Shown here: positions 1-64,000 of the stretch, piece by piece
Numbering within the stretch: the stretch's first letter is position 1
Layout of the letters: each line of letters begins with the position of its first letter
From: Escherichia phage vB_EcoM_PhAPEC2
Length of the DNA stretch: 64,000 nt
Sequence record: NC_024794.1
Reading direction: 5' to 3' (one strand)
Translations under genes and position numbers: made by a program
The notes under the pieces: model-generated
What the model saw: the letters and a program-made list of their open reading frames with translations, nothing else
Databases searched by the model: none
Told to the model about the DNA's origin: nothing

Positions 1-2214
1 TTATTTGGCCGCTTCCACGGCCTTCATGAATTTAACGATTTGAGCGACCTGTTCTTTGGAAAGAGTACCACGTCGTCCCATGTATTCTGACACAATATGA
101 TAATTGGTTTCGAATTCAATAACCATTTTATCATCATTATCGTAAGCATTATCTTTAAGCTTATCGAAAATTTTAGCACACAATTCTAACTTCCTGTTCA
201 GGTCTCTGTTATCAGCGCCTGCGAATCGATTCCATCCCCAACGATTATTTACTGTTGAAAGTTTTGCGAAATCTTTACTGATTTCTTTGTTCTTAGAGCT
301 AAAATACTTACTAAGAAAGTTAAGCTCTTCATTACGAGTAATATGATTCAAATAAGGCTGTGCTCTACGACTTGGTGATACATACTCATCATAATCTACT
401 TTATCGATTAGCATAATATAGTCATTAATTGATTTTTCAAACAAGCATTCTACTTCACCAAGTTTACGAACTTTCTTAGCAATCTGTGGGCGAACTACAG
501 TGAACTCTTTAATACCTGACAAATCAGCAATACGGGTCAAAAAATTGGAGTCATAGTTCAACCAACCTTTATCTGCGTCAAGACATTCAGCGTTAGAACG
601 ATTACGAATTACAACATAACCTTGAATCTCATCAGCTTTACTGGCCGGAATAAAGAGATCTTCTGATACCCAAACATCGTTTTCATTCTTAAAAAACCGA
701 TGAGCACTTGGGGATTTAGGACGAGGCTGCGATGAACGTTCTTTAACTTCAATCCATGGTTTAACTAATGCAAGAATTTCAGAGGTCTTATAAAATTTAA
801 GGCTATCACCAGCGAAAATAACCTTTAATCGTTCCAGAAGTTTCATTGCAACTTCATCTTCTGGGTTAATGAATAATACGCTACTACCCCATCCGGAAGG
901 AACCTTATCAACGAGTGTTGATGCATCGGTGGAAGTCAAAGCATCGTTCAGAGCACGCATCATTGGTACGCGGCCTTTCACATCGTCAATAACAATATCA
1001 ATATGCTTACGACTAATACCTAGCAGGCTATTAATTGAAATAGTTGCAGACGAGCTTCCGCTTTCACGAATACGACGAAGTCGTGGGTCTGAAACGATAT
1101 CATATACAACACCAAGGTTGCACCATTCGGGACCCATTTTAAAACGTTTGTACAACTCGGAATAAGTTAGTTGTTCTTTAGAATATTTCAGTGATTCAAT
1201 ATTAGAACCGGCTTTTTCCATGTATTTACGAGCAGAGTAACCAAGAGAATCGATTTCACGGAATACATGACGTGGATATTCACAATCAATCCATTTCTTA
1301 GAATCTTCAGCAAATAATTTTGCATCGATTTCTGCAACACGTTTATGGATATTTGCTACTGTGCGTTTATCAAATGACAATGCTTCACGAGACGGGGCTA
1401 CATCTAGTTCACCCATAGGGAATTTAATATAAGCTGTAGTGCATCGCGTCATCATCCATGTTTGTTCTTTAATAACACTTCCGATTGGATATACAATACC
1501 ACCATAAACAGCCATGATATTACCACGTTCACCCCATGGAGCTTCCTTGGCTAAATAAACATCATCGAATTCCGGGAAGTATTTGATATCTTTAACACCA
1601 CGAACTTCTGCGATATCACCTAGAGGACGCATAACATATGCAATTTCAGATGCGAACTTTTCAAAATCTTCTGGGTTAACCGGTACAACTACTTCTACAC
1701 CCGTACGGTCATCAGGACCCATCTTATCTACAAAGGTTGGCTTAATTTGTGGACCCGTGTCATCTTGGTAGATTACGTAACCACGAACTTCACCGTTGTG
1801 ATAAGACGTAAGGTTAAACGTATCGGTATATGCTAGTGGAGCTTTAGAGCCGAGTCCGAATCCACCAATGAAATCGTTACTCGATGTTTTAGTTGAAGCA
1901 AAATATGAGTTATAGATTCCTGGCTCTTCGTCATTACCTCGAATGGTGAAATCACTCATACCAGGACCAAAGTCTCGAACTACAAAACGTGGGTCTAAAC
2001 GACCTGGAGCCTGAACAATAAACTTATCAGTGCAACCATTAAGAATTTGACCATCGATACAGTTTGTGATTAATTCACGTACACAAGCCAATTCTTTGTT
2101 TGTATAAAGGTCATTAGACAAAATCTTATAAACTTTGCTATTGCCTTGAATAGTGAATGCTGTGCTCTTACCACCTGAACCAATAATCGTTTCTTTAGCC
2201 GTTTCAATAATCAT
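1..2214 (-). CDS. rIIA: rIIA protein (membrane-associated, N-terminal GHKL/HATPase-like fold)
   Basis: 737-aa ORF; N-terminus MIIETAKETIIGSGGKS...ELITNCIDG matches my memory of T4 rIIA; first gene of the conventional T4 map. Confidence 0.9.
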   Translation of the reverse strand: MIIETAKETIIGSGGKSTAFTIQGNSKVYKILSNDLYTNKELACVRELITNCIDGQILNGCTDKFIVQAPGRLDPRFVVRDFGPGMSDFTIRGNDEEPGIYNSYFASTKTSSNDFIGGFGLGSKAPLAYTDTFNLTSYHNGEVRGYVIYQDDTGPQIKPTFVDKMGPDDRTGVEVVVPVNPEDFEKFASEIAYVMRPLGDIAEVRGVKDIKYFPEFDDVYLAKEAPWGERGNIMAVYGGIVYPIGSVIKEQTWMMTRCTTAYIKFPMGELDVAPSREALSFDKRTVANIHKRVAEIDAKLFAEDSKKWIDCEYPRHVFREIDSLGYSARKYMEKAGSNIESLKYSKEQLTYSELYKRFKMGPEWCNLGVVYDIVSDPRLRRIRESGSSSATISINSLLGISRKHIDIVIDDVKGRVPMMRALNDALTSTDASTLVDKVPSGWGSSVLFINPEDEVAMKLLERLKVIFAGDSLKFYKTSEILALVKPWIEVKERSSQPRPKSPSAHRFFKNENDVWVSEDLFIPASKADEIQGYVVIRNRSNAECLDADKGWLNYDSNFLTRIADLSGIKEFTVVRPQIAKKVRKLGEVECLFEKSINDYIMLIDKVDYDEYVSPSRRAQPYLNHITRNEELNFLSKYFSSKNKEISKDFAKLSTVNNRWGWNRFAGADNRDLNRKLELCAKIFDKLKDNAYDNDDKMVIEFETNYHIVSEYMGRRGTLSKEQVAQIVKFMKAVEAAK

Positions 2215-2226
2215 ATTTTTCTCTCA

Positions 2227-2427
2227 TCACAAGTTACGTTTAAAAATTTCTGCTACTTCAAGAAGTTCTTCTTTAGTAGCTGTATCGGTTTGTATTTTAT
2301 ATCGAATTTCTTTAAAGCGTTCTTTAAAGGACTCTGCTGACTCGATATCAAAAAATCTTTGGATAAGACGGAATTCCCGGAGCACTGCTTTATCAAAAAG
2401 TTCCAAGTCCACGTTATATGTTCTCAT
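2227..2427 (-). CDS. hypothetical protein (rIIA.1 position)
   Basis: 66-aa ORF immediately upstream of rIIA, same strand. Confidence 0.5.
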   Translation of the reverse strand: MRTYNVDLELFDKAVLREFRLIQRFFDIESAESFKERFKEIRYKIQTDTATKEELLEVAEIFKRNL

Positions 2428-2519
2428 AATATTCTCTTCAGTAGATTCCTAGGGCACTATTACTAAAGACCATATAATTTATCATCTTATATGTAATAGT
2501 GCCTCAGGCTATTCAGGAT

Positions 2520-3620
2520 TTACGCTGTGAAGATTTTATCCCACATCGCAACAACTGCATCTCGATTATACTTCTTCCATACTGCTTCAGCACGTTTAAC
2601 TCGAGCTTCGTATGTGTCAGTGAATTCTAATACAGCTTTTGTGTAAAGCGCAACTACTTCTTTCTTAGGAGTAGAGGAATCAATTTCTACACGCACAGTA
2701 TCTGGGTCGTATTCGAATGTCGCATGAGGATAATCCTTAAAAACTAACTGGATTACAGGGACACCTTTAGAGATGGCTTCAATAGAACTATTCTCTACCG
2801 TACCTGTGTCAGGACACGTATTAATAAGTGCTTTAGCTGTTTTAAGACGTTCCATGATTTCACTGTGTGGAGCATCAATAATAACAGGATATTTAGCTGG
2901 TGGTGCCCATTTGCTTGGACAATAACCAATACCATTTTCGCCTAGTGCTTTAATTGCTTCAAGAGCAACATCAGTACGACGCATTTTAGTGTCATAACGT
3001 TGTGCACTAATAATCAGATCAGTCGCTGGAAGAACTTCAGGTTTCTCATTCAAACAAATAACCGGATAATCTTCGGCTTCAAACAATGGATTTGCTCGCC
3101 AATAATCATAATCAATTTTGTCAGTAAGAGCTGAAGTCATATGACAATATTTACGTTCAAATTCACGGAAGGCTTTAGTAGGAGCATAACTCTTACCACC
3201 ATTCTTATGAATTTGAATAGTCTGGTCCCAAATTTGAACAATGCCACGAGATACCGGTTCAAATGGTGTTGCCATAAAATTCTTATGAACTTTAGAGAGA
3301 CCTGCGTCTTTAATTGCCTGAACGGTTAGTTTAGTCGGTTCCATAGTAACAACAAAATCGTATTCATGGATGCCGGCTAGTTCAACAATCTTACGAGCCA
3401 TAGTATAACTCATACCTAGACTGAATTTTGTCAGATGACCAACAGGATGGTGTGTAACTTTCCAATCACCAAACGTGTCATTATCAAAGCCGATATAATC
3501 AATATCAGCACCGATGGATACAAGATATTTCAACACATTTAAATGTACTGCTTCAAGACCACCTTGTACACGGTCAGGGTTAAATGGGACTGCACGAGAT
3601 GGGATAAACATAACTTTCAT
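2520..3620 (-). CDS. GT-B (GT4-like) glycosyltransferase; candidate hmC sugar (arabinosyl) transferase
   Basis: 366 aa; C-terminal EX7E-like motif TGTVENSSIEAISKGVPVI typical of GT4 retaining glycosyltransferases; third ORF from the rIIA end, matching the position of the RB69 ORF003c-type transferase as I recall it. Confidence 0.6.
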   Translation of the reverse strand: MKVMFIPSRAVPFNPDRVQGGLEAVHLNVLKYLVSIGADIDYIGFDNDTFGDWKVTHHPVGHLTKFSLGMSYTMARKIVELAGIHEYDFVVTMEPTKLTVQAIKDAGLSKVHKNFMATPFEPVSRGIVQIWDQTIQIHKNGGKSYAPTKAFREFERKYCHMTSALTDKIDYDYWRANPLFEAEDYPVICLNEKPEVLPATDLIISAQRYDTKMRRTDVALEAIKALGENGIGYCPSKWAPPAKYPVIIDAPHSEIMERLKTAKALINTCPDTGTVENSSIEAISKGVPVIQLVFKDYPHATFEYDPDTVRVEIDSSTPKKEVVALYTKAVLEFTDTYEARVKRAEAVWKKYNRDAVVAMWDKIFTA

Positions 3621-3629
3621 AATTAAGCC

Positions 3630-3665
3630 TTATTAAAATTAAAATGAAGCTCCCGAAGGAGCTTA
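3630..3665 (-). terminator. intrinsic terminator after gene 39
   Basis: minus strand AAGCTCC-UUCG-GGAGCUU hairpin starting at the stop codon, then U-rich tract. Confidence 0.55.
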
Positions 3666-5480
3666 GGACATCCATTCTTTACGAAGTTCTGAATCATCAC
3701 CCAACAACATTTCAAAGAGTTCTTTCCAATTTTCAGGAAGTTTAACTACGTCGTACACAGGGTTCTGAATCATTTCACGATATTCTGACTTTTCAAGGGA
3801 GCCTAATCCCTTGATGTATCGAATACTATGCTTAGGCAGTGTATCTTTAACTTCTTCATACTCAGCTACAGTATAAAACCATTTTTGAGTTTTGCCAATT
3901 TGTGCAATAATTACAGGCGTTTTAACAAAGCGAATACGTCCTTGTTCAAACAATTCAGGCCAATTACTAAAGAAAGCAAGCAAAGCCGGATAGATACTTC
4001 CAAGACCGTCATGATCGGCATCGGTCATAATTGCAATATTACGATAGTTCGTATTCTCTGCCTTTTCACCAAGAATAAGACCTGTGATAGCACAGATATC
4101 AAAGAGCTCTTTGTTCTTCATCATATCGGCATATGACATACCCCAGCTATTCATCACCTTACCACGTAATGGGAATCCGCCATGTAGTTCACGGTCACGA
4201 ACATCAATGAGATAACCAATTGCCGAATCACCTTCTGTTAAGAACAATGTCGTATCTGCATCTTTACCACATTGGTTAGCTTTAATATGCTTATGAACCT
4301 TAGCTTTAGTTGCCTTTTTAGCTGCTTTAGTTTCTGCAGCCTTTTCTGCCGCCAATTTACGAGCTAATGCTGCTTCAACAATAGGCATAATCAAGGCTTC
4401 GTTTTTAAGAAGTGCCTGAGCAATTTTCTTAGCATCTAATTGGATATGATTACGAATATCACCATACGTTGACGTTAAACGTTCTTTAGTCTGAGAATCA
4501 AAACGCATGTTGCTCATGTCTCTAATAAACATCAACATTGTGAGGCATTCTTTAACACGAGCTTTAGTGACTTCAATACCCTTATATTTCTTTTTAATAC
4601 CCGGCAAAAGATGTTCGCAGATATCATCCATTACACATTCAACATGATGACCACCGTTTTTAGTATGGATGTTATTCACATAAGTTAAATGACGGAAGCC
4701 ATCTGGTGATGTTGTGAATGCTATAGAGACTTTATCATTTTCTTGAATGATGTTATCTTCACCAAATTGTTTAGCAAATCGTTTAAAATTACCATCAACC
4801 TTTTTACCATTAAATGTGAACTTGATATCAGGATAAACGACTGCTAATGTTTGAAGTCGGTCTAAAGTAATATCTAAATAAATTTGAGATAAATTATGCT
4901 CTTCAAATGAAGTGAAATCAGGAGTGAAGATTACTTTAGTGCCTTTACCTTTAGATTTCTTAGAAGACCATGATTTGTTTTCCATTCCATTTGAACAGTT
5001 AACAGTGATTTCATTTTCGCCATCTGACGTGATGCCTGTAAACAACGTAGAGAAGATATTAGTTAAACTACTCCCGACGCCATTCATACCACCAGTCTTG
5101 CGTTCAGAGTCATCACCAAAGTTACCACCAGCCTTTGGAATAGTCCAGGCTGCTACAGGCCCAGGAATTTGTTCACCTGTTTGGTCGGTAACTAAACCTT
5201 GAGGAATACCACGTCCGTTATCTTCCACCGAAACTTGATTATTTTTAATTTGCACATCAATTTTATTTGCAAACTTAAATGATGTACGAATAGCTTCATC
5301 AACCGAGTTGTCAATAATCTCATCGATTAATTTAACCAGACCAGGAACATATTCAACTTGTTGATATTTACCAAACAAAAAACGCTCATGTGCTTCTTTA
5401 GCCGAAGAACCAATATACATACCACTACGTTTCTTAATATGTTCTACATCTGACAATACCTTAATTTCATTTTTAATCAT
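3663..5480 (-). CDS. 39: DNA topoisomerase II large subunit (GyrB-like ATPase + Toprim), single uninterrupted ORF
   Basis: 605 aa; GHKL motif IDEIIDNSVDEA, Toprim LFLTEGDSAIGY; SD AGGAG before ATG; MotA-type middle promoter upstream. Confidence 0.9.
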   Translation of the reverse strand: MIKNEIKVLSDVEHIKKRSGMYIGSSAKEAHERFLFGKYQQVEYVPGLVKLIDEIIDNSVDEAIRTSFKFANKIDVQIKNNQVSVEDNGRGIPQGLVTDQTGEQIPGPVAAWTIPKAGGNFGDDSERKTGGMNGVGSSLTNIFSTLFTGITSDGENEITVNCSNGMENKSWSSKKSKGKGTKVIFTPDFTSFEEHNLSQIYLDITLDRLQTLAVVYPDIKFTFNGKKVDGNFKRFAKQFGEDNIIQENDKVSIAFTTSPDGFRHLTYVNNIHTKNGGHHVECVMDDICEHLLPGIKKKYKGIEVTKARVKECLTMLMFIRDMSNMRFDSQTKERLTSTYGDIRNHIQLDAKKIAQALLKNEALIMPIVEAALARKLAAEKAAETKAAKKATKAKVHKHIKANQCGKDADTTLFLTEGDSAIGYLIDVRDRELHGGFPLRGKVMNSWGMSYADMMKNKELFDICAITGLILGEKAENTNYRNIAIMTDADHDGLGSIYPALLAFFSNWPELFEQGRIRFVKTPVIIAQIGKTQKWFYTVAEYEEVKDTLPKHSIRYIKGLGSLEKSEYREMIQNPVYDVVKLPENWKELFEMLLGDDSELRKEWMS

Positions 5481-5499
5481 GTTGTCTCCTCGTTATGAA

Positions 5500-5531
5500 G
5501 GTATTCTATCATCCGAAATCTAAAGCAAAAA
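5500..5531 (-). promoter_or_regulatory. MotA-dependent middle promoter for gene 39
   Basis: minus strand TTTTGCTTTA (MotA box), 12 nt, TAGAAT, then SD and ATG; MotA box overlaps terminator U-tract. Confidence 0.6.
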
Positions 5532-5546
5532 GGGCCGAAGCCCTTA
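5524..5546 (-). terminator. intrinsic terminator
   Basis: minus strand AAGGGC-UUCG-GCCCUU followed by UUUUU. Confidence 0.6.
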
Positions 5547-5969
5547 TTTAAATTTAATTTTCTGAAGTGCATCAATTGCAGCCAAACGCCCTTGTTCACT
5601 TTTAACTGTAATGACCACATCGCCTGATACGATCACCGAACCATCAACAAATTCTATAGAACCTTTTTTGAAATCGACAGCTGTATCTGGTTCTGGAACT
5701 TCTTCAAAGAATTTAAATTCTGCACCATAAAGCAGAATATCACCTTGCATACTATGAATAGTTCGGCCATAATCGCCTACGGCTTCTACAGCAATAATCG
5801 AAACGCCGTAACCAATCATCTCTTCCACAATAAAATCTTTAGACAATAAAGTAGTATGCAGATTAGTATTAAGACGTTTACCAGTCGTATTAAGAAGTCT
5901 CAAGAAATTATCTTCCTGTCCTTTGATAATACGATATTTCTTACCAACTTCAAAACCTTTAAAAGCCAT
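5544..5969 (-). CDS. hypothetical protein
   Basis: 141-aa ORF with SD AAGAAGGG; followed by UUCG-hairpin terminator. Confidence 0.55.
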   Translation of the reverse strand: MAFKGFEVGKKYRIIKGQEDNFLRLLNTTGKRLNTNLHTTLLSKDFIVEEMIGYGVSIIAVEAVGDYGRTIHSMQGDILLYGAEFKFFEEVPEPDTAVDFKKGSIEFVDGSVIVSGDVVITVKSEQGRLAAIDALQKIKFK

Positions 5970-5971
5970 AA

Positions 5972-6151
5972 TTAACCCTTCTTAAGTAAGTCGTAAAAAC
6001 CACCGTTCACATGTTTAGGAGCAGAAGCCCGACGAGTAGACAGACGATGACATTCAGGGCAAACATCGTTTTCTCGTTCAGAAATCCTTTTAATTTTTTC
6101 ATATTCATGACCACAATCTTCAGATTGACATTTATAGTCGTATAACGGCAT
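5972..6151 (-). CDS. small zinc-ribbon protein (CxxC...CxxC)
   Basis: 59-aa ORF not in track (below 60 aa); [18 protein letters not shown]...CPECH; start overlaps upstream stop (TAATG). Confidence 0.45.
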   Translation of the reverse strand: MPLYDYKCQSEDCGHEYEKIKRISERENDVCPECHRLSTRRASAPKHVNGGFYDLLKKG

Positions 6152-6564
6152 TATTGTTCCTTAAAGTGAGCTTTCAACATTTGATACAAAGACCATGCCT
6201 GGTCGTTATTTTCGATAGTAATCGTCATCACAGGAAATTCAGACAATTCGTCAAGTTCACCAGAATCTTGCTCTTCAGACGCTTGATACGGATTTCCAAC
6301 TTCGTCAAAGAACTCTGCTTCGTTCGTGGAGAGCCAGATAAAGTTTTCATCAAGGATATCACCGCCTGTTGCGTATCCAACCATGCCAGTAGATGTCACA
6401 ATTTTAGTAGGACGTCCAAGATGGTCAACATCTAATACTTTAAATGGTTCCATGCCAAGACGTCGTGCATAAATCCCATTATCAGTGTGGTTTTTAATAA
6501 ACTCTTCTTGGACACGTTTATCTTTAAATTGGTACCATGAGTTAACGCGGAATTTATTAGCCAT
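6151..6564 (-). CDS. hypothetical protein
   Basis: track ORF 6151..6582; likely start at internal Met (MANKF) overlapping upstream stop as TAATG with SD AAGGAAA. Confidence 0.5.
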
Positions 6565-6791
6565 TAGTAAGTTTCCTTCCAATAAGTTGTACCATTTTCA
6601 GTGATTTCACGGAAGATACCATAGATAGGCATTTCATCACCGAGTTTTTCGTAAACGTAAACCACTTCAGTGTAGCATAAAAATTCAGTCCAGTTTTTCT
6701 GTACAACAACTAAATCAGGATTAAACAGAACATCTTCAAACTCATCGATGTTTGAATCAGTAGTTACGTTTTTAATGATTTGACGTTTCAT
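6564..6791 (-). CDS. hypothetical protein
   Basis: 75 aa, strong SD AAGAGGAGAA, early promoter upstream. Confidence 0.5.
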
Positions 6792-6807
6792 AATATTCTC
6801 CTCTTGT

Positions 6808-6850
6808 TTTTGATAGGTCTATAGTATCATAGACCATAGTTGTTGTACAT
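6808..6850 (-). promoter_or_regulatory. early (sigma70-type) promoter
   Basis: minus strand TGTACA, 17 nt, TACTAT, then SD AAGAGGAGAA. Confidence 0.45.
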
Positions 6851-7374
6851 CATTTTAGCAAAATAAAATCAACTTGTTCTGCCAATGAACGTCTGAACAT
6901 TAATTGACAGCTTCCGAGGATGAAATCAGGTGCTTCATAGACCGCGATGTAGTATCCTTTAGCTTTCAAGAGTTCAACATCCACCTGGTCATCAAACCAT
7001 GCATAAACCGCGTCAACACTTTCAAATCCAAAATAGAACCCTTGAGCCCAATCTTCACTCAATTCAAATGTGTGCTCAATTCTATGGTATCTTAAGATAT
7101 TTTGTTCAAGGAGTTTGTCTTCATTTACTGTAGGACGATTAGGGACATTATAGTTGTCGCCGTGATGGTAGAAGTTACCTGAGATTATTCCATGTTTATC
7201 AAGGAACTCCCATGTTTCTTCAGAGTTGTCGGTGCCTGACCAACCGTATGGCGAACGAGGTTCTTTATTCCAAGAGGTTTCCCAAATTCTGACGGCTTTA
7301 CCGTCTTCGATAGCAATTCCTGGTAATGATTCACGTTGAGTACAAAAACTACGTTCTACGCGGTAAACTAACAT
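6850..7374 (-). CDS. hypothetical protein
   Basis: track ORF 6850..7431 reads through a promoter; SD GGAGAA precedes internal ATG (MLVYRVERSF). Confidence 0.6.
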   Translation of the reverse strand: MLVYRVERSFCTQRESLPGIAIEDGKAVRIWETSWNKEPRSPYGWSGTDNSEETWEFLDKHGIISGNFYHHGDNYNVPNRPTVNEDKLLEQNILRYHRIEHTFELSEDWAQGFYFGFESVDAVYAWFDDQVDVELLKAKGYYIAVYEAPDFILGSCQLMFRRSLAEQVDFILLK

Positions 7375-7394
7375 ATTATTCTCCTCTGGTTGAT

Positions 7395-7431
7395 ATGGAT
7401 ATAATACCAAAACCAGAGGAGAAGTAAACAA
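7395..7431 (-). promoter_or_regulatory. early promoter with anti-SD spacer
   Basis: minus strand GTTTAC, TTCTCCTCTGGTTTTGG, TATTAT; spacer is reverse complement of the downstream SD region. Confidence 0.55.
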
Positions 7432-7433
7432 CT

Positions 7434-7853
7434 TTATGCGAAAGCAGCTGGGCTATATTTTTTAATTTGGAATTCAGGAACTACCATGAACTGTCCAGCG
7501 AAAACGATGTTATAAAGCTTAACACCATCTTCTACCCAACGGTCGCTAATAAATCCAGCGATTTGCTTAGTTTTCCACGGTGTTCCATCAGTTGCCGCAG
7601 CAATAGTGAATTCATGGTCTTTTTCAACAGAAACTGATCTGCATAGTCCCCATTTGAACGCTTTTTCTTCCGGTTCAATGAACTGGCTTGAGACGTAGCC
7701 AATATTACCATTAGCATCACGAACTTTAACTTGGTTACGACCAAAAACCGGATCACTCACAGAAAGAACTTCAACCAACTTCCCGGCAACTTTAGAGCGA
7801 GAAGCAACAGATACATATACGTAATCACCTGTAGAGAGATTTACAATATTCAT
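7434..7853 (-). CDS. hypothetical protein, tandem paralog family member A
   Basis: 139 aa; shares C-terminal block GFISDRWVEDGVKLYNIVFAGQF with the two following ORFs. Confidence 0.6.
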   Translation of the reverse strand: MNIVNLSTGDYVYVSVASRSKVAGKLVEVLSVSDPVFGRNQVKVRDANGNIGYVSSQFIEPEEKAFKWGLCRSVSVEKDHEFTIAAATDGTPWKTKQIAGFISDRWVEDGVKLYNIVFAGQFMVVPEFQIKKYSPAAFA

Positions 7854-7862
7854 AATAATTCC

Positions 7863-8318
7863 TTAAGCTTTACGAGGAGACACATAGCGAGTGATTTCAG
7901 ATTCTTTAACAACTCGGAAGTCACCTAAGAATACGATATTATATAACTTTTCACCATCTTCAACCCATTGGTCACTAATGAAGCCACACATAGTATCAGT
8001 TTTGCTTGGATAACCGTATTCATCGATGAAGTCAAATTCTTTATCAGTCTGGAATTCAACACCTTTACACAAGGCCCATTTGAACTGTACATTAGGCTCA
8101 GTAGAAGCAAAAGCACCACTCACACGAGTTTCCAGGAATTTAGGACTTACGTAAGCGTACTGAGTATCCTGACGTCCAAAACTAGGAATGATTCGAACTT
8201 TAACTTCTTTAATACGTCCCGTGCCATTTGTGCGAAGTCCGACAACTTCAACCAGACGACCTGCGGCTTTAGAACGGGATGCAGTTGATACACGCTTAAT
8301 TTCACCAATAGTAATCAT
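7863..8318 (-). CDS. hypothetical protein, tandem paralog family member B
   Basis: track ORF 7863..8381; real start likely MITIGEIKRV; conserved VSTASRSKAAGRLVEV and GFISDQWVEDGEKLYNIVFLGDF blocks. Confidence 0.6.
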   Translation of the reverse strand: MITIGEIKRVSTASRSKAAGRLVEVVGLRTNGTGRIKEVKVRIIPSFGRQDTQYAYVSPKFLETRVSGAFASTEPNVQFKWALCKGVEFQTDKEFDFIDEYGYPSKTDTMCGFISDQWVEDGEKLYNIVFLGDFRVVKESEITRYVSPRKA

Positions 8319-8345
8319 AATTTCTCTCTCTTTGTTTAAATTGAA

Positions 8346-8380
8346 TTCACTATACTCCATCCATCCTTGGATGTACAACA
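8346..8380 (-). promoter_or_regulatory. early promoter (cassette variant)
   Basis: minus strand TTGTAC, ATCCAAGGATGGATGGAG, TATAGT. Confidence 0.45.
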
Positions 8381-8875
8381 TTAATTAAGGATATTAACCA
8401 CAGCACTACGCGGAACTACACTAAAATCACCTGCATGAACTACGTTCAGAAGTTCAACACCGTCTTCAATCCACTGATCAGTTACCCATCCACTCACTGG
8501 ACCTGCAAACGGACGATGAATTGAAACAGCTTTACACAACAAATCAGTAGGCTCAATAGGCTTAATCAGAGTACCGTACATACAAGCGATATCCATATCA
8601 ATACAGATGTCTTTAACGGGTTCTACTTCTTCAATCAACAGTTCAAAGTCGGTGCTTGGAAGGGCGGTAGTAGAAATTGTACCATATGAATTTTTAATTT
8701 CTAAGAATAACCAAGGACCTTCAGCTTGTTTGATGAAGTTAACAATAGTGAAACTATTACCTTGAGTGGCACCTAAAATTTCACAAAACTTTTCATAAGC
8801 TCGCACTGAAGCACCGTACCAGTTGATTTGTTTTTCGTCTTTCAGGATGTAAGTAGCCGTAGTATTGATATTCAT
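8381..8875 (-). CDS. hypothetical protein, tandem paralog family member C (divergent N-terminus)
   Basis: track ORF 8381..8917; start moved to MNINTTATY because the upstream Met lies inside the promoter; C-terminal GWVTDQWIEDGVELLNVVHAGDF. Confidence 0.55.
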   Translation of the reverse strand: MNINTTATYILKDEKQINWYGASVRAYEKFCEILGATQGNSFTIVNFIKQAEGPWLFLEIKNSYGTISTTALPSTDFELLIEEVEPVKDICIDMDIACMYGTLIKPIEPTDLLCKAVSIHRPFAGPVSGWVTDQWIEDGVELLNVVHAGDFSVVPRSAVVNILN

Positions 8876-8899
8876 AATGGTTTCCCGTTTGGTTAAGAT

Positions 8900-8936
8900 A
8901 GAAAGATTATACTCCAACCATCCTTGGTTGTAAACC
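8900..8936 (-). promoter_or_regulatory. early promoter (duplicated cassette copy 1)
   Basis: minus strand GTTTAC, AACCAAGGATGGTTGGAG, TATAAT. Confidence 0.55.
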
Positions 8937-8940
8937 GGTT

Positions 8941-9618
8941 TTATCGCTGTTTTACACTTAACGGGTCAGGATTCTCAGGGACATCTTCAAGGCCAAGCGC
9001 ATAACGCTGAGCATATTTTAACATCAAAATATCTTTAGCACAATCATGAATACTATCATGAGCAACGAATCCTTTTAGCGTACCCATCGGTAATGGACAC
9101 ATACTTAATCCTCGTGTCAACGAGTAAGCTTCGATTGCCGTACGAATATCGCGTTGAGCCCAGAATTTAACCGGTTCTAATTTATCAGTATCAATATCTG
9201 GTTCAAGAACACCTTCATCACGATAGAGGTCACGAATCAAATCAACCAATATCGGGAAGTCAAAGCTCATACCACGGCACCACATCTGTGATTTCCATTG
9301 GTCAACTTTATTATCTCGGCAATAGTCTAAAAAGATTTTAATGCCTTCAAGCGTAGTGACATCATCTTCAGACGGAGCCAGGTTTTTACGCGCTTCAGCC
9401 GATTGTTCTTTCCACCATTTCATAGTGGATTTAGCGAAAACTCTCTTCCCTTTCTGAGAAGCTAAATTAAATTTAATTCGCTTACCTCGTTGAACAAGTT
9501 CTTCAAATGATTCAACAACTTCAGGGTCGGAATTATATGCAATAACCGCAAGGTCAATAACAGCCGCTTTTGATGTATTGCCGAATGTTTCAAAATCTAT
9601 AATAACGTCAGTGCTCAT
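8941..9618 (-). CDS. dexA: exonuclease A (DEDDh 3'-5' exonuclease)
   Basis: 225 aa; IIDFETFG exo motif; position upstream of dda as in T4. Confidence 0.8.
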   Translation of the reverse strand: MSTDVIIDFETFGNTSKAAVIDLAVIAYNSDPEVVESFEELVQRGKRIKFNLASQKGKRVFAKSTMKWWKEQSAEARKNLAPSEDDVTTLEGIKIFLDYCRDNKVDQWKSQMWCRGMSFDFPILVDLIRDLYRDEGVLEPDIDTDKLEPVKFWAQRDIRTAIEAYSLTRGLSMCPLPMGTLKGFVAHDSIHDCAKDILMLKYAQRYALGLEDVPENPDPLSVKQR

Positions 9619-9627
9619 AATTTTCTC

Positions 9628-10941
9628 TCAAATAAAATGGACGTCAAAACGACCACGAGTCGTGCCGACATACAATAACTGTTTAGCTAATTCTGAATCT
9701 GCATAATGGATACACGGTGTATAAACAAAGGCCGTGTCAACAGACATACCCTGGGCCTTATGGAAGGTTGATACTGGTAGTGCCTTCACCTTAGTGAACA
9801 TGCGTTTAGCATCCCAGAATTCGCTCCATGGAGCTTTACCACCTTTATTCCAAAATTTGTATGTTTCTGCGGCCTTAGCCAAAAACAAATTGAATTTATA
9901 AAGCTCTTCTTCAGAAGAAATAACCTTTATATCTTCTCGGATATATTCTTCATCATCCCCATATGTTTCTACTGTAAGATTCCAGTATCGTATCATATAT
10001 TCGCCTGAAACACCACGTGCTTTAACGAATGTAGACGTTTCTACAGCATCTCGAATACGAACGAATTGCCCGTTATTGAAAAGCATTTCGGTCATATTTT
10101 TACCATCTAGCTTATATGTCTTAGTAAATGGCTCTTGTAGAACAATGACTTCGTCTTTAATAAATGGTTTTTCTGTTTCAAGAAGTTTTCGGCGAATAAT
10201 TGAATTTAACTTGTCCACCGACTTATTTGTGAATGCCATCATTCGATTTTCGAAAAGGTCTTCAGGAGTTTTAACGACGTTAAAATAGTTCATCATATAC
10301 GATTTAAGGTCTGTATATCCATGAACACCGTGCCCATCAACTACTTTATCGTAAATCCATTTGCCATTACGAATATCAGTCGCAACATCAATAATTGGTG
10401 CATTGCTACGTTTAACTTCTGTAAGGTTGCATTGCACGAAGTCTTTGTGAGTGAAGAAAGGACTTAGATACGCAGTTGATTCGCCTGGGTCTACCGGACG
10501 AATCTGGCATCGGTCGCCGATTCCAATTACTGTACACCATTTAGGGATACTAGCTAACATTATTTTAAACAGAGAACGGTCGCACATTGATGCTTCATCA
10601 AATAACAGTACACGACACAAGGCTAAGTCGGGAACCTTTTTCTGTTCAAACAATACGTTTTCTTCGTATGTAGTTGGGTTGATTTTAAGAATGCTATGAA
10701 TAGTCGATGCTTCTTGACCCGCAAGTTTGCTTAGAACCTTTTTAGCAGCATGTGTAGGGGCTGCTAAAATAATACCTGATTCTCCAGAAGAAATAAGGGC
10801 TTCAACGATGAATCTAGTAAGGGTTGTTTTACCTGTACCAGCGGGCCCATTAATAGTTACGTGATGTTTCTTTTCTTTAATAGCTTTCATAACAACGTTG
10901 AAGGCGTTTTTCTGACCTTCAGTCAAATCATCAAATGTCAT
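9628..10941 (-). CDS. dda: Dda DNA helicase (SF1)
   Basis: 437 aa; Walker A GPAGTGKTT; T4 Dda is 439 aa. Confidence 0.9.
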   Translation of the reverse strand: MTFDDLTEGQKNAFNVVMKAIKEKKHHVTINGPAGTGKTTLTRFIVEALISSGESGIILAAPTHAAKKVLSKLAGQEASTIHSILKINPTTYEENVLFEQKKVPDLALCRVLLFDEASMCDRSLFKIMLASIPKWCTVIGIGDRCQIRPVDPGESTAYLSPFFTHKDFVQCNLTEVKRSNAPIIDVATDIRNGKWIYDKVVDGHGVHGYTDLKSYMMNYFNVVKTPEDLFENRMMAFTNKSVDKLNSIIRRKLLETEKPFIKDEVIVLQEPFTKTYKLDGKNMTEMLFNNGQFVRIRDAVETSTFVKARGVSGEYMIRYWNLTVETYGDDEEYIREDIKVISSEEELYKFNLFLAKAAETYKFWNKGGKAPWSEFWDAKRMFTKVKALPVSTFHKAQGMSVDTAFVYTPCIHYADSELAKQLLYVGTTRGRFDVHFI

Positions 10942-11249
10942 CGTAAAGTCCCTGCAATTGGAATACTAACAATACGGCCTGTGTCCAGGATTCGTTGATA
11001 CAATCTTTGCGTCTCCGCATCTAGTTTAATGTGTTTCATTTCGAGCTTATTAAACCAGAACTTACGCGGAGTTTCGACCATTCTTAGAACTCCCATTTTT
11101 AAATCTGTTTTATACTGTGTTTTCAAAGTATCGAAAACTTTATCTGCAATATCCTTTCTAAAAAATACTGCAGGACGATGCTCATCAAGTGGAACCGGGA
11201 CAGTAAATCCTTCCATATCTCGATAAACTATTGCATATACATAAACCAT
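10938..11249 (-). CDS. hypothetical protein (dda.1 position)
   Basis: 103 aa; ATGA overlap with dda. Confidence 0.55.
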   Translation of the reverse strand: MVYVYAIVYRDMEGFTVPVPLDEHRPAVFFRKDIADKVFDTLKTQYKTDLKMGVLRMVETPRKFWFNKLEMKHIKLDAETQRLYQRILDTGRIVSIPIAGTLR

Positions 11250-11251
11250 AA

Positions 11252-11998
11252 TTAACCTTTAATCAGTTGGAATAATGATGCGCTAAGTGGTAAGCCACGT
11301 TTCAATTTTAATTTACCAATGAAACCAATCTTTTCAAAACGTTGCAGACCTTGGATAACTTTATCATATGTATCGAAAAGCGATTCAGCATCAGTTAATT
11401 TAGTTTTAGTTTTCCAGTCAGAGCCTTTAAGAAGAACGTTGAGTTTAGTAAGTTCATGGCCTTCTGCTTGATGTGAGCCATTAATGCGTGCTTTCAAAGC
11501 AACAATTCTAAGTTTAGATTCGTTAGATAAAGGTTGATTTTTCATCATGTTCGCCATATGCTTAACACGATTTTCACGTTTTGCTCGGATTTTTAAAATA
11601 GTACCATAAACCTTTTTAATTTGGGCCCATTTCTTCTCGTCGAGATTAAGTTTCTCTACTTTACGAGCAGAAGGATTAGCGATACGTCTTGCAATGGCAT
11701 CACGTTTCTCAATAAGTTCTTCTAATGTTAAATCAGAACGAGCCGTGTTATATTTTTTCTTAACTGGGATAACATTACCTTTAATGTAGCCTATATCATT
11801 ATTAAAACGTTCTAAGGATAATTTCTCACCTTCAACAGAGTTATTAAAAGATTCACCTGAGTAAGCGCAGACCTTTTGATCAAGAATGTTTTTAAGGTAA
11901 TTAAAGTCTAAGTTAAAATCCTTAGAGCGTCTCTTCGCAGAAGCCCTGGTGTGGTCGAGACGACGATTGATTTTGTTAATTTTATTATTTGATAACAT
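11252..11998 (-). CDS. srd: hypothetical protein at Srd position
   Basis: 248 aa, basic; assignment by synteny (dda - srd - modA in T4) only. Confidence 0.4.
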   Translation of the reverse strand: MLSNNKINKINRRLDHTRASAKRRSKDFNLDFNYLKNILDQKVCAYSGESFNNSVEGEKLSLERFNNDIGYIKGNVIPVKKKYNTARSDLTLEELIEKRDAIARRIANPSARKVEKLNLDEKKWAQIKKVYGTILKIRAKRENRVKHMANMMKNQPLSNESKLRIVALKARINGSHQAEGHELTKLNVLLKGSDWKTKTKLTDAESLFDTYDKVIQGLQRFEKIGFIGKLKLKRGLPLSASLFQLIKG

Positions 11999-12044
11999 AA
12001 TATTTTCCTCTGTCTTACGGACGTTAAGGTCATTTAGCTGATAA

Positions 12045-12078
12045 GCTTATAATATCATGCCCTCAGGTAGTGTACACT
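12045..12078 (-). promoter_or_regulatory. early promoter upstream of srd-position gene
   Basis: minus strand GTGTAC, 17 nt, TATTAT. Confidence 0.45.
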
Positions 12079-12151
12079 CTTTTTTCATAAAATGCTTTAA
12101 TTTTTTATGTGTTATAATGGTTCTGAGTTCCATCCGGTTATTCCAATTCAG

Positions 12152-12760
12152 TCAGTAACTGACAATAGTCAGATTCCAGATTGTATAACGTCCATCTTGA
12201 ATAATAGAATCTACACGCAGTGTAGTCCCTATAGGGAGCATAAATTCACATTCGTCAGATATAAGTCTAGCATTAGACCGTCTTGTCGCTTCAGGGAAAG
12301 CTCCATTGAACTCACAAGATGGCGCAGCCAGAATCATGTTAAGCATATGTTCACGGAAGTTGAAAGCAAATGGTGCATCTTTGATGCAGAACATATTAAA
12401 TGTTCCGTAAAAATTATACGAAGCAAAGTTACGTGCTACACCGAACACTGGGCTGAAGCTCATTACTCTGTCAAATTTAATAATACTACCAATACCTTTA
12501 TCATCGAGTGTGGCCATAGTTTTCTTAGAGATTCCACGATACATTGTCTCAGGAACAGAAGACGTCCAATTTCTACGAACGATTGAACTTAAATCTTGTT
12601 GGATGCTATCAGGCTTGTTTTCCATACACTGCCATAGTACACTTTGTTCAATGTCGCTGAATTGCTCATCGATTTTGTACTGAAGCATATCTTGATAATC
12701 CGGGCATTGAGCACGACGAACCATTTCTTCAATTTCACACTCGTTATACGGCATAAACAT
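12152..12760 (-). CDS. modA: Mod-type ADP-ribosyltransferase
   Basis: 202 aa; R / S-x-S / E-x-E triad candidates (YRGIS, SFSP, ECEFML); synteny with T4 modA. Confidence 0.6.
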   Translation of the reverse strand: MFMPYNECEIEEMVRRAQCPDYQDMLQYKIDEQFSDIEQSVLWQCMENKPDSIQQDLSSIVRRNWTSSVPETMYRGISKKTMATLDDKGIGSIIKFDRVMSFSPVFGVARNFASYNFYGTFNMFCIKDAPFAFNFREHMLNMILAAPSCEFNGAFPEATRRSNARLISDECEFMLPIGTTLRVDSIIQDGRYTIWNLTIVSY

Positions 12761-12774
12761 TTAGGTTTCTCCTG

Positions 12775-12812
12775 TGGTTGATAAAAGTATAGTATCATCG
12801 TCTGTAGAGTTT
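12775..12812 (-). promoter_or_regulatory. early promoter upstream of modA
   Basis: minus strand GTGTAC-like -35, about 18 nt, TACTAT, then SD GGAGA. Confidence 0.4.
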
Positions 12813-12817
12813 GTACA

Positions 12818-13399
12818 CTAAAAATTCAACATTTTCAAATGAATGATTTTGTATAATCGAGATAAAGGGTCATATTCTAAGTCTTCAATTTCCACAATCT
12901 CAAATCGAGAGATGCCTGAGACCATGTACTCTTGTTCAGATTCAATCATATCTAGGACGTCAACACGCTTTTCTTCCATAACATGCTTAGGGTTCTTTCC
13001 GGCGAGTACAATGTTAACCATGTTTTGGTAGTAATCAAAAATGAATGGAGCATTCCTGAGACTAAGAATAGTGTACGTCTGATATTCCCATCTCCCGGAG
13101 AATTGACGAGCTGTGCTGAAATCAGTTGTGAACGATGTTACTCGTCCAGGAGACCAATGGCATCCAACAGAAAGAAGGGAAAGACGTTCTACTTCTTCTG
13201 GAGTTACACCACGGTAGAGTTCTACTGGTACTGTAGAAGTCATATGCTTACGAACAAGATGGTCTAATTCATAGTGGAAATCCGGGTCTTCCTTAGAATC
13301 GGTGCAAGCCCAGAGAATGTTTTGTTCTTGGCGGGTGAATTTGCTATCAATCAGATTTGTTAGGTATTCACGTTCTTGAAGTTCAGATTGACATGTCAT
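12818..13399 (-). CDS. modB: Mod-type ADP-ribosyltransferase
   Basis: 193 aa; YRGV, FSTAR, EQEYMV motifs; paralogous to preceding ORF. Confidence 0.6.
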   Translation of the reverse strand: MTCQSELQEREYLTNLIDSKFTRQEQNILWACTDSKEDPDFHYELDHLVRKHMTSTVPVELYRGVTPEEVERLSLLSVGCHWSPGRVTSFTTDFSTARQFSGRWEYQTYTILSLRNAPFIFDYYQNMVNIVLAGKNPKHVMEEKRVDVLDMIESEQEYMVSGISRFEIVEIEDLEYDPLSRLYKIIHLKMLNF

Positions 13400-13615
13400 G
13401 ATAGACCTCCATTTAAAGATAAGCCTATCATAACACGAGAGGAGGGAATGTAAACTACTTTTTAAGCTTTCCTACTAAAGGTCCATCAGGACCAGGTTGT
13501 TCTAACATGAATAAGGATGCTTTAAAAAGCAATGTCAACCCTTTCACCATTCGATACCATGTCTCAAAGTCTTTTTCCTTGATTTCTAGTAAGAATTTCT
13601 CTTTAAATTTCTCTT

Positions 13616-13804
13616 TCATTTCCAAGGACTCCATGGTGGAGGGTCGTCATAATAAGAGGCAAGGTCTTTCAGGGCTTCAACAGGTAAACTAAAGCCGTGT
13701 CGTTGTATAATACTATCTAGTTCATCAACAAGTTCACTACGATGCACTTTAGGAGCCTCAACTTCAGGCTCGTCAAACATACTCATAAGGTCCATATTAT
13801 TCAC
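13616..13804 (-). CDS. hypothetical protein
   Basis: 62-aa acidic ORF, overlaps next gene end. Confidence 0.4.
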   Translation of the reverse strand: MNNMDLMSMFDEPEVEAPKVHRSELVDELDSIIQRHGFSLPVEALKDLASYYDDPPPWSPWK

Positions 13805-14261
13805 CTAAATAAAAACTAGGCTGCTCGGAGAATGTTTCTAGCGCTACACCTTTTGTCTTAAAAAATTTCCAAATAGCTCGTTGCAAATGGATTAAATCTG
13901 CTAATGATGTAATAAAGTATTTTTTGGCAAAATACTTATGGTCTCGCTTTTCAAACAGATCTAAACGCTTTTCAGGATTCACATAAACTGCATTTTCAGT
14001 AGATTCATAACCTAAGTCCTTTATGCCTTCTTCAAGACTAAACGGAGAATTTTTAGAACGAGTAATAGCTCCAACTCGCTCTACACGAATTTTGTAACCT
14101 TTAGGAATCTGCAATTTGCAGAATTCTTCTACGATATATTGCGGATTATTTAGACTTTTGTTAATGAGAATAGCTATTTCTAGTGGAGTCTTATCTTCCA
14201 CTGGTATATGTTTAAACGACTTGGCTTCAAGCAAATACATTTTAAATAGCATAGCATCCAT
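13797..14261 (-). CDS. hypothetical protein
   Basis: 154-aa ORF, same strand. Confidence 0.55.
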   Translation of the reverse strand: MDAMLFKMYLLEAKSFKHIPVEDKTPLEIAILINKSLNNPQYIVEEFCKLQIPKGYKIRVERVGAITRSKNSPFSLEEGIKDLGYESTENAVYVNPEKRLDLFEKRDHKYFAKKYFITSLADLIHLQRAIWKFFKTKGVALETFSEQPSFYLGE

Positions 14262-14440
14262 TATAATTTCCTCGATGGTTCACCCATATAAAGTTTTACA
14301 ATACGTTCGCCTTCATCTTCGACGAGCTTCTCTTCATGCTTCTGGAGTTCTTTGACCATTTTCTCTTCAAAAACATCTAACCAATCTTCTGGTTCGACTC
14401 CATCATTCCAGCTTTTAAACCATTTTACTATTCTGTTCAT
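14261..14440 (-). CDS. hypothetical protein
   Basis: 59-aa ORF not in track; ATGA/TAATG coupling on both sides. Confidence 0.4.
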   Translation of the reverse strand: MNRIVKWFKSWNDGVEPEDWLDVFEEKMVKELQKHEEKLVEDEGERIVKLYMGEPSRKL

Positions 14441-14748
14441 TCACAGCTCCCTGAGCTTGAACCACAATCAGAATAACTTGACCCAGAATCACCAGGCCAA
14501 GACGATACGTATGAATGATTATAACTTGAAGAGTTTGAAGCAGACTTAGGACGAACAACTTCTTCCATCATTCCGTCACCGATATATTCCCAACTTTTTT
14601 CGTGTGTATCAGGAATAGGCATCACACCTTCGCCTGGTTTAACAGCAAACAACTTCTTCAGCATCGTAAGCATTAATTGTTCCTCGAACAAAACGAACAC
14701 CGCCATCATCCCAACGGATTTCGGCATTAAATTTGACGTCTTCACCAT
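14437..14748 (-). CDS. hypothetical protein (Ser/Gly/Cys-rich C-terminus); start uncertain
   Basis: 103-aa track ORF overlapping the next ORF in another frame; true start probably an internal Met. Confidence 0.3.
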   Translation of the reverse strand: MVKTSNLMPKSVGMMAVFVLFEEQLMLTMLKKLFAVKPGEGVMPIPDTHEKSWEYIGDGMMEEVVRPKSASNSSSYNHSYVSSWPGDSGSSYSDCGSSSGSCE

Positions 14749-14866
14749 CCATCATGAAAGAATGTACCACAACATCATCATAGTATCCAAGACCGTACTT
14801 TAATGAAACTTCTTGAGCAATCAAAGCACCTAATGTGTTATTAGGTTTAATCCAACGATTTAACAT
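14639..14866 (-). CDS. hypothetical protein
   Basis: 75 aa; SD AAGAGGAGAA; early-type promoter upstream. Confidence 0.5.
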   Translation of the reverse strand: MLNRWIKPNNTLGALIAQEVSLKYGLGYYDDVVVHSFMMDGEDVKFNAEIRWDDGGVRFVRGTINAYDAEEVVCC

Positions 14867-14884
14867 ATTGTTCTCCTCTTGAGT

Positions 14885-14925
14885 AAGTAAGAATATCTTA
14901 ACACAGTTTTTAGTGGTTGTAAACT
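14885..14925 (-). promoter_or_regulatory. early promoter
   Basis: minus strand GTTTAC, 17 nt, weak -10, then SD AAGAGGAGAA. Confidence 0.35.
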
Positions 14926-14934
14926 CTAGAAACG

Positions 14935-14960
14935 AAAAAAGGAATCCCGAAGGATTCCTT
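14935..14960 (-). terminator. intrinsic terminator after soc
   Basis: minus strand AAGGAAUCC-UUCG-GGAUUCCUU followed by UUUUUU. Confidence 0.7.
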
Positions 14961-14967
14961 AAATTAT

Positions 14968-15204
14968 TTAACCGCTTACTGGTGTAGGGGTAAACATTGC
15001 AGCGTTCTTAGTTTTCCAAGTTGCTGCATCAGAAACGACATCAGAATAAGCTGCCTTTTCTGATGGAAAGATTTGGTAATGGGAATCTGCAATTCGATGT
15101 TCGTTTGAATAAATCTCAAACGGTACAGAAACTTCCATACCTTTAACTTCTTTGCCTTCACCAGCCGGACGTGTAAAGGTTTTGATATTAACGTAACCAC
15201 CCAT
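14968..15204 (-). CDS. soc: small outer capsid protein Soc
   Basis: 78 aa; GYVNIKTF...HYQIFPSEKAAYS matches T4 Soc; late promoter TATAAATA about 30 nt upstream; strong terminator downstream. Confidence 0.85.
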   Translation of the reverse strand: MGGYVNIKTFTRPAGEGKEVKGMEVSVPFEIYSNEHRIADSHYQIFPSEKAAYSDVVSDAATWKTKNAAMFTPTPVSG

Positions 15205-15229
15205 AATTAACTCCTTTGTTGTTTAATTA

Positions 15230-15245
15230 CAGGTGTATTTATAAC
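15230..15245 (-). promoter_or_regulatory. late promoter (TATAAATA) for soc
   Basis: exact TATAAATA on the minus strand about 30 nt upstream of the soc ATG. Confidence 0.7.
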
Positions 15246-15249
15246 TTAA

Positions 15250-15771
15250 TCAGTAACCATTATCCTGACGTTCAAAGTTGTGTTGGTTTTTCAAGTAGTA
15301 AAGTTTAAAGATTTCTTCAGCAGAAAGACCCAGACCTTGGAACATATTTAGAACGAAATGCAGAATATCAATCATTTCAAATTTAATTTCAAGCTGGTCT
15401 TCAGGAGACAGTTCATCGATACGACGATTTCGATATTCAGCATGTTGTGCTTTCCATGGCTTCCATACAGAGCTAGCGGCTTTCTCACCATTGCTCATAC
15501 CGCCAAGTGAAGTCAACAATTCACGGAATTCATCATCAATATAATCTTTCTGATTACGCAGCCAATCAACAACATCGCCAGCAGTGGCCAATTCATCAGG
15601 ATGTTTGTTATGTTCAGGCTTGTCATTTGCCAGACGAACCTGTAAAGATTTCTGCATATCAAGCATTACCTGCAGTGGGTCTTTATCTTCGTGAATCAGA
15701 GCATTAAAATAAGCTTCTTCTGCTTTATCAACACCAGAAATAAGTTGTGAACATTCGTTAAAGTGTGCCAT
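15250..15771 (-). CDS. 56: dCTPase/dUTPase (dCTP pyrophosphatase, MazG-like)
   Basis: track ORF 15250..15786; MAHFNEC start as in T4 gp56; conserved EIKFE..DI.HFVLNMF block. Confidence 0.8.
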   Translation of the reverse strand: MAHFNECSQLISGVDKAEEAYFNALIHEDKDPLQVMLDMQKSLQVRLANDKPEHNKHPDELATAGDVVDWLRNQKDYIDDEFRELLTSLGGMSNGEKAASSVWKPWKAQHAEYRNRRIDELSPEDQLEIKFEMIDILHFVLNMFQGLGLSAEEIFKLYYLKNQHNFERQDNGY

Positions 15772-15860
15772 TATTTTTCCTTTCAATTCAGTATAAGAGA
15801 GTTAATTCTAACATTAATTTTATAAAGCGTAATAAATAATAAGGTAACTAAGGAGATATT

Positions 15861-16058
15861 ATGTTTAAACTTCCATCGTTAATCAACGCTATTAAAGGCA
15901 ATAAAAAGAAAACTGCTATCGCCGCAATAGTTGTAGGTGGCATTATTTCATGGAACTTCGGTATCGCACCATTATTAGTTGCTAATGGTATTATAGTTCC
16001 TTCTGTTCCATTGGATACTGTAGTTGATTTGGCCTTTGCTATTATAGGGCTTGTTTAA
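15861..16058 (+). CDS. small hydrophobic membrane protein (plus strand)
   Basis: 65 aa, two predicted TM helices; consensus SD TAAGGAG 7 nt before ATG; sits in 56/61 intergenic space, not antisense to a gene. Confidence 0.45.
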   Translation: MFKLPSLINAIKGNKKKTAIAAIVVGGIISWNFGIAPLLVANGIIVPSVPLDTVVDLAFAIIGLV

Positions 16059-17077
16059 ATCTTAGAATAATGAGATAATCTCATTTTAGCATGCAACCCA
16101 CTTGAAATATTCTGTTTCATATATTCTAAAATTTCTTGTGGTGTTGCATTTTCTTTCATTACCATATCATTCACATCCTTTGAATTCCATGGAGCTCTAT
16201 CCCAGAACATGACACGTTCGCCTGCATCAACTAATCGCTTCATACGAGCTATAGTATCCGGATGCCTAGGTTCATTATCCATTACCCATACCCGACGTTC
16301 TTTAAATGGTACCACATCTAAATCTATTGAGCCGCCTGTAATAGCGATTGCATTGGGTATAAATAAACTATCAATAGGGCCTTCCATTACCCAGACGTCC
16401 CCTTCCTTAACACGTTCAACACCGTAAATTTTTGTTGCAGACTCAAACGCTTTAATAGTGATATATTTCTGAGGAGCATCTTTACGAAGTGCACGTCCTT
16501 GGAATGACTCGGCCTTCCCATCTTTATTAAAAATAGGAATCACTAAACGTGGTTCGGGAATCTCTTTCTTATACGTACCCGGTTGAATCTTGTTGACCAA
16601 TTTAGGCCATTCTAATGTGAACCATAATCTGTTCCATGATTCTTTAGGAATACACCGAGACTTAACATATTTCACAATAGGATGCTCTTCAGGCAGCTTG
16701 TCTAGACGAGAACAAGACGGCAAAGAATTTATAGTCTTTTTCTCTGGCTCCGGTTTAGCTTCAGGAACCTTTTCAATCTTTGGTTCCATTCTAGCTTTTT
16801 CTTTACGAACTTCCATTAGATATTCGCGATAAAGCTCTTCATCATACTCTTTTAAGTATCCAGAAATTGTATTATGATATTGGCAGTTATAACAATGTAC
16901 ATTGCCAGGAGTACCACCGTAATACCATCCGCGGGCTTTCATTGCATCTGTCTGAGAGTCGCCACAAACTGGACAACGAAATGTTAATTTAAATGTGCTT
17001 GAATTATTGATTTGTCTAAAACGAGGGAGGTGAGAAAACGCACGATAAGCAAATTCATTATCTATCCATTCAGCCAT
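16055..17077 (-). CDS. 61: DNA primase
   Basis: 340 aa; zinc ribbon CPVCGDS...CYNC; closely matches remembered T4 gp61. Confidence 0.9.
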   Translation of the reverse strand: MAEWIDNEFAYRAFSHLPRFRQINNSSTFKLTFRCPVCGDSQTDAMKARGWYYGGTPGNVHCYNCQYHNTISGYLKEYDEELYREYLMEVRKEKARMEPKIEKVPEAKPEPEKKTINSLPSCSRLDKLPEEHPIVKYVKSRCIPKESWNRLWFTLEWPKLVNKIQPGTYKKEIPEPRLVIPIFNKDGKAESFQGRALRKDAPQKYITIKAFESATKIYGVERVKEGDVWVMEGPIDSLFIPNAIAITGGSIDLDVVPFKERRVWVMDNEPRHPDTIARMKRLVDAGERVMFWDRAPWNSKDVNDMVMKENATPQEILEYMKQNISSGLHAKMRLSHYSKI

Positions 17078-17116
17078 AGTATTCTCCAGAGGCCTTAAAT
17101 TAATAAGGCCATCATA

Positions 17117-17584
17117 TCACAACTTATTAATATTTACTTTAATTCGCTTTCTTTTCTTGGAAGGAATTTGTTCTGGACCTTTATTTACGACTGCACCTGT
17201 AGTTGTTCCTGATGCAATAGCTTGAGGACTGCCGCCTGAATCACCAGCAACCATATCCTCAAATAAAGGGAGTTCTTTAAATATTTCTTTCTGTTGTTCT
17301 TCCGTAATGTTATAGCGTGAAGCTACAGCACTCCAGGCAGACATCATTGAGGCCATTCCATTAAGACCCGGAACAGTGCTCATCATTCGCTTCATTGAAC
17401 GAACTGAAGCATGAAAAGGTGTATACGCCGCTTTTTCTTCGGGAGTAGAAGGACGTTTAAGAACACTTCCACGTTCATCGATGATTTTGGCGTCGTATGC
17501 TTTCCATTCGGTAAAAGGTTTTTGCATTAGTCGAATAAACTTATATGCGTAAACAGAATCTATTGCAGTGTTAATAATACCCAT
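17117..17584 (-). CDS. hypothetical protein (61.1 position)
   Basis: track ORF 17117..17611; SD AGGAGGT precedes internal Met (MGIINTAID). Confidence 0.55.
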   Translation of the reverse strand: MGIINTAIDSVYAYKFIRLMQKPFTEWKAYDAKIIDERGSVLKRPSTPEEKAAYTPFHASVRSMKRMMSTVPGLNGMASMMSAWSAVASRYNITEEQQKEIFKELPLFEDMVAGDSGGSPQAIASGTTTGAVVNKGPEQIPSKKRKRIKVNINKL

Positions 17585-17603
17585 AGGTACCTCCTGAGTA
17601 TAT

Positions 17604-17801
17604 TTAATCAATTACAAAGATTGCTTTGTCACCATTTATATCTGTGACTTCATATGTAGTGCCTTCATACTGTGGAATATTCCAAATTACACCATCATTA
17701 GCTTTTACGCTAATATGGCATTGGTGTTTTGAAACAACTTCGTAATCTTCAAAACTTGTAAAAACACTAATTTTAGAACCAGTGCAAATTGCAGTAGTCA
17801 T
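17604..17801 (-). CDS. hypothetical protein
   Basis: 65-aa ORF. Confidence 0.45.
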   Translation of the reverse strand: MTTAICTGSKISVFTSFEDYEVVSKHQCHISVKANDGVIWNIPQYEGTTYEVTDINGDKAIFVID

Positions 17802-17802
17802 T

Positions 17803-18462
17803 TTAACCTCGATTCATAAATGCATTAAATATTTGGTCATCAACAGAAATTTCTAATTCGACTTCAATTGCTTCGGCCTTTTCTTCAGGTGGTAATTCGT
17901 ATCCACACACTACAATTTTTTCATCGATATCAAAATATGCAGAAGCAATACGATTAATGTTATTTTCAGTTAAGTCCAAATCAACATCAACATCTTTTTG
18001 GCCTACACTTAAAGGATAACTAATACGGGTTATTTTATTATCTTTAACAAAGAGTCCACCAACATACTCTGTACTACGTTTGAAGTCTACACGTTTCCGA
18101 ATTGAAAGATATGATACATCTTTACCGTGAGCTCGGCTCATAGGACATAATGAATAACTAGAATAAGAGATGTCAAATCCTACACCTTCAATATGAGCCA
18201 ACGTGTCATGGTTAAACCAATTATAATCATATGCCAAATCCATTATATTGTAATATGTGAAAGGCACCGGATTAACATCATATGTTGTACCTTTAAAATC
18301 TGCCCAGGCAACGATTTCGTTATCTTTAACAATTACAAAAATTACACCAAGATGGTATCCGTTATTATTTTCATTCGGCGTTATATTATAACATTGCGCA
18401 TTAGGAAATTTACCATATTTAAATGGTGCGTTTTTGTGCATGTAATAAATCATATTATTCAC
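17803..18462 (-). CDS. hypothetical protein
   Basis: 219-aa ORF. Confidence 0.55.
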   Translation of the reverse strand: MNNMIYYMHKNAPFKYGKFPNAQCYNITPNENNNGYHLGVIFVIVKDNEIVAWADFKGTTYDVNPVPFTYYNIMDLAYDYNWFNHDTLAHIEGVGFDISYSSYSLCPMSRAHGKDVSYLSIRKRVDFKRSTEYVGGLFVKDNKITRISYPLSVGQKDVDVDLDLTENNINRIASAYFDIDEKIVVCGYELPPEEKAEAIEVELEISVDDQIFNAFMNRG

Positions 18463-18748
18463 CTGTGATTTCGGTTACGATATCTTTGTTATCGAAATTA
18501 GGGTCACAATACAAGACATAGTTGTACTGCATGATACCACCAGACTTAAGTTGTTCAACAACTTTATTAACCATATTAGGACGGTCTCGTTTAGTGATGT
18601 TCATGATATCAGAGAAGATTTGTTGTTCAACATCTTCTTGATTTGCAGACATTGACCACTCACAGAGGTCTTTATCATAACCTGCCGTAACTGGAGCCGG
18701 TGCACATGATACTGCAAGTAAGATTGCTGCCAATGATAACTTTTTCAT
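18455..18748 (-). CDS. sp: spackle-like periplasmic protein (signal peptide)
   Basis: 97 aa; signal peptide MKKLSLAAILLAVSCAPAPVTA; GYDKDLCEWSM...YNYVLYCD matches my memory of T4 Sp. Confidence 0.55.
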   Translation of the reverse strand: MKKLSLAAILLAVSCAPAPVTAGYDKDLCEWSMSANQEDVEQQIFSDIMNITKRDRPNMVNKVVEQLKSGGIMQYNYVLYCDPNFDNKDIVTEITGE

Positions 18749-18811
18749 TTTAGCTCCTTAGTTGATTTGATAGGACTACTATACTATAGTCCATCTATAA
18801 TGTAAACAAGT

Positions 18812-19060
18812 TTATTCTTTTTCGCGAATAATAATTACTTGTTGAGGCTGCTGAGCAGATTTCTTTTCGGCAACGATAGACCAAATTAAAGTTCCAATCC
18901 AACCAACCATCGTCCAGTTAAAGAGTAAAGATACAAAGAAGATTGCTGTTGTGCTTTTTGTGCCACGAATAAGTGCGATTACCCAAGGCAACATGTAAAT
19001 GATGATTGAACCAATACCTGCGATTAAAACTGCTACTGAACTAGCTACGAATAATTCCAT
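18812..19060 (-). CDS. small membrane protein
   Basis: 82 aa, two hydrophobic helices; SD AAGAGGAAA. Confidence 0.5.
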   Translation of the reverse strand: MELFVASSVAVLIAGIGSIIIYMLPWVIALIRGTKSTTAIFFVSLLFNWTMVGWIGTLIWSIVAEKKSAQQPQQVIIIREKE

Positions 19061-19067
19061 GTTAATT

Positions 19068-19115
19068 TCCTCTTGATTTGTTATGTTTATAGTATCTTGT
19101 TTTAACTTTGGTGTA
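19068..19115 (-). promoter_or_regulatory. early promoter
   Basis: minus strand GTTTAC, 17 nt, TACTAT. Confidence 0.45.
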
Positions 19116-19121
19116 AACCAA

Positions 19122-19490
19122 TTAATTAAATTTGTTTAAACGTTCAATACACTGGATGTAGTTATTCGCGATTTGTTTCTGGGTAGGCTCTTTACCAGTT
19201 GTTTCAACATAGCGAATGAATGCGATTTCAGTAGCCTGTAAACAATGCTCTTTAACACGTTGTTCTTTTGTCAATGCTACAGTATCAGAATCACGATAAC
19301 GTTGAGCATGAGCATCAGCTTGAATCATTCGATTACCTACAGTAACCGGGTCTTCCACTTCAACTTTAGGTTGTTCATATTGTTTAACATTCGGATTGTA
19401 AATCAGTTGGCCAACGTTATTAGGGATAAAGCCATGGGCACCACATCCGGTTAATCCAAATACCATTGCTAAAGCGATTAATTTTTTCAT
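19122..19490 (-). CDS. putative lipoprotein
   Basis: 122 aa; signal peptide with lipobox LTGC. Confidence 0.55.
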   Translation of the reverse strand: MKKLIALAMVFGLTGCGAHGFIPNNVGQLIYNPNVKQYEQPKVEVEDPVTVGNRMIQADAHAQRYRDSDTVALTKEQRVKEHCLQATEIAFIRYVETTGKEPTQKQIANNYIQCIERLNKFN

Positions 19491-19504
19491 TTCAATTTCC
19501 TCTG

Positions 19505-19555
19505 TAGTTGATAGAAAGATAGTAACACAGTATGCGGTGCTTGTAAACAGTTATT
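19505..19555 (-). promoter_or_regulatory. early promoter
   Basis: minus strand GTTTAC, 17 nt, TACTAT-like, SD AGAGGAAA. Confidence 0.4.
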
Positions 19556-19560
19556 TAAAA

Positions 19561-19770
19561 TTATCGAAAATCTGCTTCGAAAACTTTCTCGTCATTAACA
19601 AATGCTTTAACCAGTGCACTGTTCACTTCAGCAAGTTGTACCGCAACCCACTCGATTTCTTCACGGTCGCCTGATAACATGATATCTTTAGTGAACATCT
19701 CACCGCTTTTAAACCAACCAATAAAAGTAACTTTAGTTAATTTGCTCATATTTCCTCGCAAAATGCCCAT
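19561..19770 (-). CDS. small protein, possibly Dmd-like
   Basis: 69 aa; FIGWFK..MFTK..VKAFVNDEKV resembles my recollection of T4 Dmd; tentative. Confidence 0.35.
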   Translation of the reverse strand: MGILRGNMSKLTKVTFIGWFKSGEMFTKDIMLSGDREEIEWVAVQLAEVNSALVKAFVNDEKVFEADFR

Positions 19771-20063
19771 TCAGCGTGATAAACTGTAGCACCTTTAGTA
19801 TCATTCATTTGAACTACGTCTACCGGAGAAATTACTCGATAGAGACGTGGTTCACCTCCATAAGAGCGTGCTGCTCGTCCTGCATAAATCTTTGCTAAAC
19901 CGATATCTTCAGTAAAGAATACACGATCCAAGTTTTTCTTACGTCCAGTTTCAGACAGAACTCCTGTTTCCTCAGGAGGACAAAGCATGTTTTCGATGTT
20001 AGCTGAACTACTTGAACCGTGATAAAAAATCTTAAATTCTGCTTTACAATCGATGGTTTTCAT
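19746..20063 (-). CDS. hypothetical protein
   Basis: 105 aa; SD GGAGAA; early promoter upstream. Confidence 0.5.
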   Translation of the reverse strand: MKTIDCKAEFKIFYHGSSSSANIENMLCPPEETGVLSETGRKKNLDRVFFTEDIGLAKIYAGRAARSYGGEPRLYRVISPVDVVQMNDTKGATVYHAEWAFCEEI

Positions 20064-20071
20064 TTTGTTCT

Positions 20072-20112
20072 CCAGTAGTTGATATGTCTATAATAACACA
20101 ACTACTGGAGAA
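20072..20112 (-). promoter_or_regulatory. early promoter with anti-SD spacer
   Basis: minus strand GTTTAC, TTCTCCAGTAGTTGTGT, TATTAT; 13-bp inverted repeat with the SD region. Confidence 0.55.
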
Positions 20113-20118
20113 GTAAAC

Positions 20119-20493
20119 TTAAAAATGTAATTTAGATACGTCTGCGTTGATTTCGTTTTGGTTCGCGTCATATGCAATTAAACGAACCGCTTTAGACGGG
20201 TCATTCAATGCATAGAAATGATGGAACATTGCTCGAACGATATCACCATTTACGAGTTCTACCTGGATAGGAGAACCTTTTTCGAGTTGGAAATGTTCAT
20301 AAGCTTTGATGGTTCGTAGATAATCAAGTTTTTGATTTCCGGCTCCAACAATTTGTACGATACGTTTGCCCATGTTTTCCATACGAGATACAATAGTTTT
20401 AGGAGCAAGAATAACGTAGGTTGCCAGTGGAGAAACTACTTCAACAGTTGTGTTTTCGGTGATTGCAGTAAAAATTGCTTGAGACATATTCAT
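20119..20493 (-). CDS. hypothetical protein
   Basis: 124 aa; SD AAGAGGAAAA. Confidence 0.5.
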   Translation of the reverse strand: MNMSQAIFTAITENTTVEVVSPLATYVILAPKTIVSRMENMGKRIVQIVGAGNQKLDYLRTIKAYEHFQLEKGSPIQVELVNGDIVRAMFHHFYALNDPSKAVRLIAYDANQNEINADVSKLHF

Positions 20494-20519
20494 AATGTTT
20501 TCCTCTTGGTTGGTGTAAG

Positions 20520-20553
20520 TACATCATATCATGCCTAGAGGAAGATGTAAACC
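20520..20553 (-). promoter_or_regulatory. early promoter
   Basis: minus strand GTTTAC, 18 nt, TATGAT. Confidence 0.45.
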
Positions 20554-20555
20554 CC

Positions 20556-20580
20556 GAAAGGAGACCGAAGTCTCCTTTTT
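20556..20580. terminator. UUCG-type hairpin after gene 41 (possibly bidirectional)
   Basis: GGAGAC-CGAA-GTCTCC; T-run follows on plus strand, A-run precedes on minus strand. Confidence 0.35.
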
Positions 20581-20581
20581 A

Positions 20582-22024
20582 TTAAAATTTTAACTCATTG
20601 GCTAAGCTATCTAGGTCAGCCCGTGTTGCTTTGGCTTTACCTACGCGTTCCGTACGATTCACCTCTGCCTGACGCATCTGAGCACCTGCGTTTTCATTTA
20701 CTGTGTTAGGTGTGTTCATGCCTTCTTGCTCAATCTCAATCCATTTCTGGTTGCCTTTACGTACACCCATCAGGAATTTATTCCACTTATTCTTATCACC
20801 ATATCGTGATTTGATTTGTTTGATAAGTTGTTGTTCAGCTTGTGCAAGTTCTTCGGTTTCAATTACGGCCAACATGAAATCTGCCGTTGCTGGTAAACCT
20901 GCTGATTCTGCGATATCACTCATGTTCATGTCTGAAGCATCCCATGCTGCACGTCCTACTTGAGCTGCAGTCCATAGAACTGTTTCAGATTCTACTGCTA
21001 ATGCACGAAGTTCTTCTGCGATAGCTTTAACTAATGTGTAGCTATTTTCAGTGTAAACTCTGATACGACAAGACCCACAAATACCTAAGTAATCAACCAT
21101 GATTACAGATGGCACAAAGTTCTTCTTGAGTTTCAATTCATTAAGCAATGCACGGAATGTATTAGCATTAGCTCCGCCAGTAGGATACTGTTTAACTACT
21201 AAACGTCCTAATGTTGTTTTTGAACGCCATTTTTCCATCTTGGCTTTATATTCAGCATAAGATACGTTACCATCATCGATATCATCGAGTGATACGTCAA
21301 GCATGTTTGCATCTATACGCTTAGCACAAACTTCTTCGGCCATTTCCATGGAAATATAAAGAACGTTATGACCTGTTTGAAGATAATCTGCAGCAAGTGA
21401 ACAAAGGCCTAAAGATTTACCAACGTTAACACCGGCCATTAAAACATTCAGTGTACCGGTTTCAGCACCACCTTTAGTGATTTTATTCAGAATGTTTAAT
21501 TTGAACGGGACCTTACGTGCTTTATTTAGATAAGAAAGCCAGCGTGCTTCGTAGTCTTCCATCCAGTCATGTCCAACATAACTATCAAACGAAATTGAAA
21601 GTGCTTGACGCATAATATCAGGAATAGCTCCTACATCAGGCATTTTCTTGTTACGTTGTTCTGGAGGTAGTTCAGCATTAGTCTGAATCTCAATGATTTT
21701 GGATGTAGCATTATACATCGCTTTTTGCTGGACATATTTCTCAGTTTCTTTAACCAACCATTCGTGGTCTTCAGGAGTATCAGCCAATTTTTCAATTAGG
21801 TCTGAAGTTCCTTTATATTCGGCTTCAGTTAAAGAACTGTTATCTAAAGCCACCTTTAATGCATTGATAGATGGCATTGCATTATATTCGTTAACGTGGC
21901 TCTTTATAATTTTAAAGACGTTTTTTGCCGGTCCACGCTCAAAATACTCAGAATCCATATAAGGCCAGACCTTAGAAAAATAAGCCTGGTCGTATACTAG
22001 ATGAGACAAAATAATTTCTACCAC
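20582..22024 (-). CDS. 41: replicative DNA helicase (DnaB-like)
   Basis: 480 aa; GTG start with SD AAGGAG; matches remembered T4 gp41 along its length. Confidence 0.92.
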   Translation of the reverse strand: MVEIILSHLVYDQAYFSKVWPYMDSEYFERGPAKNVFKIIKSHVNEYNAMPSINALKVALDNSSLTEAEYKGTSDLIEKLADTPEDHEWLVKETEKYVQQKAMYNATSKIIEIQTNAELPPEQRNKKMPDVGAIPDIMRQALSISFDSYVGHDWMEDYEARWLSYLNKARKVPFKLNILNKITKGGAETGTLNVLMAGVNVGKSLGLCSLAADYLQTGHNVLYISMEMAEEVCAKRIDANMLDVSLDDIDDGNVSYAEYKAKMEKWRSKTTLGRLVVKQYPTGGANANTFRALLNELKLKKNFVPSVIMVDYLGICGSCRIRVYTENSYTLVKAIAEELRALAVESETVLWTAAQVGRAAWDASDMNMSDIAESAGLPATADFMLAVIETEELAQAEQQLIKQIKSRYGDKNKWNKFLMGVRKGNQKWIEIEQEGMNTPNTVNENAGAQMRQAEVNRTERVGKAKATRADLDSLANELKF

Positions 22025-22033
22025 GATAACTCC

Positions 22034-22375
22034 TTAAAAGAATTTAAATTTTTTCTTGGTTCGTTCATTAAAAGCTTGTTGTACTTGCATTGTAACACAT
22101 TTTTCAACATGTGGTGCAAGTTCTGCTTTTCTGTCCTGGTCAAGAACTGCAAAGTCCATTACGATTTTACCATCAACCCAGTCTAGTTTTGTAATATAGA
22201 CTATATGATGGGAACCGTCTTCAAGTGTAATCAGAATCTCTTGAATGACATTTTCCATTGCTGAACGGATAATTTTAAGAGATTCATTAAACACTCGTTC
22301 TTTGCGAATGTCTTCCCCTTCCGAAGAAGGGGATTCATCAACGATTTCTAGATTTAAATCATCGAGATTATTCAT
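22034..22375 (-). CDS. 40: hypothetical protein at gene 40 position
   Basis: track ORF 22034..22396; likely start at internal ATG overlapping the uvsX stop; synteny only. Confidence 0.45.
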   Translation of the reverse strand: MNNLDDLNLEIVDESPSSEGEDIRKERVFNESLKIIRSAMENVIQEILITLEDGSHHIVYITKLDWVDGKIVMDFAVLDQDRKAELAPHVEKCVTMQVQQAFNERTKKKFKFF

Positions 22376-23540
22376 CGAAATCTTCCATTTCGTCAAGGTC
22401 GTTTTCTATATCTGCTGCAGACGGAGCATCAGAAGTTTTAACCGGAACTTTAGTTGTTGCTTTGCAATTAATAAGGTCGTTAACAGCGTCATCAACTTCT
22501 TTAATAGAAGAGATAGCACCTAGTTTATATTTAGTTTCAATTGCATCTCGGAAAGGTTTGTGTTTAAACAAAGGTCCCCAGAATTCTACACAATCAGTAG
22601 CTTTAGCACGCCACGATTTCTCTTCACGAATCATTTCGCCTGTTTCTTCGTCAAGGAATTCACGAGCATACCAGCCGGCTTTAGGCTTAACAACAAATCC
22701 AATTTCAGTTGCCATTTCTAACAAGCCACTGAATGGGTCGATACCACCATCAAAATTAACTGTGATTGGGAAAGTAGATTTTTCTTTAACTGTACGAGAT
22801 TTTTCTGCTTTCAACGTGAAGTCATAACCGGTCAATTCTGTACCTTCTTTAACCTGACGTTTAGAGATAAAGAATACAGTGTTAGCAGAGTAAAGAATAC
22901 CTGTACCACCACCCATAATCTCTTTAGGATACAATCCGCCAATTTCCATTGCGGTATGGTTAATTGCAACACACGGAATATCTTTAATAGTCAGATACGG
23001 GGTCACAATGCGGAACAGAGATTTAAGTGCCTTAGCACGAGACATATCACCTACAACTTTCTCGTTCAATGCATCTTCGGTTTCTTTCTTAGATGCAGTA
23101 TTACCGATTGAATCGATAAAGATAATAACTTTATCACCGCGTTCAATAGCGTCAAGCTGATTAGTCATATCAACTTTAAGTTGTTCGACAGATTGAATCG
23201 GAGTATGAACTACACGGTCTAAATCAACACCCATTGAACGAAAATAAGATTCCGAAGCACCGAATTCTGAGTCATAAAACAAACAGATTGCATCTTTATA
23301 TTTCTTCATATACGCTGCAACCATAGTCAGCCCAAACAACGTTTTAAAGTGTTTAGAAGGAGCAGCAAAAATAGTTAAGCCTGATTGCAATCCTGCATTC
23401 AGAGCACCACCTAGTGCAATATTCAACATCGGAATACGAGTAGGGACTTCATCACGATTATTAAACAGCTTAGACTTAGTCAAGTCTGCAGTCATTTTAG
23501 AAGTAGAAGCTTTAATCAGACGAGATTTTAAATCAGACAT
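22368..23540 (-). CDS. uvsX: UvsX recombinase (RecA-like)
   Basis: 390 aa; N-terminus MSDLKSRLIKASTSK; RecA core motifs. Confidence 0.92.
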   Translation of the reverse strand: MSDLKSRLIKASTSKMTADLTKSKLFNNRDEVPTRIPMLNIALGGALNAGLQSGLTIFAAPSKHFKTLFGLTMVAAYMKKYKDAICLFYDSEFGASESYFRSMGVDLDRVVHTPIQSVEQLKVDMTNQLDAIERGDKVIIFIDSIGNTASKKETEDALNEKVVGDMSRAKALKSLFRIVTPYLTIKDIPCVAINHTAMEIGGLYPKEIMGGGTGILYSANTVFFISKRQVKEGTELTGYDFTLKAEKSRTVKEKSTFPITVNFDGGIDPFSGLLEMATEIGFVVKPKAGWYAREFLDEETGEMIREEKSWRAKATDCVEFWGPLFKHKPFRDAIETKYKLGAISSIKEVDDAVNDLINCKATTKVPVKTSDAPSAADIENDLDEMEDFDE

Positions 23541-23638
23541 TGTATTTTTCCATAGGCATCATTATATTTTACTCATGTTTAAAAGATAAGATGATTATAT
23601 ACTAAGGGTTATACAGCATTTAAAACTTTAAATGGCTC

Positions 23639-24187
23639 TTAACGGGCCCATTTGATGATTTCTGTAATCAAACCATTACGTTCGCTTGCATTAAATCCTA
23701 TAACTTTGTTAGCACCATCATGATTAAGTAATTGATACGTTTGGATTTTGTTATGAATTGCAAACTCTTCAAAATGTGAAATGACTGTATTAAAACCGAA
23801 TGAAGACAAAGTAATAAGGTCGTCTTCAAAACTTTCAGTCATTTCGTTACGTGTTAAAATAATTGTGAACACATCATGGTTTTGGCAAAGACGAACATAA
23901 TCCTGCTCATAAACATCAAGAACAGAGTCCGCATCTTGTCGAATACGTCCATAAACCCAGTTACTAATATATCCACGGTCTAACAGATAAATCTTAGTAG
24001 GGTCTAAATAATTCAACATCGTTTCGAAACAGCCAACTTCATTTCGAGACTTAACATCGAAACGTCCATCAACTGTTCGTTTAGGGAAATCAATCTTTAC
24101 ATATCTTTCACTAATTTCCATTATGTCATTAATGAAAGTTGTTTTACCGGCATTATCCGGGCCATCTACTAAAATAATTTTAGCCAT
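23639..24187 (-). CDS. P-loop kinase (NMP-kinase fold)
   Basis: 182 aa; Walker A GPDNAGKTT, LLDRGY motif; occupies the slot where T4 has beta-glucosyltransferase. Confidence 0.5.
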   Translation of the reverse strand: MAKIILVDGPDNAGKTTFINDIMEISERYVKIDFPKRTVDGRFDVKSRNEVGCFETMLNYLDPTKIYLLDRGYISNWVYGRIRQDADSVLDVYEQDYVRLCQNHDVFTIILTRNEMTESFEDDLITLSSFGFNTVISHFEEFAIHNKIQTYQLLNHDGANKVIGFNASERNGLITEIIKWAR

Positions 24188-24188
24188 T

Positions 24189-25091
24189 TTATTCCTCGAT
24201 TACGACATCTTCGTATTTAGGTATATTATACGGTGAAGAAATTAAAGCATTAAAGTAGATGAACTCACCAAGACCTGGATGGAATACTTCTTCAGGATTT
24301 TCGAAATATTGAATCTTCGGACGTCCTTTAAGAATTTGATAGTACTCAGTTTTAGTTGGATTAAAAATTCGAATCAGCGCTTCTTCAGGATACTTATTTC
24401 TGTCGAAACTATTATTTGGATCAGTTATATAAAGCGGTTGACCTAATTGAATTGCGCATTCAACAACTTGTTCAAAACGATAGCATGGGTCACTAATTCG
24501 AAATGGATGAAAAATACCATCTAGATGAATAGGAGCCAAATCACCTACAAGACGCTGCATGATGGAAGGACGTATAACTTTCTGAGTTACGATAATCTTA
24601 TTACCATCTGCACCTGCGTTAACCAGCACTTCTTTTTGACGTTCATTCAACACAGTAGTTTGAAGTGAACGATTAACTGACAACATATCGGTTTTTAAGA
24701 ATTCGTCAATATAAAAACGTGGTTTATTAGGGTCTGCCGTGATATTGAAATTGAATTCTACATCAAAAGCGCCGTCATATCCAGTGATATCTGTTATTAG
24801 AAAATCACAATCATAATAAGCAATTAATGAATCAACCACAAATTCATTTTCAGACCAGAAATATTTACGAGTGTTATACGCGTTATCTTTATACCATAAT
24901 GGAACAAACTTAAATTCCGGGAAAAGACGTTCACATTCTTTAATATCAGATGCATTACGTGGATATGTAATCACATCACCTGGATTAGCACGGTGCAAAT
25001 GAAGTTGGAAGTTGCCATCCTTAAGGATAGCATACTGTCCAGTTTCATAAGACCGCATACTCAAAATAGGTACGCGGAATTTATTAGCCAT
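24189..25091 (-). CDS. hypothetical protein (300 aa) in the beta-gt slot
   Basis: TAATG-coupled to gene 42; no motif recognised. Confidence 0.5.
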   Translation of the reverse strand: MANKFRVPILSMRSYETGQYAILKDGNFQLHLHRANPGDVITYPRNASDIKECERLFPEFKFVPLWYKDNAYNTRKYFWSENEFVVDSLIAYYDCDFLITDITGYDGAFDVEFNFNITADPNKPRFYIDEFLKTDMLSVNRSLQTTVLNERQKEVLVNAGADGNKIIVTQKVIRPSIMQRLVGDLAPIHLDGIFHPFRISDPCYRFEQVVECAIQLGQPLYITDPNNSFDRNKYPEEALIRIFNPTKTEYYQILKGRPKIQYFENPEEVFHPGLGEFIYFNALISSPYNIPKYEDVVIEE

Positions 25092-25807
25092 TAGTCAAGA
25101 AATCCTTTAACATAATCAAAATCACGTTCAAACACATGGGCACTTACCATGGTATGAGTATAATCACCAACTTCTACACCGCATTCGTTAGCGATATAAT
25201 GAAGTAATTTTCCTTGGAGATAAAAATCCAACTGCATAACAACAGCACAGTTCTGAGAACGCATATGGCAGTGGGTATAAAGCTTACCATCGCGAATATA
25301 ATAAGTCACTGAGTCAGTACATGGATATTCAAGCGTTTCGTCCGAATCAAGCAAAGCCTGATCAGAACTTTCTAGAATTTGGAACACAACTCTTCGAGAG
25401 TTAGGCTTCTCTTTAAGTTCTTTTAGAAGAGCTGGTAATTGGGCCGCAATGCGAGGACCGTAGAAAGTGTTGAAGTTCGCAGGCAAAACATCTGATTTAG
25501 GTTTAGAAATAAATTTAGCGACATTAGGATATGCCTTAAATGCTTCTTCTGCATCAGTACCACCAGAAATCATAAACTTCCAGAAGTCTTCGGCATATTC
25601 ATAAGAGATGCGGTTAATACGTGGGTCGGTCATTTTGAATGATGATGGAGTGTCAACAACTACTGTCATAGACCCAATTTCATTACAACGTCCAATACGA
25701 GAATCAGTTACGAATTCCGGGTTTTCTAAAATTTCACGATTGACTGCTTTAAATGCGGCTTGAAAATCTGCGGCTTTGATATATTTCATTGTGTTATGTT
25801 TTCCCAT
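25091..25807 (-). CDS. 42: dCMP hydroxymethylase (thymidylate-synthase fold)
   Basis: 238 aa; CTDSVTYYIRDGKLYTHCHMRSQN and AHVFERD align to remembered T4 gp42 (CTNTVQYLIRD...NMRSND, LHVYSRH). Confidence 0.85.
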   Translation of the reverse strand: MGKHNTMKYIKAADFQAAFKAVNREILENPEFVTDSRIGRCNEIGSMTVVVDTPSSFKMTDPRINRISYEYAEDFWKFMISGGTDAEEAFKAYPNVAKFISKPKSDVLPANFNTFYGPRIAAQLPALLKELKEKPNSRRVVFQILESSDQALLDSDETLEYPCTDSVTYYIRDGKLYTHCHMRSQNCAVVMQLDFYLQGKLLHYIANECGVEVGDYTHTMVSAHVFERDFDYVKGFLD

Positions 25808-25849
25808 GTTTACCTCAATACAATTTATTATATACTCAATTCATAAAGC

Positions 25850-26089
25850 TTATTTGAATTTCTTGGCAATGTTGATATAACGTAAAGCTTCAGAATCTAT
25901 ACTTCCAAGAACACTATGAAGGAATGCATCAGTGTAGTATTCCAATTGAACAGGTTCTTTAATCACTTTAGCCGCTTTGGTTTCAAACAGGCCCATAAGG
26001 GCCTTTTTAAGAATTTGTTCGTTAGTGTTCAGTTTAATAGTCAAAATCTCTTCATTAAGTTTATAATTAAAAGTTTTTCTAGAAATCAT
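25850..26089 (-). CDS. hypothetical protein
   Basis: 79 aa; ATGA-coupled to downstream gene. Confidence 0.45.
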   Translation of the reverse strand: MISRKTFNYKLNEEILTIKLNTNEQILKKALMGLFETKAAKVIKEPVQLEYYTDAFLHSVLGSIDSEALRYINIAKKFK

Positions 26090-27261
26090 TCCGGGTACCT
26101 CAAAGCGTCATCAGAGTTAGTTATATCAATAATAGATATGGAGTTTTCTGCTAACCCGTTTTTAGATAATTGACGTTTATAATACCTTTCACAATATGTA
26201 CACGTTGACCCACAGATTTCATTAGCACAATCAAAATCTGGATGTCTGAACCACCTTTTTTCTAAAAAGCCATCTAACAAAGAGGTTTCAATATTTACTG
26301 TATGTGAAAACTCAGTCTCATTTTCAAGAGTGAAAATAGTCTCTAAAGGCTTCCACAGTTCTAACAAATTACCTTCAAACTTTTCAGAAGCGTATGCTTC
26401 AAGAACTTTCAAAATGTAGTCTGTGCTACCTGTACGTCCTGAAACTTTGAATTGAGTGATACCAATATCATTATAAAGTTTCAAATCTTGTGGACGAACA
26501 AAACGAGTTCTCAACCAGTTAAATGGGTCTGTATCACGAGCTTTAATACAGTGCTGCATTGGATATCCGTTTAAGGATTTAGCATCATCAGCTGTAACAT
26601 CAGTACTATGGAAAATATAGCAAGAGTCACGATAGCTACAATGTGTTGTATACCCTTTACCAGCATTAGAACAGAACTCATTTACAAGAACTTCAAATAT
26701 TATATTGTTCTTATTGCAAAACTCTGCTGCACGCTTCAGGAAAGAAACTGAACGGTTCTTATGAATTCCGCAACAGACCTTTTTGATATTATATTGGTCA
26801 TGCAAGTATTTGATTTGAGTTACAGCATCGACATGTAGAATTGTTGAAACTTCAATCTCAATGTCTTTATTGACTTCACGAACAATTTCCATAACAACAG
26901 GGTTAGCGATAGTAATACGCCATACACCTATTGACCAAAGATACTGAACATAATCCTGAATAGCTTTCTTCTTCCACTCAACTAGTTCTCTTTTTGAACC
27001 AGGATTTATCGTGTTGAGTGTATAGTTAAAGCAAATACCTAATTCGTTACAACGTTTAACGTAATCTTCTAACATCTTTTTGTCAACGTCAGGAAGCCTA
27101 AAATCAGGTCTGGCTGCTACAAAAGCCATTTCTCTTGTAGAGCCGTATACTTCGTTTATCAAGCTATTAGGATAAGTTTTATTGAGCTCTACGATTTTAT
27201 CAAGAAGAGCTAAATCAAAATTCGTTCCAATTTTAAAAGTATTCATTTTTTTGCATCTCAC
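26086..27261 (-). CDS. U32-family-like protein (putative Fe-S enzyme)
   Basis: 391 aa; cysteine cluster EFCSNAGKGYTTHCSYRDSC and KVSGRTGS resembling the U32 KIEGR signature; assignment from motif memory. Confidence 0.45.
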   Translation of the reverse strand: MRCKKMNTFKIGTNFDLALLDKIVELNKTYPNSLINEVYGSTREMAFVAARPDFRLPDVDKKMLEDYVKRCNELGICFNYTLNTINPGSKRELVEWKKKAIQDYVQYLWSIGVWRITIANPVVMEIVREVNKDIEIEVSTILHVDAVTQIKYLHDQYNIKKVCCGIHKNRSVSFLKRAAEFCNKNNIIFEVLVNEFCSNAGKGYTTHCSYRDSCYIFHSTDVTADDAKSLNGYPMQHCIKARDTDPFNWLRTRFVRPQDLKLYNDIGITQFKVSGRTGSTDYILKVLEAYASEKFEGNLLELWKPLETIFTLENETEFSHTVNIETSLLDGFLEKRWFRHPDFDCANEICGSTCTYCERYYKRQLSKNGLAENSISIIDITNSDDALRYPE

Positions 27262-27302
27262 GTTAATTGATGCGATGGTTTTTGCAGGTCTTACTTAAAT
27301 TA

Positions 27303-27689
27303 TTATAGATTCGGTTTATATGATTTAAATGTTTCGAATTCGCCTTTATTCATAAGAGCTTTGAATTCGTCAGGACGCATAGCTTTGTCGTCGATAATCC
27401 AATCATATACTGGTTTATGTGTTAGCAAATTATGGTACTTCAAGCCAATGTTTGCCAAGTTCTGAATCAGACTTGGGAGAATGTCAATTGCTATACGACC
27501 AGGACCTACTGACTTCATACCGCGAGCAGTGTAAAGCGTTATGGTATGCCCTGCATCATACAGGGCATTAATGGCAGACACCATTTCGACGTCTGGTTTG
27601 AAGTTCACGTAATCACGATTGTTATTCCACTCTGTTATACAATCATCGACATCAAAACAAAGATTAAGCATGTTTTCTACACGGTGCAT
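27303..27689 (-). CDS. small HAD-superfamily phosphatase
   Basis: track ORF 27303..27704; HAD motif I FDVDDCIT near N-terminus, later IIDDKA; start probably overlaps upstream stop. Confidence 0.55.
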   Translation of the reverse strand: MHRVENMLNLCFDVDDCITEWNNNRDYVNFKPDVEMVSAINALYDAGHTITLYTARGMKSVGPGRIAIDILPSLIQNLANIGLKYHNLLTHKPVYDWIIDDKAMRPDEFKALMNKGEFETFKSYKPNL

Positions 27690-29374
27690 TAGATTCGTTC
27701 CCATTGATGAGTGATATCGCCACCGATTGGACGATAAGAAACACCAGTTTCTTTATCAGTTAGTACCCATTTACCAGGATTTTTTGTAATCAGAGTAGCC
27801 GTTACAGGTTCTGCTACGTCATAACTAATAGAGCCGTCCTGAAGTACACGGCCCATGTTACGTAATTGCTTAGTCAGAAGTTCCATACCTTTATAATATG
27901 CGGCTACCGCTTTAAGTGGATTATTCTTGAAATAACCACCTAATGCAATCCAGATAATTGCCACAGCCAAATGATGATACTCGTTAAACGAACTCATCTT
28001 TCCATATTTGTAAACTAATGGATTGATGTTAATAGTCACATTACAAGTTGTTTCATCAATAGTAAACTGTCCCCAGGTCGGATTAGCGTTGAATTCATCA
28101 TAACCTGAAACAGCATAAAGCACTTTAGCTTCATCGTACAATTTTGGCCCGTAAATCTTGGTTTCGCCAAAATATCCACGAGGGTCGATAAACTTGACTT
28201 CGCCGTTATCAGTAATCATAGTATTACTGAAGTTAGGGTCACCATGAATAACAGAGTACTGTCCCTGAGAACGGTTATGATAACGAATAAGGTGTTCTAA
28301 AGCTTGTTTCAGCATTGGCTTCAGACGCCCAATCTTAGTGTAGTTCACATGGGTGATTTTACCAAATGAATCAATCAATGGTTGAATGCTTTCACAACGA
28401 TCAATAACTTTCGTATAGAATTCTTTAGTGAAATCACGACGAACAGTTTCAGGACTTACAAAATAAGTGTCTGTGCTGAATTTCAGTGCATCTAAAATTG
28501 CATCAACAATTTGTGGACGAGCAAGACTTGATTTGGATTTAATATATTCAAATGCCGGCTTACCTTTAATGCGTTCCATTTCAAAGTTATTTTCATTAAC
28601 AGAAACTAACTGAGGAACTGAATCTGATTTCACTTTAAGATACCATGAAATCTCATCTTTCTGAAGAGCTCGACCCTGTTCGGTTAATGCGAATTTAGTT
28701 ACAGTTTCTTCACCAATTTCAACTGCATTAAAACTACGATTAAGTTCACGAACTTCATGAGCTTTTTCAAGTTTAGGCATATCACCTAAATCAATTAGAT
28801 TCATAAGCTCTGATTTATTGAATGCGCTGCCGTAAAGGAATTCTACGAAATCACGTCCTTTGCAGTATTCATGAATTTCCTCATCGGTAGAACCCATATA
28901 GAATTCCCAGTCTTTGAACTGATAAATTCCTACAACATTACCACCTGTTGAACCTACGTTAGTGATATTTTCACCGTCGAAATTATATCGACATTCGTCA
29001 CCCTTAACATAGATTGCGTTAACATTCCAAGACCATGAACCAAAATCGGGAATAATATCACACCAGTTAACAATTACATTATGACCGTCTAAATCTTTGT
29101 GTAATTTAGCAAGAGCATAAGCAGAACCGTACGCTTCATCAACTGTACGAATAGTCACATTGAACCCTTCTTGCTCACAATAAGCTCGAACAGTTTCAGC
29201 AAATTTTGAATGAACTACTACAATAATTTCATCTGCGCCAAGGTCAGAATAAATTGTATACAAATTGCTCAGAATAGTGTCTTGTTTATAGTTAACAAGC
29301 ACCTTAGGAATATGATGCGTTATTGGATATAAACGAGTTGCCAATCCAGCACCAAGAATAACAGCTTTTTTCAT
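27689..29374 (-). CDS. bifunctional sugar-1-phosphate nucleotidyltransferase (RmlA-like) / APH-like sugar kinase
   Basis: 561 aa; N-terminal ILGAGLATRLYPIT (G-x-G-T-R-L-x-P-x-T signature); C-terminal HGDPNFSNTMI (Brenner HGD...N kinase loop). Confidence 0.7.
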   Translation of the reverse strand: MKKAVILGAGLATRLYPITHHIPKVLVNYKQDTILSNLYTIYSDLGADEIIVVVHSKFAETVRAYCEQEGFNVTIRTVDEAYGSAYALAKLHKDLDGHNVIVNWCDIIPDFGSWSWNVNAIYVKGDECRYNFDGENITNVGSTGGNVVGIYQFKDWEFYMGSTDEEIHEYCKGRDFVEFLYGSAFNKSELMNLIDLGDMPKLEKAHEVRELNRSFNAVEIGEETVTKFALTEQGRALQKDEISWYLKVKSDSVPQLVSVNENNFEMERIKGKPAFEYIKSKSSLARPQIVDAILDALKFSTDTYFVSPETVRRDFTKEFYTKVIDRCESIQPLIDSFGKITHVNYTKIGRLKPMLKQALEHLIRYHNRSQGQYSVIHGDPNFSNTMITDNGEVKFIDPRGYFGETKIYGPKLYDEAKVLYAVSGYDEFNANPTWGQFTIDETTCNVTININPLVYKYGKMSSFNEYHHLAVAIIWIALGGYFKNNPLKAVAAYYKGMELLTKQLRNMGRVLQDGSISYDVAEPVTATLITKNPGKWVLTDKETGVSYRPIGGDITHQWERI

Positions 29375-29404
29375 GTTGAAGTCCTCATTGGTAAGTAGGA
29401 GTAT

Positions 29405-29433
29405 TGTACACTATTCTAGTTAAAGCATTCATA
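29405..29433 (-). promoter_or_regulatory. MotA-type middle promoter for the nucleotidyltransferase/kinase gene
   Basis: minus strand AATGCTTTA, 12 nt, TACAAT, about 25 nt before the SD. Confidence 0.45.
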
Positions 29434-29559
29434 CTTTGCTTGTAGTCCAATCATAATCCATCCAATTACAAGTGTTGGAATCATTACTGGAGCCGTTAAG
29501 CTCCAGTAGATAGTCATGACAAGCATCAATAGTAAAAGTCCTATTGTTATTGCTTTCAT
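29416..29559 (-). CDS. small membrane peptide
   Basis: 47-aa hydrophobic ORF not in track; ATGA-coupled to the isomerase stop. Confidence 0.35.
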   Translation of the reverse strand: MKAITIGLLLLMLVMTIYWSLTAPVMIPTLVIGWIMIGLQAKYECFN

Positions 29560-30191
29560 TGTTCGCCTCGTAACATGGCACCTAGTGCACCGCCCGGGTG
29601 GAACTTAAGGAAATCATTAGAGGTAAATCCACGCTCAGACGAAAGGTTGATAGCGAACGTATCGATAAGCGCTAACAACAATGTAGTAGACATTGTCGGA
29701 GCTAAAGAGTTCTCGTCAACTTCTACCGCGATACCGGTACAGAACGTATAATCAAAAAGAGCTTCGTATTCTTGTGGAATGTCAGGGTTACAATGTAACA
29801 GAATCTGTTTAACCTGAGGACGAATCATACGAAGATGCTTAGCCACGCCTATCATTTCTTCAGTTTTACCAGAACGACTAATATGAATCAACACATCATT
29901 AGGCGCAATGAATCCTGCATCACCGTGAGAATAATGCCCAGTGTTCAAGTACATACTAGGGATACCGAGTGAAGCAAATGTCTCAGAAGCTTTAGTTGCA
30001 ATATTAGCATTCTTACCAACACCTGTAATAATTACTCGGCTTTCATAATTACTAAGTCCCGGGCGTCGAAGAGTTTCTAGAATAGCGTTATAACGAGCAG
30101 GGTTTTGACTAATTACTTTGGCCATAGCGGCCAAAGAAGAAGCTTGTTTTATGATTGCGTCAATAGCGATAGTAATAGGAGTAGTTTTCAT
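29556..30191 (-). CDS. SIS-domain sugar-phosphate isomerase, KdsD/GutQ-like arabinose-5-phosphate isomerase without CBS domains
   Basis: 211 aa; GVGKNANIATKASETFASLGIPS, HGDAG, ISRSG, LAPTMSTT, RGFTSNDF, HPGGALG all parallel E. coli KdsD SIS domain. Confidence 0.75.
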   Translation of the reverse strand: MKTTPITIAIDAIIKQASSLAAMAKVISQNPARYNAILETLRRPGLSNYESRVIITGVGKNANIATKASETFASLGIPSMYLNTGHYSHGDAGFIAPNDVLIHISRSGKTEEMIGVAKHLRMIRPQVKQILLHCNPDIPQEYEALFDYTFCTGIAVEVDENSLAPTMSTTLLLALIDTFAINLSSERGFTSNDFLKFHPGGALGAMLRGEQ

Positions 30192-30231
30192 ATTTCTCTC
30201 ATTTAATTAGTTTACCGTCCATGGCATTATA

Positions 30232-32943
30232 TCAAAAATCGAACATATCGAACAGAGATGCTTTCTTCTCGTAATCGAGTTTCGCTGCTGATGTGAATCC
30301 TTCAAGTGGTTTAATAAATGTCTTCTCAAGGAGAACAGTGTAGTCCATCCAATGAAGTACATCGTCTTTAATTAAATCTGTGATTTCAGTACCAGAAGGC
30401 CATGCGATACATTTATCACCGAATGGGTTTCCTTCGCGTAAAGGCAGAACATATACTTTTTCACCTTCTACAACTTGCGGTGCATCGATATTACCTTTGA
30501 TAGCTCGGTTATATGTCAGAATTCCACGAATATGGAACGGGCATTTGGGACCAGGGAATCCACCAACGTCATATTTAGCAATGTTATTCGCAGAAGATAC
30601 CGACGCGATGCTAATATAATTCAATTGATGGAATTCTTTTTCAAACTCTTTAAAATATTCTTGTAATGATTCTTCACCTTCTTGAAGCATACGACGAATA
30701 CATTCTTTAAGAGCTTTCTGAACCGCTTTAGGTGTACTTGATTTCTGAGTCTCTAGACCCATGATTTTGAGTTTAGGCTCAGCGTAACGAGTACCTTCCA
30801 TATCCCACACGTTTAATGCATAACGTTTCTTACCGGTCCAGAATCCACCAATACCTTTAGAACCGAGCGGAGGCCCAGCGATAGCTTCTCGGTCCATGAA
30901 CATTAAGTGTTGTTTATTGTTCATGTATTCACACATTTCACGGAAACCTCTATCAATAGCTGGTTCCATACGTTCACGTGCAAACTTATCTAAGAAGTCT
31001 ACCCAATGGTTAGTATCACGGAATTTAGATTCACCAACCTTATCAATAATTTTATCTGCAGATACATAAATGGAGTCTGTATCACCATAAAGAACGAAAG
31101 CTTCACCTTCCGTACCGCAAACTTCATTCAGATATTCATTAACTTTACGTTCAATCCACTGTAAAGCCATTTGCCCGAATGTTGTGATTGCAGTTGCATT
31201 GCGCAAATCGTAATAACGGAACCAAACGTTTCCAAGTGCACCATAAAGCGAGTTGATGAGCAATTTACGGTTAATCTGTGCAGTCATACCTGCAACTTCA
31301 GTACGTTGAGCTCTAAACAACATTTCATTAAGAGATTTAGCAGACAACTTTTTAATCTTTTCTTTAATCTCATCACTGAAGTCGAAACGATAATCAACAT
31401 CTAATGGTTCGTCAACAGAAAGATTAGGATTATGCAATGCCTCTTTAATTATTTCACCATTACGTTGAGCTGCAAGCATGTAACCTTTATGTTCTTTACG
31501 TTGATTAAAGACTTTAGTGATTTCGGTTGGAACTACACCATCACGGTCTTTATAATACATCATGCCGTTAGGAGAGCAACTGTACACATCTGAAGGACGT
31601 TCAGCGATTGCGTTAATATAATCATGCAATGGAGCTACTTTAAACGTTCCTGCTATTGTTTCTGGGCTAATATTCACTTGGCGAATAATACTTGGATACA
31701 GAGATGTAAGGTCGAAACTCATTACATATTTGTATCGATTTGGAATAGGTTCCTTAACAAAAGCGCCAGGATAAGGTTGAACCGGGTGAGAACGACCTTG
31801 TGGAATCACCTTGTTCTGCTCTTTAAGGCTATTAAAAATAATAGCATCCCATGTTTTAATTGGGCTAAACACAGATTGAATCTGTATCTTAGCATAATAA
31901 CCCATGTCCAAACTCAAGTTGATGAACTGACGCTTAGCATCAATTTGCAATACACGATACACGTCGATAATGTTATAAGAAATATATCGTTGGTGATTGC
32001 TTTCACGAAGTTTAGAAATAGGGCCGTCATATTTCAGTTTACCAACGTTCAATTCAAATTCTGAAATGTAATCCAGAGAATAGGACGGTTGATTGGTAAA
32101 AGAGAATTTTTTGTAAAGGTCAATGTAATCAAGAACAGAGATACCGAACAATGTAATGATTTCACGAGAACCATACATGTTTTCGATAACTTTAACACGA
32201 GTTTTACGATGAGGTGATAAACGTTTCGCAGTAGATTCGCCAAAAATATTCTTGATTCGGTTATACACATATGGAATATCAAATGACTCAACGTTCCATC
32301 CAGTCAAAATGACAGGAGTTTTCTGTTGCCAGAAGTTGAGATATTCCATCAATAATTCTTTTTCATTATCAAACGGCATATAAACGATTTTGTCGATAAT
32401 TTCGGATGGAACTTCATCACCACCTTGTTCTTGAAGCTTAGCCGCAATTTCGATAGACCATTCTTCTACATTACCATATGGAGAATTCAATAGATCAAAT
32501 ACGTAGAACCTGTCGTCAATTGAGTCATAATGGGTGATAGCATCAATAGGATGTTTTGCTTGTGACGGCTCAGGGAACCCGTCCGGAGATGTTACTTCGA
32601 TGTCGAAGTTAGCCACACGAATTTTTGTATGGTCGTATTTGATTTCATAGTTATAAGTGTCAGACAAATACGCCAATTTAAAATCGTCCATGCCAAGTGC
32701 TTCAAGTCCGATATCTTCCATGCGTTTAATCCATTGGGAGGCATCACGCATATTAGCGAACAACTTACGAGCACACGGTTTACCGTAGATATCGAAATAT
32801 TTCGTAGCCTGACTTTCTGGACAATGAGCAAACAGTGATGGTTTATATTCTACTTCACGAGTACGTTCACGGCCATTAGAATCGATGTAACGTTCAAAAA
32901 TTGAATCACCAATCTGTTCAACCGTTAAGTAAAATTCTTTCAT
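30232..32943 (-). CDS. 43: DNA polymerase (family B) with 3'-5' exonuclease
   Basis: 903 aa; matches remembered RB69 gp43 almost residue for residue (FDIPYVY, YGDTDS). Confidence 0.97.
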   Translation of the reverse strand: MKEFYLTVEQIGDSIFERYIDSNGRERTREVEYKPSLFAHCPESQATKYFDIYGKPCARKLFANMRDASQWIKRMEDIGLEALGMDDFKLAYLSDTYNYEIKYDHTKIRVANFDIEVTSPDGFPEPSQAKHPIDAITHYDSIDDRFYVFDLLNSPYGNVEEWSIEIAAKLQEQGGDEVPSEIIDKIVYMPFDNEKELLMEYLNFWQQKTPVILTGWNVESFDIPYVYNRIKNIFGESTAKRLSPHRKTRVKVIENMYGSREIITLFGISVLDYIDLYKKFSFTNQPSYSLDYISEFELNVGKLKYDGPISKLRESNHQRYISYNIIDVYRVLQIDAKRQFINLSLDMGYYAKIQIQSVFSPIKTWDAIIFNSLKEQNKVIPQGRSHPVQPYPGAFVKEPIPNRYKYVMSFDLTSLYPSIIRQVNISPETIAGTFKVAPLHDYINAIAERPSDVYSCSPNGMMYYKDRDGVVPTEITKVFNQRKEHKGYMLAAQRNGEIIKEALHNPNLSVDEPLDVDYRFDFSDEIKEKIKKLSAKSLNEMLFRAQRTEVAGMTAQINRKLLINSLYGALGNVWFRYYDLRNATAITTFGQMALQWIERKVNEYLNEVCGTEGEAFVLYGDTDSIYVSADKIIDKVGESKFRDTNHWVDFLDKFARERMEPAIDRGFREMCEYMNNKQHLMFMDREAIAGPPLGSKGIGGFWTGKKRYALNVWDMEGTRYAEPKLKIMGLETQKSSTPKAVQKALKECIRRMLQEGEESLQEYFKEFEKEFHQLNYISIASVSSANNIAKYDVGGFPGPKCPFHIRGILTYNRAIKGNIDAPQVVEGEKVYVLPLREGNPFGDKCIAWPSGTEITDLIKDDVLHWMDYTVLLEKTFIKPLEGFTSAAKLDYEKKASLFDMFDF

Positions 32944-32997
32944 TTAATTTCCTTTAGACGAGTTATTGTCTTTTGTTTGTTGATGAACTTATTATAC

Positions 32998-33022
32998 TCC
33001 AAATGGGACCGAAGTCCCATTG
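32998..33022 (-). terminator. stable UUCG hairpin between regA and gene 43
   Basis: minus strand AAUGGGAC-UUCG-GUCCCAUU then UUGGAG; only partly U-rich. Confidence 0.4.
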
Positions 33023-33024
33023 CT

Positions 33025-33393
33025 TTAATTACCAATTGTATATTTTGCTTTCAAAGTCCAGTCATCTTTCTGTTTAAAAGAGATAACTCGGAAGTTATTA
33101 GTCAGGCTAAATAGATCTTCACGAGCAGAGTCTTCAATAACAATCAATCCCCAGTCTTCAAGCAACTGAGCAATCGAATCACGCCGCTGATAGTCTTCAC
33201 CATCAATATCAACTTGTCGTCCGTCCATACGCAGCATTTCTTTAAAGTGGACGATATAGTACTTACCTTGCTTTTGGAGGATATGACAAGACTGGTAAAG
33301 GACTTTATCCTTGTTATTAGCGATGCCCATACGGGTCAGAGTCTCTTTGACTTTCAGAAAATCTTCAGGGTTCTTCAATTTAATTTCAATCAT
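33025..33393 (-). CDS. regA: translational repressor RegA
   Basis: track ORF 33025..33402; MIEIKLKNPEDFLKVKETLTRMGIANNKDKVLYQSCHILQK matches T4 RegA. Confidence 0.9.
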   Translation of the reverse strand: MIEIKLKNPEDFLKVKETLTRMGIANNKDKVLYQSCHILQKQGKYYIVHFKEMLRMDGRQVDIDGEDYQRRDSIAQLLEDWGLIVIEDSAREDLFSLTNNFRVISFKQKDDWTLKAKYTIGN

Positions 33394-33395
33394 TT

Positions 33396-33959
33396 TTACC
33401 ATTCCAATGCTAATTTTTTAAATTGTTTTTGTTCTTTCACATTTTTTGTAACTTCTTTGAGAAATTCATCAGTGACCATGGCCTTCAGTTCTTTAAGGAC
33501 TATTGGCAACTTGTTATTTTTTTCAAGGAGCCGCTTATACTCGGTAGCATCATTCATGTTGATTGTGTAACGTTTCATCAACAGTTTGATAACTAGTAAC
33601 TCTGAAGTGTCTTCGACTAGTTTAGCCCATTTAGAGAATCGACGACCACGCGGAATTGCCGCCATCATGTAGTTGAAGTGCGCTTCATCACTTAATTCAG
33701 AACCGACTAAGTTCATCATGTAAACAGCTGGCATACATTCTGGGAACTGGGATAATGAGTTCTCAACCATAAATTTTGAGTAGTCGACCTGAGCAATTGA
33801 CATAGATTTCTTTTCATTAATAGCATTAATGATTTTAAAGAATTCATTCTCAGGTTTTTCTTTAAACATATCAGCACATTTTTGAATCGCATCAGCGTCA
33901 TTAGACTTCCATGCAATTTGGTGCTCGTTAAGTTGGGCGTCATCATCAAATAAGTTCAT
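33396..33959 (-). CDS. 62: clamp-loader small subunit
   Basis: 187 aa; synteny regA-62-44-45. Confidence 0.85.
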
Positions 33960-33960
33960 A

Positions 33961-34923
33961 TTATTTCCAAGTCAGTTCGCAGGTCAGTTGAAGAAGCATA
34001 TACATAACATGTAATTCAATATTACTAGCTAGTCCATGAAACTTATTATTTTCGCCTGCAATTTCGTAAAGCGAAATAATACTTTTACCAGGTGCAACTT
34101 GGTCATAACATTCTGAAACTAATTTATCGATGAACCATGAATAATCTGCAGCATATTTTGGAGCTAATGCACGAAGCTGTTTGATATCTTTGTTCTTCAT
34201 TGCTTCGATAACATCAGAGACTGTGCCACGGTCATTAGTTACGATAGACAGAATACCTGCATCAAGAACACCTTTAGACGAGTACTGGTCTAATTGTCCA
34301 ATTGTACGACGAAAGTCCGGGAAGTTCTTTTTAACCAGAGCTGCAACAACTTTCATATCAGCGATTTCGATATTTTCATTCTTACAGATTTCAACCATAC
34401 GATGAATCATTTTCTTCATCATCGAGATTTTATCTTCTTCGGTTGGACGTCCGAATTCGATAACTCGACAACGACTACGTAATGGTTCAATAATTCCATC
34501 GATGTTGTTGGCAGTAATAATAATAGAACAGTTACTAGAGAATTCTTCCATAAACGTACGAAGGTGACGTTGTGATTCGGCGAGGCCACTACGGTCAAAT
34601 TCATCAATAACAATAACTTTCGGCTTGCCTTCCATTGAGACTGAACGAGCGAATGCAGTTAACGGACCACGCACAAAATCAATCTTACAATCAGAACCGT
34701 TGACGAACATCATTTCGGCATTGATATCATTACATAATGCTTTTGCTACAGTTGTTTTACCTGTGCCGGGAGAAGGAGAGTGCAAAATAATATGAGGAAG
34801 TTTTCCTTTAGATACTAAAGACTTGAATGTTTCATGGTCATACGCAGGCAGAATACATTCGTCAATGGAAGAAGGACGATATTTCTGTTCTAGAATGTGC
34901 TCTTTGGAATTGATAGTAATCAT
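33961..34923 (-). CDS. 44: clamp-loader large subunit (AAA+)
   Basis: 320 aa; Walker [15 protein letters not shown] Walker B. Confidence 0.9.
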
Positions 34924-34998
34924 GTAATTTTCCTCATTATCATTAAACTGGAGGATTTCTCCTCCATAATCGTACTACATTAAACGTAAAGCTTTGAC

Positions 34999-35685
34999 TT
35001 AGAAGTCGTGAGTAGAATCGGCTTCCATCGCAATAACATAACTCACTTGAGAGCTTTCAAACTTGGCTGCAACTTTATCACCAGCTCCCCACAACATTAC
35101 TTTATAGTTACCTGGCTGAATTTTCATATTAGCCATATTGATTACGAAGTTAAAGTTGTTAGAACCATCATAATCGGTAAGAGTCAAAGAATACTTAGGA
35201 CGAGTCAAGCCAGAATCTTCAACTTTATTGTAACCGTTGATAACAATTTTACCATCTTTATTTGTAATAGCAATTGTATCAATCTGAAGGCCACGTGAAA
35301 CTCGAAGCAATTGTTGAAGGTCTTCAGCTTTAATTTCAGTAATCACAGAAGCCACTGGGAATTGAATTGGCTTATTAGGAAAAACAATGGTGCTCTTGTC
35401 AGCGGCAGGCCAATAAACTGTGGAACGTGTATCTGCAATTTTAATATTGCCATCAGTGTGCATTGAAATTTCAGCATCATCAGACACTAGACTCAAAATG
35501 CTTAAGAAGCTATTCAAATCATAAAGTGCTACGTCAAAATCAATTTCATCAGAGATATTTGCTTCCGCATAAGTGGTGCCATTAACTGCACGAGTCATAA
35601 TAAATTTACCTTGACTCAGCAGAATGCCGGAGTTAATAGAGGCAAAGTTTTTCAGAATAGCGATAGTATCTTTAGACAGTTTCAT
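34999..35685 (-). CDS. 45: sliding clamp
   Basis: track ORF 34999..35700; MKLSKDT... matches T4 gp45 (228 aa). Confidence 0.9.
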   Translation of the reverse strand: MKLSKDTIAILKNFASINSGILLSQGKFIMTRAVNGTTYAEANISDEIDFDVALYDLNSFLSILSLVSDDAEISMHTDGNIKIADTRSTVYWPAADKSTIVFPNKPIQFPVASVITEIKAEDLQQLLRVSRGLQIDTIAITNKDGKIVINGYNKVEDSGLTRPKYSLTLTDYDGSNNFNFVINMANMKIQPGNYKVMLWGAGDKVAAKFESSQVSYVIAMEADSTHDF

Positions 35686-35727
35686 TTTATTTCCTTTCAA
35701 GACAATTCAAAGTTTATAACAAATTTA

Positions 35728-36144
35728 TTATGCAGCAACCATCTGCTTTTTAATAGCTTCAGGCAGTGATTCAATATATTCTGGAATTTTAGAAGCAACA
35801 ATTTCGCCAGCTGCAATTAGTTGTTCGTCGGCATCAACACAATAGAAATCTTCCAGACGCTCAGAACCGTCTTTATCAAGAACGATTTTAGCACCTGCTT
35901 CAATAGAATCTTTATAGTGCTTACGCATCAGATGAATCCACATATCAGATACATCATTATCAATAAAACCATAAATCATAAAACGAGTTTCTTGTGGCAA
36001 AGATTGGAGTTTTTTAGCACTTGCGTCATCACAATGCAGGACCCATGCTTTACGAACACGATTATGGTTATGTGGGTTAGCGTCAGTACGGATAGAAGTA
36101 ACTTTCAGATCAGCAGCAGTGAAACCTTTAGCAGTAGTAAACAT
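35728..36144 (-). CDS. rpbA: RNA polymerase-binding protein RpbA (by position)
   Basis: 138-aa ORF downstream of gene 45 as in T4. Confidence 0.5.
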   Translation of the reverse strand: MFTTAKGFTAADLKVTSIRTDANPHNHNRVRKAWVLHCDDASAKKLQSLPQETRFMIYGFIDNDVSDMWIHLMRKHYKDSIEAGAKIVLDKDGSERLEDFYCVDADEQLIAAGEIVASKIPEYIESLPEAIKKQMVAA

Positions 36145-36156
36145 ATTATTTCTCTC

Positions 36157-36345
36157 TTATTCGTAGAAGTCGGTAACTGTCCATGCGGAATTGCGATTAG
36201 ACATTATTTTATTATACTCATCTTTAAAAGCAGATTTGAGCATTTGTTCAGTAACAATATGTTCTTCACCTGAAAACGTATTGGTCAAAACATATTTTTT
36301 AATTTCAGGGACAACAAGAAGATGTTGGCCGGTTGAATACTCCAT
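36157..36345 (-). CDS. hypothetical protein (45.2 position)
   Basis: track ORF 36157..36357; SD GGAGAA precedes internal Met. Confidence 0.45.
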   Translation of the reverse strand: MEYSTGQHLLVVPEIKKYVLTNTFSGEEHIVTEQMLKSAFKDEYNKIMSNRNSAWTVTDFYE

Positions 36346-36399
36346 GTTGTTCTCCATTTAATTTGATGTGGTCATTATAACCACATCATGTTAAAGCGT

Positions 36400-38088
36400 T
36401 TATGAAACAGTCATTACCGTAAATCGTCCAACTTTGCTCATCTGAAGATGTTGTCCATAACGTTGAGGGTCATGGTCTCGATGAGAGATAATGAACACGT
36501 TAGTATTTTGTAAACTTCCAAGAATGGTATCTATAGCCTTAACAGCTTCAGAATCTACAGCGCCGTCAAAAACCTCATCAAGAATCAACGTGTTGATTTT
36601 AACACCGGAGACCTTTTCAGCAATATCTCGCCATGTAAACAACAATGCGATATCGATACGTGCCTTTTCACCTTGACTAAATGAAGCATAACTAAAATCT
36701 TCACGACCACGTGATTTTATAGATTCATTGAATTCTTCGTCAATAGAAAACACGTAATCAGCTTCCATGATTTTAAGATAATAGTTAATCTGCTTGTTGA
36801 ACAGAGGCACGTATTTTTTAATGATAGCACCTTTAATACCAGAATCTTTTAACATATCTGTGATAATACCACGATGGTATTTTTCAAGAACGATATCTGA
36901 TTTTGTTTTAATGATTTTATCAAGTTCTTTTTGAAGCAAAGCTATTTCATCGGCATGGTCGATAAATTCCGCCGAGGCTTGTTCTATTGCAGCTTTAACT
37001 TTCTTAGCTTTATCAATAGTGGCAATCATTGCTTGTTTCTTGGTACGAATATCAGATGCAAGGTCCTGTTTAGTCTTAACATTAGCTCTATATTCGTCCA
37101 CTAGGACACTCAGATTATCTCTGTGACAGGTAAGTTGCTCGAATGAGTGATTACATTCATGAAGCTTATCGGTAATCTTAGAGACAATAGGATCACCCTG
37201 GTGCAACTGTGATGCACAAGTAGGACATGTACCGCCATCATGATACATCTTAATAACTTTGTTATATGAGTCAATTTTAGATTTAATCAAGAATGCTTCT
37301 TGTCCTATCTTGTTGAATGCCTCGGTAGGGTCTTCATCAAGAACGATATTAAGTAGTCGCTCATTAGCTTCTTCGATTTCTGCTTTTAATGAACGAGCTT
37401 CTTTGGCTAGGTCGTCATACATATTCTGTAGACGAGCTACATTATCACCAGATAATTTCTTTTGACGTTCGATATTCTCGTTATAAATCTTAATTTGTTG
37501 GATAACACCATCTTTCTTAGCATCGAGAACTTGTCCCTGGGAATTAAGTTCTCGAACTTGAGACTTATTGATTTTATCCATTTCAGCGAGTGTGCCGACT
37601 TCTAAAAGGTCTTCGACAAGTTTTCTACGAGCAGGGGTGCTAAGAGCCATGAAAGGGGTATACCCTGCCGTCCCAAGCACAACGATTTGTTTAAAAGACG
37701 CATATGACATTCCGATGCTACGTTCAAATTCTTCTTGGAAGTCACGACTGCTGGCAGATTCATCGAGACGAACACCGTCAACGGAGATTTCGAAAATATT
37801 GGGCTTTTGTCCACGTCTAATGAAGTATTTTTTATCATCGAATTCCATCCAAAGCTCAACTAAGAGCTCTTTCTTGTTCGTGCTATTAATGATTTGTCCT
37901 TTCTTAACATCACGAAATGGTTTACCGAAAAGTCCGAAAGTAATGGCTTCTAACATCGTAGATTTACCACCGCCATTTTTACCAGTGATTAATGTCTTTT
38001 GGACTTTATCTAATTGGATATCAATAGGATTCCCACCTACCGACATGATGTTTTGATAACGAACACGATTTAATTTAAATGATTTCAT
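36400..38088 (-). CDS. 46: recombination nuclease subunit (Rad50/SbcC-like ATPase)
   Basis: 562 aa; Walker A GKNGGGKST, coiled-coil middle, zinc hook-like CPTC. Confidence 0.9.
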   Translation of the reverse strand: MKSFKLNRVRYQNIMSVGGNPIDIQLDKVQKTLITGKNGGGKSTMLEAITFGLFGKPFRDVKKGQIINSTNKKELLVELWMEFDDKKYFIRRGQKPNIFEISVDGVRLDESASSRDFQEEFERSIGMSYASFKQIVVLGTAGYTPFMALSTPARRKLVEDLLEVGTLAEMDKINKSQVRELNSQGQVLDAKKDGVIQQIKIYNENIERQKKLSGDNVARLQNMYDDLAKEARSLKAEIEEANERLLNIVLDEDPTEAFNKIGQEAFLIKSKIDSYNKVIKMYHDGGTCPTCASQLHQGDPIVSKITDKLHECNHSFEQLTCHRDNLSVLVDEYRANVKTKQDLASDIRTKKQAMIATIDKAKKVKAAIEQASAEFIDHADEIALLQKELDKIIKTKSDIVLEKYHRGIITDMLKDSGIKGAIIKKYVPLFNKQINYYLKIMEADYVFSIDEEFNESIKSRGREDFSYASFSQGEKARIDIALLFTWRDIAEKVSGVKINTLILDEVFDGAVDSEAVKAIDTILGSLQNTNVFIISHRDHDPQRYGQHLQMSKVGRFTVMTVS

Positions 38089-38339
38089 ATGTATTCTCTT
38101 CGAATGAAGTCCTCTACATATTTTAACATGTCATCTCTATCAGCAAAATATTCATCCAGTTCTGCATACATAACAACACCTGGCGCGTACTCACAGGTAA
38201 CATACATTGTTCCAAAGAAACGAGGAGTTGATTCCTCGTAATTCTCGGTCCATTCAACGATACCAATATAACCGTCACCAATACTAAATTCATGACGATG
38301 GATTTCATAATCAGTCTTCGTCATTATATGCATCCTCAA
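38085..38339 (-). CDS. hypothetical protein (46.1 position)
   Basis: 84 aa; ATGA overlap. Confidence 0.5.
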   Translation of the reverse strand: MRMHIMTKTDYEIHRHEFSIGDGYIGIVEWTENYEESTPRFFGTMYVTCEYAPGVVMYAELDEYFADRDDMLKYVEDFIRREYI

Positions 38340-38568
38340 TACACGCTTCAGCCATTTTAAGAATAGAGCCAGGAGTATCGTTGTCCATTATATTAAAGCT
38401 AAATTCAATAGCCCAGTCGGTGCAGACATGAACTGCTTTAACTTCATTGCCTTCAACGCGTAATGGCTCAATCCAATACTTGATAGTGTTCTCGAATCCA
38501 TCATCATCTTTAACGTCCATTTCAACTTCAAGCCTGAGTCCAGCATTGTTAAATTCATCTAAAGTCAT
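38311..38568 (-). CDS. hypothetical protein (46.2 position)
   Basis: 85 aa acidic; ATGA overlap with 47. Confidence 0.5.
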   Translation of the reverse strand: MTLDEFNNAGLRLEVEMDVKDDDGFENTIKYWIEPLRVEGNEVKAVHVCTDWAIEFSFNIMDNDTPGSILKMAEACIEDAYNDED

Positions 38569-39584
38569 TGTGTTGCCTCAATATAAAGTTCGTTGGAATA
38601 TTTGACCAGCGCTTCTCTGTCTTCGTCTGAGATATCTGGAATCGCGTCAATATATTCTTTAATGATATCTTGAAGTGATTTAATCTCGATTTCCTGGTCA
38701 TCATCAGATTCAACACTGTTATCAACTTTAGAAACCATACGAAGAGAGTGAACTACTTTTTCAAGTTCAGATTCAAACTTAGTCAACTCTGAATCAATTT
38801 CTGATACTATAACACGTACGGCTAGATTAGTATAATCAGAATAATTGATTTTGCCTTTAAACGGATAAGTGATTCGTCGATGCCATGTTGTTTCATTAGG
38901 AATAAATTCCATACGTTCAACATCAGTGTCAAATACCCAGAATCCGCGCGGGTCGTTCTCATCACCTGCAGTAAGGGTCCATGGTGTCCCAATATATTTG
39001 ACGTTAGCAGCTTCAGAGATTGTGTGGAAGTGGCCGGACCAGACTTGTTTATAGGTCTTTAAGAAATCAGGTTCAAGCCCATGAGACTTCATTCCTTTAT
39101 AGAAATAAAAACCATTCAGTTCCCAGTGCCCAACACAATACGCGGCAGAAGAAGTCTTGATGTGCTCTAAGATTTCACCTGTATTTTCTTCACACATCCA
39201 TGGAACGATATCAATCAGACATCCGTCAAAATCTACAGTAGTTGGATGCTCGTAAATAGTAAAGTTTTCAAATTGAGTTAACAATTCAGAAACAGTGTTA
39301 GGTGTTATTGTATTCTTAAACGCCATGTCATGGTTTCCTATCGTGACATGAACGTGAATGCCTGCTTTAGAAATCATATCAACGATTTCACGATTGAATT
39401 CCATTGTACGATGTGTTATTGCTTTACGGACGTCAAACCAATCACCGTACTGAATCCAAGTTTTAATCCCGTGTTTCTTAGAGTATTCAATTGCTTGACG
39501 AATACCATCACGTTGAATATCTTGAACCCACGGGTCGTCTTGTTTGACTCCGATATGGAAGTCGCCTAAGTGCAAAATTTTCAT
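38565..39584 (-). CDS. 47: recombination nuclease subunit (Mre11/SbcD-like phosphoesterase)
   Basis: 339 aa; LHLGDFHIG, GNHD motifs; MotA-type promoter upstream. Confidence 0.9.
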   Translation of the reverse strand: MKILHLGDFHIGVKQDDPWVQDIQRDGIRQAIEYSKKHGIKTWIQYGDWFDVRKAITHRTMEFNREIVDMISKAGIHVHVTIGNHDMAFKNTITPNTVSELLTQFENFTIYEHPTTVDFDGCLIDIVPWMCEENTGEILEHIKTSSAAYCVGHWELNGFYFYKGMKSHGLEPDFLKTYKQVWSGHFHTISEAANVKYIGTPWTLTAGDENDPRGFWVFDTDVERMEFIPNETTWHRRITYPFKGKINYSDYTNLAVRVIVSEIDSELTKFESELEKVVHSLRMVSKVDNSVESDDDQEIEIKSLQDIIKEYIDAIPDISDEDREALVKYSNELYIEATQ

Positions 39585-39602
39585 ATTATTTCCTCATTAG
39601 TT

Positions 39603-39640
39603 AATTCATTCTATCATCCGTTTATAAAGCAAAAAAGGAA
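39603..39640 (-). promoter_or_regulatory. MotA-dependent middle promoter for genes 47/46
   Basis: minus strand TTTTGCTTTA, 11 nt, TAGAAT, then SD AGGAA and ATG of gene 47. Confidence 0.6.
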
Positions 39641-39655
39641 CTCCGAAGAGTTCCT
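39630..39655 (-). terminator. intrinsic terminator
   Basis: minus strand GGAACUC-UUCG-GAGUUCC followed by UUUUUU. Confidence 0.6.
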
Positions 39656-39827
39656 ATCCACATAGTACACCGTACAGAGGCTCATTTGAACTTTTAAATC
39701 GAATGGGCTTGTATGTAATAGTTCCTTCGGCTTTAGCTTTATCATAAGACTCTTTAAAACGTCTCATTCTTTCTGCTTTGCCTTTACGGATTTTATCGAA
39801 ATTTTCAGAGGTCAGGTCATTCGTCAT
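39654..39827 (-). CDS. hypothetical small basic protein
   Basis: 57-aa ORF not in track, followed by UUCG terminator. Confidence 0.35.
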   Translation of the reverse strand: MTNDLTSENFDKIRKGKAERMRRFKESYDKAKAEGTITYKPIRFKSSNEPLYGVLCG

Positions 39828-39866
39828 GCATAATCACCTCTCAGAAAATACCTAAATCGATTTCTC

Positions 39867-40088
39867 TCATCGTTTCCACCATTTCTTAACTTGAAATGAA
39901 TCGACCCACACGAGTTGTTTTGGGTCTGCCTTTACAATAGGCGGACAAATTTCTGTAATAGAACTGTCGTGATATTCCTTTTCAGAAATTTTAACACAAA
40001 GAGGACCTCCCAATTTAAGGGTGAACCCTGCGTTCAGCTTCAGACGTTTAAACTTTGTTTGAACTAGCGCCATTAATGATGTCCTCAA
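39867..40088 (-). CDS. hypothetical protein
   Basis: 73-aa ORF; start uncertain. Confidence 0.4.
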   Translation of the reverse strand: MRTSLMALVQTKFKRLKLNAGFTLKLGGPLCVKISEKEYHDSSITEICPPIVKADPKQLVWVDSFQVKKWWKR

Positions 40089-40371
40089 TAGCCTGACGAG
40101 TAGTAACCCACTGGATTTTAATTAACTTGTCATTATATGGTTGTCGTAGAATATCCCGAGATTTCTTAATAGCATATTCGTAAGCTTCGAAGTTGTTTTG
40201 AATTGCTGCTTCTTGAGCATGAGCATAAAGACGGTTTAGTTCAAAACGATTCTTTTTAAGAATCTTTTCGGATTTTTTACGTGCTTCAGCTTCATTTTTC
40301 TTTTGGATTTCTTGTAGCATTTTAGCTACTGCATCTTCTGCTTCTTTATTTTCAATAATCTCGGTAGTCAT
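40048..40371 (-). CDS. hypothetical protein
   Basis: 107-aa ORF. Confidence 0.5.
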   Translation of the reverse strand: MTTEIIENKEAEDAVAKMLQEIQKKNEAEARKKSEKILKKNRFELNRLYAHAQEAAIQNNFEAYEYAIKKSRDILRQPYNDKLIKIQWVTTRQAIEDIINGASSNKV

Positions 40372-40372
40372 A

Positions 40373-40588
40373 TTATCTCATTAAATTAAAATAAAAACGT
40401 CCATCCTCTTCAATACAGAACTCATACTCAACCGGAGTCCCATTTATCGAAAATGACACGTCATGTGGGTTCAAAGGGTCGATGTCAAAATTAATTTTAA
40501 ATTCACGACCCAACAGTTTTACCAAATAAGGGATTGCTTCGTCAAAAGGTTCTTCTAAGTAGTTAGAGATGTCAATTGTCATCCTCAT
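40373..40588 (-). CDS. hypothetical protein; start uncertain
   Basis: track ORF 40373..40666 overlaps the 3' end of gene 55; internal Met taken. Confidence 0.35.
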
Positions 40589-41147
40589 ATAAAAAATCCA
40601 AACTAGGCGAATCGCTAACAACTTCCTTCTTTTCAGCCCCAGGAGCTTTATAAGCGGATTCTTCATAATGCGTCATTTTATCGTAGATGTCTTGAATAAA
40701 CGTTTCATCTACCAACGCTACCATATCATCGTCATGACTGTCGTAGACATTATGAACGAAGTAACTATATTTCTTTGCAACTTCCTTACGTTCTTTTTTG
40801 ATACGTTGGACAAAAGCATTAAAACAAGCTCGAGTTATGTATGCATGTGGGTTATTGTACTTAGTTTCGTCGAAATTATGAAGTCCCTTAATAGAGGCTT
40901 CAATCCCATCTGCAATCATCTCCTGCTTCCAAGACTGGGTATATCCTGAAAAGTTGAAACGTTTGGACAGGCCTTCGGCGATAAGCATAATTGCTAAACC
41001 GATGGTATCATTCTGACGAATAATTTTGTTTGGGTCTTTATTATTTAAGAGCTCCTTTTTCCACTCGATTATAGCGGCGAGAAGCTCTTTATTATTCACA
41101 TAGTTATTTTTAGGTTTTTGTTCGGTCATAAGTATCTCTTGGCTCAA
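40572..41147 (-). CDS. 55: late-transcription sigma factor
   Basis: 191 aa; closely matches remembered T4 gp55 ([44 protein letters not shown]). Confidence 0.9.
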
Positions 41148-41284
41148 TTCATAGGTCTATTATATCATAATATTTAGAGACCTATCTTAAAGCACGAGAT
41201 ACTATCAAAGATACGTAACTTTTATAAAGTTGTCGACTTAAAATTCACCAAACTTTTCTTCGGATATAGTGATTCGAGATAGTT

Positions 41285-41512
41285 TCATTTTAGTTCCTTT
41301 GCTGCTTCAAGAGCAGCATCCAGCGAATCAAATTGGTCAACGAAATCAATATTCAACGCATCGTCAACCGTAGCATATAACCACCATTGTTTGAATTCAT
41401 ATTCTAGGATAAATCCAGGCCCTTCAATCTGAGGAAGACCTAGGCTATTTGTACCAACTTCGTAACCAGCTAGACGCAAGTCATTAATCAAAGTTTCTGT
41501 TAATACGCTCAT
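41285..41512 (-). CDS. hypothetical protein
   Basis: 75 aa; ATGA overlap. Confidence 0.5.
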   Translation of the reverse strand: MSVLTETLINDLRLAGYEVGTNSLGLPQIEGPGFILEYEFKQWWLYATVDDALNIDFVDQFDSLDAALEAAKELK

Positions 41513-41841
41513 TTTACCGCCTTAACAATTTTCAGGTCAACGAATTTTTTCTTACGTTGATTTTTCATACGACGGATAGTCTTTTCAGAGATTTCATGTT
41601 TCTGATAAGCTTTAGATTCAACACCAAATGCAGCAACGTCAAATTCAGAAAGAATATATTGTACTAGAATTTCACGAATAGAATTACGTCCAATTTTCTG
41701 GTCGTGTTTTTGCATGATTTCATAAAGACGGAATTCCCACGCGTCAAGAACTTGAGGAGTAACAATATTGCCGGATTCCAGAAGAGCAACAACTTTATCG
41801 AAAGCGAAAGAATTAACTACGTTTTTGATTTTAGTAGACAT
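41509..41841 (-). CDS. hypothetical protein
   Basis: track ORF 41509..41880; first Met lies inside a consensus sigma70 -10; SD GAGGAAAA precedes MSTKIKNVV. Confidence 0.5.
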   Translation of the reverse strand: MSTKIKNVVNSFAFDKVVALLESGNIVTPQVLDAWEFRLYEIMQKHDQKIGRNSIREILVQYILSEFDVAAFGVESKAYQKHEISEKTIRRMKNQRKKKFVDLKIVKAVK

Positions 41842-41874
41842 ATTATTTTCCTCGGTTATTTTATTATCCAATGA

Positions 41875-41908
41875 GAGCATTATACTCTGCTCTCAAGAGT
41901 TTGTAAAT
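41875..41908 (-). promoter_or_regulatory. sigma70-consensus promoter
   Basis: minus strand TTTACA, 17 nt, TATAAT. Confidence 0.5.
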
Positions 41909-41910
41909 CG

Positions 41911-42111
41911 TTATCCGAACTTTTTAGCGCCTTTCCAGCCTTCGTACATAACTGCACAAGTCAGTAGTACAGCGTGCTGGCATTCTTTGTATTTGTAAAT
42001 CCAGAACCAGCGTAAGAAGTCTTCGTCCTCAACACCGTTGAGTTTCATGTTCGCGAAGAATTCAGCTCGTTCTTCGCGAAGTTTTTGAGATAACATAGAT
42101 TCAGGATTCAT
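41911..42111 (-). CDS. hypothetical protein
   Basis: 66 aa; ATGA overlap. Confidence 0.5.
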   Translation of the reverse strand: MNPESMLSQKLREERAEFFANMKLNGVEDEDFLRWFWIYKYKECQHAVLLTCAVMYEGWKGAKKFG

Positions 42112-42242
42112 TTTATATTCCAGACCCCATTTTCATCGATGAACTTAATCCAGTCATTTACAGACCATTTAGTTGTATCACCCTTTGGATTAACATTTAA
42201 AGTATATAATCCCTGCTTAAAAAGCATTCGTTTGATATTCAT
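42108..42242 (-). CDS. hypothetical small protein
   Basis: track ORF 42108..42335; SD GAGGAAATT precedes internal Met (MNIKRMLFKQ). Confidence 0.4.
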   Translation of the reverse strand: MNIKRMLFKQGLYTLNVNPKGDTTKWSVNDWIKFIDENGVWNIK

Positions 42243-42249
42243 AATTTCC

Positions 42250-42543
42250 TCAACTGTAACGATAACATTCGTTAGCTTTACGTTTGGCTTCAGTATGAGA
42301 AGTATTATAATCATACTCTTCTTTACTGTAAACATCCTTTTTCAACTTACGAACTTCTTTGCGGAGTTGTCGATTCATTTCATTCTTGACTTCAGAATCA
42401 ACGCCTTTCGTACGTTTCCATTTATCTGAGCGGAAAATGTTTTCAACCATGTCTTTGTGGCTAACACCGTCAGGAGCTTTACGCTTACCAAAATAGTCGT
42501 AATCACGAACTTTCAAATCTTTACGACGATATGTTTTACCCAT
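42250..42543 (-). CDS. hypothetical basic protein
   Basis: track ORF 42250..42573; SD GAGGT precedes MGKTYRRKDLK. Confidence 0.5.
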   Translation of the reverse strand: MGKTYRRKDLKVRDYDYFGKRKAPDGVSHKDMVENIFRSDKWKRTKGVDSEVKNEMNRQLRKEVRKLKKDVYSKEEYDYNTSHTEAKRKANECYRYS

Positions 42544-42550
42544 AAGTACC

Positions 42551-42799
42551 TCAGAGGTTGATTGATACAACACGTTTGATAAAATTCACTTCACTTACTG
42601 AAAGGTCTTTAAGACCGATTGATTCTAAACGCTGAGTAAGCGTCAACATCGGGATATAATCCCATTGGGTTTTATTTGCTTGATAAGTACGAACGCCATT
42701 AGCAATTTCAACATGCAAATCGGAAATGGTAACGAATACCGGTCGCTCGTCATTAACTTTAAGGGTTAGAACAACTTTCTTTGAATCTAAACTAATCAT
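42551..42799 (-). CDS. hypothetical protein
   Basis: 82 aa. Confidence 0.5.
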   Translation of the reverse strand: MISLDSKKVVLTLKVNDERPVFVTISDLHVEIANGVRTYQANKTQWDYIPMLTLTQRLESIGLKDLSVSEVNFIKRVVSINL

Positions 42800-42978
42800 G
42801 GCTTAATTTCCTTCGCAATTGAACAGAAGATACCACGGTCACAAAGCATTTCGCCAATTTCTGGATATTTGATTGAACGGTACCAAACATCCAGGCTTGA
42901 AACTCTGGTTATCTGTACTGCATTACCGTTGACAGAATAGTACTGGTCAACCTTAATTTCTTTATCTTCAATTGTCAT
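42796..42978 (-). CDS. hypothetical protein
   Basis: track ORF 42796..43098; SD AGAGGAAAA precedes MTIEDKEIKV. Confidence 0.4.
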   Translation of the reverse strand: MTIEDKEIKVDQYYSVNGNAVQITRVSSLDVWYRSIKYPEIGEMLCDRGIFCSIAKEIKP

Positions 42979-43143
42979 TTTATTTTCCTCTATAGTAGAT
43001 GGTTTAATCTTAACACATCTATTGAGGATGTAAACTGTTTTATGAAAATATTTTCGATTTGAGAGGGGCACAAGGAGATAGTGAAGTGAAGATTCCAATG
43101 GATTATATTAGAAATGAGATAAAGAAGACCAGGCGGCACCTGG

Positions 43144-43467
43144 TCAATCTTCTATGATATCAGAGTCATATCCTAATGAAATCAAGGACTTTTTAAACTC
43201 TGCAATATTCTTTTGTTTCTTATCATTTAAAAATATGACAGGATAACGAATATTAAGTGAAGTGAATCCTGCACGTTTAGCAAGAGATACGATTAAAGGA
43301 CGGTCATATTCAATCTTACCATTATTAGTGAGGACTTTATAAAATGTATAAGGAGCATTGAGCTCCTTTAAAAGTTTTGTAACAGTATAACATCCTGGAC
43401 AACGTCCAACTTCTTCAGGGATGCCATAGATTTCAATCTTGTTCTTTAAGTTCGAGTTTTGTTCCAC
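43144..43467 (-). CDS. glutaredoxin/NrdH-like redoxin (start uncertain, possibly GTG)
   Basis: C-terminal 100 aa has thioredoxin-fold pattern IEIYGIPEEVGRCPGCY...YPVIFLND; no ATG after upstream stop. Confidence 0.45.
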   Translation of the reverse strand: MEQNSNLKNKIEIYGIPEEVGRCPGCYTVTKLLKELNAPYTFYKVLTNNGKIEYDRPLIVSLAKRAGFTSLNIRYPVIFLNDKKQKNIAEFKKSLISLGYDSDIIED

Positions 43468-43750
43468 GAGAAATAATTCCTTGGTAAGCCCAATAAGGAG
43501 GATTAACAGAATCCTCACCAGAGTTTTCTTCAGGAAAATAAACCTGGATAACGAAGCCGGATTCATCAAAGGTAAAATAAACCGTAGGCAGTTCACCTAA
43601 CAAATCGGCACGAGCGTTGATTTCTTCGAGGTCTTGTTCACGTCCAGCCCAGAAGCTTGGGTTCAGACTACATTCATAGAAATAATAGTCATTACCGAAC
43701 ATATCAAAACCATTCCAACTCTCTACTACATACCGCTCAAAACTAATCAT
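43433..43750 (-). CDS. hypothetical protein
   Basis: 105-aa ORF. Confidence 0.5.
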   Translation of the reverse strand: MISFERYVVESWNGFDMFGNDYYFYECSLNPSFWAGREQDLEEINARADLLGELPTVYFTFDESGFVIQVYFPEENSGEDSVNPPYWAYQGIISRGTKLELKEQD

Positions 43751-43752
43751 AA

Positions 43753-43968
43753 TTAAGCCTTTTTATCAAGAACAGAATTCAGTTTATTAGTAATTTTGTC
43801 CAAACGTTCATTGAATTCGCTGGAGGATAAACCCTTTTCTGGAGAAATTAAACTAATCACGAAAAATACACCAGTAAAAGGAATAAGAAAAATAGCTCCA
43901 ACTGCCATAAACAAAAAGAACGTTACAGTTGTAAGAAAATCAGCTAAACCTTTACGAAATTTGTACAT
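43753..43968 (-). CDS. small membrane protein
   Basis: 71 aa, two TM helices; SD AAGGGTAAAT. Confidence 0.5.
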   Translation of the reverse strand: MYKFRKGLADFLTTVTFFLFMAVGAIFLIPFTGVFFVISLISPEKGLSSSEFNERLDKITNKLNSVLDKKA

Positions 43969-44078
43969 ATTTACCCTTAATTAACTAAGCATTGATAATC
44001 ATTAAACTATATTGCGAATAAAATTCTGGACCAAAACGAAAAATCATATCATTTATAGTATCCATAATGTAATTCAAT

Positions 44079-44549
44079 TTAATCATGTTTCCACACCCCA
44101 TCGGTATTTGACCAAAGTCGCTGATTATCTGATCCTCGCCACAGTTTTTTGGTCGGAAGATTTTTCTCATACTTCCCATCAATAATAACATCAACATATT
44201 TAAGCATTTCTAGTTGTTTAATATCTTCAAACTTATATCCTGTCCACAACCAAATGCTTTTATTGGGATAAAGATTTTTTACTGTTTGAGCAATGCAATG
44301 AATAACATCTCGGTTATCAGGATAGAGAGGGTCACCTCCGGTTATAGTTAATCCTTCTATATAATCATTATTCAAACATTCAATTAATTGTTCTAGTGTT
44401 TCACCAGTGAATGGAGCACCATTTCTAGCATTCCATGTTGATTTATTATAACACCCTTCGCATTTATGCAAACAACCTGTAACGAAAAGAACGACCCTGC
44501 AACCAGGGCCATTCACAAAATCGCAAGGGTAAAATCTATCATAATTCAT
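44079..44549 (-). CDS. nrdG: anaerobic ribonucleotide reductase activase
   Basis: 156 aa; Cys cluster CLHKCEGCYN; adjacent to nrdD. Confidence 0.85.
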   Translation of the reverse strand: MNYDRFYPCDFVNGPGCRVVLFVTGCLHKCEGCYNKSTWNARNGAPFTGETLEQLIECLNNDYIEGLTITGGDPLYPDNRDVIHCIAQTVKNLYPNKSIWLWTGYKFEDIKQLEMLKYVDVIIDGKYEKNLPTKKLWRGSDNQRLWSNTDGVWKHD

Positions 44550-46363
44550 TGGTGTTTAACCCTATGCATGATTTCTTTATTTTTACCGAGATTAAATCCG
44601 CGTTCGTTCGGATTTCCAAGATAACCGCATGTTCTTCTTATGGTGTTCATCTTTTTAGGATCAGTTTCTCCACAAACTGAACAAACAAATCCGTTTTCAG
44701 TAGGAGTCATTTCATGGGTACTTCCACATGTAAAACATTTATCTACTGGCATATTAACACCAAAATAATCTAAATGTTGTGCAGCATAATCCCACACGGC
44801 CTCAAGACCTTTTAAATTGTTTTTCATGTCAGGTAATTCAACATAAGAAATGTGACCACCTGTCGCAATGAAATGATATGGCGCTTCACGAGAAATCTTT
44901 TCAAACGGAGTAATATTTTCTTCTACTGAAACATGGAAACTGTTAGTGTACCAGCCTTTATCGGTAACATCTTTTACGCTTCCATATTTTTCTGTGTCGA
45001 GTTTACAGAAACGATAACACAAGTTTTCAGCAGGAGTAGAATATAAACTAAAAGCAAATCCAGTTCTTTCGGTCCACTGTTTAAGATGAGCATTCATTTT
45101 AGTTAAAATTTCTTGTCCAATATCACGGCCAACAAGAATATTCAATTCGTGAATACCAATGTATCCTAGGGACACTGAACTTCTACCGTTTTTAAATAAC
45201 TCAATTATATCGTCATCAGGTTTAAGACGAACCCCGAATGCACCTTCTTGGTAAAGAATAGGAGCAACAGTAGCTTTAACACCCTTTAAAGAACTAATTC
45301 TACACATCAAGGCTTCAAAACACAGATCCATTCGTTCATTAAATAGCTCAACAAATTTCTGTTCATTGAACTGTGTTCCAATATAAGAATCTAATGCGAT
45401 ACGAGGAAGATTCAGTGTTACAACGCCAAGATTATTACGACCGTCAAGAATTTCATTTCCAGTTGAATCTTTCCATACGCTCAAGAAACTACGACAACCC
45501 ATTGGAGAAACAGGAACAGATGAACCAGTGATAGCTTTATTATTCTTAACCGAAATAATGTCAGGATACATTCTTTTGCTTGCACATTCTAATGCAAGTT
45601 GTTTAATATCATAGTTCGGATCATCTTTATAAAGATTAACACCTTCTTCAACAAACATAACAAGTTTAGGAAAAATAGGAGTTATTCCATCACGACCAAG
45701 ACCTTTAATGCGGTTTTTAAGAATTGCCTTCTGAATCATTCGTTCAGTCCAGTCAGTTCCTGTACCAAATGTAATTGTCACAAAAGGCGTTTGTCCGTTT
45801 GAACTAAAGAGAGTATTTACTTCATACTCATAAGCTTGAAATGCGTCATAGACATCTTTTTCTGTTTTGGATTGAGCATAATTCAACGCATCAGCGATTT
45901 GCCATTTTTCTGCATCCTCAATATGTTTTGCATAGGTGCGTTTAACATAAGGAGAAAGAACTTTATCGACATTCGCAAATGTAGTTCCGCCATACTGGTG
46001 AGAAGCAACTTGTGCAGTAATTTGTGCCATAATTGCAGTAGCAACACCAATCGATTTAGGCGTTTCAATTTGAGCATTGCCTAATTTAAATCCATTCTCA
46101 AGCATCCCCTTTAAATCGACTAAACAACAATTGGTAAACGGAAGAGCAGGAGAATAATCAATATCATGCATGTGAATGATTCCGCTTTCATGCGCATGCA
46201 TAATAAAAGACGGGACCATATTTTTGGCAATGTGCTTAGACACAATACCAGCCATAAGGTCCCGTTGAGTTGGAAAAACACGAGAATCTTTATTAGCATT
46301 CTCGTTCAAAAGATCTTTATTAGTTTTATAAATTAATCCTTCAATTTCTTTTTCAATTTTCAT
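44546..46363 (-). CDS. nrdD: anaerobic ribonucleoside-triphosphate reductase (glycyl radical), uninterrupted
   Basis: 605 aa; C-terminal zinc ribbon CFTCGS...CSVCG and glycyl radical region RRTCGYLG. Confidence 0.92.
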   Translation of the reverse strand: MKIEKEIEGLIYKTNKDLLNENANKDSRVFPTQRDLMAGIVSKHIAKNMVPSFIMHAHESGIIHMHDIDYSPALPFTNCCLVDLKGMLENGFKLGNAQIETPKSIGVATAIMAQITAQVASHQYGGTTFANVDKVLSPYVKRTYAKHIEDAEKWQIADALNYAQSKTEKDVYDAFQAYEYEVNTLFSSNGQTPFVTITFGTGTDWTERMIQKAILKNRIKGLGRDGITPIFPKLVMFVEEGVNLYKDDPNYDIKQLALECASKRMYPDIISVKNNKAITGSSVPVSPMGCRSFLSVWKDSTGNEILDGRNNLGVVTLNLPRIALDSYIGTQFNEQKFVELFNERMDLCFEALMCRISSLKGVKATVAPILYQEGAFGVRLKPDDDIIELFKNGRSSVSLGYIGIHELNILVGRDIGQEILTKMNAHLKQWTERTGFAFSLYSTPAENLCYRFCKLDTEKYGSVKDVTDKGWYTNSFHVSVEENITPFEKISREAPYHFIATGGHISYVELPDMKNNLKGLEAVWDYAAQHLDYFGVNMPVDKCFTCGSTHEMTPTENGFVCSVCGETDPKKMNTIRRTCGYLGNPNERGFNLGKNKEIMHRVKHQ

Positions 46364-46833
46364 TTTAAACTCTTTCTAAGCTGCTTTTTGAATGAAGCTA
46401 TTAATTGTGTTTTAGTGTCAGATTCATTATATTTAAATCCTCTTTGAAGCATCTCAGTCATCATTTCCTCTTTACCTAGTCTTGAGAACTCTTTAGTTTT
46501 GTCTGGAACAAAATTAGGATGGATATTATTATCAGAATAATCTTGTTTCAAATAAGCAAGAAGAGCTTCAAGCCATTCTAGGTAGTCGACATCACGGCCT
46601 TTAAGACCAGAACGGTTGAACTTATGCTTCATTTGGCCTTCTGCTGCGTTGCACAGATTACAGAGTAATCCACGAACTCTACCTGCTTTTGGCCCGTTTA
46701 ATTCGTGGTCGTGGTCAAGATGGTTACCTTGAACATCAGGGTCTAATTCACGGTGGCAAATAGGACACTTACCGTTCTGTGCATCATAAAATTTTTGTTT
46801 TTCTTCTTTATATTTTGAGCCTGATAATAACAT
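46360..46833 (-). CDS. 49: endonuclease VII (Holliday junction resolvase)
   Basis: 157 aa; zinc site CPICH...HLDHDH; matches T4 gp49 length. Confidence 0.88.
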   Translation of the reverse strand: MLLSGSKYKEEKQKFYDAQNGKCPICHRELDPDVQGNHLDHDHELNGPKAGRVRGLLCNLCNAAEGQMKHKFNRSGLKGRDVDYLEWLEALLAYLKQDYSDNNIHPNFVPDKTKEFSRLGKEEMMTEMLQRGFKYNESDTKTQLIASFKKQLRKSLK

Positions 46834-46868
46834 GATAAACCCTTACCTTAAATAGATAAGGGTATTTA

Positions 46869-47282
46869 TTAACTTAAACGTCTTTCTAAATATTCAATGT
46901 ATTCTGCGGCTGCTTGCATCAGGTTACCTTCATAGCCGTCGTTATTTTCTTGTCCGGCTAATTTAGCTAATGCATAAGAAATTCGTTCACCTTCGAATTC
47001 ACCAAGTCCACCATCACAAACTACTTGGTCAATTTCTTCGAGTTCATCTATTGAATGGGATTCCCAGAAGCACCAAAGAGAAGTATCACGGTCATAGATG
47101 CAAAGTTTCTCACCTGTGTTCAACATCACTTCGATAATGCCATGGCCGCCATAACCATCTTCAGTAGTAGTACCAATTACCTTGATGATCGTATCTTTCT
47201 TTAATTCAGGAAACTTGAATTGTAGTTCTTCATCTTCTTTAACAATCTTGAACCATTTACCGCGAGTTTCAGAAATATTCAT
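46869..47282 (-). CDS. hypothetical protein (pin position)
   Basis: track ORF 46869..47411; internal Met taken; T4 has pin here. Confidence 0.4.
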   Translation of the reverse strand: MNISETRGKWFKIVKEDEELQFKFPELKKDTIIKVIGTTTEDGYGGHGIIEVMLNTGEKLCIYDRDTSLWCFWESHSIDELEEIDQVVCDGGLGEFEGERISYALAKLAGQENNDGYEGNLMQAAAEYIEYLERRLS

Positions 47283-47283
47283 A

Positions 47284-47481
47284 TCAATATTCTCTATAAA
47301 AGTTACGATGAGAACGTTTAGCTTTGCGAAGCTGTCGTTTAGTAGGACGAACTGTAAATGGTTGTCCGGAGAAAAAATTCGGATCGGTTTTAATAAGCAA
47401 ATACCAATCATGTTTGCCGTTTTTTAATAAACGGTACAATAATTTAACTTGCATAATAATCTCTTCCCATTTCCATATCAA
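47284..47481 (-). CDS. hypothetical basic protein
   Basis: 65-aa ORF. Confidence 0.4.
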   Translation of the reverse strand: MIWKWEEIIMQVKLLYRLLKNGKHDWYLLIKTDPNFFSGQPFTVRPTKRQLRKAKRSHRNFYREY

Positions 47482-47582
47482 TTAATTCATTTATTGAAGG
47501 TTCATCATAACATGGTTCTTCGTCGTTGTAAACTGTTTCGACGTCTGGCTCGACAGTCTCCCATCGAGCAGAATACCACGGT

Positions 47583-47918
47583 TTAACCCCGGAGTTTATT
47601 GAGCTCTTCATAATCAATCCAGGATTCTAGCCCTGACGGCAGGTCACATTCAATGTTCCACAGAAGCTCTTCAATGGCTTGCAGGCGATTATATTCTTCA
47701 ACAGTAATAGTAACCATTGTTTCAGGCTTTTTAACCATCATGTCATTCATCAGAATGTACAGGTCTTCACAAACAGCCGGGTCGTCCCATGTCCATATTT
47801 CAGCATCTCGAACCAATGAAGTCGGAATCGAATTTAAAACTTCAAGCTTAGTAGGAGCGTCAGGACCGAGAAGAGTTGCTACAAATTTATATGCTTTGGT
47901 GAAATCAATATTGTTCAT
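47583..47918 (-). CDS. hypothetical protein
   Basis: 111 aa; ATGA overlap with nrdC. Confidence 0.5.
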   Translation of the reverse strand: MNNIDFTKAYKFVATLLGPDAPTKLEVLNSIPTSLVRDAEIWTWDDPAVCEDLYILMNDMMVKKPETMVTITVEEYNRLQAIEELLWNIECDLPSGLESWIDYEELNKLRG

Positions 47919-48178
47919 TTAAAATATTCTCGCAGTTGGTCAAATCCACCAATGTGACTTCCGTCAGGAGCAAACACTTGAGGCATAGTCAATCCGACTT
48001 GTGATTCACGTCCAAGCTTAACCAGAAGCTCAGCAATTTTCTCATCATCAAACACACCTTTTTCTGGCATAACATTAATGAATTCAAATGGCTGTTTCTT
48101 AACAGTCAGCAATCGTTTTGCATTATCACAATAAATGCATTTATGAATAGTAGAGTCATACCCGTACACTTTAAACAT
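47915..48178 (-). CDS. nrdC: phage thioredoxin/glutaredoxin
   Basis: 87 aa; CIYCDNAKRLL active site; near-identical to remembered T4 NrdC. Confidence 0.85.
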   Translation of the reverse strand: MFKVYGYDSTIHKCIYCDNAKRLLTVKKQPFEFINVMPEKGVFDDEKIAELLVKLGRESQVGLTMPQVFAPDGSHIGGFDQLREYFK

Positions 48179-48585
48179 TATTTTTTCCTTTCATCGATTA
48201 AATACGCAACACCAAATACAATACATGTAATAAAACCTGTGATACCGATAGAGAACATCAACACTGTACCAAAGAACCAAATCAGATTATCTTTAGTAGT
48301 TTGTTTGATATCCATCTCACGAATTTCTATAGCTATCGTATCACCTTTATTCAGAAGCGTATAAAACGACGGTGATACATGCCTGTCAAAAACTCGACCT
48401 TGTTCATCTTTATAAACTGCAATAAATTCCAATTTAGAATATTTTCCTGTAGATTGGCCTGAGATTAATTCTACTACCTCCACAGGAATTACTTTAGTTT
48501 CCATGTAAGTATTCTGGCTGTTCCAAATGAATGGAATAATGGCAAAAACTAAAGCTGCGATAAAACAACGAAGGCTATATCTCAT
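48178..48585 (-). CDS. membrane protein
   Basis: 135 aa; N- and C-terminal hydrophobic helices. Confidence 0.55.
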   Translation of the reverse strand: MRYSLRCFIAALVFAIIPFIWNSQNTYMETKVIPVEVVELISGQSTGKYSKLEFIAVYKDEQGRVFDRHVSPSFYTLLNKGDTIAIEIREMDIKQTTKDNLIWFFGTVLMFSIGITGFITCIVFGVAYLIDERKK

Positions 48586-48890
48586 TATAATGTTCTCTCA
48601 AATTTGTGGAAGCATTTACGGCATTTCAATTTCAAGTTATCAGTGGTCCAGTTAACCAGTTGGACTTGGATAGTTCCACATTCCGGGCATGGATGTTTTG
48701 CTGCCGATTTGGCAGCATTTTCACGTCGTTCAACCATTTTCATTATTTCGTTCCATGCCGGAGGAACGAACTCTTCTTCACCGTGGATTTTATCTCGCTG
48801 AACAAATTCAATCTTTGAACTATCGTCAATAAACTTAACCAAGCCATGACTAGTGCTCATATCAATATCCTCTAAAAGACGTAGTTTCAT
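48585..48890 (-). CDS. zinc-ribbon protein
   Basis: 101 aa; CPECG...CRKC. Confidence 0.55.
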   Translation of the reverse strand: MKLRLLEDIDMSTSHGLVKFIDDSSKIEFVQRDKIHGEEEFVPPAWNEIMKMVERRENAAKSAAKHPCPECGTIQVQLVNWTTDNLKLKCRKCFHKFERTL

Positions 48891-49840
48891 TATAACACCT
48901 CAATGGCATTTCGTAAACCGTCCGCTTTCGCATTCAGAGCTTTTAACGATTTAGTTTGTTCTTTAATCTGGGCTTCGACTTCTTTCAGACGAGATTTGAG
49001 GTACTCACGTTCTTCGCTCAAGTTGTCAACTTTTTCTACTTTAGGTTCTTTAATAGTCTTAAGTTTATACTCGTTAGGGTTCTTCAGCTTAATTCGGGTA
49101 CGAGAACTGAATAACATTGAACCGTTATCTTCGGATTCGTCGAACGTTTCAACAACATCCATAGTCTCTAACAATGTAATAAGTTTATAAGACAACGAAC
49201 GAATAGTTTTGTTGTGCTTATTAATTTCTTCGGCTTTCATAGTACCGAGATTACGTGAGTAGTAATAAGGAACCTGGATATCAATTGACAATGATGCGTT
49301 ACCATTACCAGTTGGTTTGAATACTGCAGTAACCCAATCTTTAACATGAACTTTATTTGTACGGCCATCACCGCCAGTGAATAATTTACGAGAATGTTTA
49401 AAAAGCATATTCACTTGTTTATTGAATTCACAAGCAAATTTATCAGCAAATTTAGTTTCAGGAATGGTAGATAACCAATCAGCCAAATGAGTCTTTTTAA
49501 CATCATTAACAATAGTGAATTCAACCAAATCGGTTTTAGATGTCACAGATTTAATAAAGCTCGGTTTCATAAAGTTTTTAATGTTATCGCGAGCTACAGT
49601 AGAAGATAATAAACGAGAACGTTTGAACCATTGAAGCAGCGTCCCTAGTGAATGAGAATATGCATTTTGAGTATCTTTACAGATATGATTTTCTTGGCCT
49701 GTGTATGTACCAAAATCGCGAAGAATACCACTTACTACATCTCGGTGTGGAACATCAAATCCTAGTGCACCAACAGCGCGCTGGGCACGAACGTTAGCGA
49801 TAAGACCGGCAAAGTATTCAATGTAATGTGAACGTGTCAT
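48890..49840 (-). CDS. hypothetical protein with C-terminal coiled coil
   Basis: 316 aa; own copy of the duplicated promoter cassette upstream. Confidence 0.6.
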   Translation of the reverse strand: MTRSHYIEYFAGLIANVRAQRAVGALGFDVPHRDVVSGILRDFGTYTGQENHICKDTQNAYSHSLGTLLQWFKRSRLLSSTVARDNIKNFMKPSFIKSVTSKTDLVEFTIVNDVKKTHLADWLSTIPETKFADKFACEFNKQVNMLFKHSRKLFTGGDGRTNKVHVKDWVTAVFKPTGNGNASLSIDIQVPYYYSRNLGTMKAEEINKHNKTIRSLSYKLITLLETMDVVETFDESEDNGSMLFSSRTRIKLKNPNEYKLKTIKEPKVEKVDNLSEEREYLKSRLKEVEAQIKEQTKSLKALNAKADGLRNAIEVL

Positions 49841-49864
49841 AATATTTTCCTCTCGTTAAGATAG

Positions 49865-49899
49865 ATTCATTATACTCCAACCATCCTTGGTTGTAAACC
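49865..49899 (-). promoter_or_regulatory. early promoter (duplicated cassette copy 2)
   Basis: minus strand GTTTAC, AACCAAGGATGGTTGGAG, TATAAT; identical to 8900..8936 copy. Confidence 0.55.
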
Positions 49900-49902
49900 G
49901 TT

Positions 49903-50862
49903 TTATGATTTTAATGCATTCATTGCGTTAAAAAGTTTAGAATACTGCAACTGGAGATTCGTTACAACACTTTGAGCATCACGAAGCTTAGCTTGTGCTT
50001 TGTCAAGTTCAACGGACAGTTGGTCTACAGTAGCCTTGATTTGGTTGTAATGATAATCTTCGGCCGGAAGAAGGTCATTAGAAACATTTAGTTTTACTGC
50101 CGACAGTTTGCACACATTTGGCAAACATTTAAACATATCGGGTTGTGCCGGAGAATATGCGCTTAGAACCTCTGCATTACCGACTGGTGTTGCTGTGATA
50201 TTGCCTTCGAACGTTGCATTTTCCTTTTTAAGATTTTGATAGTATTCAGAGTCTTTGTGCCACCATGGCGCAGGAACCTTTTTACCAATAGATACACGAG
50301 CCTGGATAGCGATATGGCCCTTATTCTTGATAATGTCGATAATATTAAGCTCACGAGAATAAATCGCTTTAATCTGGTGGATATTATCACCTAAAACTTC
50401 CAACGCTTGGTGGAATACACGAGCAACGTTATCATTCTTAGGTTTATACGTGAGAGTGAACTCGTTCTCACTGATAACCATGATTTCCAACTTATCGTAA
50501 GTATATTTCAAATGTTTCATGTTAATTGCTTGAGGACGAATACGAGAAGCAATGGCCATCAAATTGTTAAGGTTATTTCTGAACTGTTTAGCAAAATATT
50601 GTCCATAACCGCCAATACAAAAATTACGAAGTTTCTGTTTGGCTAATAAACGGCTGAACTCACCATTTTTAATGAACTCTTTAACGGGTGTGTTAGTAAC
50701 GCATTCAAATTGAGTAAACTTACGAGAAGTAATCCCGTAATATGAACAGATTTCCTCAATCTCTTCAGGAGTCTTTACAGGCATACGGATAGGATTAGGT
50801 CCTGTGGTATATGCGTTCGAGGTAAATTCTTTGATAAGTTCTCTACGTGTAATAGAAGCCAT
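49903..50862 (-). CDS. hypothetical protein with C-terminal coiled coil
   Basis: 319 aa; own copy of the duplicated promoter cassette. Confidence 0.6.
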   Translation of the reverse strand: MASITRRELIKEFTSNAYTTGPNPIRMPVKTPEEIEEICSYYGITSRKFTQFECVTNTPVKEFIKNGEFSRLLAKQKLRNFCIGGYGQYFAKQFRNNLNNLMAIASRIRPQAINMKHLKYTYDKLEIMVISENEFTLTYKPKNDNVARVFHQALEVLGDNIHQIKAIYSRELNIIDIIKNKGHIAIQARVSIGKKVPAPWWHKDSEYYQNLKKENATFEGNITATPVGNAEVLSAYSPAQPDMFKCLPNVCKLSAVKLNVSNDLLPAEDYHYNQIKATVDQLSVELDKAQAKLRDAQSVVTNLQLQYSKLFNAMNALKS

Positions 50863-50884
50863 TTTATATTCCTCATGTTGAAAA

Positions 50885-50919
50885 ATTTATTATACTCCAA
50901 CCATCCTTGGTTGTACATC
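50885..50919 (-). promoter_or_regulatory. early promoter (duplicated cassette copy 3)
   Basis: minus strand TGTACA, ACCAAGGATGGTTGGAG, TATAAT. Confidence 0.55.
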
Positions 50920-51916
50920 ATTCCTTAAGAAGTTTTACTACTTGAATAAGATTAGCTCGTTCTGTTTTATTTTTACCGTTTAAGCCTGCTAATCGTGAGA
51001 TCTCATCGTCAGTCTGTTGAATAGTTACATTAAGTTCGTTAATCAAAGCTTCAAAGTATTTGATTTGCTCAGCATGTTTTGATTCAAATTTCTGAACCGG
51101 AATAACGTCTTGGTTTAGTTCATCAATAAGGTCTTTAAGAGCATCTTCTTGGTTGATATCATATTCAACTTCTTTTATTTCTTCAACGAGCTCGTCTTTA
51201 TATCTAACGTCTTTTAGTCCTGGAGCTGGTCCTGAAATCTCTTCTTTAAGAGTACAAACATACCCAATACGGTATCCAATACCCAGGAACGGCTTGATAT
51301 CAACTTCGTCGATAAATCCACAATGTTTAAGACCAGAGCCGATTAGGTCAAAATATCCTTGACGTCGTCCTTCAAACGTTACACGAACTACTAAGACGGT
51401 TTTACCTGCAACCTTTTGAAGCTCACATTTATAAAAGTCAGTTGAACCTGAATAACGTGGATGAGTTTTAAAGTTCATCTGACGATCTAGGCCCATTTGT
51501 AAACGTGCTGTTACGGCCATAAAACGTGTTTGGTTCTCGTTAAGATGAGCAACAATCCATTTCAAAGGCATTTTACCCTGTTCACGTCCGAACAAATCAG
51601 TACGTCCTAGATTACGCAGGATGTTGTTAGAGTTAATCATCGACAGAACGTTAAGTTTATTCAGCGCGCTGAAGATTCCATCAGCCATTGATTTTCCATA
51701 ACCTTTACACGCTTTAATAAGTGCTCGCGGCAGATTAGTATAGATTTCAGACGGCATATGAAAATCAAATTTTCTAACCAATAATTGATGAACTTGGATA
51801 GCAATTTGCTCATAATTAAGTGCTCTGCGATCGTTATGGTCTTTAAACCACACTTTAATCTGTGAAGCACATAAACCGTTAATTTCATGTTTTATCGCAT
51901 CAGATGTAATGCTCAT
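50918..51916 (-). CDS. hypothetical protein with C-terminal coiled coil
   Basis: 332 aa; degenerate copy of the promoter cassette upstream. Confidence 0.6.
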   Translation of the reverse strand: MSITSDAIKHEINGLCASQIKVWFKDHNDRRALNYEQIAIQVHQLLVRKFDFHMPSEIYTNLPRALIKACKGYGKSMADGIFSALNKLNVLSMINSNNILRNLGRTDLFGREQGKMPLKWIVAHLNENQTRFMAVTARLQMGLDRQMNFKTHPRYSGSTDFYKCELQKVAGKTVLVVRVTFEGRRQGYFDLIGSGLKHCGFIDEVDIKPFLGIGYRIGYVCTLKEEISGPAPGLKDVRYKDELVEEIKEVEYDINQEDALKDLIDELNQDVIPVQKFESKHAEQIKYFEALINELNVTIQQTDDEISRLAGLNGKNKTERANLIQVVKLLKE

Positions 51917-51978
51917 AACTATTTCCTCAGATTGAATTGGAACTCAAAACCATTATAACCCGTCCTTGGGTAAAGCGT

Positions 51979-52506
51979 TTATGCGTGAACCGTCTTTAAA
52001 CGTTCTTCAAATTTCCGAAGAGTACTAATACGTTCTGCTTTCTGTTTTGTATAGTTTGCAATACGTTCTGAAGTGAGAGCGTATCGTTCGTTTACTGTTT
52101 CTTTCATGAAGTCAGGGATTTCACGAGAAGCTTTAATTTCATCAAACTTATCGAGTACTGCCTGGTCTTCAGCGATTAAATTTTCGTACATCTCGATATC
52201 TTTCTTGATAAACTCGATATCTTCCTGGGTTACTTTGGATAAACGAGATGCTTTATCCTTTTTGTACTGCTCGTTAGTTTCACGAGACCAGAATAATGTA
52301 CGTTTTTTGTTGGTGTTTTTGTAGACTTCCACAATTCCAACTGAATCGATGATAACAATCCAATTCCAGCGAGATTTGAAAATCTGACCTCCGTCCACGG
52401 TAATCTCGTTACCATAAGCAACGTCATTAAAGAACTTGCTTTGTGCTTCAGATTTAAATTTACCGTCGTTATAATTTACCAGGTTGAAAATATCTTTAGC
52501 GTTCAT
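51979..52506 (-). CDS. hypothetical protein
   Basis: 175 aa; SD GGAGGT. Confidence 0.55.
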   Translation of the reverse strand: MNAKDIFNLVNYNDGKFKSEAQSKFFNDVAYGNEITVDGGQIFKSRWNWIVIIDSVGIVEVYKNTNKKRTLFWSRETNEQYKKDKASRLSKVTQEDIEFIKKDIEMYENLIAEDQAVLDKFDEIKASREIPDFMKETVNERYALTSERIANYTKQKAERISTLRKFEERLKTVHA

Positions 52507-52514
52507 GTTTTACC

Positions 52515-52558
52515 TCCAGTAGTTGATAGGTCTATAATAACATAACCATAGACCTTGT
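52515..52558 (-). promoter_or_regulatory. early promoter
   Basis: minus strand GTTTAC, 17 nt, TATTAT followed by AGACCTATCAA. Confidence 0.5.
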
Positions 52559-52564
52559 AAACAA

Positions 52565-52852
52565 CTAAAAGAAACTTTTTTCGGTATTTTTTCCACTGAA
52601 CCAAACAGACTTCGGGATTTTTTGTAATTTTTCAGATTTAAGTTTCTCTTCCCGTTCTTTCTTATATACACCCTTGTCGTACTGGAGCATCTCTATGGCA
52701 TTCTTTTGCAAACGATCTAAGGTAATTAAGGCTTTAGTTTTTCCTTTCAAGGAAGAGTCCTGGCGAACTTCCTCGCTATATTGCATCGTAGAACTAACCA
52801 TACGATGAGCATACAGTTCTACTGCGGCTTTAATTTTTTGCATAAAATCCAT
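52565..52852 (-). CDS. hypothetical protein
   Basis: 95 aa; SD AAGAGGA. Confidence 0.5.
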   Translation of the reverse strand: MDFMQKIKAAVELYAHRMVSSTMQYSEEVRQDSSLKGKTKALITLDRLQKNAIEMLQYDKGVYKKEREEKLKSEKLQKIPKSVWFSGKNTEKSFF

Positions 52853-52990
52853 AACATATCCTCTTCGATTTGTACATCATTATTTTTAAATATTTCTATG
52901 CCCTCAGTAAGTTCCTGGTGTCCTTCTTTGAGGTAAGCCATATGATTATTCATCTTTATGGCTTTTGTTACCTCAGAACTTCCTGTAAGC

Positions 52991-53971
52991 TTATTTCAGT
53001 AAAGTTACTTCAGAGATTTCCTCCCAACCATCCTTATCAGTTGAAATAAAATCTGCTACATAAAGAGCCGTACGTAATGATACATTGCGAAGACGAGATA
53101 CGTTAGCCTTCATCCAGGACAATGCTTTGTACGTTTCAGCATCAGTCAAGCCACGTTTCTGCATCATGTCAGTAGATAATATTACATCTTCAACTCGAAC
53201 CATAATCTCTTCATTAGAGTGTACTCCAAGGTCGAGATACACTGAACGAGATACTAAAGCTTGAAGGTGTGGAGCAAGTTTCGAACCGCGTTCTAACTCT
53301 TTATCGATATCAACGTTTGTAATGAAAACGATAGTACCTTCAAACTCAAATTCTTTATCAATACCCTTATCATCGAGATAAGATGACGCAGTGCTCCAAC
53401 AAACTTTGCGTTTATCTCCGGTATCTAATGCTGCTTTAAGAAGGTTCAAGATGTCCATATCTGAGAATACGTCAACGTCGTCGATTAAGAGAACGCTGTC
53501 TGCATCACGGTTGAGCCAAAGTTGTTCGTAAAGGCCAATACCAGAGATTTTACCATTAATGCTTTTGTATTTGATGAAACCGTTATCATTAGCGTTATTA
53601 AGTGCTTTATCCAGAGAATACGTCTTACCAATACCAGCTGCACCTGAAATAATGAGTGAACGAATTTTGCCATCGATAATGCCATTCGTCATCATGTTCA
53701 TTACTTTAAAGCGTTTGTTGATACGAGTTTTCATATCTTCAGTGCTTTCAACAACTGCAACTGGTGACGTCTCAACTCCTTCCATTACGATGTCTGATTT
53801 GAAGACCCATACTCCACGTTCAGAACCATCGATCATAACGAAAATTTTACCATCACCTAAGTGGGAACATTCAGGATTAAGCTTTGCCGGGAACCATGTC
53901 TTTGTGGCAACATAAGAACCAGAGATTTCGTTATTACGATAGATACCTTTTTTGATTTGAACGTTGAACAT
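52991..53971 (-). CDS. P-loop NTPase (Walker A/B)
   Basis: track ORF 52991..53992; SD GGAGAA precedes internal Met; Walker A GAAGIGKTY, Walker B LLIDDVD. Confidence 0.6.
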   Translation of the reverse strand: MFNVQIKKGIYRNNEISGSYVATKTWFPAKLNPECSHLGDGKIFVMIDGSERGVWVFKSDIVMEGVETSPVAVVESTEDMKTRINKRFKVMNMMTNGIIDGKIRSLIISGAAGIGKTYSLDKALNNANDNGFIKYKSINGKISGIGLYEQLWLNRDADSVLLIDDVDVFSDMDILNLLKAALDTGDKRKVCWSTASSYLDDKGIDKEFEFEGTIVFITNVDIDKELERGSKLAPHLQALVSRSVYLDLGVHSNEEIMVRVEDVILSTDMMQKRGLTDAETYKALSWMKANVSRLRNVSLRTALYVADFISTDKDGWEEISEVTLLK

Positions 53972-53995
53972 TTTATTCTCCAATTTACTCATTTT

Positions 53996-54038
53996 GTTTC
54001 GATAGGTCTATAATAACATGTTTAAAGCAAAAGTAAAC
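53996..54038 (-). promoter_or_regulatory. early promoter with embedded MotA-box-like sequence
   Basis: minus strand GTTTAC TTTTGCTTTA AACATGT TATTAT. Confidence 0.5.
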
Positions 54039-54040
54039 AA

Positions 54041-54259
54041 TTATTTGCGACGAGATTTTTTGGTAAGAGGTTTAAAGAACACTGCTTTACCGGCTGGGGT
54101 TAAGGTGACTCGTAATGCATTACCGATTCCTAAGGATGCTTTAACCAAACCTTTAGCTTTCAGTTCACCGAATGCTTGACGTTGGTCTGCATCACGAGTG
54201 TTAACCATAAGACCTTTATCACCTGCTTCACGAATCATTTCTAACATTTTGGTTTTCAT
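54041..54259 (-). CDS. small basic protein
   Basis: track ORF 54041..54316 reads through a promoter; SD AAGAGGAGAA precedes MKTKMLEMIREAG. Confidence 0.5.
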   Translation of the reverse strand: MKTKMLEMIREAGDKGLMVNTRDADQRQAFGELKAKGLVKASLGIGNALRVTLTPAGKAVFFKPLTKKSRRK

Positions 54260-54263
54260 TTTG

Positions 54264-54310
54264 TTCTCCTCTTGTTTTGATAGGTCTATAATAACATATC
54301 CTAAAAACAT
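54264..54310 (-). promoter_or_regulatory. early promoter
   Basis: minus strand GTGTAC, 17 nt, TATTAT, AGACCTATCAA, SD AAGAGGAGAA. Confidence 0.45.
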
Positions 54311-54339
54311 GTACACTACTTTTTAAAAATATTTTTACC

Positions 54340-54363
54340 CCCTAAAGGGCCCGAAGGCCCTTA
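54340..54363 (-). terminator. UUCG hairpin terminator
   Basis: minus strand AAGGGCC-UUCG-GGCCCUU then UUAGGGGGUAAAAAUAUUUUU. Confidence 0.45.
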
Positions 54364-55353
54364 TCATTTATAGTATGAATTGTGGTTTTCTAAATAGACT
54401 TGCTCAAGGAAATCATCCCAGAAACTCATATCTACTTTTTGTTGCATACCGTTCTTAGCGGCTTGTTCCGATGCTTGTTCAACTTGGCCAACGATATCTT
54501 CTAGGAATTCTTGTACAGTTTTAAACGTATGTTTACCAAGCTTAACATCGAGAATAAATGGAGCATCCTGAAGTGGGTAAACAAGGTCACCGGTTTTGTA
54601 AATTTCCAATAGTTGAAGTCCACCACGACATGCATGACTCAATGCTTTCCAGTCAATACCTTCGTTGGCTTCGGCCTTACGAGCACGTTCACCATAGTTC
54701 TCTTCCAGTTTAACCAGGATGGCATTGAACTCTTTATTGGTTAACGTGTCTTGGAATTTACGGTCCAACAGATTATAGAACGTTTGCTTACCCGTTTTCT
54801 CGTTTTCGGTTTCAACCCACGAAGCAAATTCACCTACAGGCAGAACATTCTTCATATGTGATAAACGAATTACTGCACCATTATCAAAGTATTGTCCCCA
54901 TTCATTAGAACGTTTAAGGGCTTGACGAAGAGCAGCCAGTCGAGAACCCTTGACGCCGTATTTAGAAGCTTGCTTACGGACATACCCTAAATAAGATTTC
55001 ATGTTAGTGGTATAGAAACGAGACCTGTTGTCTTGAATATACTTCCACACGTCAGGCAAATCAGATTTAATTACTAGACTTTGTGGAGTGTGAAGCATAT
55101 CTAATGCGACAGTTTCACCATCCGCAGCTAGTTTAAAGAAATATTTGAGACTATATAACTCATGGTCCACGTCGTCTTTTGTGTTCTTAGAAGATGTGTT
55201 ATTCGTGTTCTTGCTCATATGTTCTTTAACGTTACCGGTCAAGATATCACGAGCATGAGGGACATAAATTTCTTTAAAATCGACGTCAGATTCAGGAGTA
55301 GACGTTCCATAAAGGTGGCTACCAAAGTAGCCTTTCATAATTGTTTTCATCAT
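54364..55353 (-). CDS. Pol-beta-superfamily nucleotidyltransferase-fold protein
   Basis: 329 aa; N-terminal GYFGSHLYGTSTPESDVDF fits the G-S-x(n)-D-x-D minimal nucleotidyltransferase signature. Confidence 0.5.
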   Translation of the reverse strand: MMKTIMKGYFGSHLYGTSTPESDVDFKEIYVPHARDILTGNVKEHMSKNTNNTSSKNTKDDVDHELYSLKYFFKLAADGETVALDMLHTPQSLVIKSDLPDVWKYIQDNRSRFYTTNMKSYLGYVRKQASKYGVKGSRLAALRQALKRSNEWGQYFDNGAVIRLSHMKNVLPVGEFASWVETENEKTGKQTFYNLLDRKFQDTLTNKEFNAILVKLEENYGERARKAEANEGIDWKALSHACRGGLQLLEIYKTGDLVYPLQDAPFILDVKLGKHTFKTVQEFLEDIVGQVEQASEQAAKNGMQQKVDMSFWDDFLEQVYLENHNSYYK

Positions 55354-55823
55354 TTAGCCTTATATTCAAGAGTAGGACAGACTTTTTCTTTACGAGCTTT
55401 AAGGTATTCACCTATTAATGATTTCTTACGTTCAATAGGCTCAAGTCCATTTTTAATTCGTTCTTGGTTTTGTGCAATGAGCTCAACTTCTTTATAATAC
55501 TTCCGCTCTCTGTATAAGTCGATTAGCCACGGTATGCCTAATACTAAAACTATAGAAATACCAACACATAATGCAATGAATAAAACACCTACACCAATTG
55601 AGGCCGGAACTAATGTCCATAAACTACTAAAGACAAAGAATTTAGTTAAAATTTCCTGGCCAACGATTGTGGCCGCTGCTAAAATCGCAAATCCAATAAT
55701 CGAAACAAACAATACCGGGAGAAACGTTTTCCAAAAATAAGCACACAACGTTTTCGGTCGATTCCATGTACTATTAAACGCGGCATAAATTTTAAAGTGC
55801 CAAGAGTTTTCATTGATAATCAT
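55350..55823 (-). CDS. membrane protein
   Basis: 157 aa; several hydrophobic helices; ATGA-coupled. Confidence 0.55.
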   Translation of the reverse strand: MIINENSWHFKIYAAFNSTWNRPKTLCAYFWKTFLPVLFVSIIGFAILAAATIVGQEILTKFFVFSSLWTLVPASIGVGVLFIALCVGISIVLVLGIPWLIDLYRERKYYKEVELIAQNQERIKNGLEPIERKKSLIGEYLKARKEKVCPTLEYKAK

Positions 55824-55832
55824 AATAATTCC

Positions 55833-56378
55833 TTATTTCAAAGTTGGTATAATAGAATCAAGATAAGCTTTAAGAGCAACTGCTTCATCTTTGTCTAATG
55901 TAATGATATGTTGACGAAGGTCATCAATTTGACGAATAACTACGACATCACCATCTTCATAAGAAGGATTAACTCCTAGGACTGTTGTATAGTCAGGGCG
56001 GTCCTGATTTGTAATAAAAGCATTACGGCATTTAGCCCATTGAAGTTTGGCCTTTTTGGCTGTTTCAGATTCCATTAATTCTTTCACCTTAGTGACGAAT
56101 GTTTTCCAATTATTAATAGAAAAACATTCATCTTCGGTTTCGATATTGGCCGCATTGTAAAGACCAGGATAAAAACGAACTTGGAGGTCTTCACCAATGT
56201 TAATTACCTCTCGACGACGTCCAGACTGATTGAGTTTCAAAATCTTGTCCAGTTCCATAGGAAGAATAGTAGCAGCATCATCTTCTTGTGTCAGAACGTA
56301 CACATAACCACGTTTTTCAATACATAAATCACCGAACAGCTCGGTTGTTTCAATTACGGTTTTCATATTATTCACCAA
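55833..56378 (-). CDS. hypothetical protein
   Basis: 181-aa ORF; start may be internal Met (MKTVIETT). Confidence 0.5.
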   Translation of the reverse strand: MVNNMKTVIETTELFGDLCIEKRGYVYVLTQEDDAATILPMELDKILKLNQSGRRREVINIGEDLQVRFYPGLYNAANIETEDECFSINNWKTFVTKVKELMESETAKKAKLQWAKCRNAFITNQDRPDYTTVLGVNPSYEDGDVVVIRQIDDLRQHIITLDKDEAVALKAYLDSIIPTLK

Positions 56379-56646
56379 TTAAAGTTTCAACAAAATTCAC
56401 CAAAGCATTCTGGCAAGCGTCAACCTGATTTCTATAAAAATTAAATAATATCCATCAATTTATTAGCTTGTTCACGGGTCATTTTACCATACTCGTTTCA
56501 ATAAGATTCACTATGCCGTTTACCATGTTATAAGTAAACATCGGATAATTGTATTGTACTACAACATAAGCGATAAGCAAAAGTTTCATTTTGTTCTCCA
56601 TTTGTTTTGGTAGGATTACTATATCATAGTCCTACCAAGACGTAAA

Positions 56647-56937
56647 CTACCGATTATGTTTTAAAATACTATAAAGAGCTTCTACTTGGCTTGCATCCAG
56701 GTAAATAACATCATCATCTTGCTCAATGGAAATTCCGCCAGTATTACCTTCAACGAAATTACATTCGCATACTTCAACAGTGCGATATACATCACCAACT
56801 GGATGCTCAGGCTCCAGAACAATCACACCATCTTCAGAACAACCGCTTGGGTCATATAACATTACAGTTTCCTCGCTAACCATGAAAAGAATAAACCAAT
56901 TAAAACAGGTCCTACAGCCATTGTTAACCAAGCCCAA
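56647..56937 (-). CDS. hypothetical protein
   Basis: 96-aa ORF. Confidence 0.4.
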   Translation of the reverse strand: MGLVNNGCRTCFNWFILFMVSEETVMLYDPSGCSEDGVIVLEPEHPVGDVYRTVEVCECNFVEGNTGGISIEQDDDVIYLDASQVEALYSILKHNR

Positions 56938-57125
56938 GGTTCAAGATAATAAATCATCTCATGCTCCTGTGCCATCAGTTTCTTGGTTCACGTTTAAAAA
57001 TTTCATCATGCATTGATTGACAACCAACACAATATATCACCACCATATCATCTTCAGCGCTTTCAGGTAAAAGTTCAAGTACGCCGTCTTCAGATTTTCC
57101 AGTATAATCGTAAAGCATAATATCC

Positions 57126-57305
57126 TCACATAATCTCGTTAACATACATTTGCAATTCGGTGTGAGCTTCGGCCATCTTTTTCATAGCTCTGTTAATGTC
57201 GATGTCTCCATCTTCGCAACCATGAGCATTTTCCCAATCAGATACCGCATTAGCGTACTCTTCAATCAAAAACATTAACTTAGAAATTTTTTCTTTACGT
57301 GACAT
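57126..57305 (-). CDS. hypothetical protein
   Basis: track ORF 57126..57344 reads through a promoter; SD GAGGAGAA precedes MSRKEKIS. Confidence 0.45.
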   Translation of the reverse strand: MSRKEKISKLMFLIEEYANAVSDWENAHGCEDGDIDINRAMKKMAEAHTELQMYVNEIM

Positions 57306-57307
57306 AA

Positions 57308-57357
57308 CGTTCTCCTCTAGTAAGTAAAGACTACTATAACACAACCTGTGGAGAAGT
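57308..57357 (-). promoter_or_regulatory. early promoter with anti-SD spacer
   Basis: minus strand GTTTAC, TTCTCCACAGGTTGTGT, TATAGT. Confidence 0.5.
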
Positions 57358-57369
57358 AAACTGCTAAAT

Positions 57370-57402
57370 GCAAAAAAGCCCCAACCTTTCGGAAGGGGCT
57401 AG
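57370..57402 (-). terminator. intrinsic terminator
   Basis: minus strand AGCCCC..GAAAGG..GGGGCU hairpin followed by UUUUUU. Confidence 0.6.
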
Positions 57403-57406
57403 TAAA

Positions 57407-57709
57407 TTAGATAGATGTAGGCTCTAATTTTATTTTCATGAACTCGGCAAATTGTCTGGCAGTTTTTATGCCTTGTTCCTGGCATTCAAATGCATCATCA
57501 CAGGGGCTATTTTTGTAATGCTTTGCCATATAGTTATAAAATTTTTCAGAATTCTCAACATTTTGAATTTCGAACAAAGTATATACGTTTTTAATCCCTG
57601 ATTCCATAAAGTTATCAAAGTACGGGTCAACATATGCAGTGCCAACAATAGGAGTCGTTGCTGCAAAAAACCCCAGCATCGCCACAATGGCTATCGCTCT
57701 TAAGGCCAT
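57407..57709 (-). CDS. secreted protein (signal peptide)
   Basis: 100 aa; N-terminal MALRAIAIVAMLGFFAATTPIVGTA; terminator downstream. Confidence 0.5.
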   Translation of the reverse strand: MALRAIAIVAMLGFFAATTPIVGTAYVDPYFDNFMESGIKNVYTLFEIQNVENSEKFYNYMAKHYKNSPCDDAFECQEQGIKTARQFAEFMKIKLEPTSI

Positions 57710-57721
57710 ATAGGCCTCCTG

Positions 57722-57934
57722 TTAATTTTGGCCAGTATTTATTTTTCGCCTTTGGACGGCCTTAACATCTGCGAGGTATTTTTCCAGCTTGCGCTTGCGT
57801 GTATAATCAGCTTTAGAACCAGTTTGACGGATATCCTCGTTTAAATGAGAAATAGAATGTCCTAATTCTCTTCGGATTTCATCCAATTGGGTTACAGTAA
57901 GATTACGAAGTTGTCTTTCGTTTAATTGCTGCAT
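57722..57934 (-). CDS. hypothetical protein
   Basis: 70 aa; TATAAATA-like element upstream. Confidence 0.45.
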
Positions 57935-57961
57935 ATATACCTCTTGGTTAGATATTAGTAT

Positions 57962-58543
57962 TTATAACAACCCTGTCAAATCATTCCAATGCTTCCGGCA
58001 TAATGACACATATCTATCGGTATCACCAATTTCAATTTGACTGCCATCTGTAATTGGAAGTCCGTCTTCCGTGACTCTAGCTACCATTGTGGCCTTTTTA
58101 CCACAATGACAGACACCTTTAAGTTCAACAAGCTTATCGGCAATAGCCATTAATGCTTGAGAACCTTCAAATAGATTACCTTTAAAATCTGTTCGTAGAC
58201 CATATGCCATTACCGGCACATTGTATACGTCAACAATACGACTAAGTTGATACACCTTTTCAGTAGTTAAGAACTGAGCTTCGTCAACAAATACACAGTG
58301 AATATCCTTTTGCGCTGCAGCCCATTTATAGAATTCAAAGATATCCATGTCTTTTGTAATTATATTGGCATCCTGACGAATACCAATACGAGAGACTATT
58401 TCACCTTTTGAATCACGAGTATCAATAGCCGGTTTAAGAACTAATACACCCATGCCACGTTCTTTATAGTTGTGTGCGGCAGTAAGTAATGAAGCAGACT
58501 TACCAGCGTTCATAGCGGCATATGTAAAAATTAAACTAGCCAT
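57962..58543 (-). CDS. tk: thymidine kinase
   Basis: 193 aa; P-loop AAMNAGKS, zinc site CHCGKKA...CRKH. Confidence 0.9.
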   Translation of the reverse strand: MASLIFTYAAMNAGKSASLLTAAHNYKERGMGVLVLKPAIDTRDSKGEIVSRIGIRQDANIITKDMDIFEFYKWAAAQKDIHCVFVDEAQFLTTEKVYQLSRIVDVYNVPVMAYGLRTDFKGNLFEGSQALMAIADKLVELKGVCHCGKKATMVARVTEDGLPITDGSQIEIGDTDRYVSLCRKHWNDLTGLL

Positions 58544-58552
58544 AAGAGTCCC

Positions 58553-58735
58553 TTATAGTGAATTCACGTAGTCAATGAGTTCTTGTTCTTTCCTGTCAAA
58601 TGATTCCATCAATGCTTGATATTCTTCATCTGTTAAAGGAGCATATTCATCGTACGCATTGGTGGCTGCTTGCTCATCCAATAGGTCATGGATAAGTTCG
58701 AACAGTTTAGTTTTCTCTTCTTTAGTCAATTTCAT
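58553..58735 (-). CDS. hypothetical acidic protein
   Basis: 60 aa. Confidence 0.45.
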   Translation of the reverse strand: MKLTKEEKTKLFELIHDLLDEQAATNAYDEYAPLTDEEYQALMESFDRKEQELIDYVNSL

Positions 58736-59226
58736 TTAGGTTCCCAATCGACAATCACAATTTCTAGTTTAGTGGAATACGTATCTAAAATCTCTTCAAT
58801 GACATCCCAGTTTCCACCACCAATACCTGCACCAATTCTTGGCATATAAATTACAGGCTTTGTTATCTTATTCTTTCCGAATTCATTTAATTCTATTATA
58901 CAATTCATTAAAGCAGAGTACTCAAAATTAGGTCCAGGCTCAAACTGTGTATAAAGATTAAAGCAATAAGCTTTATGGGTCTTAAAATATTTTTCATAAA
59001 CCGAATAAGTCCCGAGTTTAGACTCGTCTCCGAATTCGGTTTGAAGTTTATCGGCTTCTAAAATTTTTGGATAAGCCTTTGCTAATTGTCCTGCCACACC
59101 AGCGCCCATTGTATGAAAACAATTACACCCATGAGCAATATTATTACCTTTAGAAAACAGGGCGACAATATCGCCCTTGATATAGTTTTTAATCACTTGC
59201 TGCAAGTCCTCTAGTATAAGAGTCAA
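58732..59226 (-). CDS. macro-domain-like protein (possible ADP-ribose binding/hydrolase)
   Basis: 164 aa; NNIAHGCNCFHTMGAGVAGQL resembles macro-domain glycine-rich loop; from motif memory. Confidence 0.45.
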   Translation of the reverse strand: MTLILEDLQQVIKNYIKGDIVALFSKGNNIAHGCNCFHTMGAGVAGQLAKAYPKILEADKLQTEFGDESKLGTYSVYEKYFKTHKAYCFNLYTQFEPGPNFEYSALMNCIIELNEFGKNKITKPVIYMPRIGAGIGGGNWDVIEEILDTYSTKLEIVIVDWEPK

Positions 59227-59536
59227 CTAGGCGGTCTACCATAGAATTGCATGCTGCCTTATCTTTAGGTTCCGCCACCGAGCATTCTAATATTTGCCAT
59301 TTTTTATGATATCGTTTAATTAAGGTAGACGCCTTGAACCTACTAGACGCCCCATCTTTTTCTCCGTCTTTATACGCATATAATAATTTTTGTGAAAAAT
59401 CTACTTTACACTCTTGACTTTTACCACAATAATCAGACGCCGTTCTGTTTGTATACTCCGTTACATCAGTATATGTAGTATTAGCAAAAGCGTTAAATGA
59501 AACCAAGCCAACTATTAAAGCCAACATTTTGGTCAT
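59189..59536 (-). CDS. secreted Cys-containing protein
   Basis: 115 aa; signal peptide MTKMLALIVGLVSFNAFA; ATGA-coupled. Confidence 0.5.
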   Translation of the reverse strand: MTKMLALIVGLVSFNAFANTTYTDVTEYTNRTASDYCGKSQECKVDFSQKLLYAYKDGEKDGASSRFKASTLIKRYHKKWQILECSVAEPKDKAACNSMVDRLVDSYTRGLAASD

Positions 59537-60075
59537 TCTTTTATTTCCAGTAGTTTATTTGATTTAAGGTAATTAGCCTTTTCTAGGACTTCAGAAGCAT
59601 ATTTACTTCCAGCACTTGTCTTCCATCCTGCATTATATGAGGATATAGCTTTTCTTATATCCCCATTATGTATATTTAACCAATAAGAAAATTCGATATA
59701 AGCCCATCTGGCTGAATTAGACCGCTTAGATAGCATTTTCTTAATTTGGGCATCAGTCATATTATAACCAAGCTGGTTAATTCTTGCCCTCATTGTTGGT
59801 AGATAATTTTGGAACATTCCATACGCATGGTGACCTTTCTTATCTTTAAGATTAATACCGGCAGATGATTCCTGCCATAGTATTGCGGCCATTATGTATC
59901 CAAGTCCTTTCTTATGCATATTTTCATGCGTTTTAAATTTTCCGTCCTTAGAAAACTGTTCCCCAAACTGATAAGCATAATTCAAGTTATCGAGTTGGAC
60001 ATTACTAAAAGTATGCTCGGAGCTATGTGCTGATAATGAAAGAGCAAATAGACCAGCGAGTAGTGCTTTTCTCAT
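59533..60075 (-). CDS. secreted lytic transglycosylase-like protein (SLT domain)
   Basis: 180 aa; signal peptide; SLT motifs QESSAG, AYGMFQ, SYNAGW. Confidence 0.6.
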   Translation of the reverse strand: MRKALLAGLFALSLSAHSSEHTFSNVQLDNLNYAYQFGEQFSKDGKFKTHENMHKKGLGYIMAAILWQESSAGINLKDKKGHHAYGMFQNYLPTMRARINQLGYNMTDAQIKKMLSKRSNSARWAYIEFSYWLNIHNGDIRKAISSYNAGWKTSAGSKYASEVLEKANYLKSNKLLEIKE

Positions 60076-60083
60076 GTTTACCT

Positions 60084-60542
60084 CTAGATTTTAATCACTG
60101 CTTTAGAAGCTTTTCCTGGTAGTCGTTTATTGTTAATAATAGCCATTCTGCATTGAAGAGTCTTCATTTTGAATGCTGGATTTTCGCGACAAACTGTAAG
60201 TCCTAACCAAAGATTTCCATCAGTTATTTCTAAACGGCCTGGGCGATATTCGACACCTTCGACAAAATCTTCATCAACATCTGGACGTGCCGGCATTGAT
60301 AAAAATTCTGTAACTTCTTTAACATGATTTTTTACTTTACGAAATAATTCAAAAACGTAATTCTCATCTATTTCTCTTTGGATGGCACGATCTAAGAGAT
60401 GTTGAGAATACTTGATATGAAAGCCTGGTAGTCCAAGAGACTTTGCAGCATCTTTTATACCGGCATTGATTTGACGAAACTCCGTTTCAAAGATTCGACG
60501 GAGTTTATTGCGGCGGATAAAAACGTCTGAATTGATAGTCAT
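60084..60542 (-). CDS. regB: RegB endoribonuclease
   Basis: 152 aa; near-identical to remembered T4 RegB (FIRRNKLRR..EITDGNLWLG..CRMAIIN). Confidence 0.88.
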   Translation of the reverse strand: MTINSDVFIRRNKLRRIFETEFRQINAGIKDAAKSLGLPGFHIKYSQHLLDRAIQREIDENYVFELFRKVKNHVKEVTEFLSMPARPDVDEDFVEGVEYRPGRLEITDGNLWLGLTVCRENPAFKMKTLQCRMAIINNKRLPGKASKAVIKI

Positions 60543-60545
60543 TTT

Positions 60546-60598
60546 GATTTCTCCTCTAGTTGACAGGTCTATAGTAACACAACTAGAGGAGAAGTAAA
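60546..60598 (-). promoter_or_regulatory. early promoter of regB with anti-SD spacer
   Basis: minus strand GTTTAC, TTCTCCTCTAGTTGTGT, TACTAT; 13-bp perfect inverted repeat with the SD-containing leader. Confidence 0.55.
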
Positions 60599-60603
60599 CT
60601 ACT

Positions 60604-60819
60604 TTATTGATAAAATGGAGTTAAAGCCCAAGATTCTTTAGATACCATATTGGCGAAATGCCTCATCTCTTCGATTTGGCGACGACGCTGGTCAGCATAG
60701 TCTTCTTCGCCTTCTTCCTTACAATCTTCAAGGTCTTCTTCAAGATACTTTAAGTATTCACTACAAATTTTGTTGACCTTTTCTTGAAAGTCCAATAACC
60801 CAGTAATACTAGAAGCCAT
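60604..60819 (-). CDS. hypothetical acidic protein
   Basis: 71 aa. Confidence 0.5.
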   Translation of the reverse strand: MASSITGLLDFQEKVNKICSEYLKYLEEDLEDCKEEGEEDYADQRRRQIEEMRHFANMVSKESWALTPFYQ

Positions 60820-61064
60820 TAGTATTTTTCCTCAGGTCGAAATACCGCGCGACAAGCCCACATACTAGCTTCCTTTAGACGCTCTTTAGCGCAGTTAAGT
60901 TGGGACAAAGCCGTCAGAGCTTCAGGAGTATTTGCTGATAATGCTTCTTCTGCCAGGGCGTCCAGAATAAGTCCTAAACGAACTTCGGCATCTTTAATAG
61001 CGTTCACTTTACCGATTTTATCATCGGTATGTGGCTTGTAGCCTTTGATGTCTTCAATCGACAT
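60819..61064 (-). CDS. hypothetical protein
   Basis: track ORF 60819..61232; internal Met (MSIEDIKG) overlaps upstream stop. Confidence 0.45.
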   Translation of the reverse strand: MSIEDIKGYKPHTDDKIGKVNAIKDAEVRLGLILDALAEEALSANTPEALTALSQLNCAKERLKEASMWACRAVFRPEEKY

Positions 61065-61278
61065 AAGGAATTTCCTCATCGGTGGCAAGGTCATATTCGA
61101 CCAATTGGATAGGCTCATTAATACCATATCCACGTACAGTGATATCGGTTGTCGGATATTTTCCAGTAATATCACCCGTTCTAAATGCTTCAATGAATGA
61201 TTGCTCGCCTGAGCAACTAAACCAGGCGGCAAAACATTTTAAAACATCTTCAGACCCTTCTATAACCAATTTAGCCAT
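61054..61278 (-). CDS. hypothetical protein
   Basis: 74 aa; TAATG-coupled to GrcA-like gene. Confidence 0.45.
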   Translation of the reverse strand: MAKLVIEGSEDVLKCFAAWFSCSGEQSFIEAFRTGDITGKYPTTDITVRGYGINEPIQLVEYDLATDEEIPYVD

Positions 61279-61640
61279 TATAGACTCTCAGTAAAGGTAC
61301 GAGCGATAACGTCGCGCTGTTGTTCCGGAGTCAGAGAGTTAAAGCGAACTGCATATCCGGATACACGGATGGTCAGCTGCGGATATTTTTCCGGATGCTT
61401 AACTGCATCTTCCAGAGTTTCACGACGCAGAACGTTAACGTTCAGGTGTTGACCACCTTCAATTTTAACTTTAGGTTGATGTTCAATTTCAATTTCACGA
61501 GCATGCAAACCGTAGAAAATTTCTGGGTCTACAATAGCGTCTTCTTTAAAAGTCTTAGAGACAATAATCCGGGCTTGAGTACCGTCTTCAAAATAAATAG
61601 TGCCTTTATGTGCACCTTCAAGAATTTGATATGCTTTCAT
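61278..61640 (-). CDS. autonomous glycyl-radical cofactor (GrcA/YfiD-like)
   Basis: 120 aa; C-terminus [31 protein letters not shown] is the glycyl-radical signature of PFL/GrcA. Confidence 0.8.
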
Positions 61641-61646
61641 ATAACC

Positions 61647-61955
61647 TCAATTAGAAAATAAATTTATCCAAGATTTTTCTTTAATCAAAAATGGGTCGGA
61701 ATTAAACGCCATTAAACTTTGAGTGATTAATCCCTTAAATGGCCCATCAATAAATTCCATTTTGAAATGCGGAATACTAGTCATCATCCGTGCATTAGGA
61801 GCAGTACAAAGAACCTGCTGCCCGGCGAACGGACCTTTAGTCAAACGATATCGTTTAGGTTTAAAATGGTAAATCTCGTAATTTTCTACAAGAGCCCTTT
61901 TATTGCATACTGGGCTGTTATAACAATACTCAAAAACTTCAATAGTGGTCATCAT
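61647..61955 (-). CDS. hypothetical protein
   Basis: 102 aa. Confidence 0.5.
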   Translation of the reverse strand: MMTTIEVFEYCYNSPVCNKRALVENYEIYHFKPKRYRLTKGPFAGQQVLCTAPNARMMTSIPHFKMEFIDGPFKGLITQSLMAFNSDPFLIKEKSWINLFSN

Positions 61956-62491
61956 TGCATTCCAATCACAAAAAATTGAGGACGAGCATTACCGCCGATG
62001 CAATATTTGCTTTTGCAGCAGTGCTGTACTGTTTTAATGTGGACATTGTAAATCTTATCCATATCGGGAGCTTTAATAGGCTCGTCAATTATATACAGAA
62101 TACGAGAAAGCGTTAATCCACGGAATTTAGAACCTTCATTGCCAATAAAACTACGAACAGAATCAGTAAATAAACGGAATCGAATATCATCGCTAGAATA
62201 ACGAGAAAATTCTTTTTCAATGTTGCCAGCAGAAATTTTAGCATAAGCTGAAGTATTAGAAAGAACAATAACTGTTCCACCGTCGTGCAGCCAATTAACA
62301 GCAAAATTAGTTACTGCGGTCGATTTACCTGATTGTCTGCCGCCGTCTAAACGAAGTGTACAGTACTGCTTGAGTACGTCTTCAAATGGTGGGACATAAC
62401 CATTCTTACAAATTTCTTCTACTCTAGCATCAGAATGGTGTGTAAAAGCATTCATCAGGGATAGATAAGGTCCGGTTAAAAATGTTCTCAT
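61952..62491 (-). CDS. hypothetical protein with P-loop-like motif
   Basis: 179 aa; GGRQSGKST. Confidence 0.5.
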   Translation of the reverse strand: MRTFLTGPYLSLMNAFTHHSDARVEEICKNGYVPPFEDVLKQYCTLRLDGGRQSGKSTAVTNFAVNWLHDGGTVIVLSNTSAYAKISAGNIEKEFSRYSSDDIRFRLFTDSVRSFIGNEGSKFRGLTLSRILYIIDEPIKAPDMDKIYNVHIKTVQHCCKSKYCIGGNARPQFFVIGMQ

Positions 62492-62670
62492 TTAGTTTCT
62501 CTTTTAGATTGGGGCCATTCCGTGGCGCATGAATTGTCCATTTCTGTATTTACCCATTACCGCACTTGGGCTCGACCTTATTACAGGTTGGCGGGAATCC
62601 CTCATAGAATCATGAGGTCCAGGTTGTTCCCATATTATTTAAATGTAAATAGGTCTAAGTATTAGCTTTA

Positions 62671-63249
62671 TTAATTACCACGGGCCGCATTAGCAACGGC
62701 GTAAGCATACTGAACATTAGCGTCCTTAAACGTACCTTTAGAGGTATCTATTTCTGCCTTAAAGCCGCCTTTAGCCATAACATCGGCAAATTCTTTACGG
62801 AAAGCCATTGCATCAAGACCTTTCCATGATGATTTATGCTTGGCAAATTCAAGACCGGCGTAGTTGACAGCTTTAGCCAATTTATTATCAATGACCCATT
62901 TACCGGCTTTAGGCACAAACTTCGGGCCTTTTTGTTTAGAGAACAGTTTTAAATTCCAGCGACGAAGATCACTATCGGCTTTAACAAAAGCTGCGTCTAA
63001 GTTACTAGCAACAACATCTTCAATATGAGCAAATTTAAGTCCGTCAACTTCAATATTTAGATCGTTACGCCAACGTAGTCCTTCCCAAGCGAAGGCTTTA
63101 AAATCAGAAGCTTTTGTGGCTAGATATCGTTCAAGTGGAGCAGTTTTAGGGTCAAAGCCGTTTCCGCCACGATAATTCCACTCGTCCTTATTAATGCCTT
63201 GAGCTTTTCCTGCAAAGGCCTCGGCGATAAATTCTTTATACGTTTTCAT
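62671..63249 (-). CDS. capsid internal protein (IP-type, capsid-targeting leader)
   Basis: 192 aa; N-terminus MKTYKEFIAEA matches the T4 IP capsid-targeting sequence MKTYQEFIAEA. Confidence 0.6.
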   Translation of the reverse strand: MKTYKEFIAEAFAGKAQGINKDEWNYRGGNGFDPKTAPLERYLATKASDFKAFAWEGLRWRNDLNIEVDGLKFAHIEDVVASNLDAAFVKADSDLRRWNLKLFSKQKGPKFVPKAGKWVIDNKLAKAVNYAGLEFAKHKSSWKGLDAMAFRKEFADVMAKGGFKAEIDTSKGTFKDANVQYAYAVANAARGN

Positions 63250-63312
63250 TTTTGTTTCCTTGTTTGTTTTGATAGAGTAATTATACCATATTAATACTTA
63301 AGCGTAAACAAT

Positions 63313-63429
63313 TTAAGCTTTATCGCCAGAAATAATTCCGAAGTTGTTAAAATCGTATCCAATATCGTCAACATCTACTTTAGGACCTTTGGCATCTGCT
63401 TCAATGATAAATTCTTGATACATTTTCAT
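63313..63429 (-). CDS. micro-ORF with capsid-targeting leader (putative internal peptide)
   Basis: 38 aa not in track: MKMYQEFIIEADAKGPKVDVDDIGYDFNNFGIISGDKA; SD TAAGGA upstream. Confidence 0.45.
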   Translation of the reverse strand: MKMYQEFIIEADAKGPKVDVDDIGYDFNNFGIISGDKA

Positions 63430-63435
63430 TTTTCC

Positions 63436-63849
63436 TTAGTAAATTGATTTACCATAGTATTTGTACCAAGTCGGACGTTGAGCAATTTTTTCATCTAAGC
63501 GTGCTTGACTTATCGCAATGGACGCTTCGGACGGGACATAATTATTACGAAATTCGGCAGGGATGTCGGAAATATCCTGGACTGTCGTGTCCTTGATTTT
63601 GAAACCACGTTTCAAACATTCAGCGATTAGCTCGATTTGTCGTAAACGTAAAAATTCGAGTTTGTCGTAAAAGAATGTTACGTGACCTGTGCCTAAGATA
63701 AATGTTGGAGAGATTTTAAAATCCTTTACACGTTTACCATTTTGAACATGTTTACGGACTGCACCGAATACACGAGGTAATTCGCGATACTCAGCCATAA
63801 GATGTTGGTCGGCCAGTTCAGAAACAAGTGTTAAATTGATACGAGTCAT
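63436..63849 (-). CDS. denV: endonuclease V (pyrimidine-dimer DNA glycosylase)
   Basis: track ORF 63436..63861 (TTG artefact start); [31 protein letters not shown] matches T4 DenV; SD GGAGGA. Confidence 0.9.
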
Positions 63850-63851
63850 AA

Positions 63852-63905
63852 TTTCCTCCAAGTAGTTGATGAATGTATAGTATCAAAACTCTTGGAGGAA
63901 GTAAA
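63852..63905 (-). promoter_or_regulatory. early promoter of denV with anti-SD spacer
   Basis: minus strand GTTTAC, TTCCTCCAAGAGTTTTGA, TACTAT; inverted repeat with leader CTTGGAGGAA. Confidence 0.5.
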
Positions 63906-63906
63906 C

Positions 63907-64000
63907 ACTATTTTTCTGAAGCGCCTGAAATATATTTTTCAAGACGTTGTTTCATTAGCGAGCCGTTCTTAGCGATTTCTTCTGGCTTATCGCACATACG
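63907..64000 (-). CDS. 3' end of a gene whose start lies beyond the window
   Basis: open frame running off the right edge, ending ...ISGASEK then TAG. Confidence 0.35.

What the first reader, a model, noticed from the sequence alone, without database searches (positions are those of the whole stretch)
25850..30191. Sugar-nucleotide pathway inserted between dCMP hydroxymethylase (42) and DNA polymerase (43)
T4 has only imm-type small genes here. This phage has five genes plus a membrane micro-ORF: a KdsD-like SIS isomerase (ribulose-5-P to arabinose-5-P), a minimal HAD phosphatase, an RmlA-like sugar-1-P nucleotidyltransferase fused to an APH-like sugar kinase, a U32-like Fe-S protein and a 79-aa unknown. 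Isomerase, phosphatase, kinase and nucleotidyltransferase form a complete route from a pentose phosphate to an NDP-pentose, the same logic as ADP-heptose synthesis (GmhA/HldE/GmhB). Its place next to the hmC-forming enzyme, and the absence of alpha-/beta-gt, suggest the product is the donor for hmC glycosylation (arabinosyl-hmC type). I recall arabinosyl-hmC being reported for RB69-type phages, but not a worked-out donor pathway.
Basis: partly seen in the sequence, partly recalled or inferred. Interest (0 to 1): 0.85.

Follow-up and report, generated by a model that had tools for sequence, protein, structure and literature searches.

The report
Known phage DNA-arabinosylation cluster, unassigned hydroxylase
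This is the already published gene cluster that RB69-type phages use to make UDP-arabinose and attach it to 5-hydroxycytosine (not hydroxymethylcytosine) in their DNA, but one gene in it, a U32 iron-sulfur protein, has no assigned role and probably makes the hydroxycytosine without oxygen.

Summary
The six ORFs exist as described, on the minus strand. The window is a Mosigvirus whose proteins here are 98-100% identical to RB69's (orf79 90%). Profile searches confirm a KdsD-like SIS isomerase, a HAD phosphatase, a fused nucleotidyltransferase/kinase and a U32 protein.

The pathway idea is right but already published. It was proposed in 2018, and NAR 2026 reports that He et al. 2026 showed it for phage HY126 (AfhE, AfhF): Ru5P, Ara5P, Ara-1,5-P2, Ara-1-P, UDP-Araf.

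The acceptor is wrong. RB69 DNA carries arabosyl-5-hydroxycytosine, and the neighbouring "gene 42" is an FMN/O2-dependent 5-hydroxy-dCMP synthase.

The open item is the U32 protein (RB69 gp50), which no paper I could read assigns to hydroxylation.
- It is more conserved than the DNA polymerase.
- Acinetobacter and JS98-type phages, which carry the same cluster, lack it.
- In 39 divergent uncultured-phage loci it sits with the same glycosyltransferase, kinase and sugar genes. None has the TS-like hydroxylase within about 10 kb.
- In 27 of 58 U32 loci a chorismate mutase gene lies within 622 bp. Its product, prephenate, is the oxygen donor of U32 hydroxylases.

I infer an O2-independent dCMP 5-hydroxylase (p about 0.6). 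This is untested.

The parts
29556..30191 (-). SIS-domain D-arabinose-5-phosphate isomerase (RB69 gp55 equivalent); ribulose-5-P to arabinose-5-P. It lacks the CBS pair of KdsD.
   Evidence: PF01380 4.8e-10; TIGR00393 KpsF/GutQ 5e-32; KdsD NF008141 2e-30, covering profile positions 47-202 of 328 only; phrog_5670; 98.1% identical to RB69.
29416..29559 (-). 47-aa two-helix membrane micro-ORF (RB69 ORF054c). Probably an imm-region gene and not part of the pathway.
   Evidence: phrog_3610; 100% identical to RB69; RB69 note 'similar to T4 42-imm intercistronic region'; 55% homolog next to imm in JS98; absent from DLP3, Thanatos, HMGUkp2 and phiP4-3.
27689..29374 (-). Bifunctional AfhE-type enzyme: C-terminal APH/choline-kinase-like Ara5P 1-kinase and N-terminal sugar-1-P uridylyltransferase (RB69 ORF53_52c).
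   Evidence: PF00483 8.5e-10 at residues 3-99, weak kinase families at residues 308-409; GAGLATRL at 8, HGDPNFSN at 377, IDP at 396; phrog_4098; 99.5-99.7% identical to RB69; function as described in PMC13326640 section 27, citing He 2026.
27303..27704 (-). Minimal HAD phosphatase (AfhF type; RB69 gp51): Ara-1,5-P2 to Ara-1-P.
   Evidence: TIGR01689 capsule biosynthesis phosphatase 4.3e-13; DVD at 18-20, T59, K97, D105-D106; 99.2% identical to RB69.
26086..27261 (-). U32-family Fe-S protein (RB69 gp50). Inferred O2-independent, prephenate-dependent pyrimidine-C5 (dCMP) hydroxylase. Probable start ATG 27246.
   Evidence: PF01136 7.4e-11; AF2 pLDDT 91 with best PDB match 5d88, a U32 protein; 10 invariant Cys including C208x5C214 and C345x4C350x3C354x2C357; comparative genomics.
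25850..26089 (-). 79-aa ORF of unknown function (RB69 ORF049c). Its start overlaps the U32 stop. Relatives hold a chorismate mutase downstream of U32, but this ORF is not one.
   Evidence: phrog_8601 only; no Pfam hit, including CM_2; confined to Mosigvirus plus weak Yersinia and Serratia matches; 89.9% identical to RB69, the fastest-evolving gene of the block.
25091..25807 (-). Thymidylate-synthase-fold 5-hydroxy-dCMP synthase (RB69 gp48), FMN- and O2-dependent.
   Evidence: PF00303 2.4e-15; 99.2% identical to RB69 gp48; activity and 18O2 labelling in PMC13326640 section 24.
24189..25091 (-). DNA arabinosyltransferase 1 (RB69 gp46:47, phrog_3891).
   Evidence: phrog_3891 4.7e-155; 98.9-99.1% identical to RB69; PMC13326640 Table 1.
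23639..24187 (-). Thymidylate-kinase-like nucleotide kinase (RB69 gp45, phrog_761).
   Evidence: phrog_761 5.7e-45; 98.9% identical to RB69; accompanies U32 in about 30 of 39 divergent loci.

Best explanation
The locus is the Mosigvirus (RB69-type) cytosine-arabinosylation cluster.

Taken from published work on RB69, DLP3 and HY126, and applied here by 98-100% identity: the SIS isomerase converts host ribulose-5-P to D-arabinose-5-P. The C-terminal kinase of the 561-aa fusion phosphorylates C1. The HAD phosphatase removes the 5-phosphate. The N-terminal nucleotidyltransferase then makes UDP-arabinofuranose. Glycosyltransferases, one of them just downstream, transfer arabinose onto 5-hydroxycytosine in DNA. 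That base enters DNA as 5-hydroxy-dCTP, and 5hodCMP is made by the adjacent thymidylate-synthase-fold enzyme, which needs FMN and O2.

Inferred here (p about 0.6): the U32 Fe-S protein is a second, O2-independent 5-hydroxylase of dCMP. It would take the oxygen from prephenate, as RlhA, TrhP and UbiU/V are proposed to do, so that an enteric phage can still make its modified base in an anoxic host. This would parallel the aerobic and anaerobic ribonucleotide reductase pairs of T4-type phages (my own knowledge).

The 47-aa membrane ORF is probably an imm-region gene. The 79-aa ORF remains unassigned.
For: Identity and domains:
- Window proteins are 98-100% identical to RB69 gp45-gp55 (orf79 89.9%). 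The domain calls are confirmed.
- Published chemistry and enzymology come from PMC13326640 (sections 24, 25, 27), PMC6024577 and PMC13390438. The BASEL phage record already annotates UDP-arabinose biosynthesis.

U32 inference:
1. Pfam U32 hit, a confident AF2 TIM-barrel model whose best PDB match is the U32 structure 5d88, and 10 invariant cysteines. Characterised U32 proteins are linked to O2-independent, prephenate-dependent hydroxylation, including cytidine C5 (RlhA) and uridine C5 (TrhP) (PMC5727448, PMC6599085, PMC10990095, 10.1101/587956).
2. gp48 demonstrably uses O2 (PMC13326640).
3. DLP3 and JS98 carry the cluster without U32. DLP3 DNA has the same arabinosyl-5hoC base, so U32 adds no chemical feature to the product.
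4. U32 is the most conserved protein of the region, at 79-88% identity across genera against 64-74% for DNA polymerase.
5. In 39 divergent uncultured-phage loci, U32 is embedded with the same GT (26 loci), Tmk-like kinase (about 30), AfhE-like enzyme (17), SIS (10-11) and a KdsC-type HAD (16). None of the 39 has a TS-like hydroxylase within about 10 kb, and the only TS hit is one canonical ThyA.
6. A chorismate mutase gene or a DAHP-synthase/chorismate-mutase fusion lies within 622 bp of U32, on the same strand, in 27 of 58 loci, 16 of them T4-like relatives. Two more loci have DAHP synthase alone. No chorismate mutase occurs in the U32-less loci.
Against: - No experiment bears on U32.
- He 2026 and Mahler 2025 could not be read, so they may already assign or exclude a role.
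- JS98-type E. coli phages lack U32, so host oxygen lifestyle does not fully predict its presence.
- The window phage itself has no chorismate mutase and would have to rely on host prephenate.
- The canonical CX6CX15CX3/4C motif is only partly matched (C208x5C214x23C238).
- Similarity to RlhA and TrhP is weak (hhalign 22% over 297 columns, probability 28%).
- A TS-like gene could lie more than 10 kb away in the large uncultured contigs.
- No U32 protein has yet been shown to hydroxylate anything in vitro (PMC10990095).
Confidence: 0.8

Rival explanations
1. One reading: the pathway makes an NDP-arabinose that glycosylates hydroxymethylcytosine produced by a gp42-type dCMP hydroxymethylase.
For: The TS-family neighbour resembles T4 gp42. 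Thomas 2018 (PMC6024577) originally reported arabinosyl-hmC.
Against: NMR and MS on RB69, DLP3 and phage NP show an ether link to 5-hydroxycytosine. RB69 gp48, 99.2% identical to the window protein, makes 5hodCMP with 18O from O2 (PMC13326640). PMC13390438 states that the hmC assignment was erroneous.
Confidence: 0.03
2. The U32 protein works on the sugar side, for example as a reductase, epimerase or other tailoring enzyme in UDP-arabinose synthesis, as in the BASEL annotation and 'sugar or heterocycle reductase' in NAR 2026 Table 1.
For: It lies between the phosphatase and the hydroxylase genes. It is annotated this way in MZ501047 and in PMC13326640 Table 1. In divergent loci it often follows AfhE and the HAD gene.
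Against: According to PMC13326640, He 2026 found AfhE and AfhF responsible for making UDP-arabinose from Ara5P. DLP3 has the same arabinosyl-5hoC base without U32. Eight divergent loci have the order Tmk-GT-U32 with no sugar-activation genes nearby. The chorismate mutase linkage has no rationale in pentose chemistry.
Confidence: 0.15
3. The U32 protein is an RNA hydroxylase like TrhP or RlhA that modifies phage or host tRNA or rRNA to tune translation. It would sit in the DNA-modification block by chance.
For: The only characterised nucleic-acid U32 enzymes act on RNA (PMC6599085, PMC5727448). T4-type phages encode tRNAs (my own knowledge). Prephenate dependence would explain the chorismate mutase equally well.
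Against: U32 is adjacent to the DNA glycosyltransferase, the dNMP-kinase-like gene, dCMP deaminase, dUTPase/DCD and DNA polymerase genes in at least six distinct gene orders. It occupies the slot of the TS-like hydroxylase, which is missing in those loci.
Confidence: 0.1
4. The U32 protein is a peptidase or collagenase, as database names say.
For: Pfam and PHROG names and many GenBank annotations.
Against: The family name is historical. Studied members are Fe-S proteins linked to hydroxylation (10.1101/587956, PMC10990095). The ten invariant cysteines and the nucleotide-metabolism context do not fit a protease.
Confidence: 0.02

Closest known systems
RB69 gp45-gp55, DLP3 gp76-gp83 and HY126 Afh cluster (arabinosyl-5-hydroxycytosine DNA)
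   Same: Same genes in the same order, 98-100% protein identity to RB69 (orf79 89.9%). Isomerase, AfhE-type kinase/uridylyltransferase, AfhF-type phosphatase, TS-fold 5hodCMP synthase, GT and kinase are all present.
   Different: Nothing material. Here the 561-aa and 300-aa ORFs are intact, whereas NC_004928 splits them. The papers I could read give gp50 (U32), gp49 and gp54 no tested role.
ADP-heptose pathway GmhA / HldE / GmhB
   Same: Same order of chemistry: SIS isomerase, anomeric kinase giving a bisphosphate, HAD phosphatase removing the distal phosphate, then nucleotidyltransferase. Kinase and transferase are fused in one protein.
   Different: Different protein families. The kinase is APH/choline-kinase-like rather than PfkB (the HldE family assignment is from my own knowledge), and the transferase is RmlA/GlmU-like and N-terminal. 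The substrate is a pentose and the carrier is UDP.
U32 hydroxylases RlhA (ho5C2501 in 23S rRNA), TrhP (ho5U34 in tRNA) and UbiU/UbiV
   Same: Pfam U32 domain, TIM barrel, conserved cysteines, the FK(I/V)xGR motif and a CX5-6C element aligned to RlhA. The proposed reaction (pyrimidine C5 hydroxylation without O2, prephenate as O donor) is the one attributed to RlhA and TrhP.
   Different: A separate subfamily of about 360 aa (471 clusters at E<=1e-30), found mostly on phage-like contigs in the cases I examined. It has an extra invariant C-terminal CX4CX3CX2C motif. The proposed substrate is a deoxynucleotide, not RNA or a quinone. It is often paired with a phage-encoded chorismate mutase.
T4 gp42 with alpha-gt and beta-gt (glucosyl-hmC)
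   Same: A TS-fold enzyme modifies dCMP before replication, and a GT decorates the base in DNA after replication. The genes lie in the same 41-43 replication region.
   Different: The base is 5-hydroxy-C, not 5-hydroxymethyl-C. The cofactor is flavin with O2, not folate. The donor, UDP-arabinofuranose, is made by the phage, whereas T4 uses host UDP-glucose.
KdsD / GutQ / KpsF arabinose-5-phosphate isomerases
   Same: SIS catalytic domain, best NCBIfam matches (5e-32 and 2e-30).
   Different: 211 aa with no tandem CBS domains. Scores fall below the equivalog cut-offs.

Membership tests
Phage arabinosyl-5-hydroxycytosine (Afh / RB69 gp45-55) cluster | TS-fold 5hodCMP synthase adjacent to the sugar genes | tested here: met
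   Window 25091-25807 is 99.2% identical to RB69 gp48; PF00303 2.4e-15.
Phage arabinosyl-5-hydroxycytosine (Afh / RB69 gp45-55) cluster | Bifunctional Ara5P kinase / UDP-Ara pyrophosphorylase (AfhE type) | tested here: met
   561-aa ORF 99.5-99.7% identical to RB69 ORF53_52c; NTP_transferase N-terminus and HGDPNFSN kinase loop.
Phage arabinosyl-5-hydroxycytosine (Afh / RB69 gp45-55) cluster | HAD phosphatase (AfhF type) and SIS Ara5P isomerase | tested here: met
   TIGR01689 4e-13 and TIGR00393 5e-32; 99.2% and 98.1% identical to RB69.
Phage arabinosyl-5-hydroxycytosine (Afh / RB69 gp45-55) cluster | phrog_3891 DNA arabinosyltransferase | tested here: met
   Window 24189-25091, phrog_3891 4.7e-155.
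Phage arabinosyl-5-hydroxycytosine (Afh / RB69 gp45-55) cluster | Virion DNA contains mono- or di-arabinosyl-5hoC | not testable with these tools
   Known for RB69, Bas46/47 and NP (PMC13326640, PMC13390438). Inferred for this phage from 98-99% DNA identity to related Mosigvirus records.
Peptidase-U32 family Fe-S hydroxylases (RlhA/TrhP/UbiU/UbiV) | Pfam PF01136 domain above the gathering score, with the U32 TIM-barrel fold | tested here: met
   42.2 bits against a cut-off of 22.4; AF2 pLDDT 91, top Foldseek PDB hit 5d88 at E 1.6e-7.
Peptidase-U32 family Fe-S hydroxylases (RlhA/TrhP/UbiU/UbiV) | Four conserved Cys in a CX6CX15CX3/4C-type motif that binds a [4Fe-4S] cluster | tested here: inconclusive
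   Ten invariant Cys. C208x5C214 aligns with the CX6C of RlhA, but the downstream spacing differs (x23 to C238) and an extra CX4CX3CX2C sits at the C-terminus.
Peptidase-U32 family Fe-S hydroxylases (RlhA/TrhP/UbiU/UbiV) | O2-independent hydroxylation that depends on prephenate | not testable with these tools
   Indirect evidence only: a chorismate mutase or DAHP-synthase-CM fusion lies within 622 bp of U32 in 27 of 58 loci, and two further loci have DAHP synthase alone.
KdsD/GutQ arabinose-5-phosphate isomerase (equivalog) | SIS domain followed by tandem CBS domains; score above the NCBIfam cut-off | tested here: not met
   106 bits against a cut-off of 505. Only profile positions 47-202 of 328 are matched, and the protein ends at 211 aa. 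It works like KdsD but is a truncated relative.
HldE-type bifunctional heptose kinase/adenylyltransferase | PfkB-family kinase fused to a cytidylyltransferase-family transferase | tested here: not met
   The Pfam hits are NTP_transferase/NTP_transf_3 and APH-like kinases (Fructosamin_kin, EcKL, RIO1), not PfkB. It is analogous, not homologous. The HldE family assignment is from my own knowledge.
T4 gp42 dCMP hydroxymethylase | Folate-dependent formation of 5-hydroxymethyl-dCMP | not testable with these tools
   The RB69 ortholog (99.2% identical) makes 5-hydroxy-dCMP with FMN and O2 (PMC13326640), so membership is rejected on published data.

The most novel reading that the evidence does not exclude
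RB69 gp50 and its roughly 470-cluster subfamily would be the first U32 enzymes that act on a DNA precursor. They would be prephenate-dependent, O2-independent 5-hydroxy-dCMP (or dUMP) synthases. They would be the sole hydroxylase in many uncultured phages, including jumbo phages, which also bring their own chorismate mutase or DAHP synthase to supply the oxygen donor. In enteric T4-like phages they would be the anaerobic twin of the flavin/O2 enzyme.
Probability: 0.55. Interest if true: 0.8.

Novelty: already known. Interest (0 to 1): 0.45.

Why it matters
The sugar-donor pathway itself is settled, so confirming it here adds nothing. The U32 inference would matter in three ways.
1. It would explain how gut phages keep their protective DNA modification when the known hydroxylase has no O2.
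2. It would give the U32 field, which still lacks any in vitro assay (PMC10990095), a soluble small-molecule substrate (dCMP) on which to test prephenate-dependent hydroxylation.
3. It would give chorismate mutase and DAHP synthase genes in these phages a concrete role as cofactor-supply genes for DNA hypermodification. It would also flag dozens of uncultured phages as carriers of glycosylated hydroxypyrimidines.

Tried and rejected
- orf79 as the U32 partner or a diverged chorismate mutase: rejected. It shows no similarity to Thanatos TH1_066, no CM_2 hit, and Yersinia TG1 has both an orf79-like ORF and a true CM.
- The DAHP-synthase-like neighbour as a KDO8P synthase feeding a KDO-type sugar, which was tempting because SIS and KdsC-like HAD genes co-occur: rejected. 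DAHPS models score 1e-59 to 1e-70 against 1e-17 for KDO8PS, the KPR[ST] motif is present and KANRS absent, and the gene is fused to chorismate mutase.
- Strict correlation of U32 with facultatively anaerobic hosts: only partly holds. None of the 57 Acinetobacter phage records with AfhE has U32, but E. coli Dhakavirus JS98 also lacks it.
- PDB sequence search with U32: no hit.
- Promoter and terminator scan: no more sites than in shuffled sequence.
- hhalign in global mode against UbiU, UbiV and TrhP failed to align. Only RlhA aligned, and weakly.
- He 2026 and Mahler 2025 are not in the paper library.
Full report
**Observation**

Profile searches confirm each domain:
- The 211-aa protein is a SIS domain of the KpsF/GutQ/KdsD type (TIGR00393 5e-32) without CBS domains.
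- The 133-aa protein is a HAD phosphatase (TIGR01689 4e-13). D18-x-D20, T59, K97 and D105-D106 are visible in the sequence.
- The 561-aa protein has an N-terminal sugar-1-P nucleotidyltransferase (PF00483 8.5e-10; GAGLATRL) and a C-terminal APH/choline-kinase-like domain (HGDPNFSN at 377, IDP at 396).
- The 391-aa protein is Peptidase_U32 (PF01136 7.4e-11).
- The 79-aa and 47-aa ORFs match only PHROGs of unknown function.

The region is not compositionally distinct. A promoter/terminator scan finds no more sites than in shuffled sequence.

**Source**

The 4.3-kb block is 95-99% identical to about 150 Mosigvirus genomes. Its proteins are 98-100% identical to RB69 gp45-gp55, except orf79 at 89.9%. 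The window keeps intact the 561-aa and 300-aa ORFs that the RB69 reference splits through sequencing errors (PMC6024577, PMC13326640).

**What is already known**

- Thomas et al. 2018 (PMC6024577) found arabinose on RB69 DNA. They proposed ORF055c and ORF53_52c, in the module between polymerase and UvsX, as UDP-arabinose genes.
- The BASEL phage Bas47 record annotates the same genes as 'UDP-arabinose biosynthesis'.
- Lee et al. 2026 (PMC13326640) showed by MS and NMR that RB69 and Acinetobacter phage DLP3 carry mono- to tri-arabinosylated 5-hydroxycytosine with an ether link. They showed that the TS homolog (RB69 gp48) makes 5-hydroxy-dCMP, binds FMN and incorporates 18O from O2.
- The same paper summarises He et al. 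2026 on phage HY126. AfhE (kinase plus pyrophosphorylase) and AfhF (Mg-dependent phosphatase) convert Ara5P through Ara-1,5-P2 and Ara-1-P to UDP-Araf.
- PMC13390438 confirms 5-ara-dC and 5-ara-ara-dC in another Mosigvirus and calls the hmC assignment erroneous.

The acceptor (hmC) and the identity of 'gene 42' are wrong.

The 47-aa membrane ORF is RB69 ORF054c, annotated as similar to the T4 42-imm intercistronic region. It lies next to imm in JS98, so it most likely belongs with the immunity genes.

**The unassigned gene**

In the papers I could read, RB69 gp50 (U32) is called 'peptidase', 'enzyme involved in UDP-arabinose biosynthesis' or 'sugar or heterocycle reductase'. The NAR discussion cites the RlhA and TrhP papers as unrelated pyrimidine hydroxylation routes and does not connect them to gp50. 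Those enzymes are themselves U32 proteins.

Characterised U32 members (RlhA for ho5C2501 in rRNA, TrhP for ho5U34 in tRNA, UbiU/V for ubiquinone) are [4Fe-4S] proteins tied to O2-independent hydroxylation. Prephenate has been shown to be the oxygen donor for UbiU/V.

**Properties of the phage U32 protein**

- An alignment of 36 homologs has ten invariant cysteines: C163, C182, C197, C208, C214, C238 and a C-terminal C345x4C350x3C354x2C357.
- The AF2 model is confident (pLDDT 91). Its best solved match is the only U32 structure, 5d88.
- Sequence similarity to the E. coli U32 proteins is weak. A global profile alignment to RlhA (22% over 297 columns, probability 28%) lines up TLNT, the CX5-6C element and FK(I/V)xGR.
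- The subfamily holds 471 clusters at E<=1e-30.

**Comparative genomics**

1. U32 occurs in 220 phage records, all at least 80% identical. The hosts named in the search output are Enterobacterales or, for the Thanatos phages, Shewanella. The AfhE-type enzyme occurs in 372 records, including 57 Acinetobacter phages.
2. DLP3 and JS98 carry the cluster without U32. DLP3 DNA has the same arabinosyl-5hoC base (PMC13326640), so U32 contributes nothing visible to the product.
3. U32 is 79-88% identical across genera where DNA polymerase is 64-74% and AfhE is 43-73%.
4. Metagenomic homologs (50-58% identical) lie on phage-like contigs in replication or nucleotide-metabolism modules.
5. A scan of IMG/VR gave 47 more loci. 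Every T4-like U32 locus examined has the TS-like hydroxylase beside U32. None of the 39 divergent loci has it within about 10 kb; the one TS hit is a canonical ThyA. These loci nevertheless carry the same GT (phrog_3891, 26 loci), the Tmk-like kinase (about 30), the AfhE-like enzyme (17), SIS (10-11) and a KdsC-type HAD (16). The genes appear in at least six different orders. U32 therefore occupies the functional slot of the hydroxylase.
6. The gene next to U32 is often a prephenate-supply gene:
   - a standalone AroQ chorismate mutase in six jumbo-phage contigs;
   - a DAHP-synthase/chorismate-mutase fusion in five loci;
   - a DAHP synthase core in two loci.
7. Sixteen T4-like relatives have a small ORF annotated 'hypothetical' right after U32 that is a chorismate mutase (CM_2, 1e-8 to 1e-11). 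They include Thanatos TH1_066, Serratia X20, Proteus phiP4-3, Yersinia TG1, Pectobacterium PM2 and Enterobacter CIP9.
8. In all, 27 of 58 U32 loci have a CM gene within 622 bp on the same strand. The U32-less loci have none.

Chorismate mutase makes prephenate. I found no paper in the held library that links U32 to phage DNA modification.

**Interpretation**

The best reading is that U32 is an O2-independent, prephenate-dependent C5 hydroxylase of a pyrimidine deoxynucleotide, most simply dCMP. The regular presence of a dedicated NMP-kinase-like gene supports a nucleotide-level substrate. In enteric T4-like phages it would back up the O2-dependent gp48. In many uncultured phages it would be the only hydroxylase. 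I put this at about 0.6.

**Caveats**

- The window phage itself has no chorismate mutase. It has orf79 in that slot, which is not a CM.
- JS98-type coliphages lack U32.
- The cysteine motif is non-canonical.
- The large contigs were seen only to about 10 kb either side of U32.
- Two key papers could not be read.

**Verdict**

- The finding as written is already known.
- The value added here is a specific, testable function for the one conserved gene in the block that has no assigned role in the papers I could read.

Noticed in passing
L004:14561-14818; L017:11158-11502; L016:11548-11922; L027:11357-11668; L020:11325-11564; L021:11167-11403: Small ORFs annotated 'hypothetical' directly after the U32 gene in T4-like phages of Shewanella, Serratia, Proteus, Yersinia, Pectobacterium and Enterobacter are AroQ chorismate mutases (Pfam CM_2, 1e-8 to 1e-11, above the gathering score).
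   Followed up: yes
L050, L051, L054, L055, L057, L058, L060 (IMG/VR contigs of 148-295 kb), around 9900-17200: Large uncultured-phage contigs carry the order U32, chorismate mutase (or a DAHPS-CM fusion), GT phrog_3891, AfhE-like (absent in L057), KdsC-type HAD and Tmk-like kinase. No TS-like hydroxylase lies within 10 kb. These phages probably carry a glycosylated hydroxypyrimidine in their DNA.
   Followed up: partly
L010:5777-14179: U32 lies with a TAGT-type glycosyltransferase, a Gly_transf_sug protein, dUTPase/DCD and a UDP-galactopyranose mutase. This suggests a galactofuranose-type base modification built on a hydroxyl group made by U32.
   Followed up: no
L006:8001-15428 (also L007): A bacterial-looking contig (dockerin GH43 nearby) has two U32 paralogs with a 5'-deoxynucleotidase, a PnuC-like transporter, a deoxynucleoside kinase, a radical SAM/SPASM protein and a nucleoside 2-deoxyribosyltransferase. 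It may be a cellular pathway acting on modified deoxynucleosides.
   Followed up: no
window 26086-27261: U32 is more conserved across phage genera (79-88% identity) than the DNA polymerase (64-74%) or UvsX (64-88%) of the same genomes. Its annotated GTG start (27261) is probably wrong, because homologs begin at the ATG at 27246 (MNTFK).
   Followed up: yes
window 29416-29559: The 47-aa membrane ORF equals RB69 ORF054c, noted as similar to the T4 42-imm intercistronic region. It lies beside imm in JS98. The RB69 record annotates only 36 aa of it.
   Followed up: partly
window 27689-29374 and 24189-25091: Both ORFs are intact here (561 and 300 aa), whereas the RB69 reference NC_004928 splits each in two (ORF052/053 and ORF046/047). 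This agrees with the published view that those splits are sequencing errors.
   Followed up: yes
L002 (JS98) and L015 (Klebsiella HMGUkp2): These phages lack the SIS isomerase, and their AfhE-type enzyme is only 42-43% identical to the window's. They may rely on host KdsD or activate a different sugar.
   Followed up: no
L041-L062, family f3 (e.g. L058:16572-17174, L049:9338-9964): A 201-aa family found in 16 divergent loci, with no Pfam or NCBIfam hit, has HAD motifs of the KdsC/YrbI type (DCDGVxTDG, GDSxxD). It usually follows the AfhE-like gene and is a likely non-orthologous replacement of the AfhF phosphatase.
   Followed up: partly

What the first reader, a model, noticed from the sequence alone, without database searches (positions are those of the whole stretch)
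26086..27261. U32-family-like Fe-S protein inside the modification locus
The 391-aa product has a cysteine cluster (EFCSNAGKGYTTHCSYRDSC) and a KVSGRTGS block resembling the U32 KIEGR signature. Characterised bacterial U32 enzymes include O2-independent hydroxylases of RNA bases and ubiquinone. Its role here is unexplained: it could act on the sugar, the base or a nucleotide, or be unrelated. I regard it as the least understood component of the locus.
Basis: inference. Interest (0 to 1): 0.75.

Follow-up and report, generated by a model that had tools for sequence, protein, structure and literature searches.

The report
Oxygen-free DNA-base hydroxylase candidate in phage
This phage gene encodes a divergent U32-family iron-sulfur-type enzyme that most likely makes the 5-hydroxycytosine DNA building block without oxygen, using the host metabolite prephenate as oxygen donor; this would let the phage modify its DNA in the anoxic gut and would give the first small-molecule test system for this enzyme family.

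Summary

It lies in the arabinosyl-5-hydroxycytosine (5hoC) cluster, next to the published O2/FMN-dependent ThyA-like 5hodCMP synthase (gp48). The only label in the papers I could read is an untested "sugar or heterocycle reductase".

My reading is a prephenate-dependent, O2-independent pyrimidine C5 hydroxylase, with dCMP to 5hodCMP as the likely reaction. It would be an anaerobic alternative to gp48. The evidence is comparative only:
- Residues essential in RlhA and TrhP align to invariant E195/C208/C214.
- Two conserved Cys4-type sites are present.
- In 54 related phage genomes a chorismate mutase gene (prephenate synthesis) abuts the U32 gene. Other phage lineages have a DAHP synthase-chorismate mutase fusion there.
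- In 41 non-T-even loci, U32 sits with glycosyltransferase, sugar-activation, kinase and MazG genes, and no cytosine-hydroxylating ThyA homologue lies in the DNA held.
- Phages of strict aerobes have gp48 but no U32.

No biochemistry exists, and this window itself lacks the mutase. Confidence about 0.65. New variant of a known kind.

The parts
26086..27246 (-). U32-family protein gene (RB69 ORF050c homologue). The ORF is open up to GTG 27261; the likely start is ATG 27246 (386 aa).
26548..26679 (-). Modified U32 signature, residues E195-C238: E195, C197, C208, C214, C238. Candidate catalytic Glu and [4Fe-4S] ligands.
   Evidence: hhalign aligns E195/C208/C214 with RlhA E161/C169/C176, which are essential in RlhA and in TrhP (PMC6599085). 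In 134 relatives: C197 133/134, C208 134/134, C214 Cys 83 / His 50, C238 134/134. Coordinates checked.
26425..26448 (-). KVSGRTGS block (residues 272-279), equivalent to U32 KIEGR.
   Evidence: Aligned to RlhA K240-IEGR. K272 and R276 are invariant in 134/134.
26191..26229 (-). Family-specific C-terminal Cys4 site, C345-x4-C350-x3-C354-x2-C357. A second metal or Fe-S site, inferred.
   Evidence: Invariant in A1. Conserved in 126-129 of 134 in the broad family; spacing varies as C-x3-4-C-x2-3-C-x2-C.
25850..26089 (-). gp49, a 79-aa protein of unknown function. Its ATG overlaps the U32 stop (ATGA). It occupies the slot where most related genera carry a chorismate mutase gene, alone or next to a gp49 homologue.
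   Evidence: Not a chorismate mutase: no Pfam hit, hhalign probability 0.1%.
25091..25807 (-). ThyA-like 5hodCMP synthase (RB69 gp48 homologue), the published O2/FMN-dependent cytosine C5 hydroxylase.
   Evidence: Pfam Thymidylat_synt. PMC13326640 sections 24-25.
24189..25091 (-). DNA arabinosyltransferase 1 candidate (RB69 gp46:47 homologue).
   Evidence: Homologues sit next to U32 in 25 of 37 non-T-even loci.
23639..24187 (-). Thymidylate-kinase-like nucleotide kinase (RB69 gp45 homologue).
27303..27704 (-). HAD-type phosphatase (RB69 gp51 / AfhF analogue).
27689..29374 (-). Bifunctional sugar-1-P nucleotidyltransferase / kinase (RB69 gp52:53 / AfhE analogue).
29556..30191 (-). Arabinose-5-phosphate isomerase (RB69 gp55 homologue).

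Best explanation
gp50 is a divergent, mostly phage-borne member of the U32 'oxidase' family. I propose it hydroxylates C5 of a pyrimidine deoxynucleotide without O2, most probably dCMP to 5-hydroxy-dCMP, taking the oxygen atom from prephenate and passing electrons through one or two Fe-S centres.

In this Mosigvirus it would run in parallel with the O2- and FMN-dependent ThyA-like 5hodCMP synthase (gp48). The phage destroys dCTP and replaces all C, so it needs 5hodCTP even when its facultatively anaerobic host grows without oxygen. The arrangement would mirror the host's own paired routes: TrhO/TrhP, UbiIHF/UbiUV and NrdAB/NrdDG.

Most related genera also carry a monofunctional chorismate mutase next to the U32 gene to supply prephenate. 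This window lacks it and would depend on host PheA/TyrA. In phages that appear to infect obligate anaerobes, the U32 enzyme would be the only hydroxylase, providing the hydroxyl handle for DNA glycosylation.

Shown here: family membership, fold, conserved residues, gene neighbourhoods and phyletic pattern. Inferred: substrate, oxygen donor, Fe-S content, O2 independence and the physiological role.

For: 2. Residues. The residues essential in RlhA (E161, C169, C176) and TrhP (E162, C170, C177) (PMC6599085) align with E195, C208 and C214. C197, C208 and C238 are at least 133/134 conserved, and C214 is Cys or His.

3. Product logic. RB69 (with U32) and Acinetobacter phage DLP3 (cluster listed without a U32 homologue) both make arabinosyl-5hoC. 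U32 therefore adds no distinct chemical feature to the product. The only step shown to use O2 is the gp48 hydroxylation (18O2 labelling).

4. Prephenate link.
- A Pfam-confirmed CM_2 chorismate mutase lies between the U32 and ThyA-like genes, or directly after U32, in 54 phage records.
- It often overlaps U32 by 4 nt, and it stays attached to U32 where the pair has moved in Shewanella phage Thanatos.
- 12 of 15 dereplicated T-even-like loci carry it by clustering; a 13th (PM2) carries one by tblastn.
- Unrelated phage lineages instead carry a DAHP synthase-CM fusion (L044, L048, L057 confirmed by Pfam; L045, L046 by clustering) or DAHP synthase alone (L005 confirmed; L032 by clustering) next to U32.
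- Prephenate is the oxygen donor or required metabolite of UbiU/V, RlhA and TrhP (PMC10990095, PMC6599085).

5. Displacement. In 37 non-T-even loci U32 sits with GT (25), NT/kinase (17), API (10) and a KdsC-like HAD (16), or in MazG-like / Tmk-like / GT / U32 modules. Across these plus four genome loci (41 in all), no ThyA-type hydroxylase lies within the held flanks, against 15/15 in T-even loci.

6. Phyletic pattern. ThyA-like genes occur in 372 phage records, including 57 Acinetobacter and 20 Rhizobium phages. U32 occurs in 220 records, and every host genus listed is Enterobacterales or Shewanella. The Pseudomonas phage PspYZU05 locus also lacks it. Genome hits are all in anaerobe-affiliated assemblies.
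Against: - There are no biochemical or genetic data for this protein in any paper I could read.
- The window itself has no chorismate mutase.
- E. coli Dhakavirus JS98 makes do without U32, so it is not essential in enteric hosts.
- The canonical U32 Cys motif (CX6CX15CX3/4C) is not present as such; two ligands would have to come from family-specific positions.
- Single-sequence and profile searches do not reach any characterised U32 at equivalog level. NCBIfam gives only UbiU at 18 bits against a cutoff of 440.
- U32 also neighbours sugar genes, so a sugar role is not excluded by context alone.
- For the non-T-even loci only up to 10 kb on each side was examined, so a ThyA-type gene could lie elsewhere in those genomes.
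- Direct catalysis by any U32 protein has not yet been shown in vitro (PMC10990095; PMC11574389).
- He et al. 2026 and Mahler et al. 2025 could not be read.
Confidence: 0.65

Rival explanations
1. gp50 works on the sugar branch, for example as a reductase, epimerase or aldolase-like TIM-barrel enzyme acting on arabinose phosphate or NDP-arabinose, and has nothing to do with base hydroxylation.
For: It lies between sugar-activation genes. PMC13326640 Table 1 labels RB69p050 'sugar or heterocycle reductase' from fold hits. In non-T-even loci it often follows API, NT/kinase and HAD genes. Generic sugar-phosphate TIM barrels appear among lower fold hits.
Against: Phages without U32 (the DLP3 cluster as listed, the JS98 locus) keep the same set of sugar genes, and DLP3 makes the same arabinosyl chemistry. 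U32 also occurs in MazG/Tmk/GT/U32 and dCMP-deaminase/U32 contexts with no API or NT/kinase. This reading does not explain the recurrent chorismate mutase or DAHPS-CM neighbour. It also does not explain conservation of the residues essential for RlhA/TrhP hydroxylation.
Confidence: 0.12
2. gp50 is a U32 hydroxylase that acts on polymeric nucleic acid. It would hydroxylate cytosines in DNA after replication, or a host or phage tRNA/rRNA base as TrhP and RlhA do, rather than a free nucleotide.
For: All characterised pyrimidine-hydroxylating U32 proteins are linked to RNA polymers. The closest E. coli paralogue is RlhA.
Against: It lacks the C-terminal extensions of RlhA (653 aa) and TrhP (453 aa) and has a short Cys4 tail instead. 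Its neighbours are nucleotide-level enzymes: MazG/dUTPase-like, Tmk-like kinases, dCMP deaminase, dNK and NT5C. In RB69-type phages 5hoC enters DNA through the nucleotide pool, with dCTPase, dNMP kinase and 5hodCMP.
Confidence: 0.12
3. gp50 and chorismate mutase use chorismate or prephenate for another purpose, such as making or recycling a cofactor for the ThyA-like enzyme, or depleting a host metabolite.
For: The chorismate mutase link. Sakai et al. note that prephenate might act as a coenzyme rather than as the O donor. Phages use prephenate in another way through CmoA/Cx-SAM (PMC12783734).
Against: U32 occurs with no ThyA-like gene in the held flanks of the 41 other loci. No CmoA/CmoX-like gene appears in the annotation of the T-even clusters. 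[quoted passage not shown]
Confidence: 0.06
4. gp50 is a real peptidase (collagenase-like), as many database annotations say.
For: Annotations such as 'peptidase', 'collagenase-like protease' and PHROG 5757 'peptidase'.
Against: These names are inherited from the family label. The context is nucleotide and DNA modification, not morphogenesis or lysis. The conserved residues are cysteines and a Glu tied to hydroxylation. Characterised bacterial members are hydroxylation factors.
Confidence: 0.02

Closest known systems
RlhA (YdcP), factor for 5-hydroxycytidine at C2501 of E. coli 23S rRNA
   Same: U32 domain. Best E. coli profile match (hhalign probability 80%, E = 1.4e-5, 205 columns). The essential E-C-C residues and the K-x-x-G-R block are conserved. 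The proposed chemistry is the same: C5 hydroxylation of cytosine, prephenate-dependent.
   Different: RlhA is 653 aa with long extra regions and targets the ribosome. gp50 is 386 aa. The canonical third and fourth cysteines (C192, C196) are missing; C197 and C238 are conserved instead. gp50 has an extra C-terminal Cys4 site. Its proposed substrate is a deoxynucleotide. It does not reach any NCBIfam equivalog.
TrhP (YegQ) with its O2-dependent partner route TrhO, for ho5U34 in tRNA
   Same: A prephenate-dependent U32 route paired with an independent O2-dependent route to the same product (PMC6599085). The proposed gp50/gp48 pair has the same logic. The KIEGRTKS block is very like gp50 KVSGRTGS.
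   Different: tRNA substrate and a C-terminal U32_C-type extension. The hhalign match is weak (E = 2.6e-3).
UbiU-UbiV, O2-independent ubiquinone hydroxylases
   Same: U32 Fe-S proteins. Prephenate is proven as O donor (PMC10990095). Ligand positions vary (UbiU C169/C176/C193/C232; UbiV uses a distant Cys39), which is a precedent for gp50's non-canonical ligand set. Two clusters per functional unit, as gp50's two Cys groups may provide in one chain.
   Different: Heterodimer acting on a prenylated quinone with the UbiT lipid carrier. Sequence match to gp50 is marginal.
Phage ThyA-like 5hodCMP synthase (RB69 gp48, DLP3 gp80, the HY126 enzyme)
   Same: Proposed to give the same product, 5hodCMP, for the same pathway. 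It is encoded two genes away.
   Different: Unrelated fold (thymidylate synthase superfamily). It uses FMN and O2. It is present in phages of strict aerobes that lack U32.
Mk0906 U32 domain of Methanopyrus kandleri (PDB 5D88)
   Different: 14% identity and function unknown. It was not found by sequence or profile search of the PDB.

Membership tests
Peptidase_U32 / 'U32 oxidase' superfamily (Pfam PF01136, IPR001539) | Significant match to the family profile above the curated threshold | tested here: met
   PF01136 E = 7.4e-11, 42.2 bits, cutoff 22.4, residues 99-291. Precomputed PF01136 on nearly all homologues.
Peptidase_U32 / 'U32 oxidase' superfamily | (beta/alpha)8 barrel like the only solved member, 5D88 | tested here: met
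Peptidase_U32 / 'U32 oxidase' superfamily | Signature Glu and two Cys shown essential in RlhA (E161, C169, C176) and TrhP (E162, C170, C177) | tested here: met
   Aligned to E195, C208 and C214. E195 101/134, C208 134/134, C214 Cys 83 / His 50. The spacing differs (E-x12-C-x5-C against E-x7-C-x6-C), so the strict PROSITE-style pattern, recalled from memory, would not match.
Peptidase_U32 / 'U32 oxidase' superfamily | Four-cysteine [4Fe-4S] motif CX6CX15CX3/4C (spacing read from RlhA and TrhP; described as a shared motif in PMC10990095) | tested here: not met
   The canonical third and fourth Cys (RlhA C192, C196) are absent. Four other conserved ligand-type residues exist instead: C197, C208, C214 (Cys or His) and C238. 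UbiU and UbiV already depart from the canonical spacing.
Peptidase_U32 / 'U32 oxidase' superfamily | Binds an Fe-S cluster needed for function | not testable with these tools
   Only conservation of cysteines is available.
Peptidase_U32 / 'U32 oxidase' superfamily | Prephenate-dependent, O2-independent hydroxylation | not testable with these tools
   Indirect support only: chorismate mutase or DAHPS-CM genes adjacent in several phage lineages.
Orthologue of a characterised subfamily (RlhA, TrhP, UbiU, UbiV) | Reaches the NCBIfam equivalog score or shows full-length similarity | tested here: not met
   Only UbiU at 18.4 bits against a cutoff of 440. hhalign matches are partial. Domain architecture differs. 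It is a separate subfamily with 481 50%-identity clusters at E <= 1e-30.
Radical SAM enzymes (considered because of C350-x3-C354-x2-C357) | Conserved CX3CX2C with three ligands and an open iron | tested here: not met
   Spacing varies (x3-4, x2-3, x2) and a fourth Cys is equally conserved. No Radical_SAM Pfam hit.

The most novel reading that the evidence does not exclude
gp50 founds a large, almost purely viral subfamily of U32 enzymes that hydroxylate DNA precursors without oxygen. Phages carry their own shikimate-pathway genes (chorismate mutase, DAHP synthase-CM fusions) to supply prephenate stoichiometrically as oxygen donor. In phages of obligate anaerobes this would be the sole route to a 5-hydroxypyrimidine handle. 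If so, glycosylated 5-hydroxypyrimidine DNA is widespread and so far unseen in gut and jumbo phages. Because the substrate would be a small soluble nucleotide, gp50 would also be the first U32 protein whose catalysis could be reconstituted in vitro.
Probability: 0.45. Interest if true: 0.9.

Novelty: new variant of a known kind. Interest (0 to 1): 0.8.

Why it matters
- It would explain how phages that replace every cytosine by 5-hydroxycytosine can replicate without oxygen. The only characterised hydroxylase of the pathway needs O2, while the hosts live largely in anoxic guts.
- It would extend the U32 'oxidase' family from RNA and quinones to DNA precursors, and to viruses.
- It would reinterpret phage chorismate mutase and DAHP synthase genes as auxiliary genes that feed an oxygen donor. 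For a 168-kb genome at 37% G+C that is roughly 6e4 hydroxylations per genome copy (my estimate).
- Direct catalysis by a U32 protein, the role of its Fe-S clusters and the fate of prephenate are still undemonstrated, because the known substrates are ribosomes, tRNAs or prenyl-quinones (PMC10990095, PMC11574389). A dCMP-hydroxylating U32 enzyme would make that open question directly testable.
- The MazG/Tmk/GT/U32 and GT/API/NT-kinase/HAD/U32 modules would be markers for finding new hypermodified DNA in uncultured phages.

Tried and rejected
- PDB sequence searches: phmmer with the protein and hmmsearch with the 66-sequence profile found no U32 chain. Only fold comparison reached 5D88.
- The afdb50 fold library was not available.
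- He et al. 2026 (Nat Chem Biol) and Mahler et al. 2025 (Cell Host Microbe) are not held. Searches for Afh gene names, U32, chorismate or prephenate together with these phages found nothing relevant.
- gp49 as a diverged chorismate mutase: rejected. No Pfam or NCBIfam hit, BLAST E = 16, hhalign probability 0.1%. Tegunavirus TG1 and Serratia phage 92A1 carry both genes.
- A chorismate mutase elsewhere in the window: the only tblastn hit (58760-58927, +, E = 0.006) lies antisense to a minus-strand gene and is taken as chance.
- Radical-SAM reading of the C-terminal CX3CX2C: rejected because the spacing varies and a fourth Cys is conserved.
- The phage DAHP_synth_1 proteins as KDO-8-P synthases (suggested by the neighbouring API and KdsC-like genes): rejected. 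DAHPS models score far higher (237 against 63 bits; 134 against 47 bits), the proteins carry the KPRT motif (a DAHPS marker from memory) and some have a fused CM domain.
- The L034 thymidylate synthase as a 5hodCMP synthase: rejected. It keeps the canonical Asp and Asn equivalent to E. coli D169 and N177.
- The promoter/terminator scan gave no more sites than shuffled sequence.
- PADLOC gave no defence-system match for U32.
- The phage-database search with DAHPS-CM gave one faecal contig, cut at the gene, with no U32 downstream. This is uninformative.
Full report
**1. What is there**

It has 391 codons, from GTG 27261 to the stop at 26086 on the minus strand. Homologue alignments, the PHROG match (residues 5-391) and the annotation of the 98%-identical phage JK42 all begin at the ATG five codons further in (27246). 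The product is therefore probably 386 aa. Both quoted strings are present, at residues 195-214 and 272-279.

The window is a T-even-type phage of the genus Mosigvirus. Region 24000-30000 is about 98% identical to many E. coli and Shigella phages, and the gene is the homologue of RB69 ORF050c.

The gene lies in a tightly packed minus-strand block:
- DNA polymerase
- arabinose-5-P isomerase, 29556..30191
- a 47-aa ORF
- nucleotidyltransferase/kinase, 27689..29374
- HAD phosphatase, 27303..27704
- U32
- a 79-aa ORF, 25850..26089, whose ATG overlaps the U32 stop as ATGA
- ThyA-like gene, 25091..25807
- glycosyltransferase, 24189..25091
- Tmk-like kinase, 23639..24187
- uvsX

**2. Is it a U32 protein?**

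Yes.
- Pfam Peptidase_U32 scores 42.2 bits (E = 7.4e-11) against a gathering cutoff of 22.4.
- An AlphaFold2 model built on 66 homologues is confident (pLDDT 92.8, pTM 0.91).

It is nonetheless divergent. Neither the sequence nor the family profile finds any PDB U32 chain. NCBIfam gives only a sub-threshold touch on UbiU (18 bits against a cutoff of 440).

Among the four E. coli paralogues, fetched from MG1655, the best profile match is RlhA, the 23S rRNA C2501 5-hydroxycytidine factor: hhalign probability 80%, E = 1.4e-5, 205 columns. TrhP (E = 2.6e-3), UbiU (E = 6e-3) and UbiV (no match) follow.

In the RlhA alignment:
- E195, C208 and C214 fall on RlhA E161, C169 and C176. These residues, and their TrhP counterparts, are essential for hydroxylation in vivo (PMC6599085).
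- KVSGR falls on KIEGR.
- The canonical third and fourth cysteines (RlhA C192, C196) are missing.

In 134 diverse relatives, C197 (133/134), C208 (134/134) and C238 (134/134) are conserved, and C214 is either Cys (83) or His (50). This fits a metal-ligand set with relocated members, as already seen in UbiU and UbiV.

Its spacing varies, so it is not a radical-SAM motif. I take it as a second metal or Fe-S site (inference).

**3. What the locus makes**

Published work (Lee et al., NAR 2026, PMC13326640) shows:
- RB69 DNA carries mono- and di-arabosyl-5-hydroxycytosine, not a hydroxymethyl derivative.
- 5hodCMP is made at the nucleotide level by the ThyA homologue gp48, the gene at 25091..25807 here.
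- The gp48 preparation carries FMN, and the oxygen comes from O2 (18O2 labelling). He et al. 2026 are cited for an in vitro confirmation.

RB69p050 appears in that paper only in Table 1, as 'sugar or heterocycle reductase' on the strength of a 5D88 fold hit, with no experiment. The paper's discussion mentions the two RNA hydroxylation pathways (citing the RlhA and TrhP papers) but does not connect them with gp50.

The Thanatos paper states that it has 'no valid hypothesis' for the origin of the C5 hydroxyl and does not discuss TH1_065. No paper in the searchable library links a phage U32 or chorismate mutase to this modification. He et al. 2026 and Mahler et al. 2025 could not be read, so prior description there cannot be excluded.

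**4. Comparative evidence**

(a) Prephenate link.
- In Erwinia phage Virsaitis27 the gene after U32, overlapping it by 4 nt and followed by the ThyA-like gene, is a chorismate mutase (Pfam CM_2 44.6 bits, cutoff 27).
- tblastn finds this mutase in 54 phage records: Klebsiella, Serratia, Yersinia, Enterobacter, Proteus, Erwinia, Edwardsiella, Providencia, Morganella, Pectobacterium, Kosakonia, Escherichia EcS1 and Shewanella Thanatos phages.
- Wherever both coordinates were listed, it lies within a few hundred bases of the U32 gene.
- In Thanatos the U32-mutase pair sits at a different place in the cluster but is still joined by a 4-nt overlap.
- Of 15 dereplicated T-even-like loci, 12 carry the mutase by clustering and a 13th (PM2) by tblastn. 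Mosigvirus and Marfavirus are the exceptions.
- Independently, non-T-even phage contigs carry a fusion of DAHP synthase (first shikimate step) with a C-terminal CM_2 domain next to U32. L044, L048 and L057 are confirmed by Pfam; L045 and L046 by clustering.
- Others carry DAHP synthase alone directly after U32 (L005 confirmed, L032 by clustering). NCBIfam scores these as DAHP synthases rather than KDO-8-P synthases.
- Chorismate mutase makes prephenate. Prephenate is the proven oxygen donor of the UbiU/V steps and is required for RlhA and TrhP function (PMC10990095, PMC6599085).

(b) Displacement. The family is large: 263 hits in the 90%-identity database, and 481 50%-identity clusters at E <= 1e-30. 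It is mostly viral.

I collected 47 viral loci and 5 metagenome loci, called ORFs and clustered them. Among the 37 loci that are not T-even-like, the recurrent neighbours of U32 are:

| Neighbour of U32 | Loci (of 37) |
|---|---|
| gp46:47-type glycosyltransferase | 25 |
| gp52:53-type nucleotidyltransferase/kinase | 17 |
| KdsC-like HAD phosphatase | 16 |
| arabinose-5-P isomerase | 10 |

A second module type is MazG-like pyrophosphatase / Tmk-like kinase / GT / U32 / PolIII-alpha. dCMP deaminase is also frequent nearby.

A ThyA-superfamily gene is present in 15 of 15 T-even loci. Across these 37 loci plus four genome loci (41 in all) it is absent from the held flanks of all but one. That one (L034) has a canonical thymidylate synthase with the dUMP-type residues. 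These clusters therefore have everything needed to build a glycosylated hydroxypyrimidine except a known hydroxylase, and U32 is the conserved unassigned enzyme.

(c) Product logic. The DLP3 cluster as listed and the JS98 locus lack U32 but keep the arabosyl-5hoC genes, and DLP3 makes that chemistry. U32 therefore adds nothing distinct to the final structure. It must duplicate an existing step, act only under some conditions, or be unrelated. The only step shown to need O2 is hydroxylation.

(d) Phyletic pattern.
- gp48 homologues occur in 372 phage records, including 57 Acinetobacter and 20 Rhizobium phages and some Agrobacterium and Pseudomonas phages.
- U32 occurs in 220 records, and every host genus listed is Enterobacterales or Shewanella, that is, facultative anaerobes.
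- The Pseudomonas phage PspYZU05 locus lacks it.
- A pattern-limited scan of 100,044 species genomes found only seven loci, all in anaerobe-affiliated assemblies: Erysipelotrichales, Bacillota, Romboutsia, BRC1, Tannerella and a Phocaeicola faecalis isolate. The two 'Romboutsia' contigs are near-identical to jumbo-phage contigs.
- These counts are not phylogenetically independent, and E. coli Dhakaviruses lack U32. I treat the pattern as supportive, not decisive.

**5. Proposed mechanism**

Shown: a U32-fold protein with the hydroxylation-essential residues and two conserved Cys4-type sites, encoded in and co-oriented with the 5hoC pathway genes, and recurrently linked to prephenate-forming genes.

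Inferred:
- dCTPase yields dCMP.
- gp50 oxidises the pyrimidine ring through its Fe-S centre or centres and receives a hydroxyl derived from prephenate, as proposed for UbiU/V in PMC10990095. The product is 5hodCMP.
- The phage kinases and host NDK give 5hodCTP. After replication the glycosyltransferases add arabinose.
- gp48 does the same job with FMN and O2 when oxygen is available.

One prephenate is needed per cytosine, about 6e4 per genome copy at 37% G+C (my estimate). A deregulated monofunctional mutase, or in other phages DAHP synthase-CM, therefore makes sense as an auxiliary gene. Mosigviruses, including this window, would rely on host PheA/TyrA.

The substrate could instead be dUMP in the phages that pair U32 with dCMP deaminase. 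It could also be polymeric DNA, though I think the nucleotide level more likely because of the kinase, pyrophosphatase and deaminase neighbours.

**6. Rivals**

- A sugar-branch role is the main alternative, and it is the published guess. It fails to explain the mutase link, the sugar-gene-free contexts and the unchanged sugar chemistry in U32-less phages.
- Action on RNA or on DNA polymers, another prephenate-based role, and true peptidase activity are less likely. Details are in the rival entries.

**7. Comparison and novelty**

gp50 works, on this reading, like RlhA and TrhP (C5 hydroxylation of a pyrimidine) and is organised like the TrhP/TrhO or UbiUV/UbiIHF dual systems. It is not an orthologue of any characterised subfamily:
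- It fails the equivalog models.
- It lacks the canonical four-Cys spacing.
- It lacks the C-terminal domains of RlhA and TrhP.
- It has its own C-terminal Cys4 site.

I file it as a new variant of a known kind: a U32 hydroxylase family with a new substrate class and a viral distribution. Overall confidence in the hydroxylase reading is about 0.65. All of it rests on comparative inference.

Noticed in passing
window 25850-26089 (-): A 79-aa ORF (RB69 ORF049c homologue) has a start codon that overlaps the U32 stop (ATGA). It is conserved in Mosigvirus, Tegunavirus and Serratia phage 92A1. It has no cysteines and no family hit, and it is not a chorismate mutase. It may be a U32 accessory protein.
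   Followed up: partly
L070 3044-7137 (Phocaeicola faecalis isolate); L003 7135-11098 and L066 (Bacillota MAG): A conserved bacterial cassette: GP88-family protein, a methyltransferase (fused to a guanylate-kinase domain in L070), an unknown protein of about 265 aa, then U32. In L003 it is followed by NT5C, a PnuC-like transporter, a deoxynucleoside kinase, radical SAM/SPASM, a second U32 paralogue and a nucleoside deoxyribosyltransferase. This could be a hydroxylate-then-methylate nucleotide pathway. There is no PADLOC match for the U32 protein.
   Followed up: partly
L044 8411-9433, L048 8332-9387, L057 11085-12203; L005 11145-11891: Phage-encoded DAHP synthase with a C-terminal chorismate mutase domain, or DAHP synthase alone, lies next to the U32 gene. 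Shikimate-pathway entry enzymes seem not to be recognised as auxiliary metabolic genes of phages.
   Followed up: partly
L008, L037, L039, L043, L047, L061 (about 7-11 kb in each locus): A recurrent module: primase, then MazG-like, Tmk-like kinase, glycosyltransferase, U32, PolIII-alpha. No ThyA-type gene lies within the held flanks. This looks like a minimal pathway for a glycosylated hydroxypyrimidine in uncultured phages.
   Followed up: partly
L016 3874-5264 (Shewanella phage Thanatos-1 TH1_065/TH1_066): Thanatos carries the U32-chorismate mutase pair after the Tmk-like gene instead of before the ThyA-like gene. The published Thanatos study does not discuss either gene and says the origin of the C5 hydroxyl is unexplained.
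   Followed up: partly
residue 214 of the window protein (window 26620-26622): The position aligned with the second essential Cys of RlhA/TrhP is Cys in 83 and His in 50 of 134 family members. This ligand swap splits the family into two types.
   Followed up: no
L009 4352-4990; 212-aa ORFs just upstream of U32 in L022, L025, L028, L029: A Seg-like homing endonuclease gene is inserted immediately upstream of the U32 gene in Virsaitis27. A 212-aa ORF occupies the same position in several T-even-like loci and may be the same gene (not checked).
   Followed up: no
L067 4472-4873 and L071 9013-9414: In jumbo-phage contigs of the U32-GT type, tblastn detects a DAHPS/CM-like stretch between U32 and the glycosyltransferase gene where no ORF was called. 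It may be a decayed remnant of the DAHPS-CM gene seen intact in L057.
   Followed up: no
window 27246-27261: The mechanical ORF start (GTG 27261) is probably not the real start. Homologues and deposited annotations begin at ATG 27246, which is preceded by a GAG-containing stretch.
   Followed up: yes

What the first reader, a model, noticed from the sequence alone, without database searches (positions are those of the whole stretch)
27689..29374. Fusion of RmlA-like nucleotidyltransferase with an APH-like sugar kinase
The N-terminus carries the sugar-1-phosphate nucleotidyltransferase signature (ILGAGLATRLYPIT) and the C-terminus the HGDxxxxN catalytic loop of APH/anomeric sugar kinases (HGDPNFSNTMI). 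One polypeptide could take a sugar to sugar-1-P and on to NDP-sugar, as AmgK/MurU do as separate proteins. Nucleotide specificity is not predictable from the sequence.
Basis: partly seen in the sequence, partly recalled or inferred. Interest (0 to 1): 0.75.

Follow-up and report, generated by a model that had tools for sequence, protein, structure and literature searches.

The report
Known phage UDP-arabinose synthesis enzyme
This gene encodes a real two-domain enzyme (sugar kinase plus nucleotidyltransferase) that RB69-like phages use to make the activated arabinose they attach to their DNA cytosines, but it has already been described and, in a near-identical phage, biochemically characterised.

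Summary

It is not new. The window is a Mosigvirus (RB69-like phage). The protein is 99.6% identical to RB69 ORF53_52c/gp52:53, proposed for UDP-arabinose synthesis in 2018 and described in 2026 as the counterpart of phage HY126 AfhE. [quoted passage not shown]

The reported route is Ru5P → Ara5P (neighbouring SIS isomerase) → Araf-1,5-P2 (kinase domain) → Araf-1-P (neighbouring HAD phosphatase AfhF) → UDP-Araf (nucleotidyltransferase domain) → arabinosyl-5-hydroxycytosine DNA.

The two activities are not consecutive, however: the logic resembles HldE/GmhB in ADP-heptose synthesis rather than AmgK/MurU salvage of a free sugar. PDB 9iqw and 9iqc match the window's HAD and ThyA-like proteins almost exactly, so the characterised system is probably near-identical. 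Already known; low interest.

The parts
27689..29374 (-). Whole gene: 561-aa bifunctional enzyme (AfhE counterpart, equivalent to RB69 ORF53_52c/gp52:53)
   Evidence: ORF. Full-length match to phrog_4098, E 3.7e-295. 99.6% identical to RB69 and 99.3-99.5% to Bas46/Bas47. Exact sequence present in JS09, p000y and other Mosigvirus phages.
28760..29374 (-). N-terminal sugar-1-phosphate nucleotidyltransferase domain (about residues 1-205)
29318..29359 (-). ILGAGLATRLYPIT: the G-x-G-x-x-R NTP-binding signature (residues 6-19), followed by PK at 23-24
   Evidence: Coordinates. G10, R14 and K24 are invariant in 37 homologues.
29048..29065 (-). WCDIIP (residues 104-109), with invariant W104 and D106; presumed metal-binding Asp of the nucleotidyltransferase
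   Evidence: Invariant columns; alignment block. The catalytic role is inferred from the RmlA family.
27854..28741 (-). C-terminal protein-kinase-like (choline kinase/APH-type) sugar kinase domain (about residues 212-507)
28694..28696 (-). K227, the invariant ATP-binding lysine of the kinase N-lobe (partner E241 at 28652..28654)
   Evidence: Invariant. Assignment inferred from the fold: strand 224-229, then helix 232-247.
28214..28246 (-). HGDPNFSNTMI: the HGDxxxxN catalytic loop (residues 377-387)
   Evidence: H377, G378, D379, S383 and N384 are invariant.
28175..28189 (-). IDPRG (residues 396-400): Mg-binding Asp (DFG equivalent) followed by an invariant Arg
   Evidence: I396, D397, P398, R399 and G400 are invariant. 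A role for R399 in binding the sugar 5-phosphate is my speculation.
27692..27853 (-). C-terminal tail of about 54 residues, lower model confidence, specific to the phage clade
   Evidence: Block pLDDT 50-87. Present in homologues of about 36% identity or more and absent from more distant ones. Function unknown.
27303..27704 (-). HAD-type phosphatase (counterpart of AfhF and RB69 gp51); start overlaps the fusion gene's stop
   Evidence: PDB 9iqw is 100% identical over residues 5-133. TIGR01689 capsule biosynthesis phosphatase, E 4e-13. phrog_1238. The sequence 'atc TAATG cac' overlaps stop and start at 27687..27691.
29556..30191 (-). SIS-domain arabinose-5-phosphate isomerase (RB69 gp55 counterpart)
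   Evidence: Pfam SIS, E 4.8e-10. KpsF/GutQ E 5e-32 and KdsD E 2e-30. PDB 3etn, E 6.8e-25. 207 of 211 residues identical to RB69 gp55.
29403..29427 (-). Candidate T4-type middle promoter (MotA box TGCTTTA, 12 nt, TACAAT), 29 nt upstream of the ATG
   Evidence: The pattern occurs 19 times in the window against 3.6 expected; 0 of 100 shuffles reach 19. Sequence. The consensus is recalled from T4 literature and function is untested.
25091..25807 (-). ThyA-homologue 5-hydroxy-dCMP synthase (RB69 gp48 counterpart), which supplies the acceptor base
   Evidence: Pfam Thymidylat_synt, E 2.4e-15. 236 of 238 residues identical to RB69 gp48, which was shown experimentally to make 5hodC. PDB 9iqc, 9ir2 and 9iqu are near-identical.
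24189..25091 (-). 300-aa putative first DNA arabinosyltransferase (RB69 gp46:47 counterpart), the consumer of the NDP-arabinose
   Evidence: Syntenic with RB69 p047 and p046. Role taken from Lee et al. 2026. No Pfam, NCBIfam or PDB sequence hit here.

Best explanation
The gene encodes the Mosigvirus counterpart of AfhE (equivalent to RB69 gp52:53). It is a bifunctional enzyme of the phage pathway that makes UDP-D-arabinofuranose for arabinosylating 5-hydroxycytosine in phage DNA.

Proposed route:
1. Host ribulose-5-P is isomerised to D-arabinose-5-P by the upstream SIS isomerase.
2. The C-terminal protein-kinase-like domain uses ATP to phosphorylate O1 of Araf-5-P, giving Araf-1,5-bisphosphate.
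3. The translationally coupled downstream HAD phosphatase (AfhF counterpart) removes the 5-phosphate, giving Araf-1-P.
4. The N-terminal RmlA/MurU-like domain condenses Araf-1-P with UTP, giving UDP-Araf and PPi.
5. GT-B arabinosyltransferases in the same cluster transfer arabinose onto 5-hydroxycytosine, which the cluster's ThyA homologue makes at the dCMP level.

Basis of each part: the domain folds, catalytic residues, orthology to RB69 and gene context are shown here. The order of steps, Ara5P as the kinase substrate and UTP specificity are taken from the literature on HY126 AfhE/AfhF, reported second-hand by Lee et al. 2026. That phosphorylating Ara5P rather than free arabinose locks the furanose ring without needing a mutase is my inference.
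For: - Intact 561-aa ORF with both motifs.
- Two-domain AF2 model, pLDDT 92.5.
- Both catalytic residue sets are invariant across 37 homologues down to 29% identity.
- 99.6% identical to RB69 ORF052c+053c. The only frame difference is the extra C that Thomas et al. 2018 showed to be a sequencing error.
- 99.3-99.5% identical to Bas46/Bas47, 57% to DLP3 gp82, 54% to Maestro and Thanatos, 52% to Serratia 92A1. All are phages reported to carry arabinosylated or pentosylated 5-hydroxycytosine.
- Lee et al. [quoted passage not shown]
- PDB 9iqw is 100% identical to the window's HAD protein. PDB 9iqc, 9ir2 and 9iqu are near-identical to its ThyA homologue. This implies the structurally and biochemically studied phage is near-identical to this one.
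- The linkage SIS, NT-kinase, HAD, ThyA-like, GT, Tmk-like is conserved in RB69 and Bas47. A similar module occurs in a distant 159-kb phage-like contig whose protein is 35% identical.
- Rosetta-stone fusions HAD-SIS-NT-kinase occur in single polypeptides of about 900-950 aa.
- The Thanatos orthologue TH1_060 is essential and can be complemented in trans.
- RB69 DNA carries D-arabinofuranose by NMR, and DLP3 glycosyltransferases use UDP-Araf in vitro.
Against: - No enzymatic assay of this exact protein or of RB69 gp52:53 was found in the papers I could read. Thomas 2018 only over-expressed it, and Lee 2026 analysed it computationally.
- The primary AfhE paper (He et al. 2026) and Mahler et al. 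2025 are not held. The HY126 AfhE sequence could not be retrieved, so orthology to AfhE is indirect.
- Table 1 of Lee et al. still lists the alternative order (phosphatase Ara5P to Ara; kinase Ara to Araf1P), which conflicts with their own text.
- Purified Thanatos TH1_060 showed no pyrophosphorylase activity on xylose-1-P with ATP, CTP, GTP, UTP or dTTP. That sugar is non-cognate, so the result is only weakly negative.
- The kinase domain falls below Pfam gathering thresholds by sequence.
Confidence: 0.82

Rival explanations
1. Salvage-type order, as the first reader proposed and as Table 1 of Lee et al. lists. The HAD phosphatase first converts Ara5P to free D-arabinose. The kinase domain then phosphorylates free arabinose at C1. 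The nucleotidyltransferase domain immediately converts Ara-1-P to NDP-Ara. The two fused activities would then be consecutive, as with AmgK and MurU.
For: The same three enzymes and gene context fit this order. The structural relatives of the kinase domain (glucosamine kinase, maltokinase, APH, choline kinase) act on non-phosphorylated substrates. Table 1 of Lee et al. 2026 annotates gp51 as 'dephosphorylates Araf5p to Ara' and the C-terminal domain as 'phosphorylates Ara to Araf1p'.
Against: The text of Lee et al., citing the HY126 biochemistry, says AfhE phosphorylates Araf5P to Araf1,5P and AfhF dephosphorylates the bisphosphate. By my inference, free D-arabinose is mainly pyranose in solution, so this order would not obviously give the furanose found in the DNA without a mutase, and none is evident in the cluster. 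Lee et al. report their HAD structural hits as a heptose-1,7-bisphosphate 7-phosphatase.
Confidence: 0.12
2. The N-terminal GT-A-like domain is itself a glycosyltransferase that puts the pentose on DNA or a nucleotide, as Thomas et al. 2018 first considered for ORF053c and as the Thanatos study proposed for TH1_060. The C-terminal phosphotransferase would have an accessory role.
For: [quoted passage not shown] TH1_060 is essential and no in vitro pyrophosphorylase activity was found.
Against: The top structural and sequence matches are all nucleotidyltransferases, not glycosyltransferases. The invariant G-x-G-x-x-R...K signature is the NTP-binding motif of sugar-1-P nucleotidyltransferases. 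Separate GT-B arabinosyltransferases are encoded in the cluster, and DLP3 gp76/77 transfer arabinose from UDP-Araf. TH1_060 did not transfer xylose from UDP-xylose to DNA, dCMP, dCTP or cytosine.
Confidence: 0.03
3. A LicA/LicC-type enzyme that phosphorylates and nucleotide-activates a non-sugar alcohol (for example choline to CDP-choline), unrelated to the DNA modification.
Against: Identity to those proteins is only 11-20%. The gene is embedded, and translationally coupled, in a module with an arabinose-5-P isomerase, a sugar-phosphate phosphatase, the 5hodCMP synthase and glycosyltransferases. The DNA of these phages carries arabinose. Covalent fusions to SIS sugar-phosphate isomerase domains exist.
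Confidence: 0.02

Closest known systems
AfhE of Escherichia phage HY126 (He et al., Nat Chem Biol 2026, as reported in Lee et al. NAR 2026), equivalent to RB69 ORF53_52c/gp52:53, DLP3 gp82 and Thanatos TH1_060
   Same: Same two-domain architecture (N-terminal nucleotidyltransferase, C-terminal kinase). Same neighbours (arabinose-5-P isomerase, AfhF-type HAD phosphatase, 5hodCMP synthase, arabinosyltransferases). 99.6% identical to RB69, 57% to DLP3 gp82 and 54% to TH1_060.
   Different: Essentially nothing: 28 nucleotide substitutions relative to RB69 and an intact reading frame. The HY126 sequence itself could not be compared. Near-identity is inferred from PDB 9iqw and 9iqc.
HldE with GmhA and GmhB (ADP-L-glycero-beta-D-manno-heptose pathway), and HddA/GmhB/HddC (GDP-heptose); established knowledge, recalled
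   Same: Same pathway logic: a SIS isomerase makes an aldose phosphate, an anomeric kinase makes a bisphosphate, a HAD phosphatase removes the distal phosphate, and a nucleotidyltransferase makes the NDP-sugar. In HldE, as here, one polypeptide carries the non-consecutive kinase and nucleotidyltransferase steps. HddC is the best profile hit of the N-terminal domain in the PDB (E 5.5e-14).
   Different: The HldE kinase is a ribokinase/PfkB-family enzyme and its transferase is a cytidylyltransferase-like (HIGH-motif) fold. Neither is homologous to the domains here. The sugar is a heptose rather than a pentose, the carrier is ADP or GDP rather than UDP, and the product goes to LPS or capsule rather than DNA.
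   Different: They are separate proteins. The substrate is a free sugar and the two steps are consecutive with no phosphatase between them. Identity is 15-17%. The NCBIfam MurU models score far below their cutoffs (24.8 bits against 250).
LicA / LicC (choline kinase and CTP:phosphocholine cytidylyltransferase, S. pneumoniae)
   Different: The substrate is not a sugar, the nucleotide is CTP, and identity is low (11-20%). The genomic context is unrelated.
FKP-type bifunctional kinase/pyrophosphorylases (Bacteroides fragilis L-fucokinase/GDP-fucose pyrophosphorylase; Leishmania D-arabinokinase/GDP-D-arabinopyranose pyrophosphorylase); recalled from memory, not tested here
   Same: One polypeptide combines an NDP-sugar pyrophosphorylase domain with an anomeric kinase domain. 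The Leishmania enzyme also activates D-arabinose.
   Different: The kinase belongs to the GHMP family, not the protein-kinase-like fold. The substrate is a free pyranose sugar, the carrier is GDP, and the steps are consecutive.

Membership tests
AfhE / RB69 gp52:53 family (phage bifunctional Ara5P 1-kinase / UDP-Araf pyrophosphorylase; phrog_4098) | Single polypeptide of about 550-565 aa with an N-terminal nucleotidyltransferase and a C-terminal protein-kinase-like domain | tested here: met
AfhE / RB69 gp52:53 family | Close sequence relationship to named members (RB69 gp52:53, DLP3 gp82, Bas46/47, 92A1, Maestro, Thanatos) | tested here: met
   99.6%, 57%, 99.3-99.5%, 52%, 54% and 54% identity respectively, over 100% of the length. 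The DNA comparison with RB69 shows only the known single-base error.
AfhE / RB69 gp52:53 family | Sequence identity to the biochemically characterised HY126 AfhE itself | tested here: inconclusive
   The HY126 sequence and the primary paper were not available, and no PDB entry exists for this protein. Indirect support: PDB 9iqw (HAD) is 100% identical and 9iqc, 9iqu and 9ir2 (ThyA homologue) near-identical to the window's neighbouring proteins. Attribution of those entries to HY126 is my inference.
AfhE / RB69 gp52:53 family | Genomic linkage to an arabinose-5-P isomerase, an AfhF-type HAD phosphatase, a 5hodCMP synthase and DNA arabinosyltransferase(s) | tested here: met
   for the individual genes. 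Synteny with Bas47 and RB69. Residue identities.
AfhE / RB69 gp52:53 family | ATP-dependent phosphorylation of Ara5P at C1, and UTP-dependent formation of UDP-Araf from Araf-1-P | not testable with these tools
   This needs enzymology. It is reported for HY126 AfhE, second-hand.
Sugar-1-phosphate nucleotidyltransferases (Pfam PF00483 NTP_transferase; RmlA/GalU/MurU/LicC fold) | Score above the Pfam gathering threshold | tested here: met
   39.1 bits against a cutoff of 21.2, but only residues 3-99 align to profile positions 1-101 of 245.
Sugar-1-phosphate nucleotidyltransferases | G-x-G-x-x-R(x)nK NTP-binding signature, a conserved acidic metal ligand, and the full Rossmann-like alpha/beta fold | tested here: met
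   G8, G10, R14, K24 and D106 are conserved or invariant. About 190-210 residues superpose on LicC, RmlA and MurU at 2.3-3.0 A.
Sugar-1-phosphate nucleotidyltransferases | Membership of a specific equivalog (RmlA, GalU, GlmU, MurU, HddC) | tested here: not met
   All NCBIfam equivalog scores are far below their cutoffs, for example MurU 24.8 against 250, rmlA_long 25.7 against 320, HddC 22.1 against 300. It is a distinct subfamily, not an RmlA or a MurU.
APH / choline-kinase / protein-kinase-like phosphotransferases (Pfam PF01636 and relatives) | Score above the Pfam gathering threshold | tested here: not met
   APH 14.4 bits against 23.2, Fructosamin_kin 17.1 against 22.4, EcKL 16.2 against 22. 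Some homologues do carry precomputed PF01636 hits.
APH / choline-kinase / protein-kinase-like phosphotransferases | Bilobal kinase fold with the beta3 Lys, alphaC Glu, H-x-D-x-x-x-x-N catalytic loop and a Mg-binding Asp | tested here: met

The most novel reading that the evidence does not exclude
Beyond its two published activities, the enzyme may be the scaffold of a substrate-channelling assembly. Its 54-residue C-terminal tail is specific to the phage clade. The tail is absent from distant homologues, and in giant-virus-like relatives the HAD and SIS domains are instead covalently fused to the NT-kinase unit. The tail could dock the translationally coupled AfhF phosphatase, and perhaps the isomerase, so that Araf-1,5-P2 and Araf-1-P pass between the non-consecutive active sites without entering the host pool. 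The single-polypeptide HAD-SIS-NT-kinase versions on contigs carrying Rpb2 and MutS+HNH genes would also imply NDP-arabinofuranose synthesis by viruses of eukaryotes.
Probability: 0.12. Interest if true: 0.4.

Novelty: already known. Interest (0 to 1): 0.12.

Why it matters
The enzyme supplies the activated D-arabinofuranose that Mosigvirus and many other Straboviridae phages attach to 5-hydroxycytosine. That hypermodification blocks many restriction enzymes and alters sensitivity to CRISPR and type IV systems, so it matters for phage therapy, phage engineering and enzymatic synthesis of UDP-Araf. All of this has been published (Thomas 2018; Mahler 2025; Lee 2026; He 2026). For the scan, the value is mainly corrective:
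- Most database records still call this protein 'hypothetical', 'GlmU' or 'nucleotidyl transferase'.
- The neighbouring phosphatase is mislabelled 'phosphoheptose isomerase'.
- The RB69 reference record still splits the gene in two.

Tried and rejected
1. I tried to read the primary AfhE papers (He et al. 2026 Nat Chem Biol; Mahler et al. 2025 Cell Host Microbe). Neither is held, and text searches for AfhE, HY126 and arabinofuranosylation found only citing papers. The supplements of Lee et al. are not held.
2. I tried to find HY126 among phage records and cluster members. It was not seen in the 60-row spread listing or in the 15 members listed per cluster, so orthology to AfhE rests on Lee et al.'s statement and on the PDB identities.
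3. Sequence searches of the PDB for the kinase half gave only weak RIO2 hits (E 0.06) even with a 37-sequence profile. Only the fold comparison resolved it.
4. I considered a glycosyltransferase role and a LicA/LicC-like role, and rejected both on motifs, structural neighbours and context (see rivals).
5. I compared the window's HAD protein with the HAD domain of the four-domain fusion P0092 and found no detectable similarity. The fusion therefore uses a different HAD subfamily, and this Rosetta-stone argument is functional, not homologous, for that step.
6. I assumed homologues at 30-35% identity were cellular. The two I examined were viral: a phage-like contig and a giant-virus-like contig.
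7. I could not inspect active-site geometry because the model coordinates are not exposed to scripts. The proposed role of R399 remains speculation.
Full report
**1. Observation**

Window 27689..29374 on the minus strand is an intact ATG-initiated ORF of 561 aa and 63.86 kDa. ILGAGLATRLYPIT is residues 6-19 (window 29318..29359) and HGDPNFSNTMI is residues 377-387 (window 28214..28246). A GAGG Shine-Dalgarno sequence precedes the ATG.

Pfam places NTP_transferase on residues 3-99 (E 8.5e-10, above the gathering score). It gives only sub-threshold APH, fructosamine-kinase, EcKL and RIO hits around residues 308-409. By sequence alone, then, the kinase half is suggestive rather than established.

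**2. Structure and conservation**

I aligned 37 homologues spanning 29-75% identity (alignment A1) and predicted the structure from that alignment. The model has mean pLDDT 92.5 and pTM 0.89.

- **Other searches.** Foldseek agrees for the N-terminal domain. A profile search of PDB sequences puts HddC, a heptose-1-phosphate guanylyltransferase, first at E 5.5e-14.

The invariant columns are the expected catalytic residues. In the transferase they are G10, R14, K24 and D106. In the kinase they are K227, E241, H377-G378-D379, N384 and D397, the last followed by an invariant P398-R399-G400.

Residues 508-561 form a lower-confidence tail. The tail is present only in the phage clade, in homologues of about 36% identity or more.

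**3. Source and prior description**

The surrounding 7.2 kb is 98-98.6% identical to many Escherichia Mosigvirus genomes. The gene lies between DNA polymerase gp43 and uvsX.

The protein is:
- 100% identical to proteins of phages ST0, PHB12 and JS09, among others;
- 99.6% identical to RB69 ORF052c+053c;
- 99.3-99.5% identical to Bas46/Bas47, where it is annotated 'putative enzyme involved in UDP-arabinose biosynthesis';
- 57% identical to DLP3 gp82, 54% to Maestro and Thanatos TH1_060, and 52% to Serratia phage 92A1.

At the DNA level the window gene differs from the RB69 GenBank record by 28 substitutions and one extra C in RB69 at codon ~218, the domain boundary. Thomas et al. 2018 showed by resequencing that this C is an error, and they merged ORF053c and ORF052c into a 561-residue, 63.9-kDa ORF53_52c. 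They proposed it, together with the SIS protein ORF055c, as a candidate for UDP-arabinose synthesis (PMC6024577).

Lee et al. 2026 (PMC13326640) re-determined the RB69 modification as beta-D-Araf-(1,3)-alpha-D-Araf-5-hydroxy-dC. They showed that the ThyA homologue gp48 makes 5-hydroxy-dCMP. They modelled gp52:53 as an N-terminal MurU-like transferase plus a C-terminal APH-like kinase, and equated it with AfhE of coliphage HY126. Citing He et al. 2026 and Mahler et al. [quoted passage not shown] They describe AfhF, the HAD protein, as the Mg-dependent phosphatase that converts Araf-1,5-P2 to Araf-1-P.

**4. Link to the characterised system**

I could not read He et al. or retrieve the HY126 sequence. 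Searching the neighbouring proteins against the PDB gave an indirect link.

- Entry 9iqw ('Capsule biosynthesis protein', 134 aa) is 100% identical to the window's HAD protein over residues 5-133.
- Entries 9iqc, 9ir2 and 9iqu ('Thymidylate synthase', 238 aa) are essentially identical to the window's ThyA homologue (538 bits over 238 residues).

The codes are adjacent, and Lee et al. mention a HY126 crystal structure of the flavin-containing ThyA homologue. Both points suggest that these entries come from the HY126 study, so HY126 would be a Mosigvirus nearly identical to this window. That attribution is my inference. There is no PDB entry for the 561-aa protein itself.

**5. Context and mechanism**

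The cluster, read on the minus strand, is:

| Gene | Window coordinates | Key evidence |
|---|---|---|
| DNA polymerase | 30232..32943 | |
| SIS arabinose-5-P isomerase | 29556..30191 | KpsF/GutQ E 5e-32; PDB 3etn E 7e-25 |
| 47-aa hydrophobic ORF | 29416..29559 | |
| The fusion gene | 27689..29374 | sections 1-3 |
| HAD phosphatase | 27303..27704 | |
| U32-like protein | 26086..27261 | |
| 79-aa ORF | 25850..26089 | |
| 5hodCMP synthase | 25091..25807 | 236 of 238 residues identical to RB69 gp48 |
| 300-aa putative arabinosyltransferase | 24189..25091 | |
| Tmk-like protein | 23639..24187 | |
| uvsX | 22368..23540 | |

The fusion gene's stop codon overlaps an ATG of the phosphatase gene (atc-TAATG-cac). 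That ATG is the Met at which the 9iqw construct begins, which suggests translational coupling of the two enzymes.

The most likely mechanism is the published one: Ru5P to Ara5P (isomerase), to Araf-1,5-P2 (kinase domain, ATP), to Araf-1-P (HAD phosphatase), to UDP-Araf (transferase domain, UTP), to DNA (GT-B transferases).

I add one inference. Phosphorylating Ara5P, which can only cyclise as a furanose, fixes the ring form that ends up in the DNA and removes any need for a pyranose-furanose mutase. This would explain why the pathway passes through a bisphosphate.

The logic is that of the ADP/GDP-heptose pathway (GmhA, HldE or HddA, GmhB, HldE or HddC), built from non-homologous kinase and transferase folds.

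**6. Independent support and caveats**

Support:
- The module recurs in a 159-kb phage-like metagenomic contig whose NT-kinase is only 35% identical. The order there is SIS, then further genes, NT-kinase, HAD, ThyA-like, EndoIV-like, a 380-aa protein and a Tmk-like protein.
- Proteins of about 900-950 aa fuse HAD, SIS, NT and kinase in one chain. In P0092 the SIS part is 31% identical to the window's isomerase (E 2e-24) and the NT-kinase part is 34% identical (E 3e-74).
- The Thanatos orthologue is essential and can be complemented in trans (PMC12838424).

Caveats:
- The exact protein has not, in anything I could read, been assayed.
- Table 1 of Lee et al. still shows the alternative order (Ara5P to Ara to Araf1P).
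- Thanatos TH1_060 was inactive on xylose-1-P with five NTPs.
- Knowledge of the AfhE biochemistry is second-hand.

**7. Verdict**

It is wrong about the directness of the two-step conversion, and it is out of date on nucleotide specificity and novelty. This is an already known enzyme (AfhE / RB69 gp52:53 family), so interest is low.

What remains unexplained is the phage-clade-specific C-terminal tail, and how the bisphosphate intermediate is handed between the fused enzyme and the separate phosphatase. The role of the U32-like gene in the cluster is also unexplained, as is the purpose of the four-domain versions in giant-virus-like contigs.

Noticed in passing
window 27303..27704 (-) and 25091..25807 (-): PDB 9iqw ('Capsule biosynthesis protein') is 100% identical to the HAD phosphatase. 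PDB 9iqc, 9ir2 and 9iqu ('Thymidylate synthase') are near-identical to the ThyA-like 5hodCMP synthase. Solved structures of this exact cluster's proteins therefore exist under uninformative names. No entry exists for the 561-aa protein, the isomerase or the 300-aa GT.
   Followed up: partly
window 27687..27691 (-): The stop codon of the fusion gene overlaps an ATG of the phosphatase gene (TAATG). The longer 133-aa ORF starting at 27704 overlaps it by 16 nt. The PDB construct and the RB69 annotation use the shorter 128-aa form. This suggests translational coupling of enzymes that act alternately in the pathway.
   Followed up: partly
window 27692..27853 (-): The 54-residue C-terminal tail of the fusion protein has lower model confidence. 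It is conserved only in the phage clade and absent from homologues below about 35% identity. No function has been assigned to it.
   Followed up: partly
window 29403..29427 (-); also 24225..24249 (-) and 28097..28122 (-): T4 middle-promoter-like motifs (MotA box TGCTTNA, 11-13 nt, TANNNT) occur 19 times in the window against 3.6 expected by shuffling. One lies 29 nt upstream of the fusion gene's ATG and one lies upstream of the Tmk-like gene. The consensus is recalled from memory and function is untested.
   Followed up: partly
window 29416..29559 (-): A 47-aa, strongly hydrophobic ORF (MKAITIGLLLLMLVMTIYWSL...) sits between the isomerase and the fusion gene, overlapping the isomerase stop. 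Bas47 annotates it as hypothetical. RB69 annotates a shorter ORF054c there.
   Followed up: no
window 26086..27261 (-): A peptidase-U32-like protein (391 aa; Pfam E 7e-11; weak UbiU-like hit) is conserved inside the arabinosylation cluster. Its role is unknown. Lee et al. guess 'sugar or heterocycle reductase'. UbiU-type U32 proteins are O2-independent hydroxylases (recalled), so a link to cytosine hydroxylation is conceivable but untested.
   Followed up: no
L002 8001..10781 (GCA_013558355.1 JACCDH010973257.1), also L003 and L004: A 926-aa single polypeptide fuses HAD, SIS, NT and kinase domains (35% identical to the window protein). It lies among Rpb2, RNA_pol_N, MutS+HNH and Autophagy_act_C genes, a giant-virus-like context, with no ThyA homologue within 8 kb. 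A similar 955-aa protein occurs in a eukaryote transcriptome (P0091).
   Followed up: partly
L005 4618..13513 (ERZ27248503 k141_930792, 159-kb contig): A distant uncultivated phage carries the same module: SIS, then further genes, NT-kinase, HAD (Hydrolase_3), ThyA-like, EndoIV-like, a 380-aa protein and a Tmk-like protein. A flavodoxin-like gene lies next to the SIS gene. This suggests the arabinosyl-5hoC type of system extends well beyond the named Straboviridae.
   Followed up: no
window 24189..25091 (-) compared with L008 10784..11684: The 300-aa putative arabinosyltransferase is intact in the window but split into RB69 p047 and p046 by a one-base difference, with a further 3-nt indel near the start. 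This matches the second RB69 sequencing error noted by Lee et al.. The Thanatos homologue TH1_063 was reported, oddly, to act as a UDP-xylose pyrophosphorylase.
   Followed up: partly
database annotations of window 27303..29374: Public records variously name the fusion protein 'GlmU', 'mannose-1-phosphate guanyltransferase', 'guanylyltransferase' or 'hypothetical'. The HAD phosphatase is named 'phosphoheptose isomerase' (PHROG 1238, RB69 RefSeq). These labels are misleading.
   Followed up: yes
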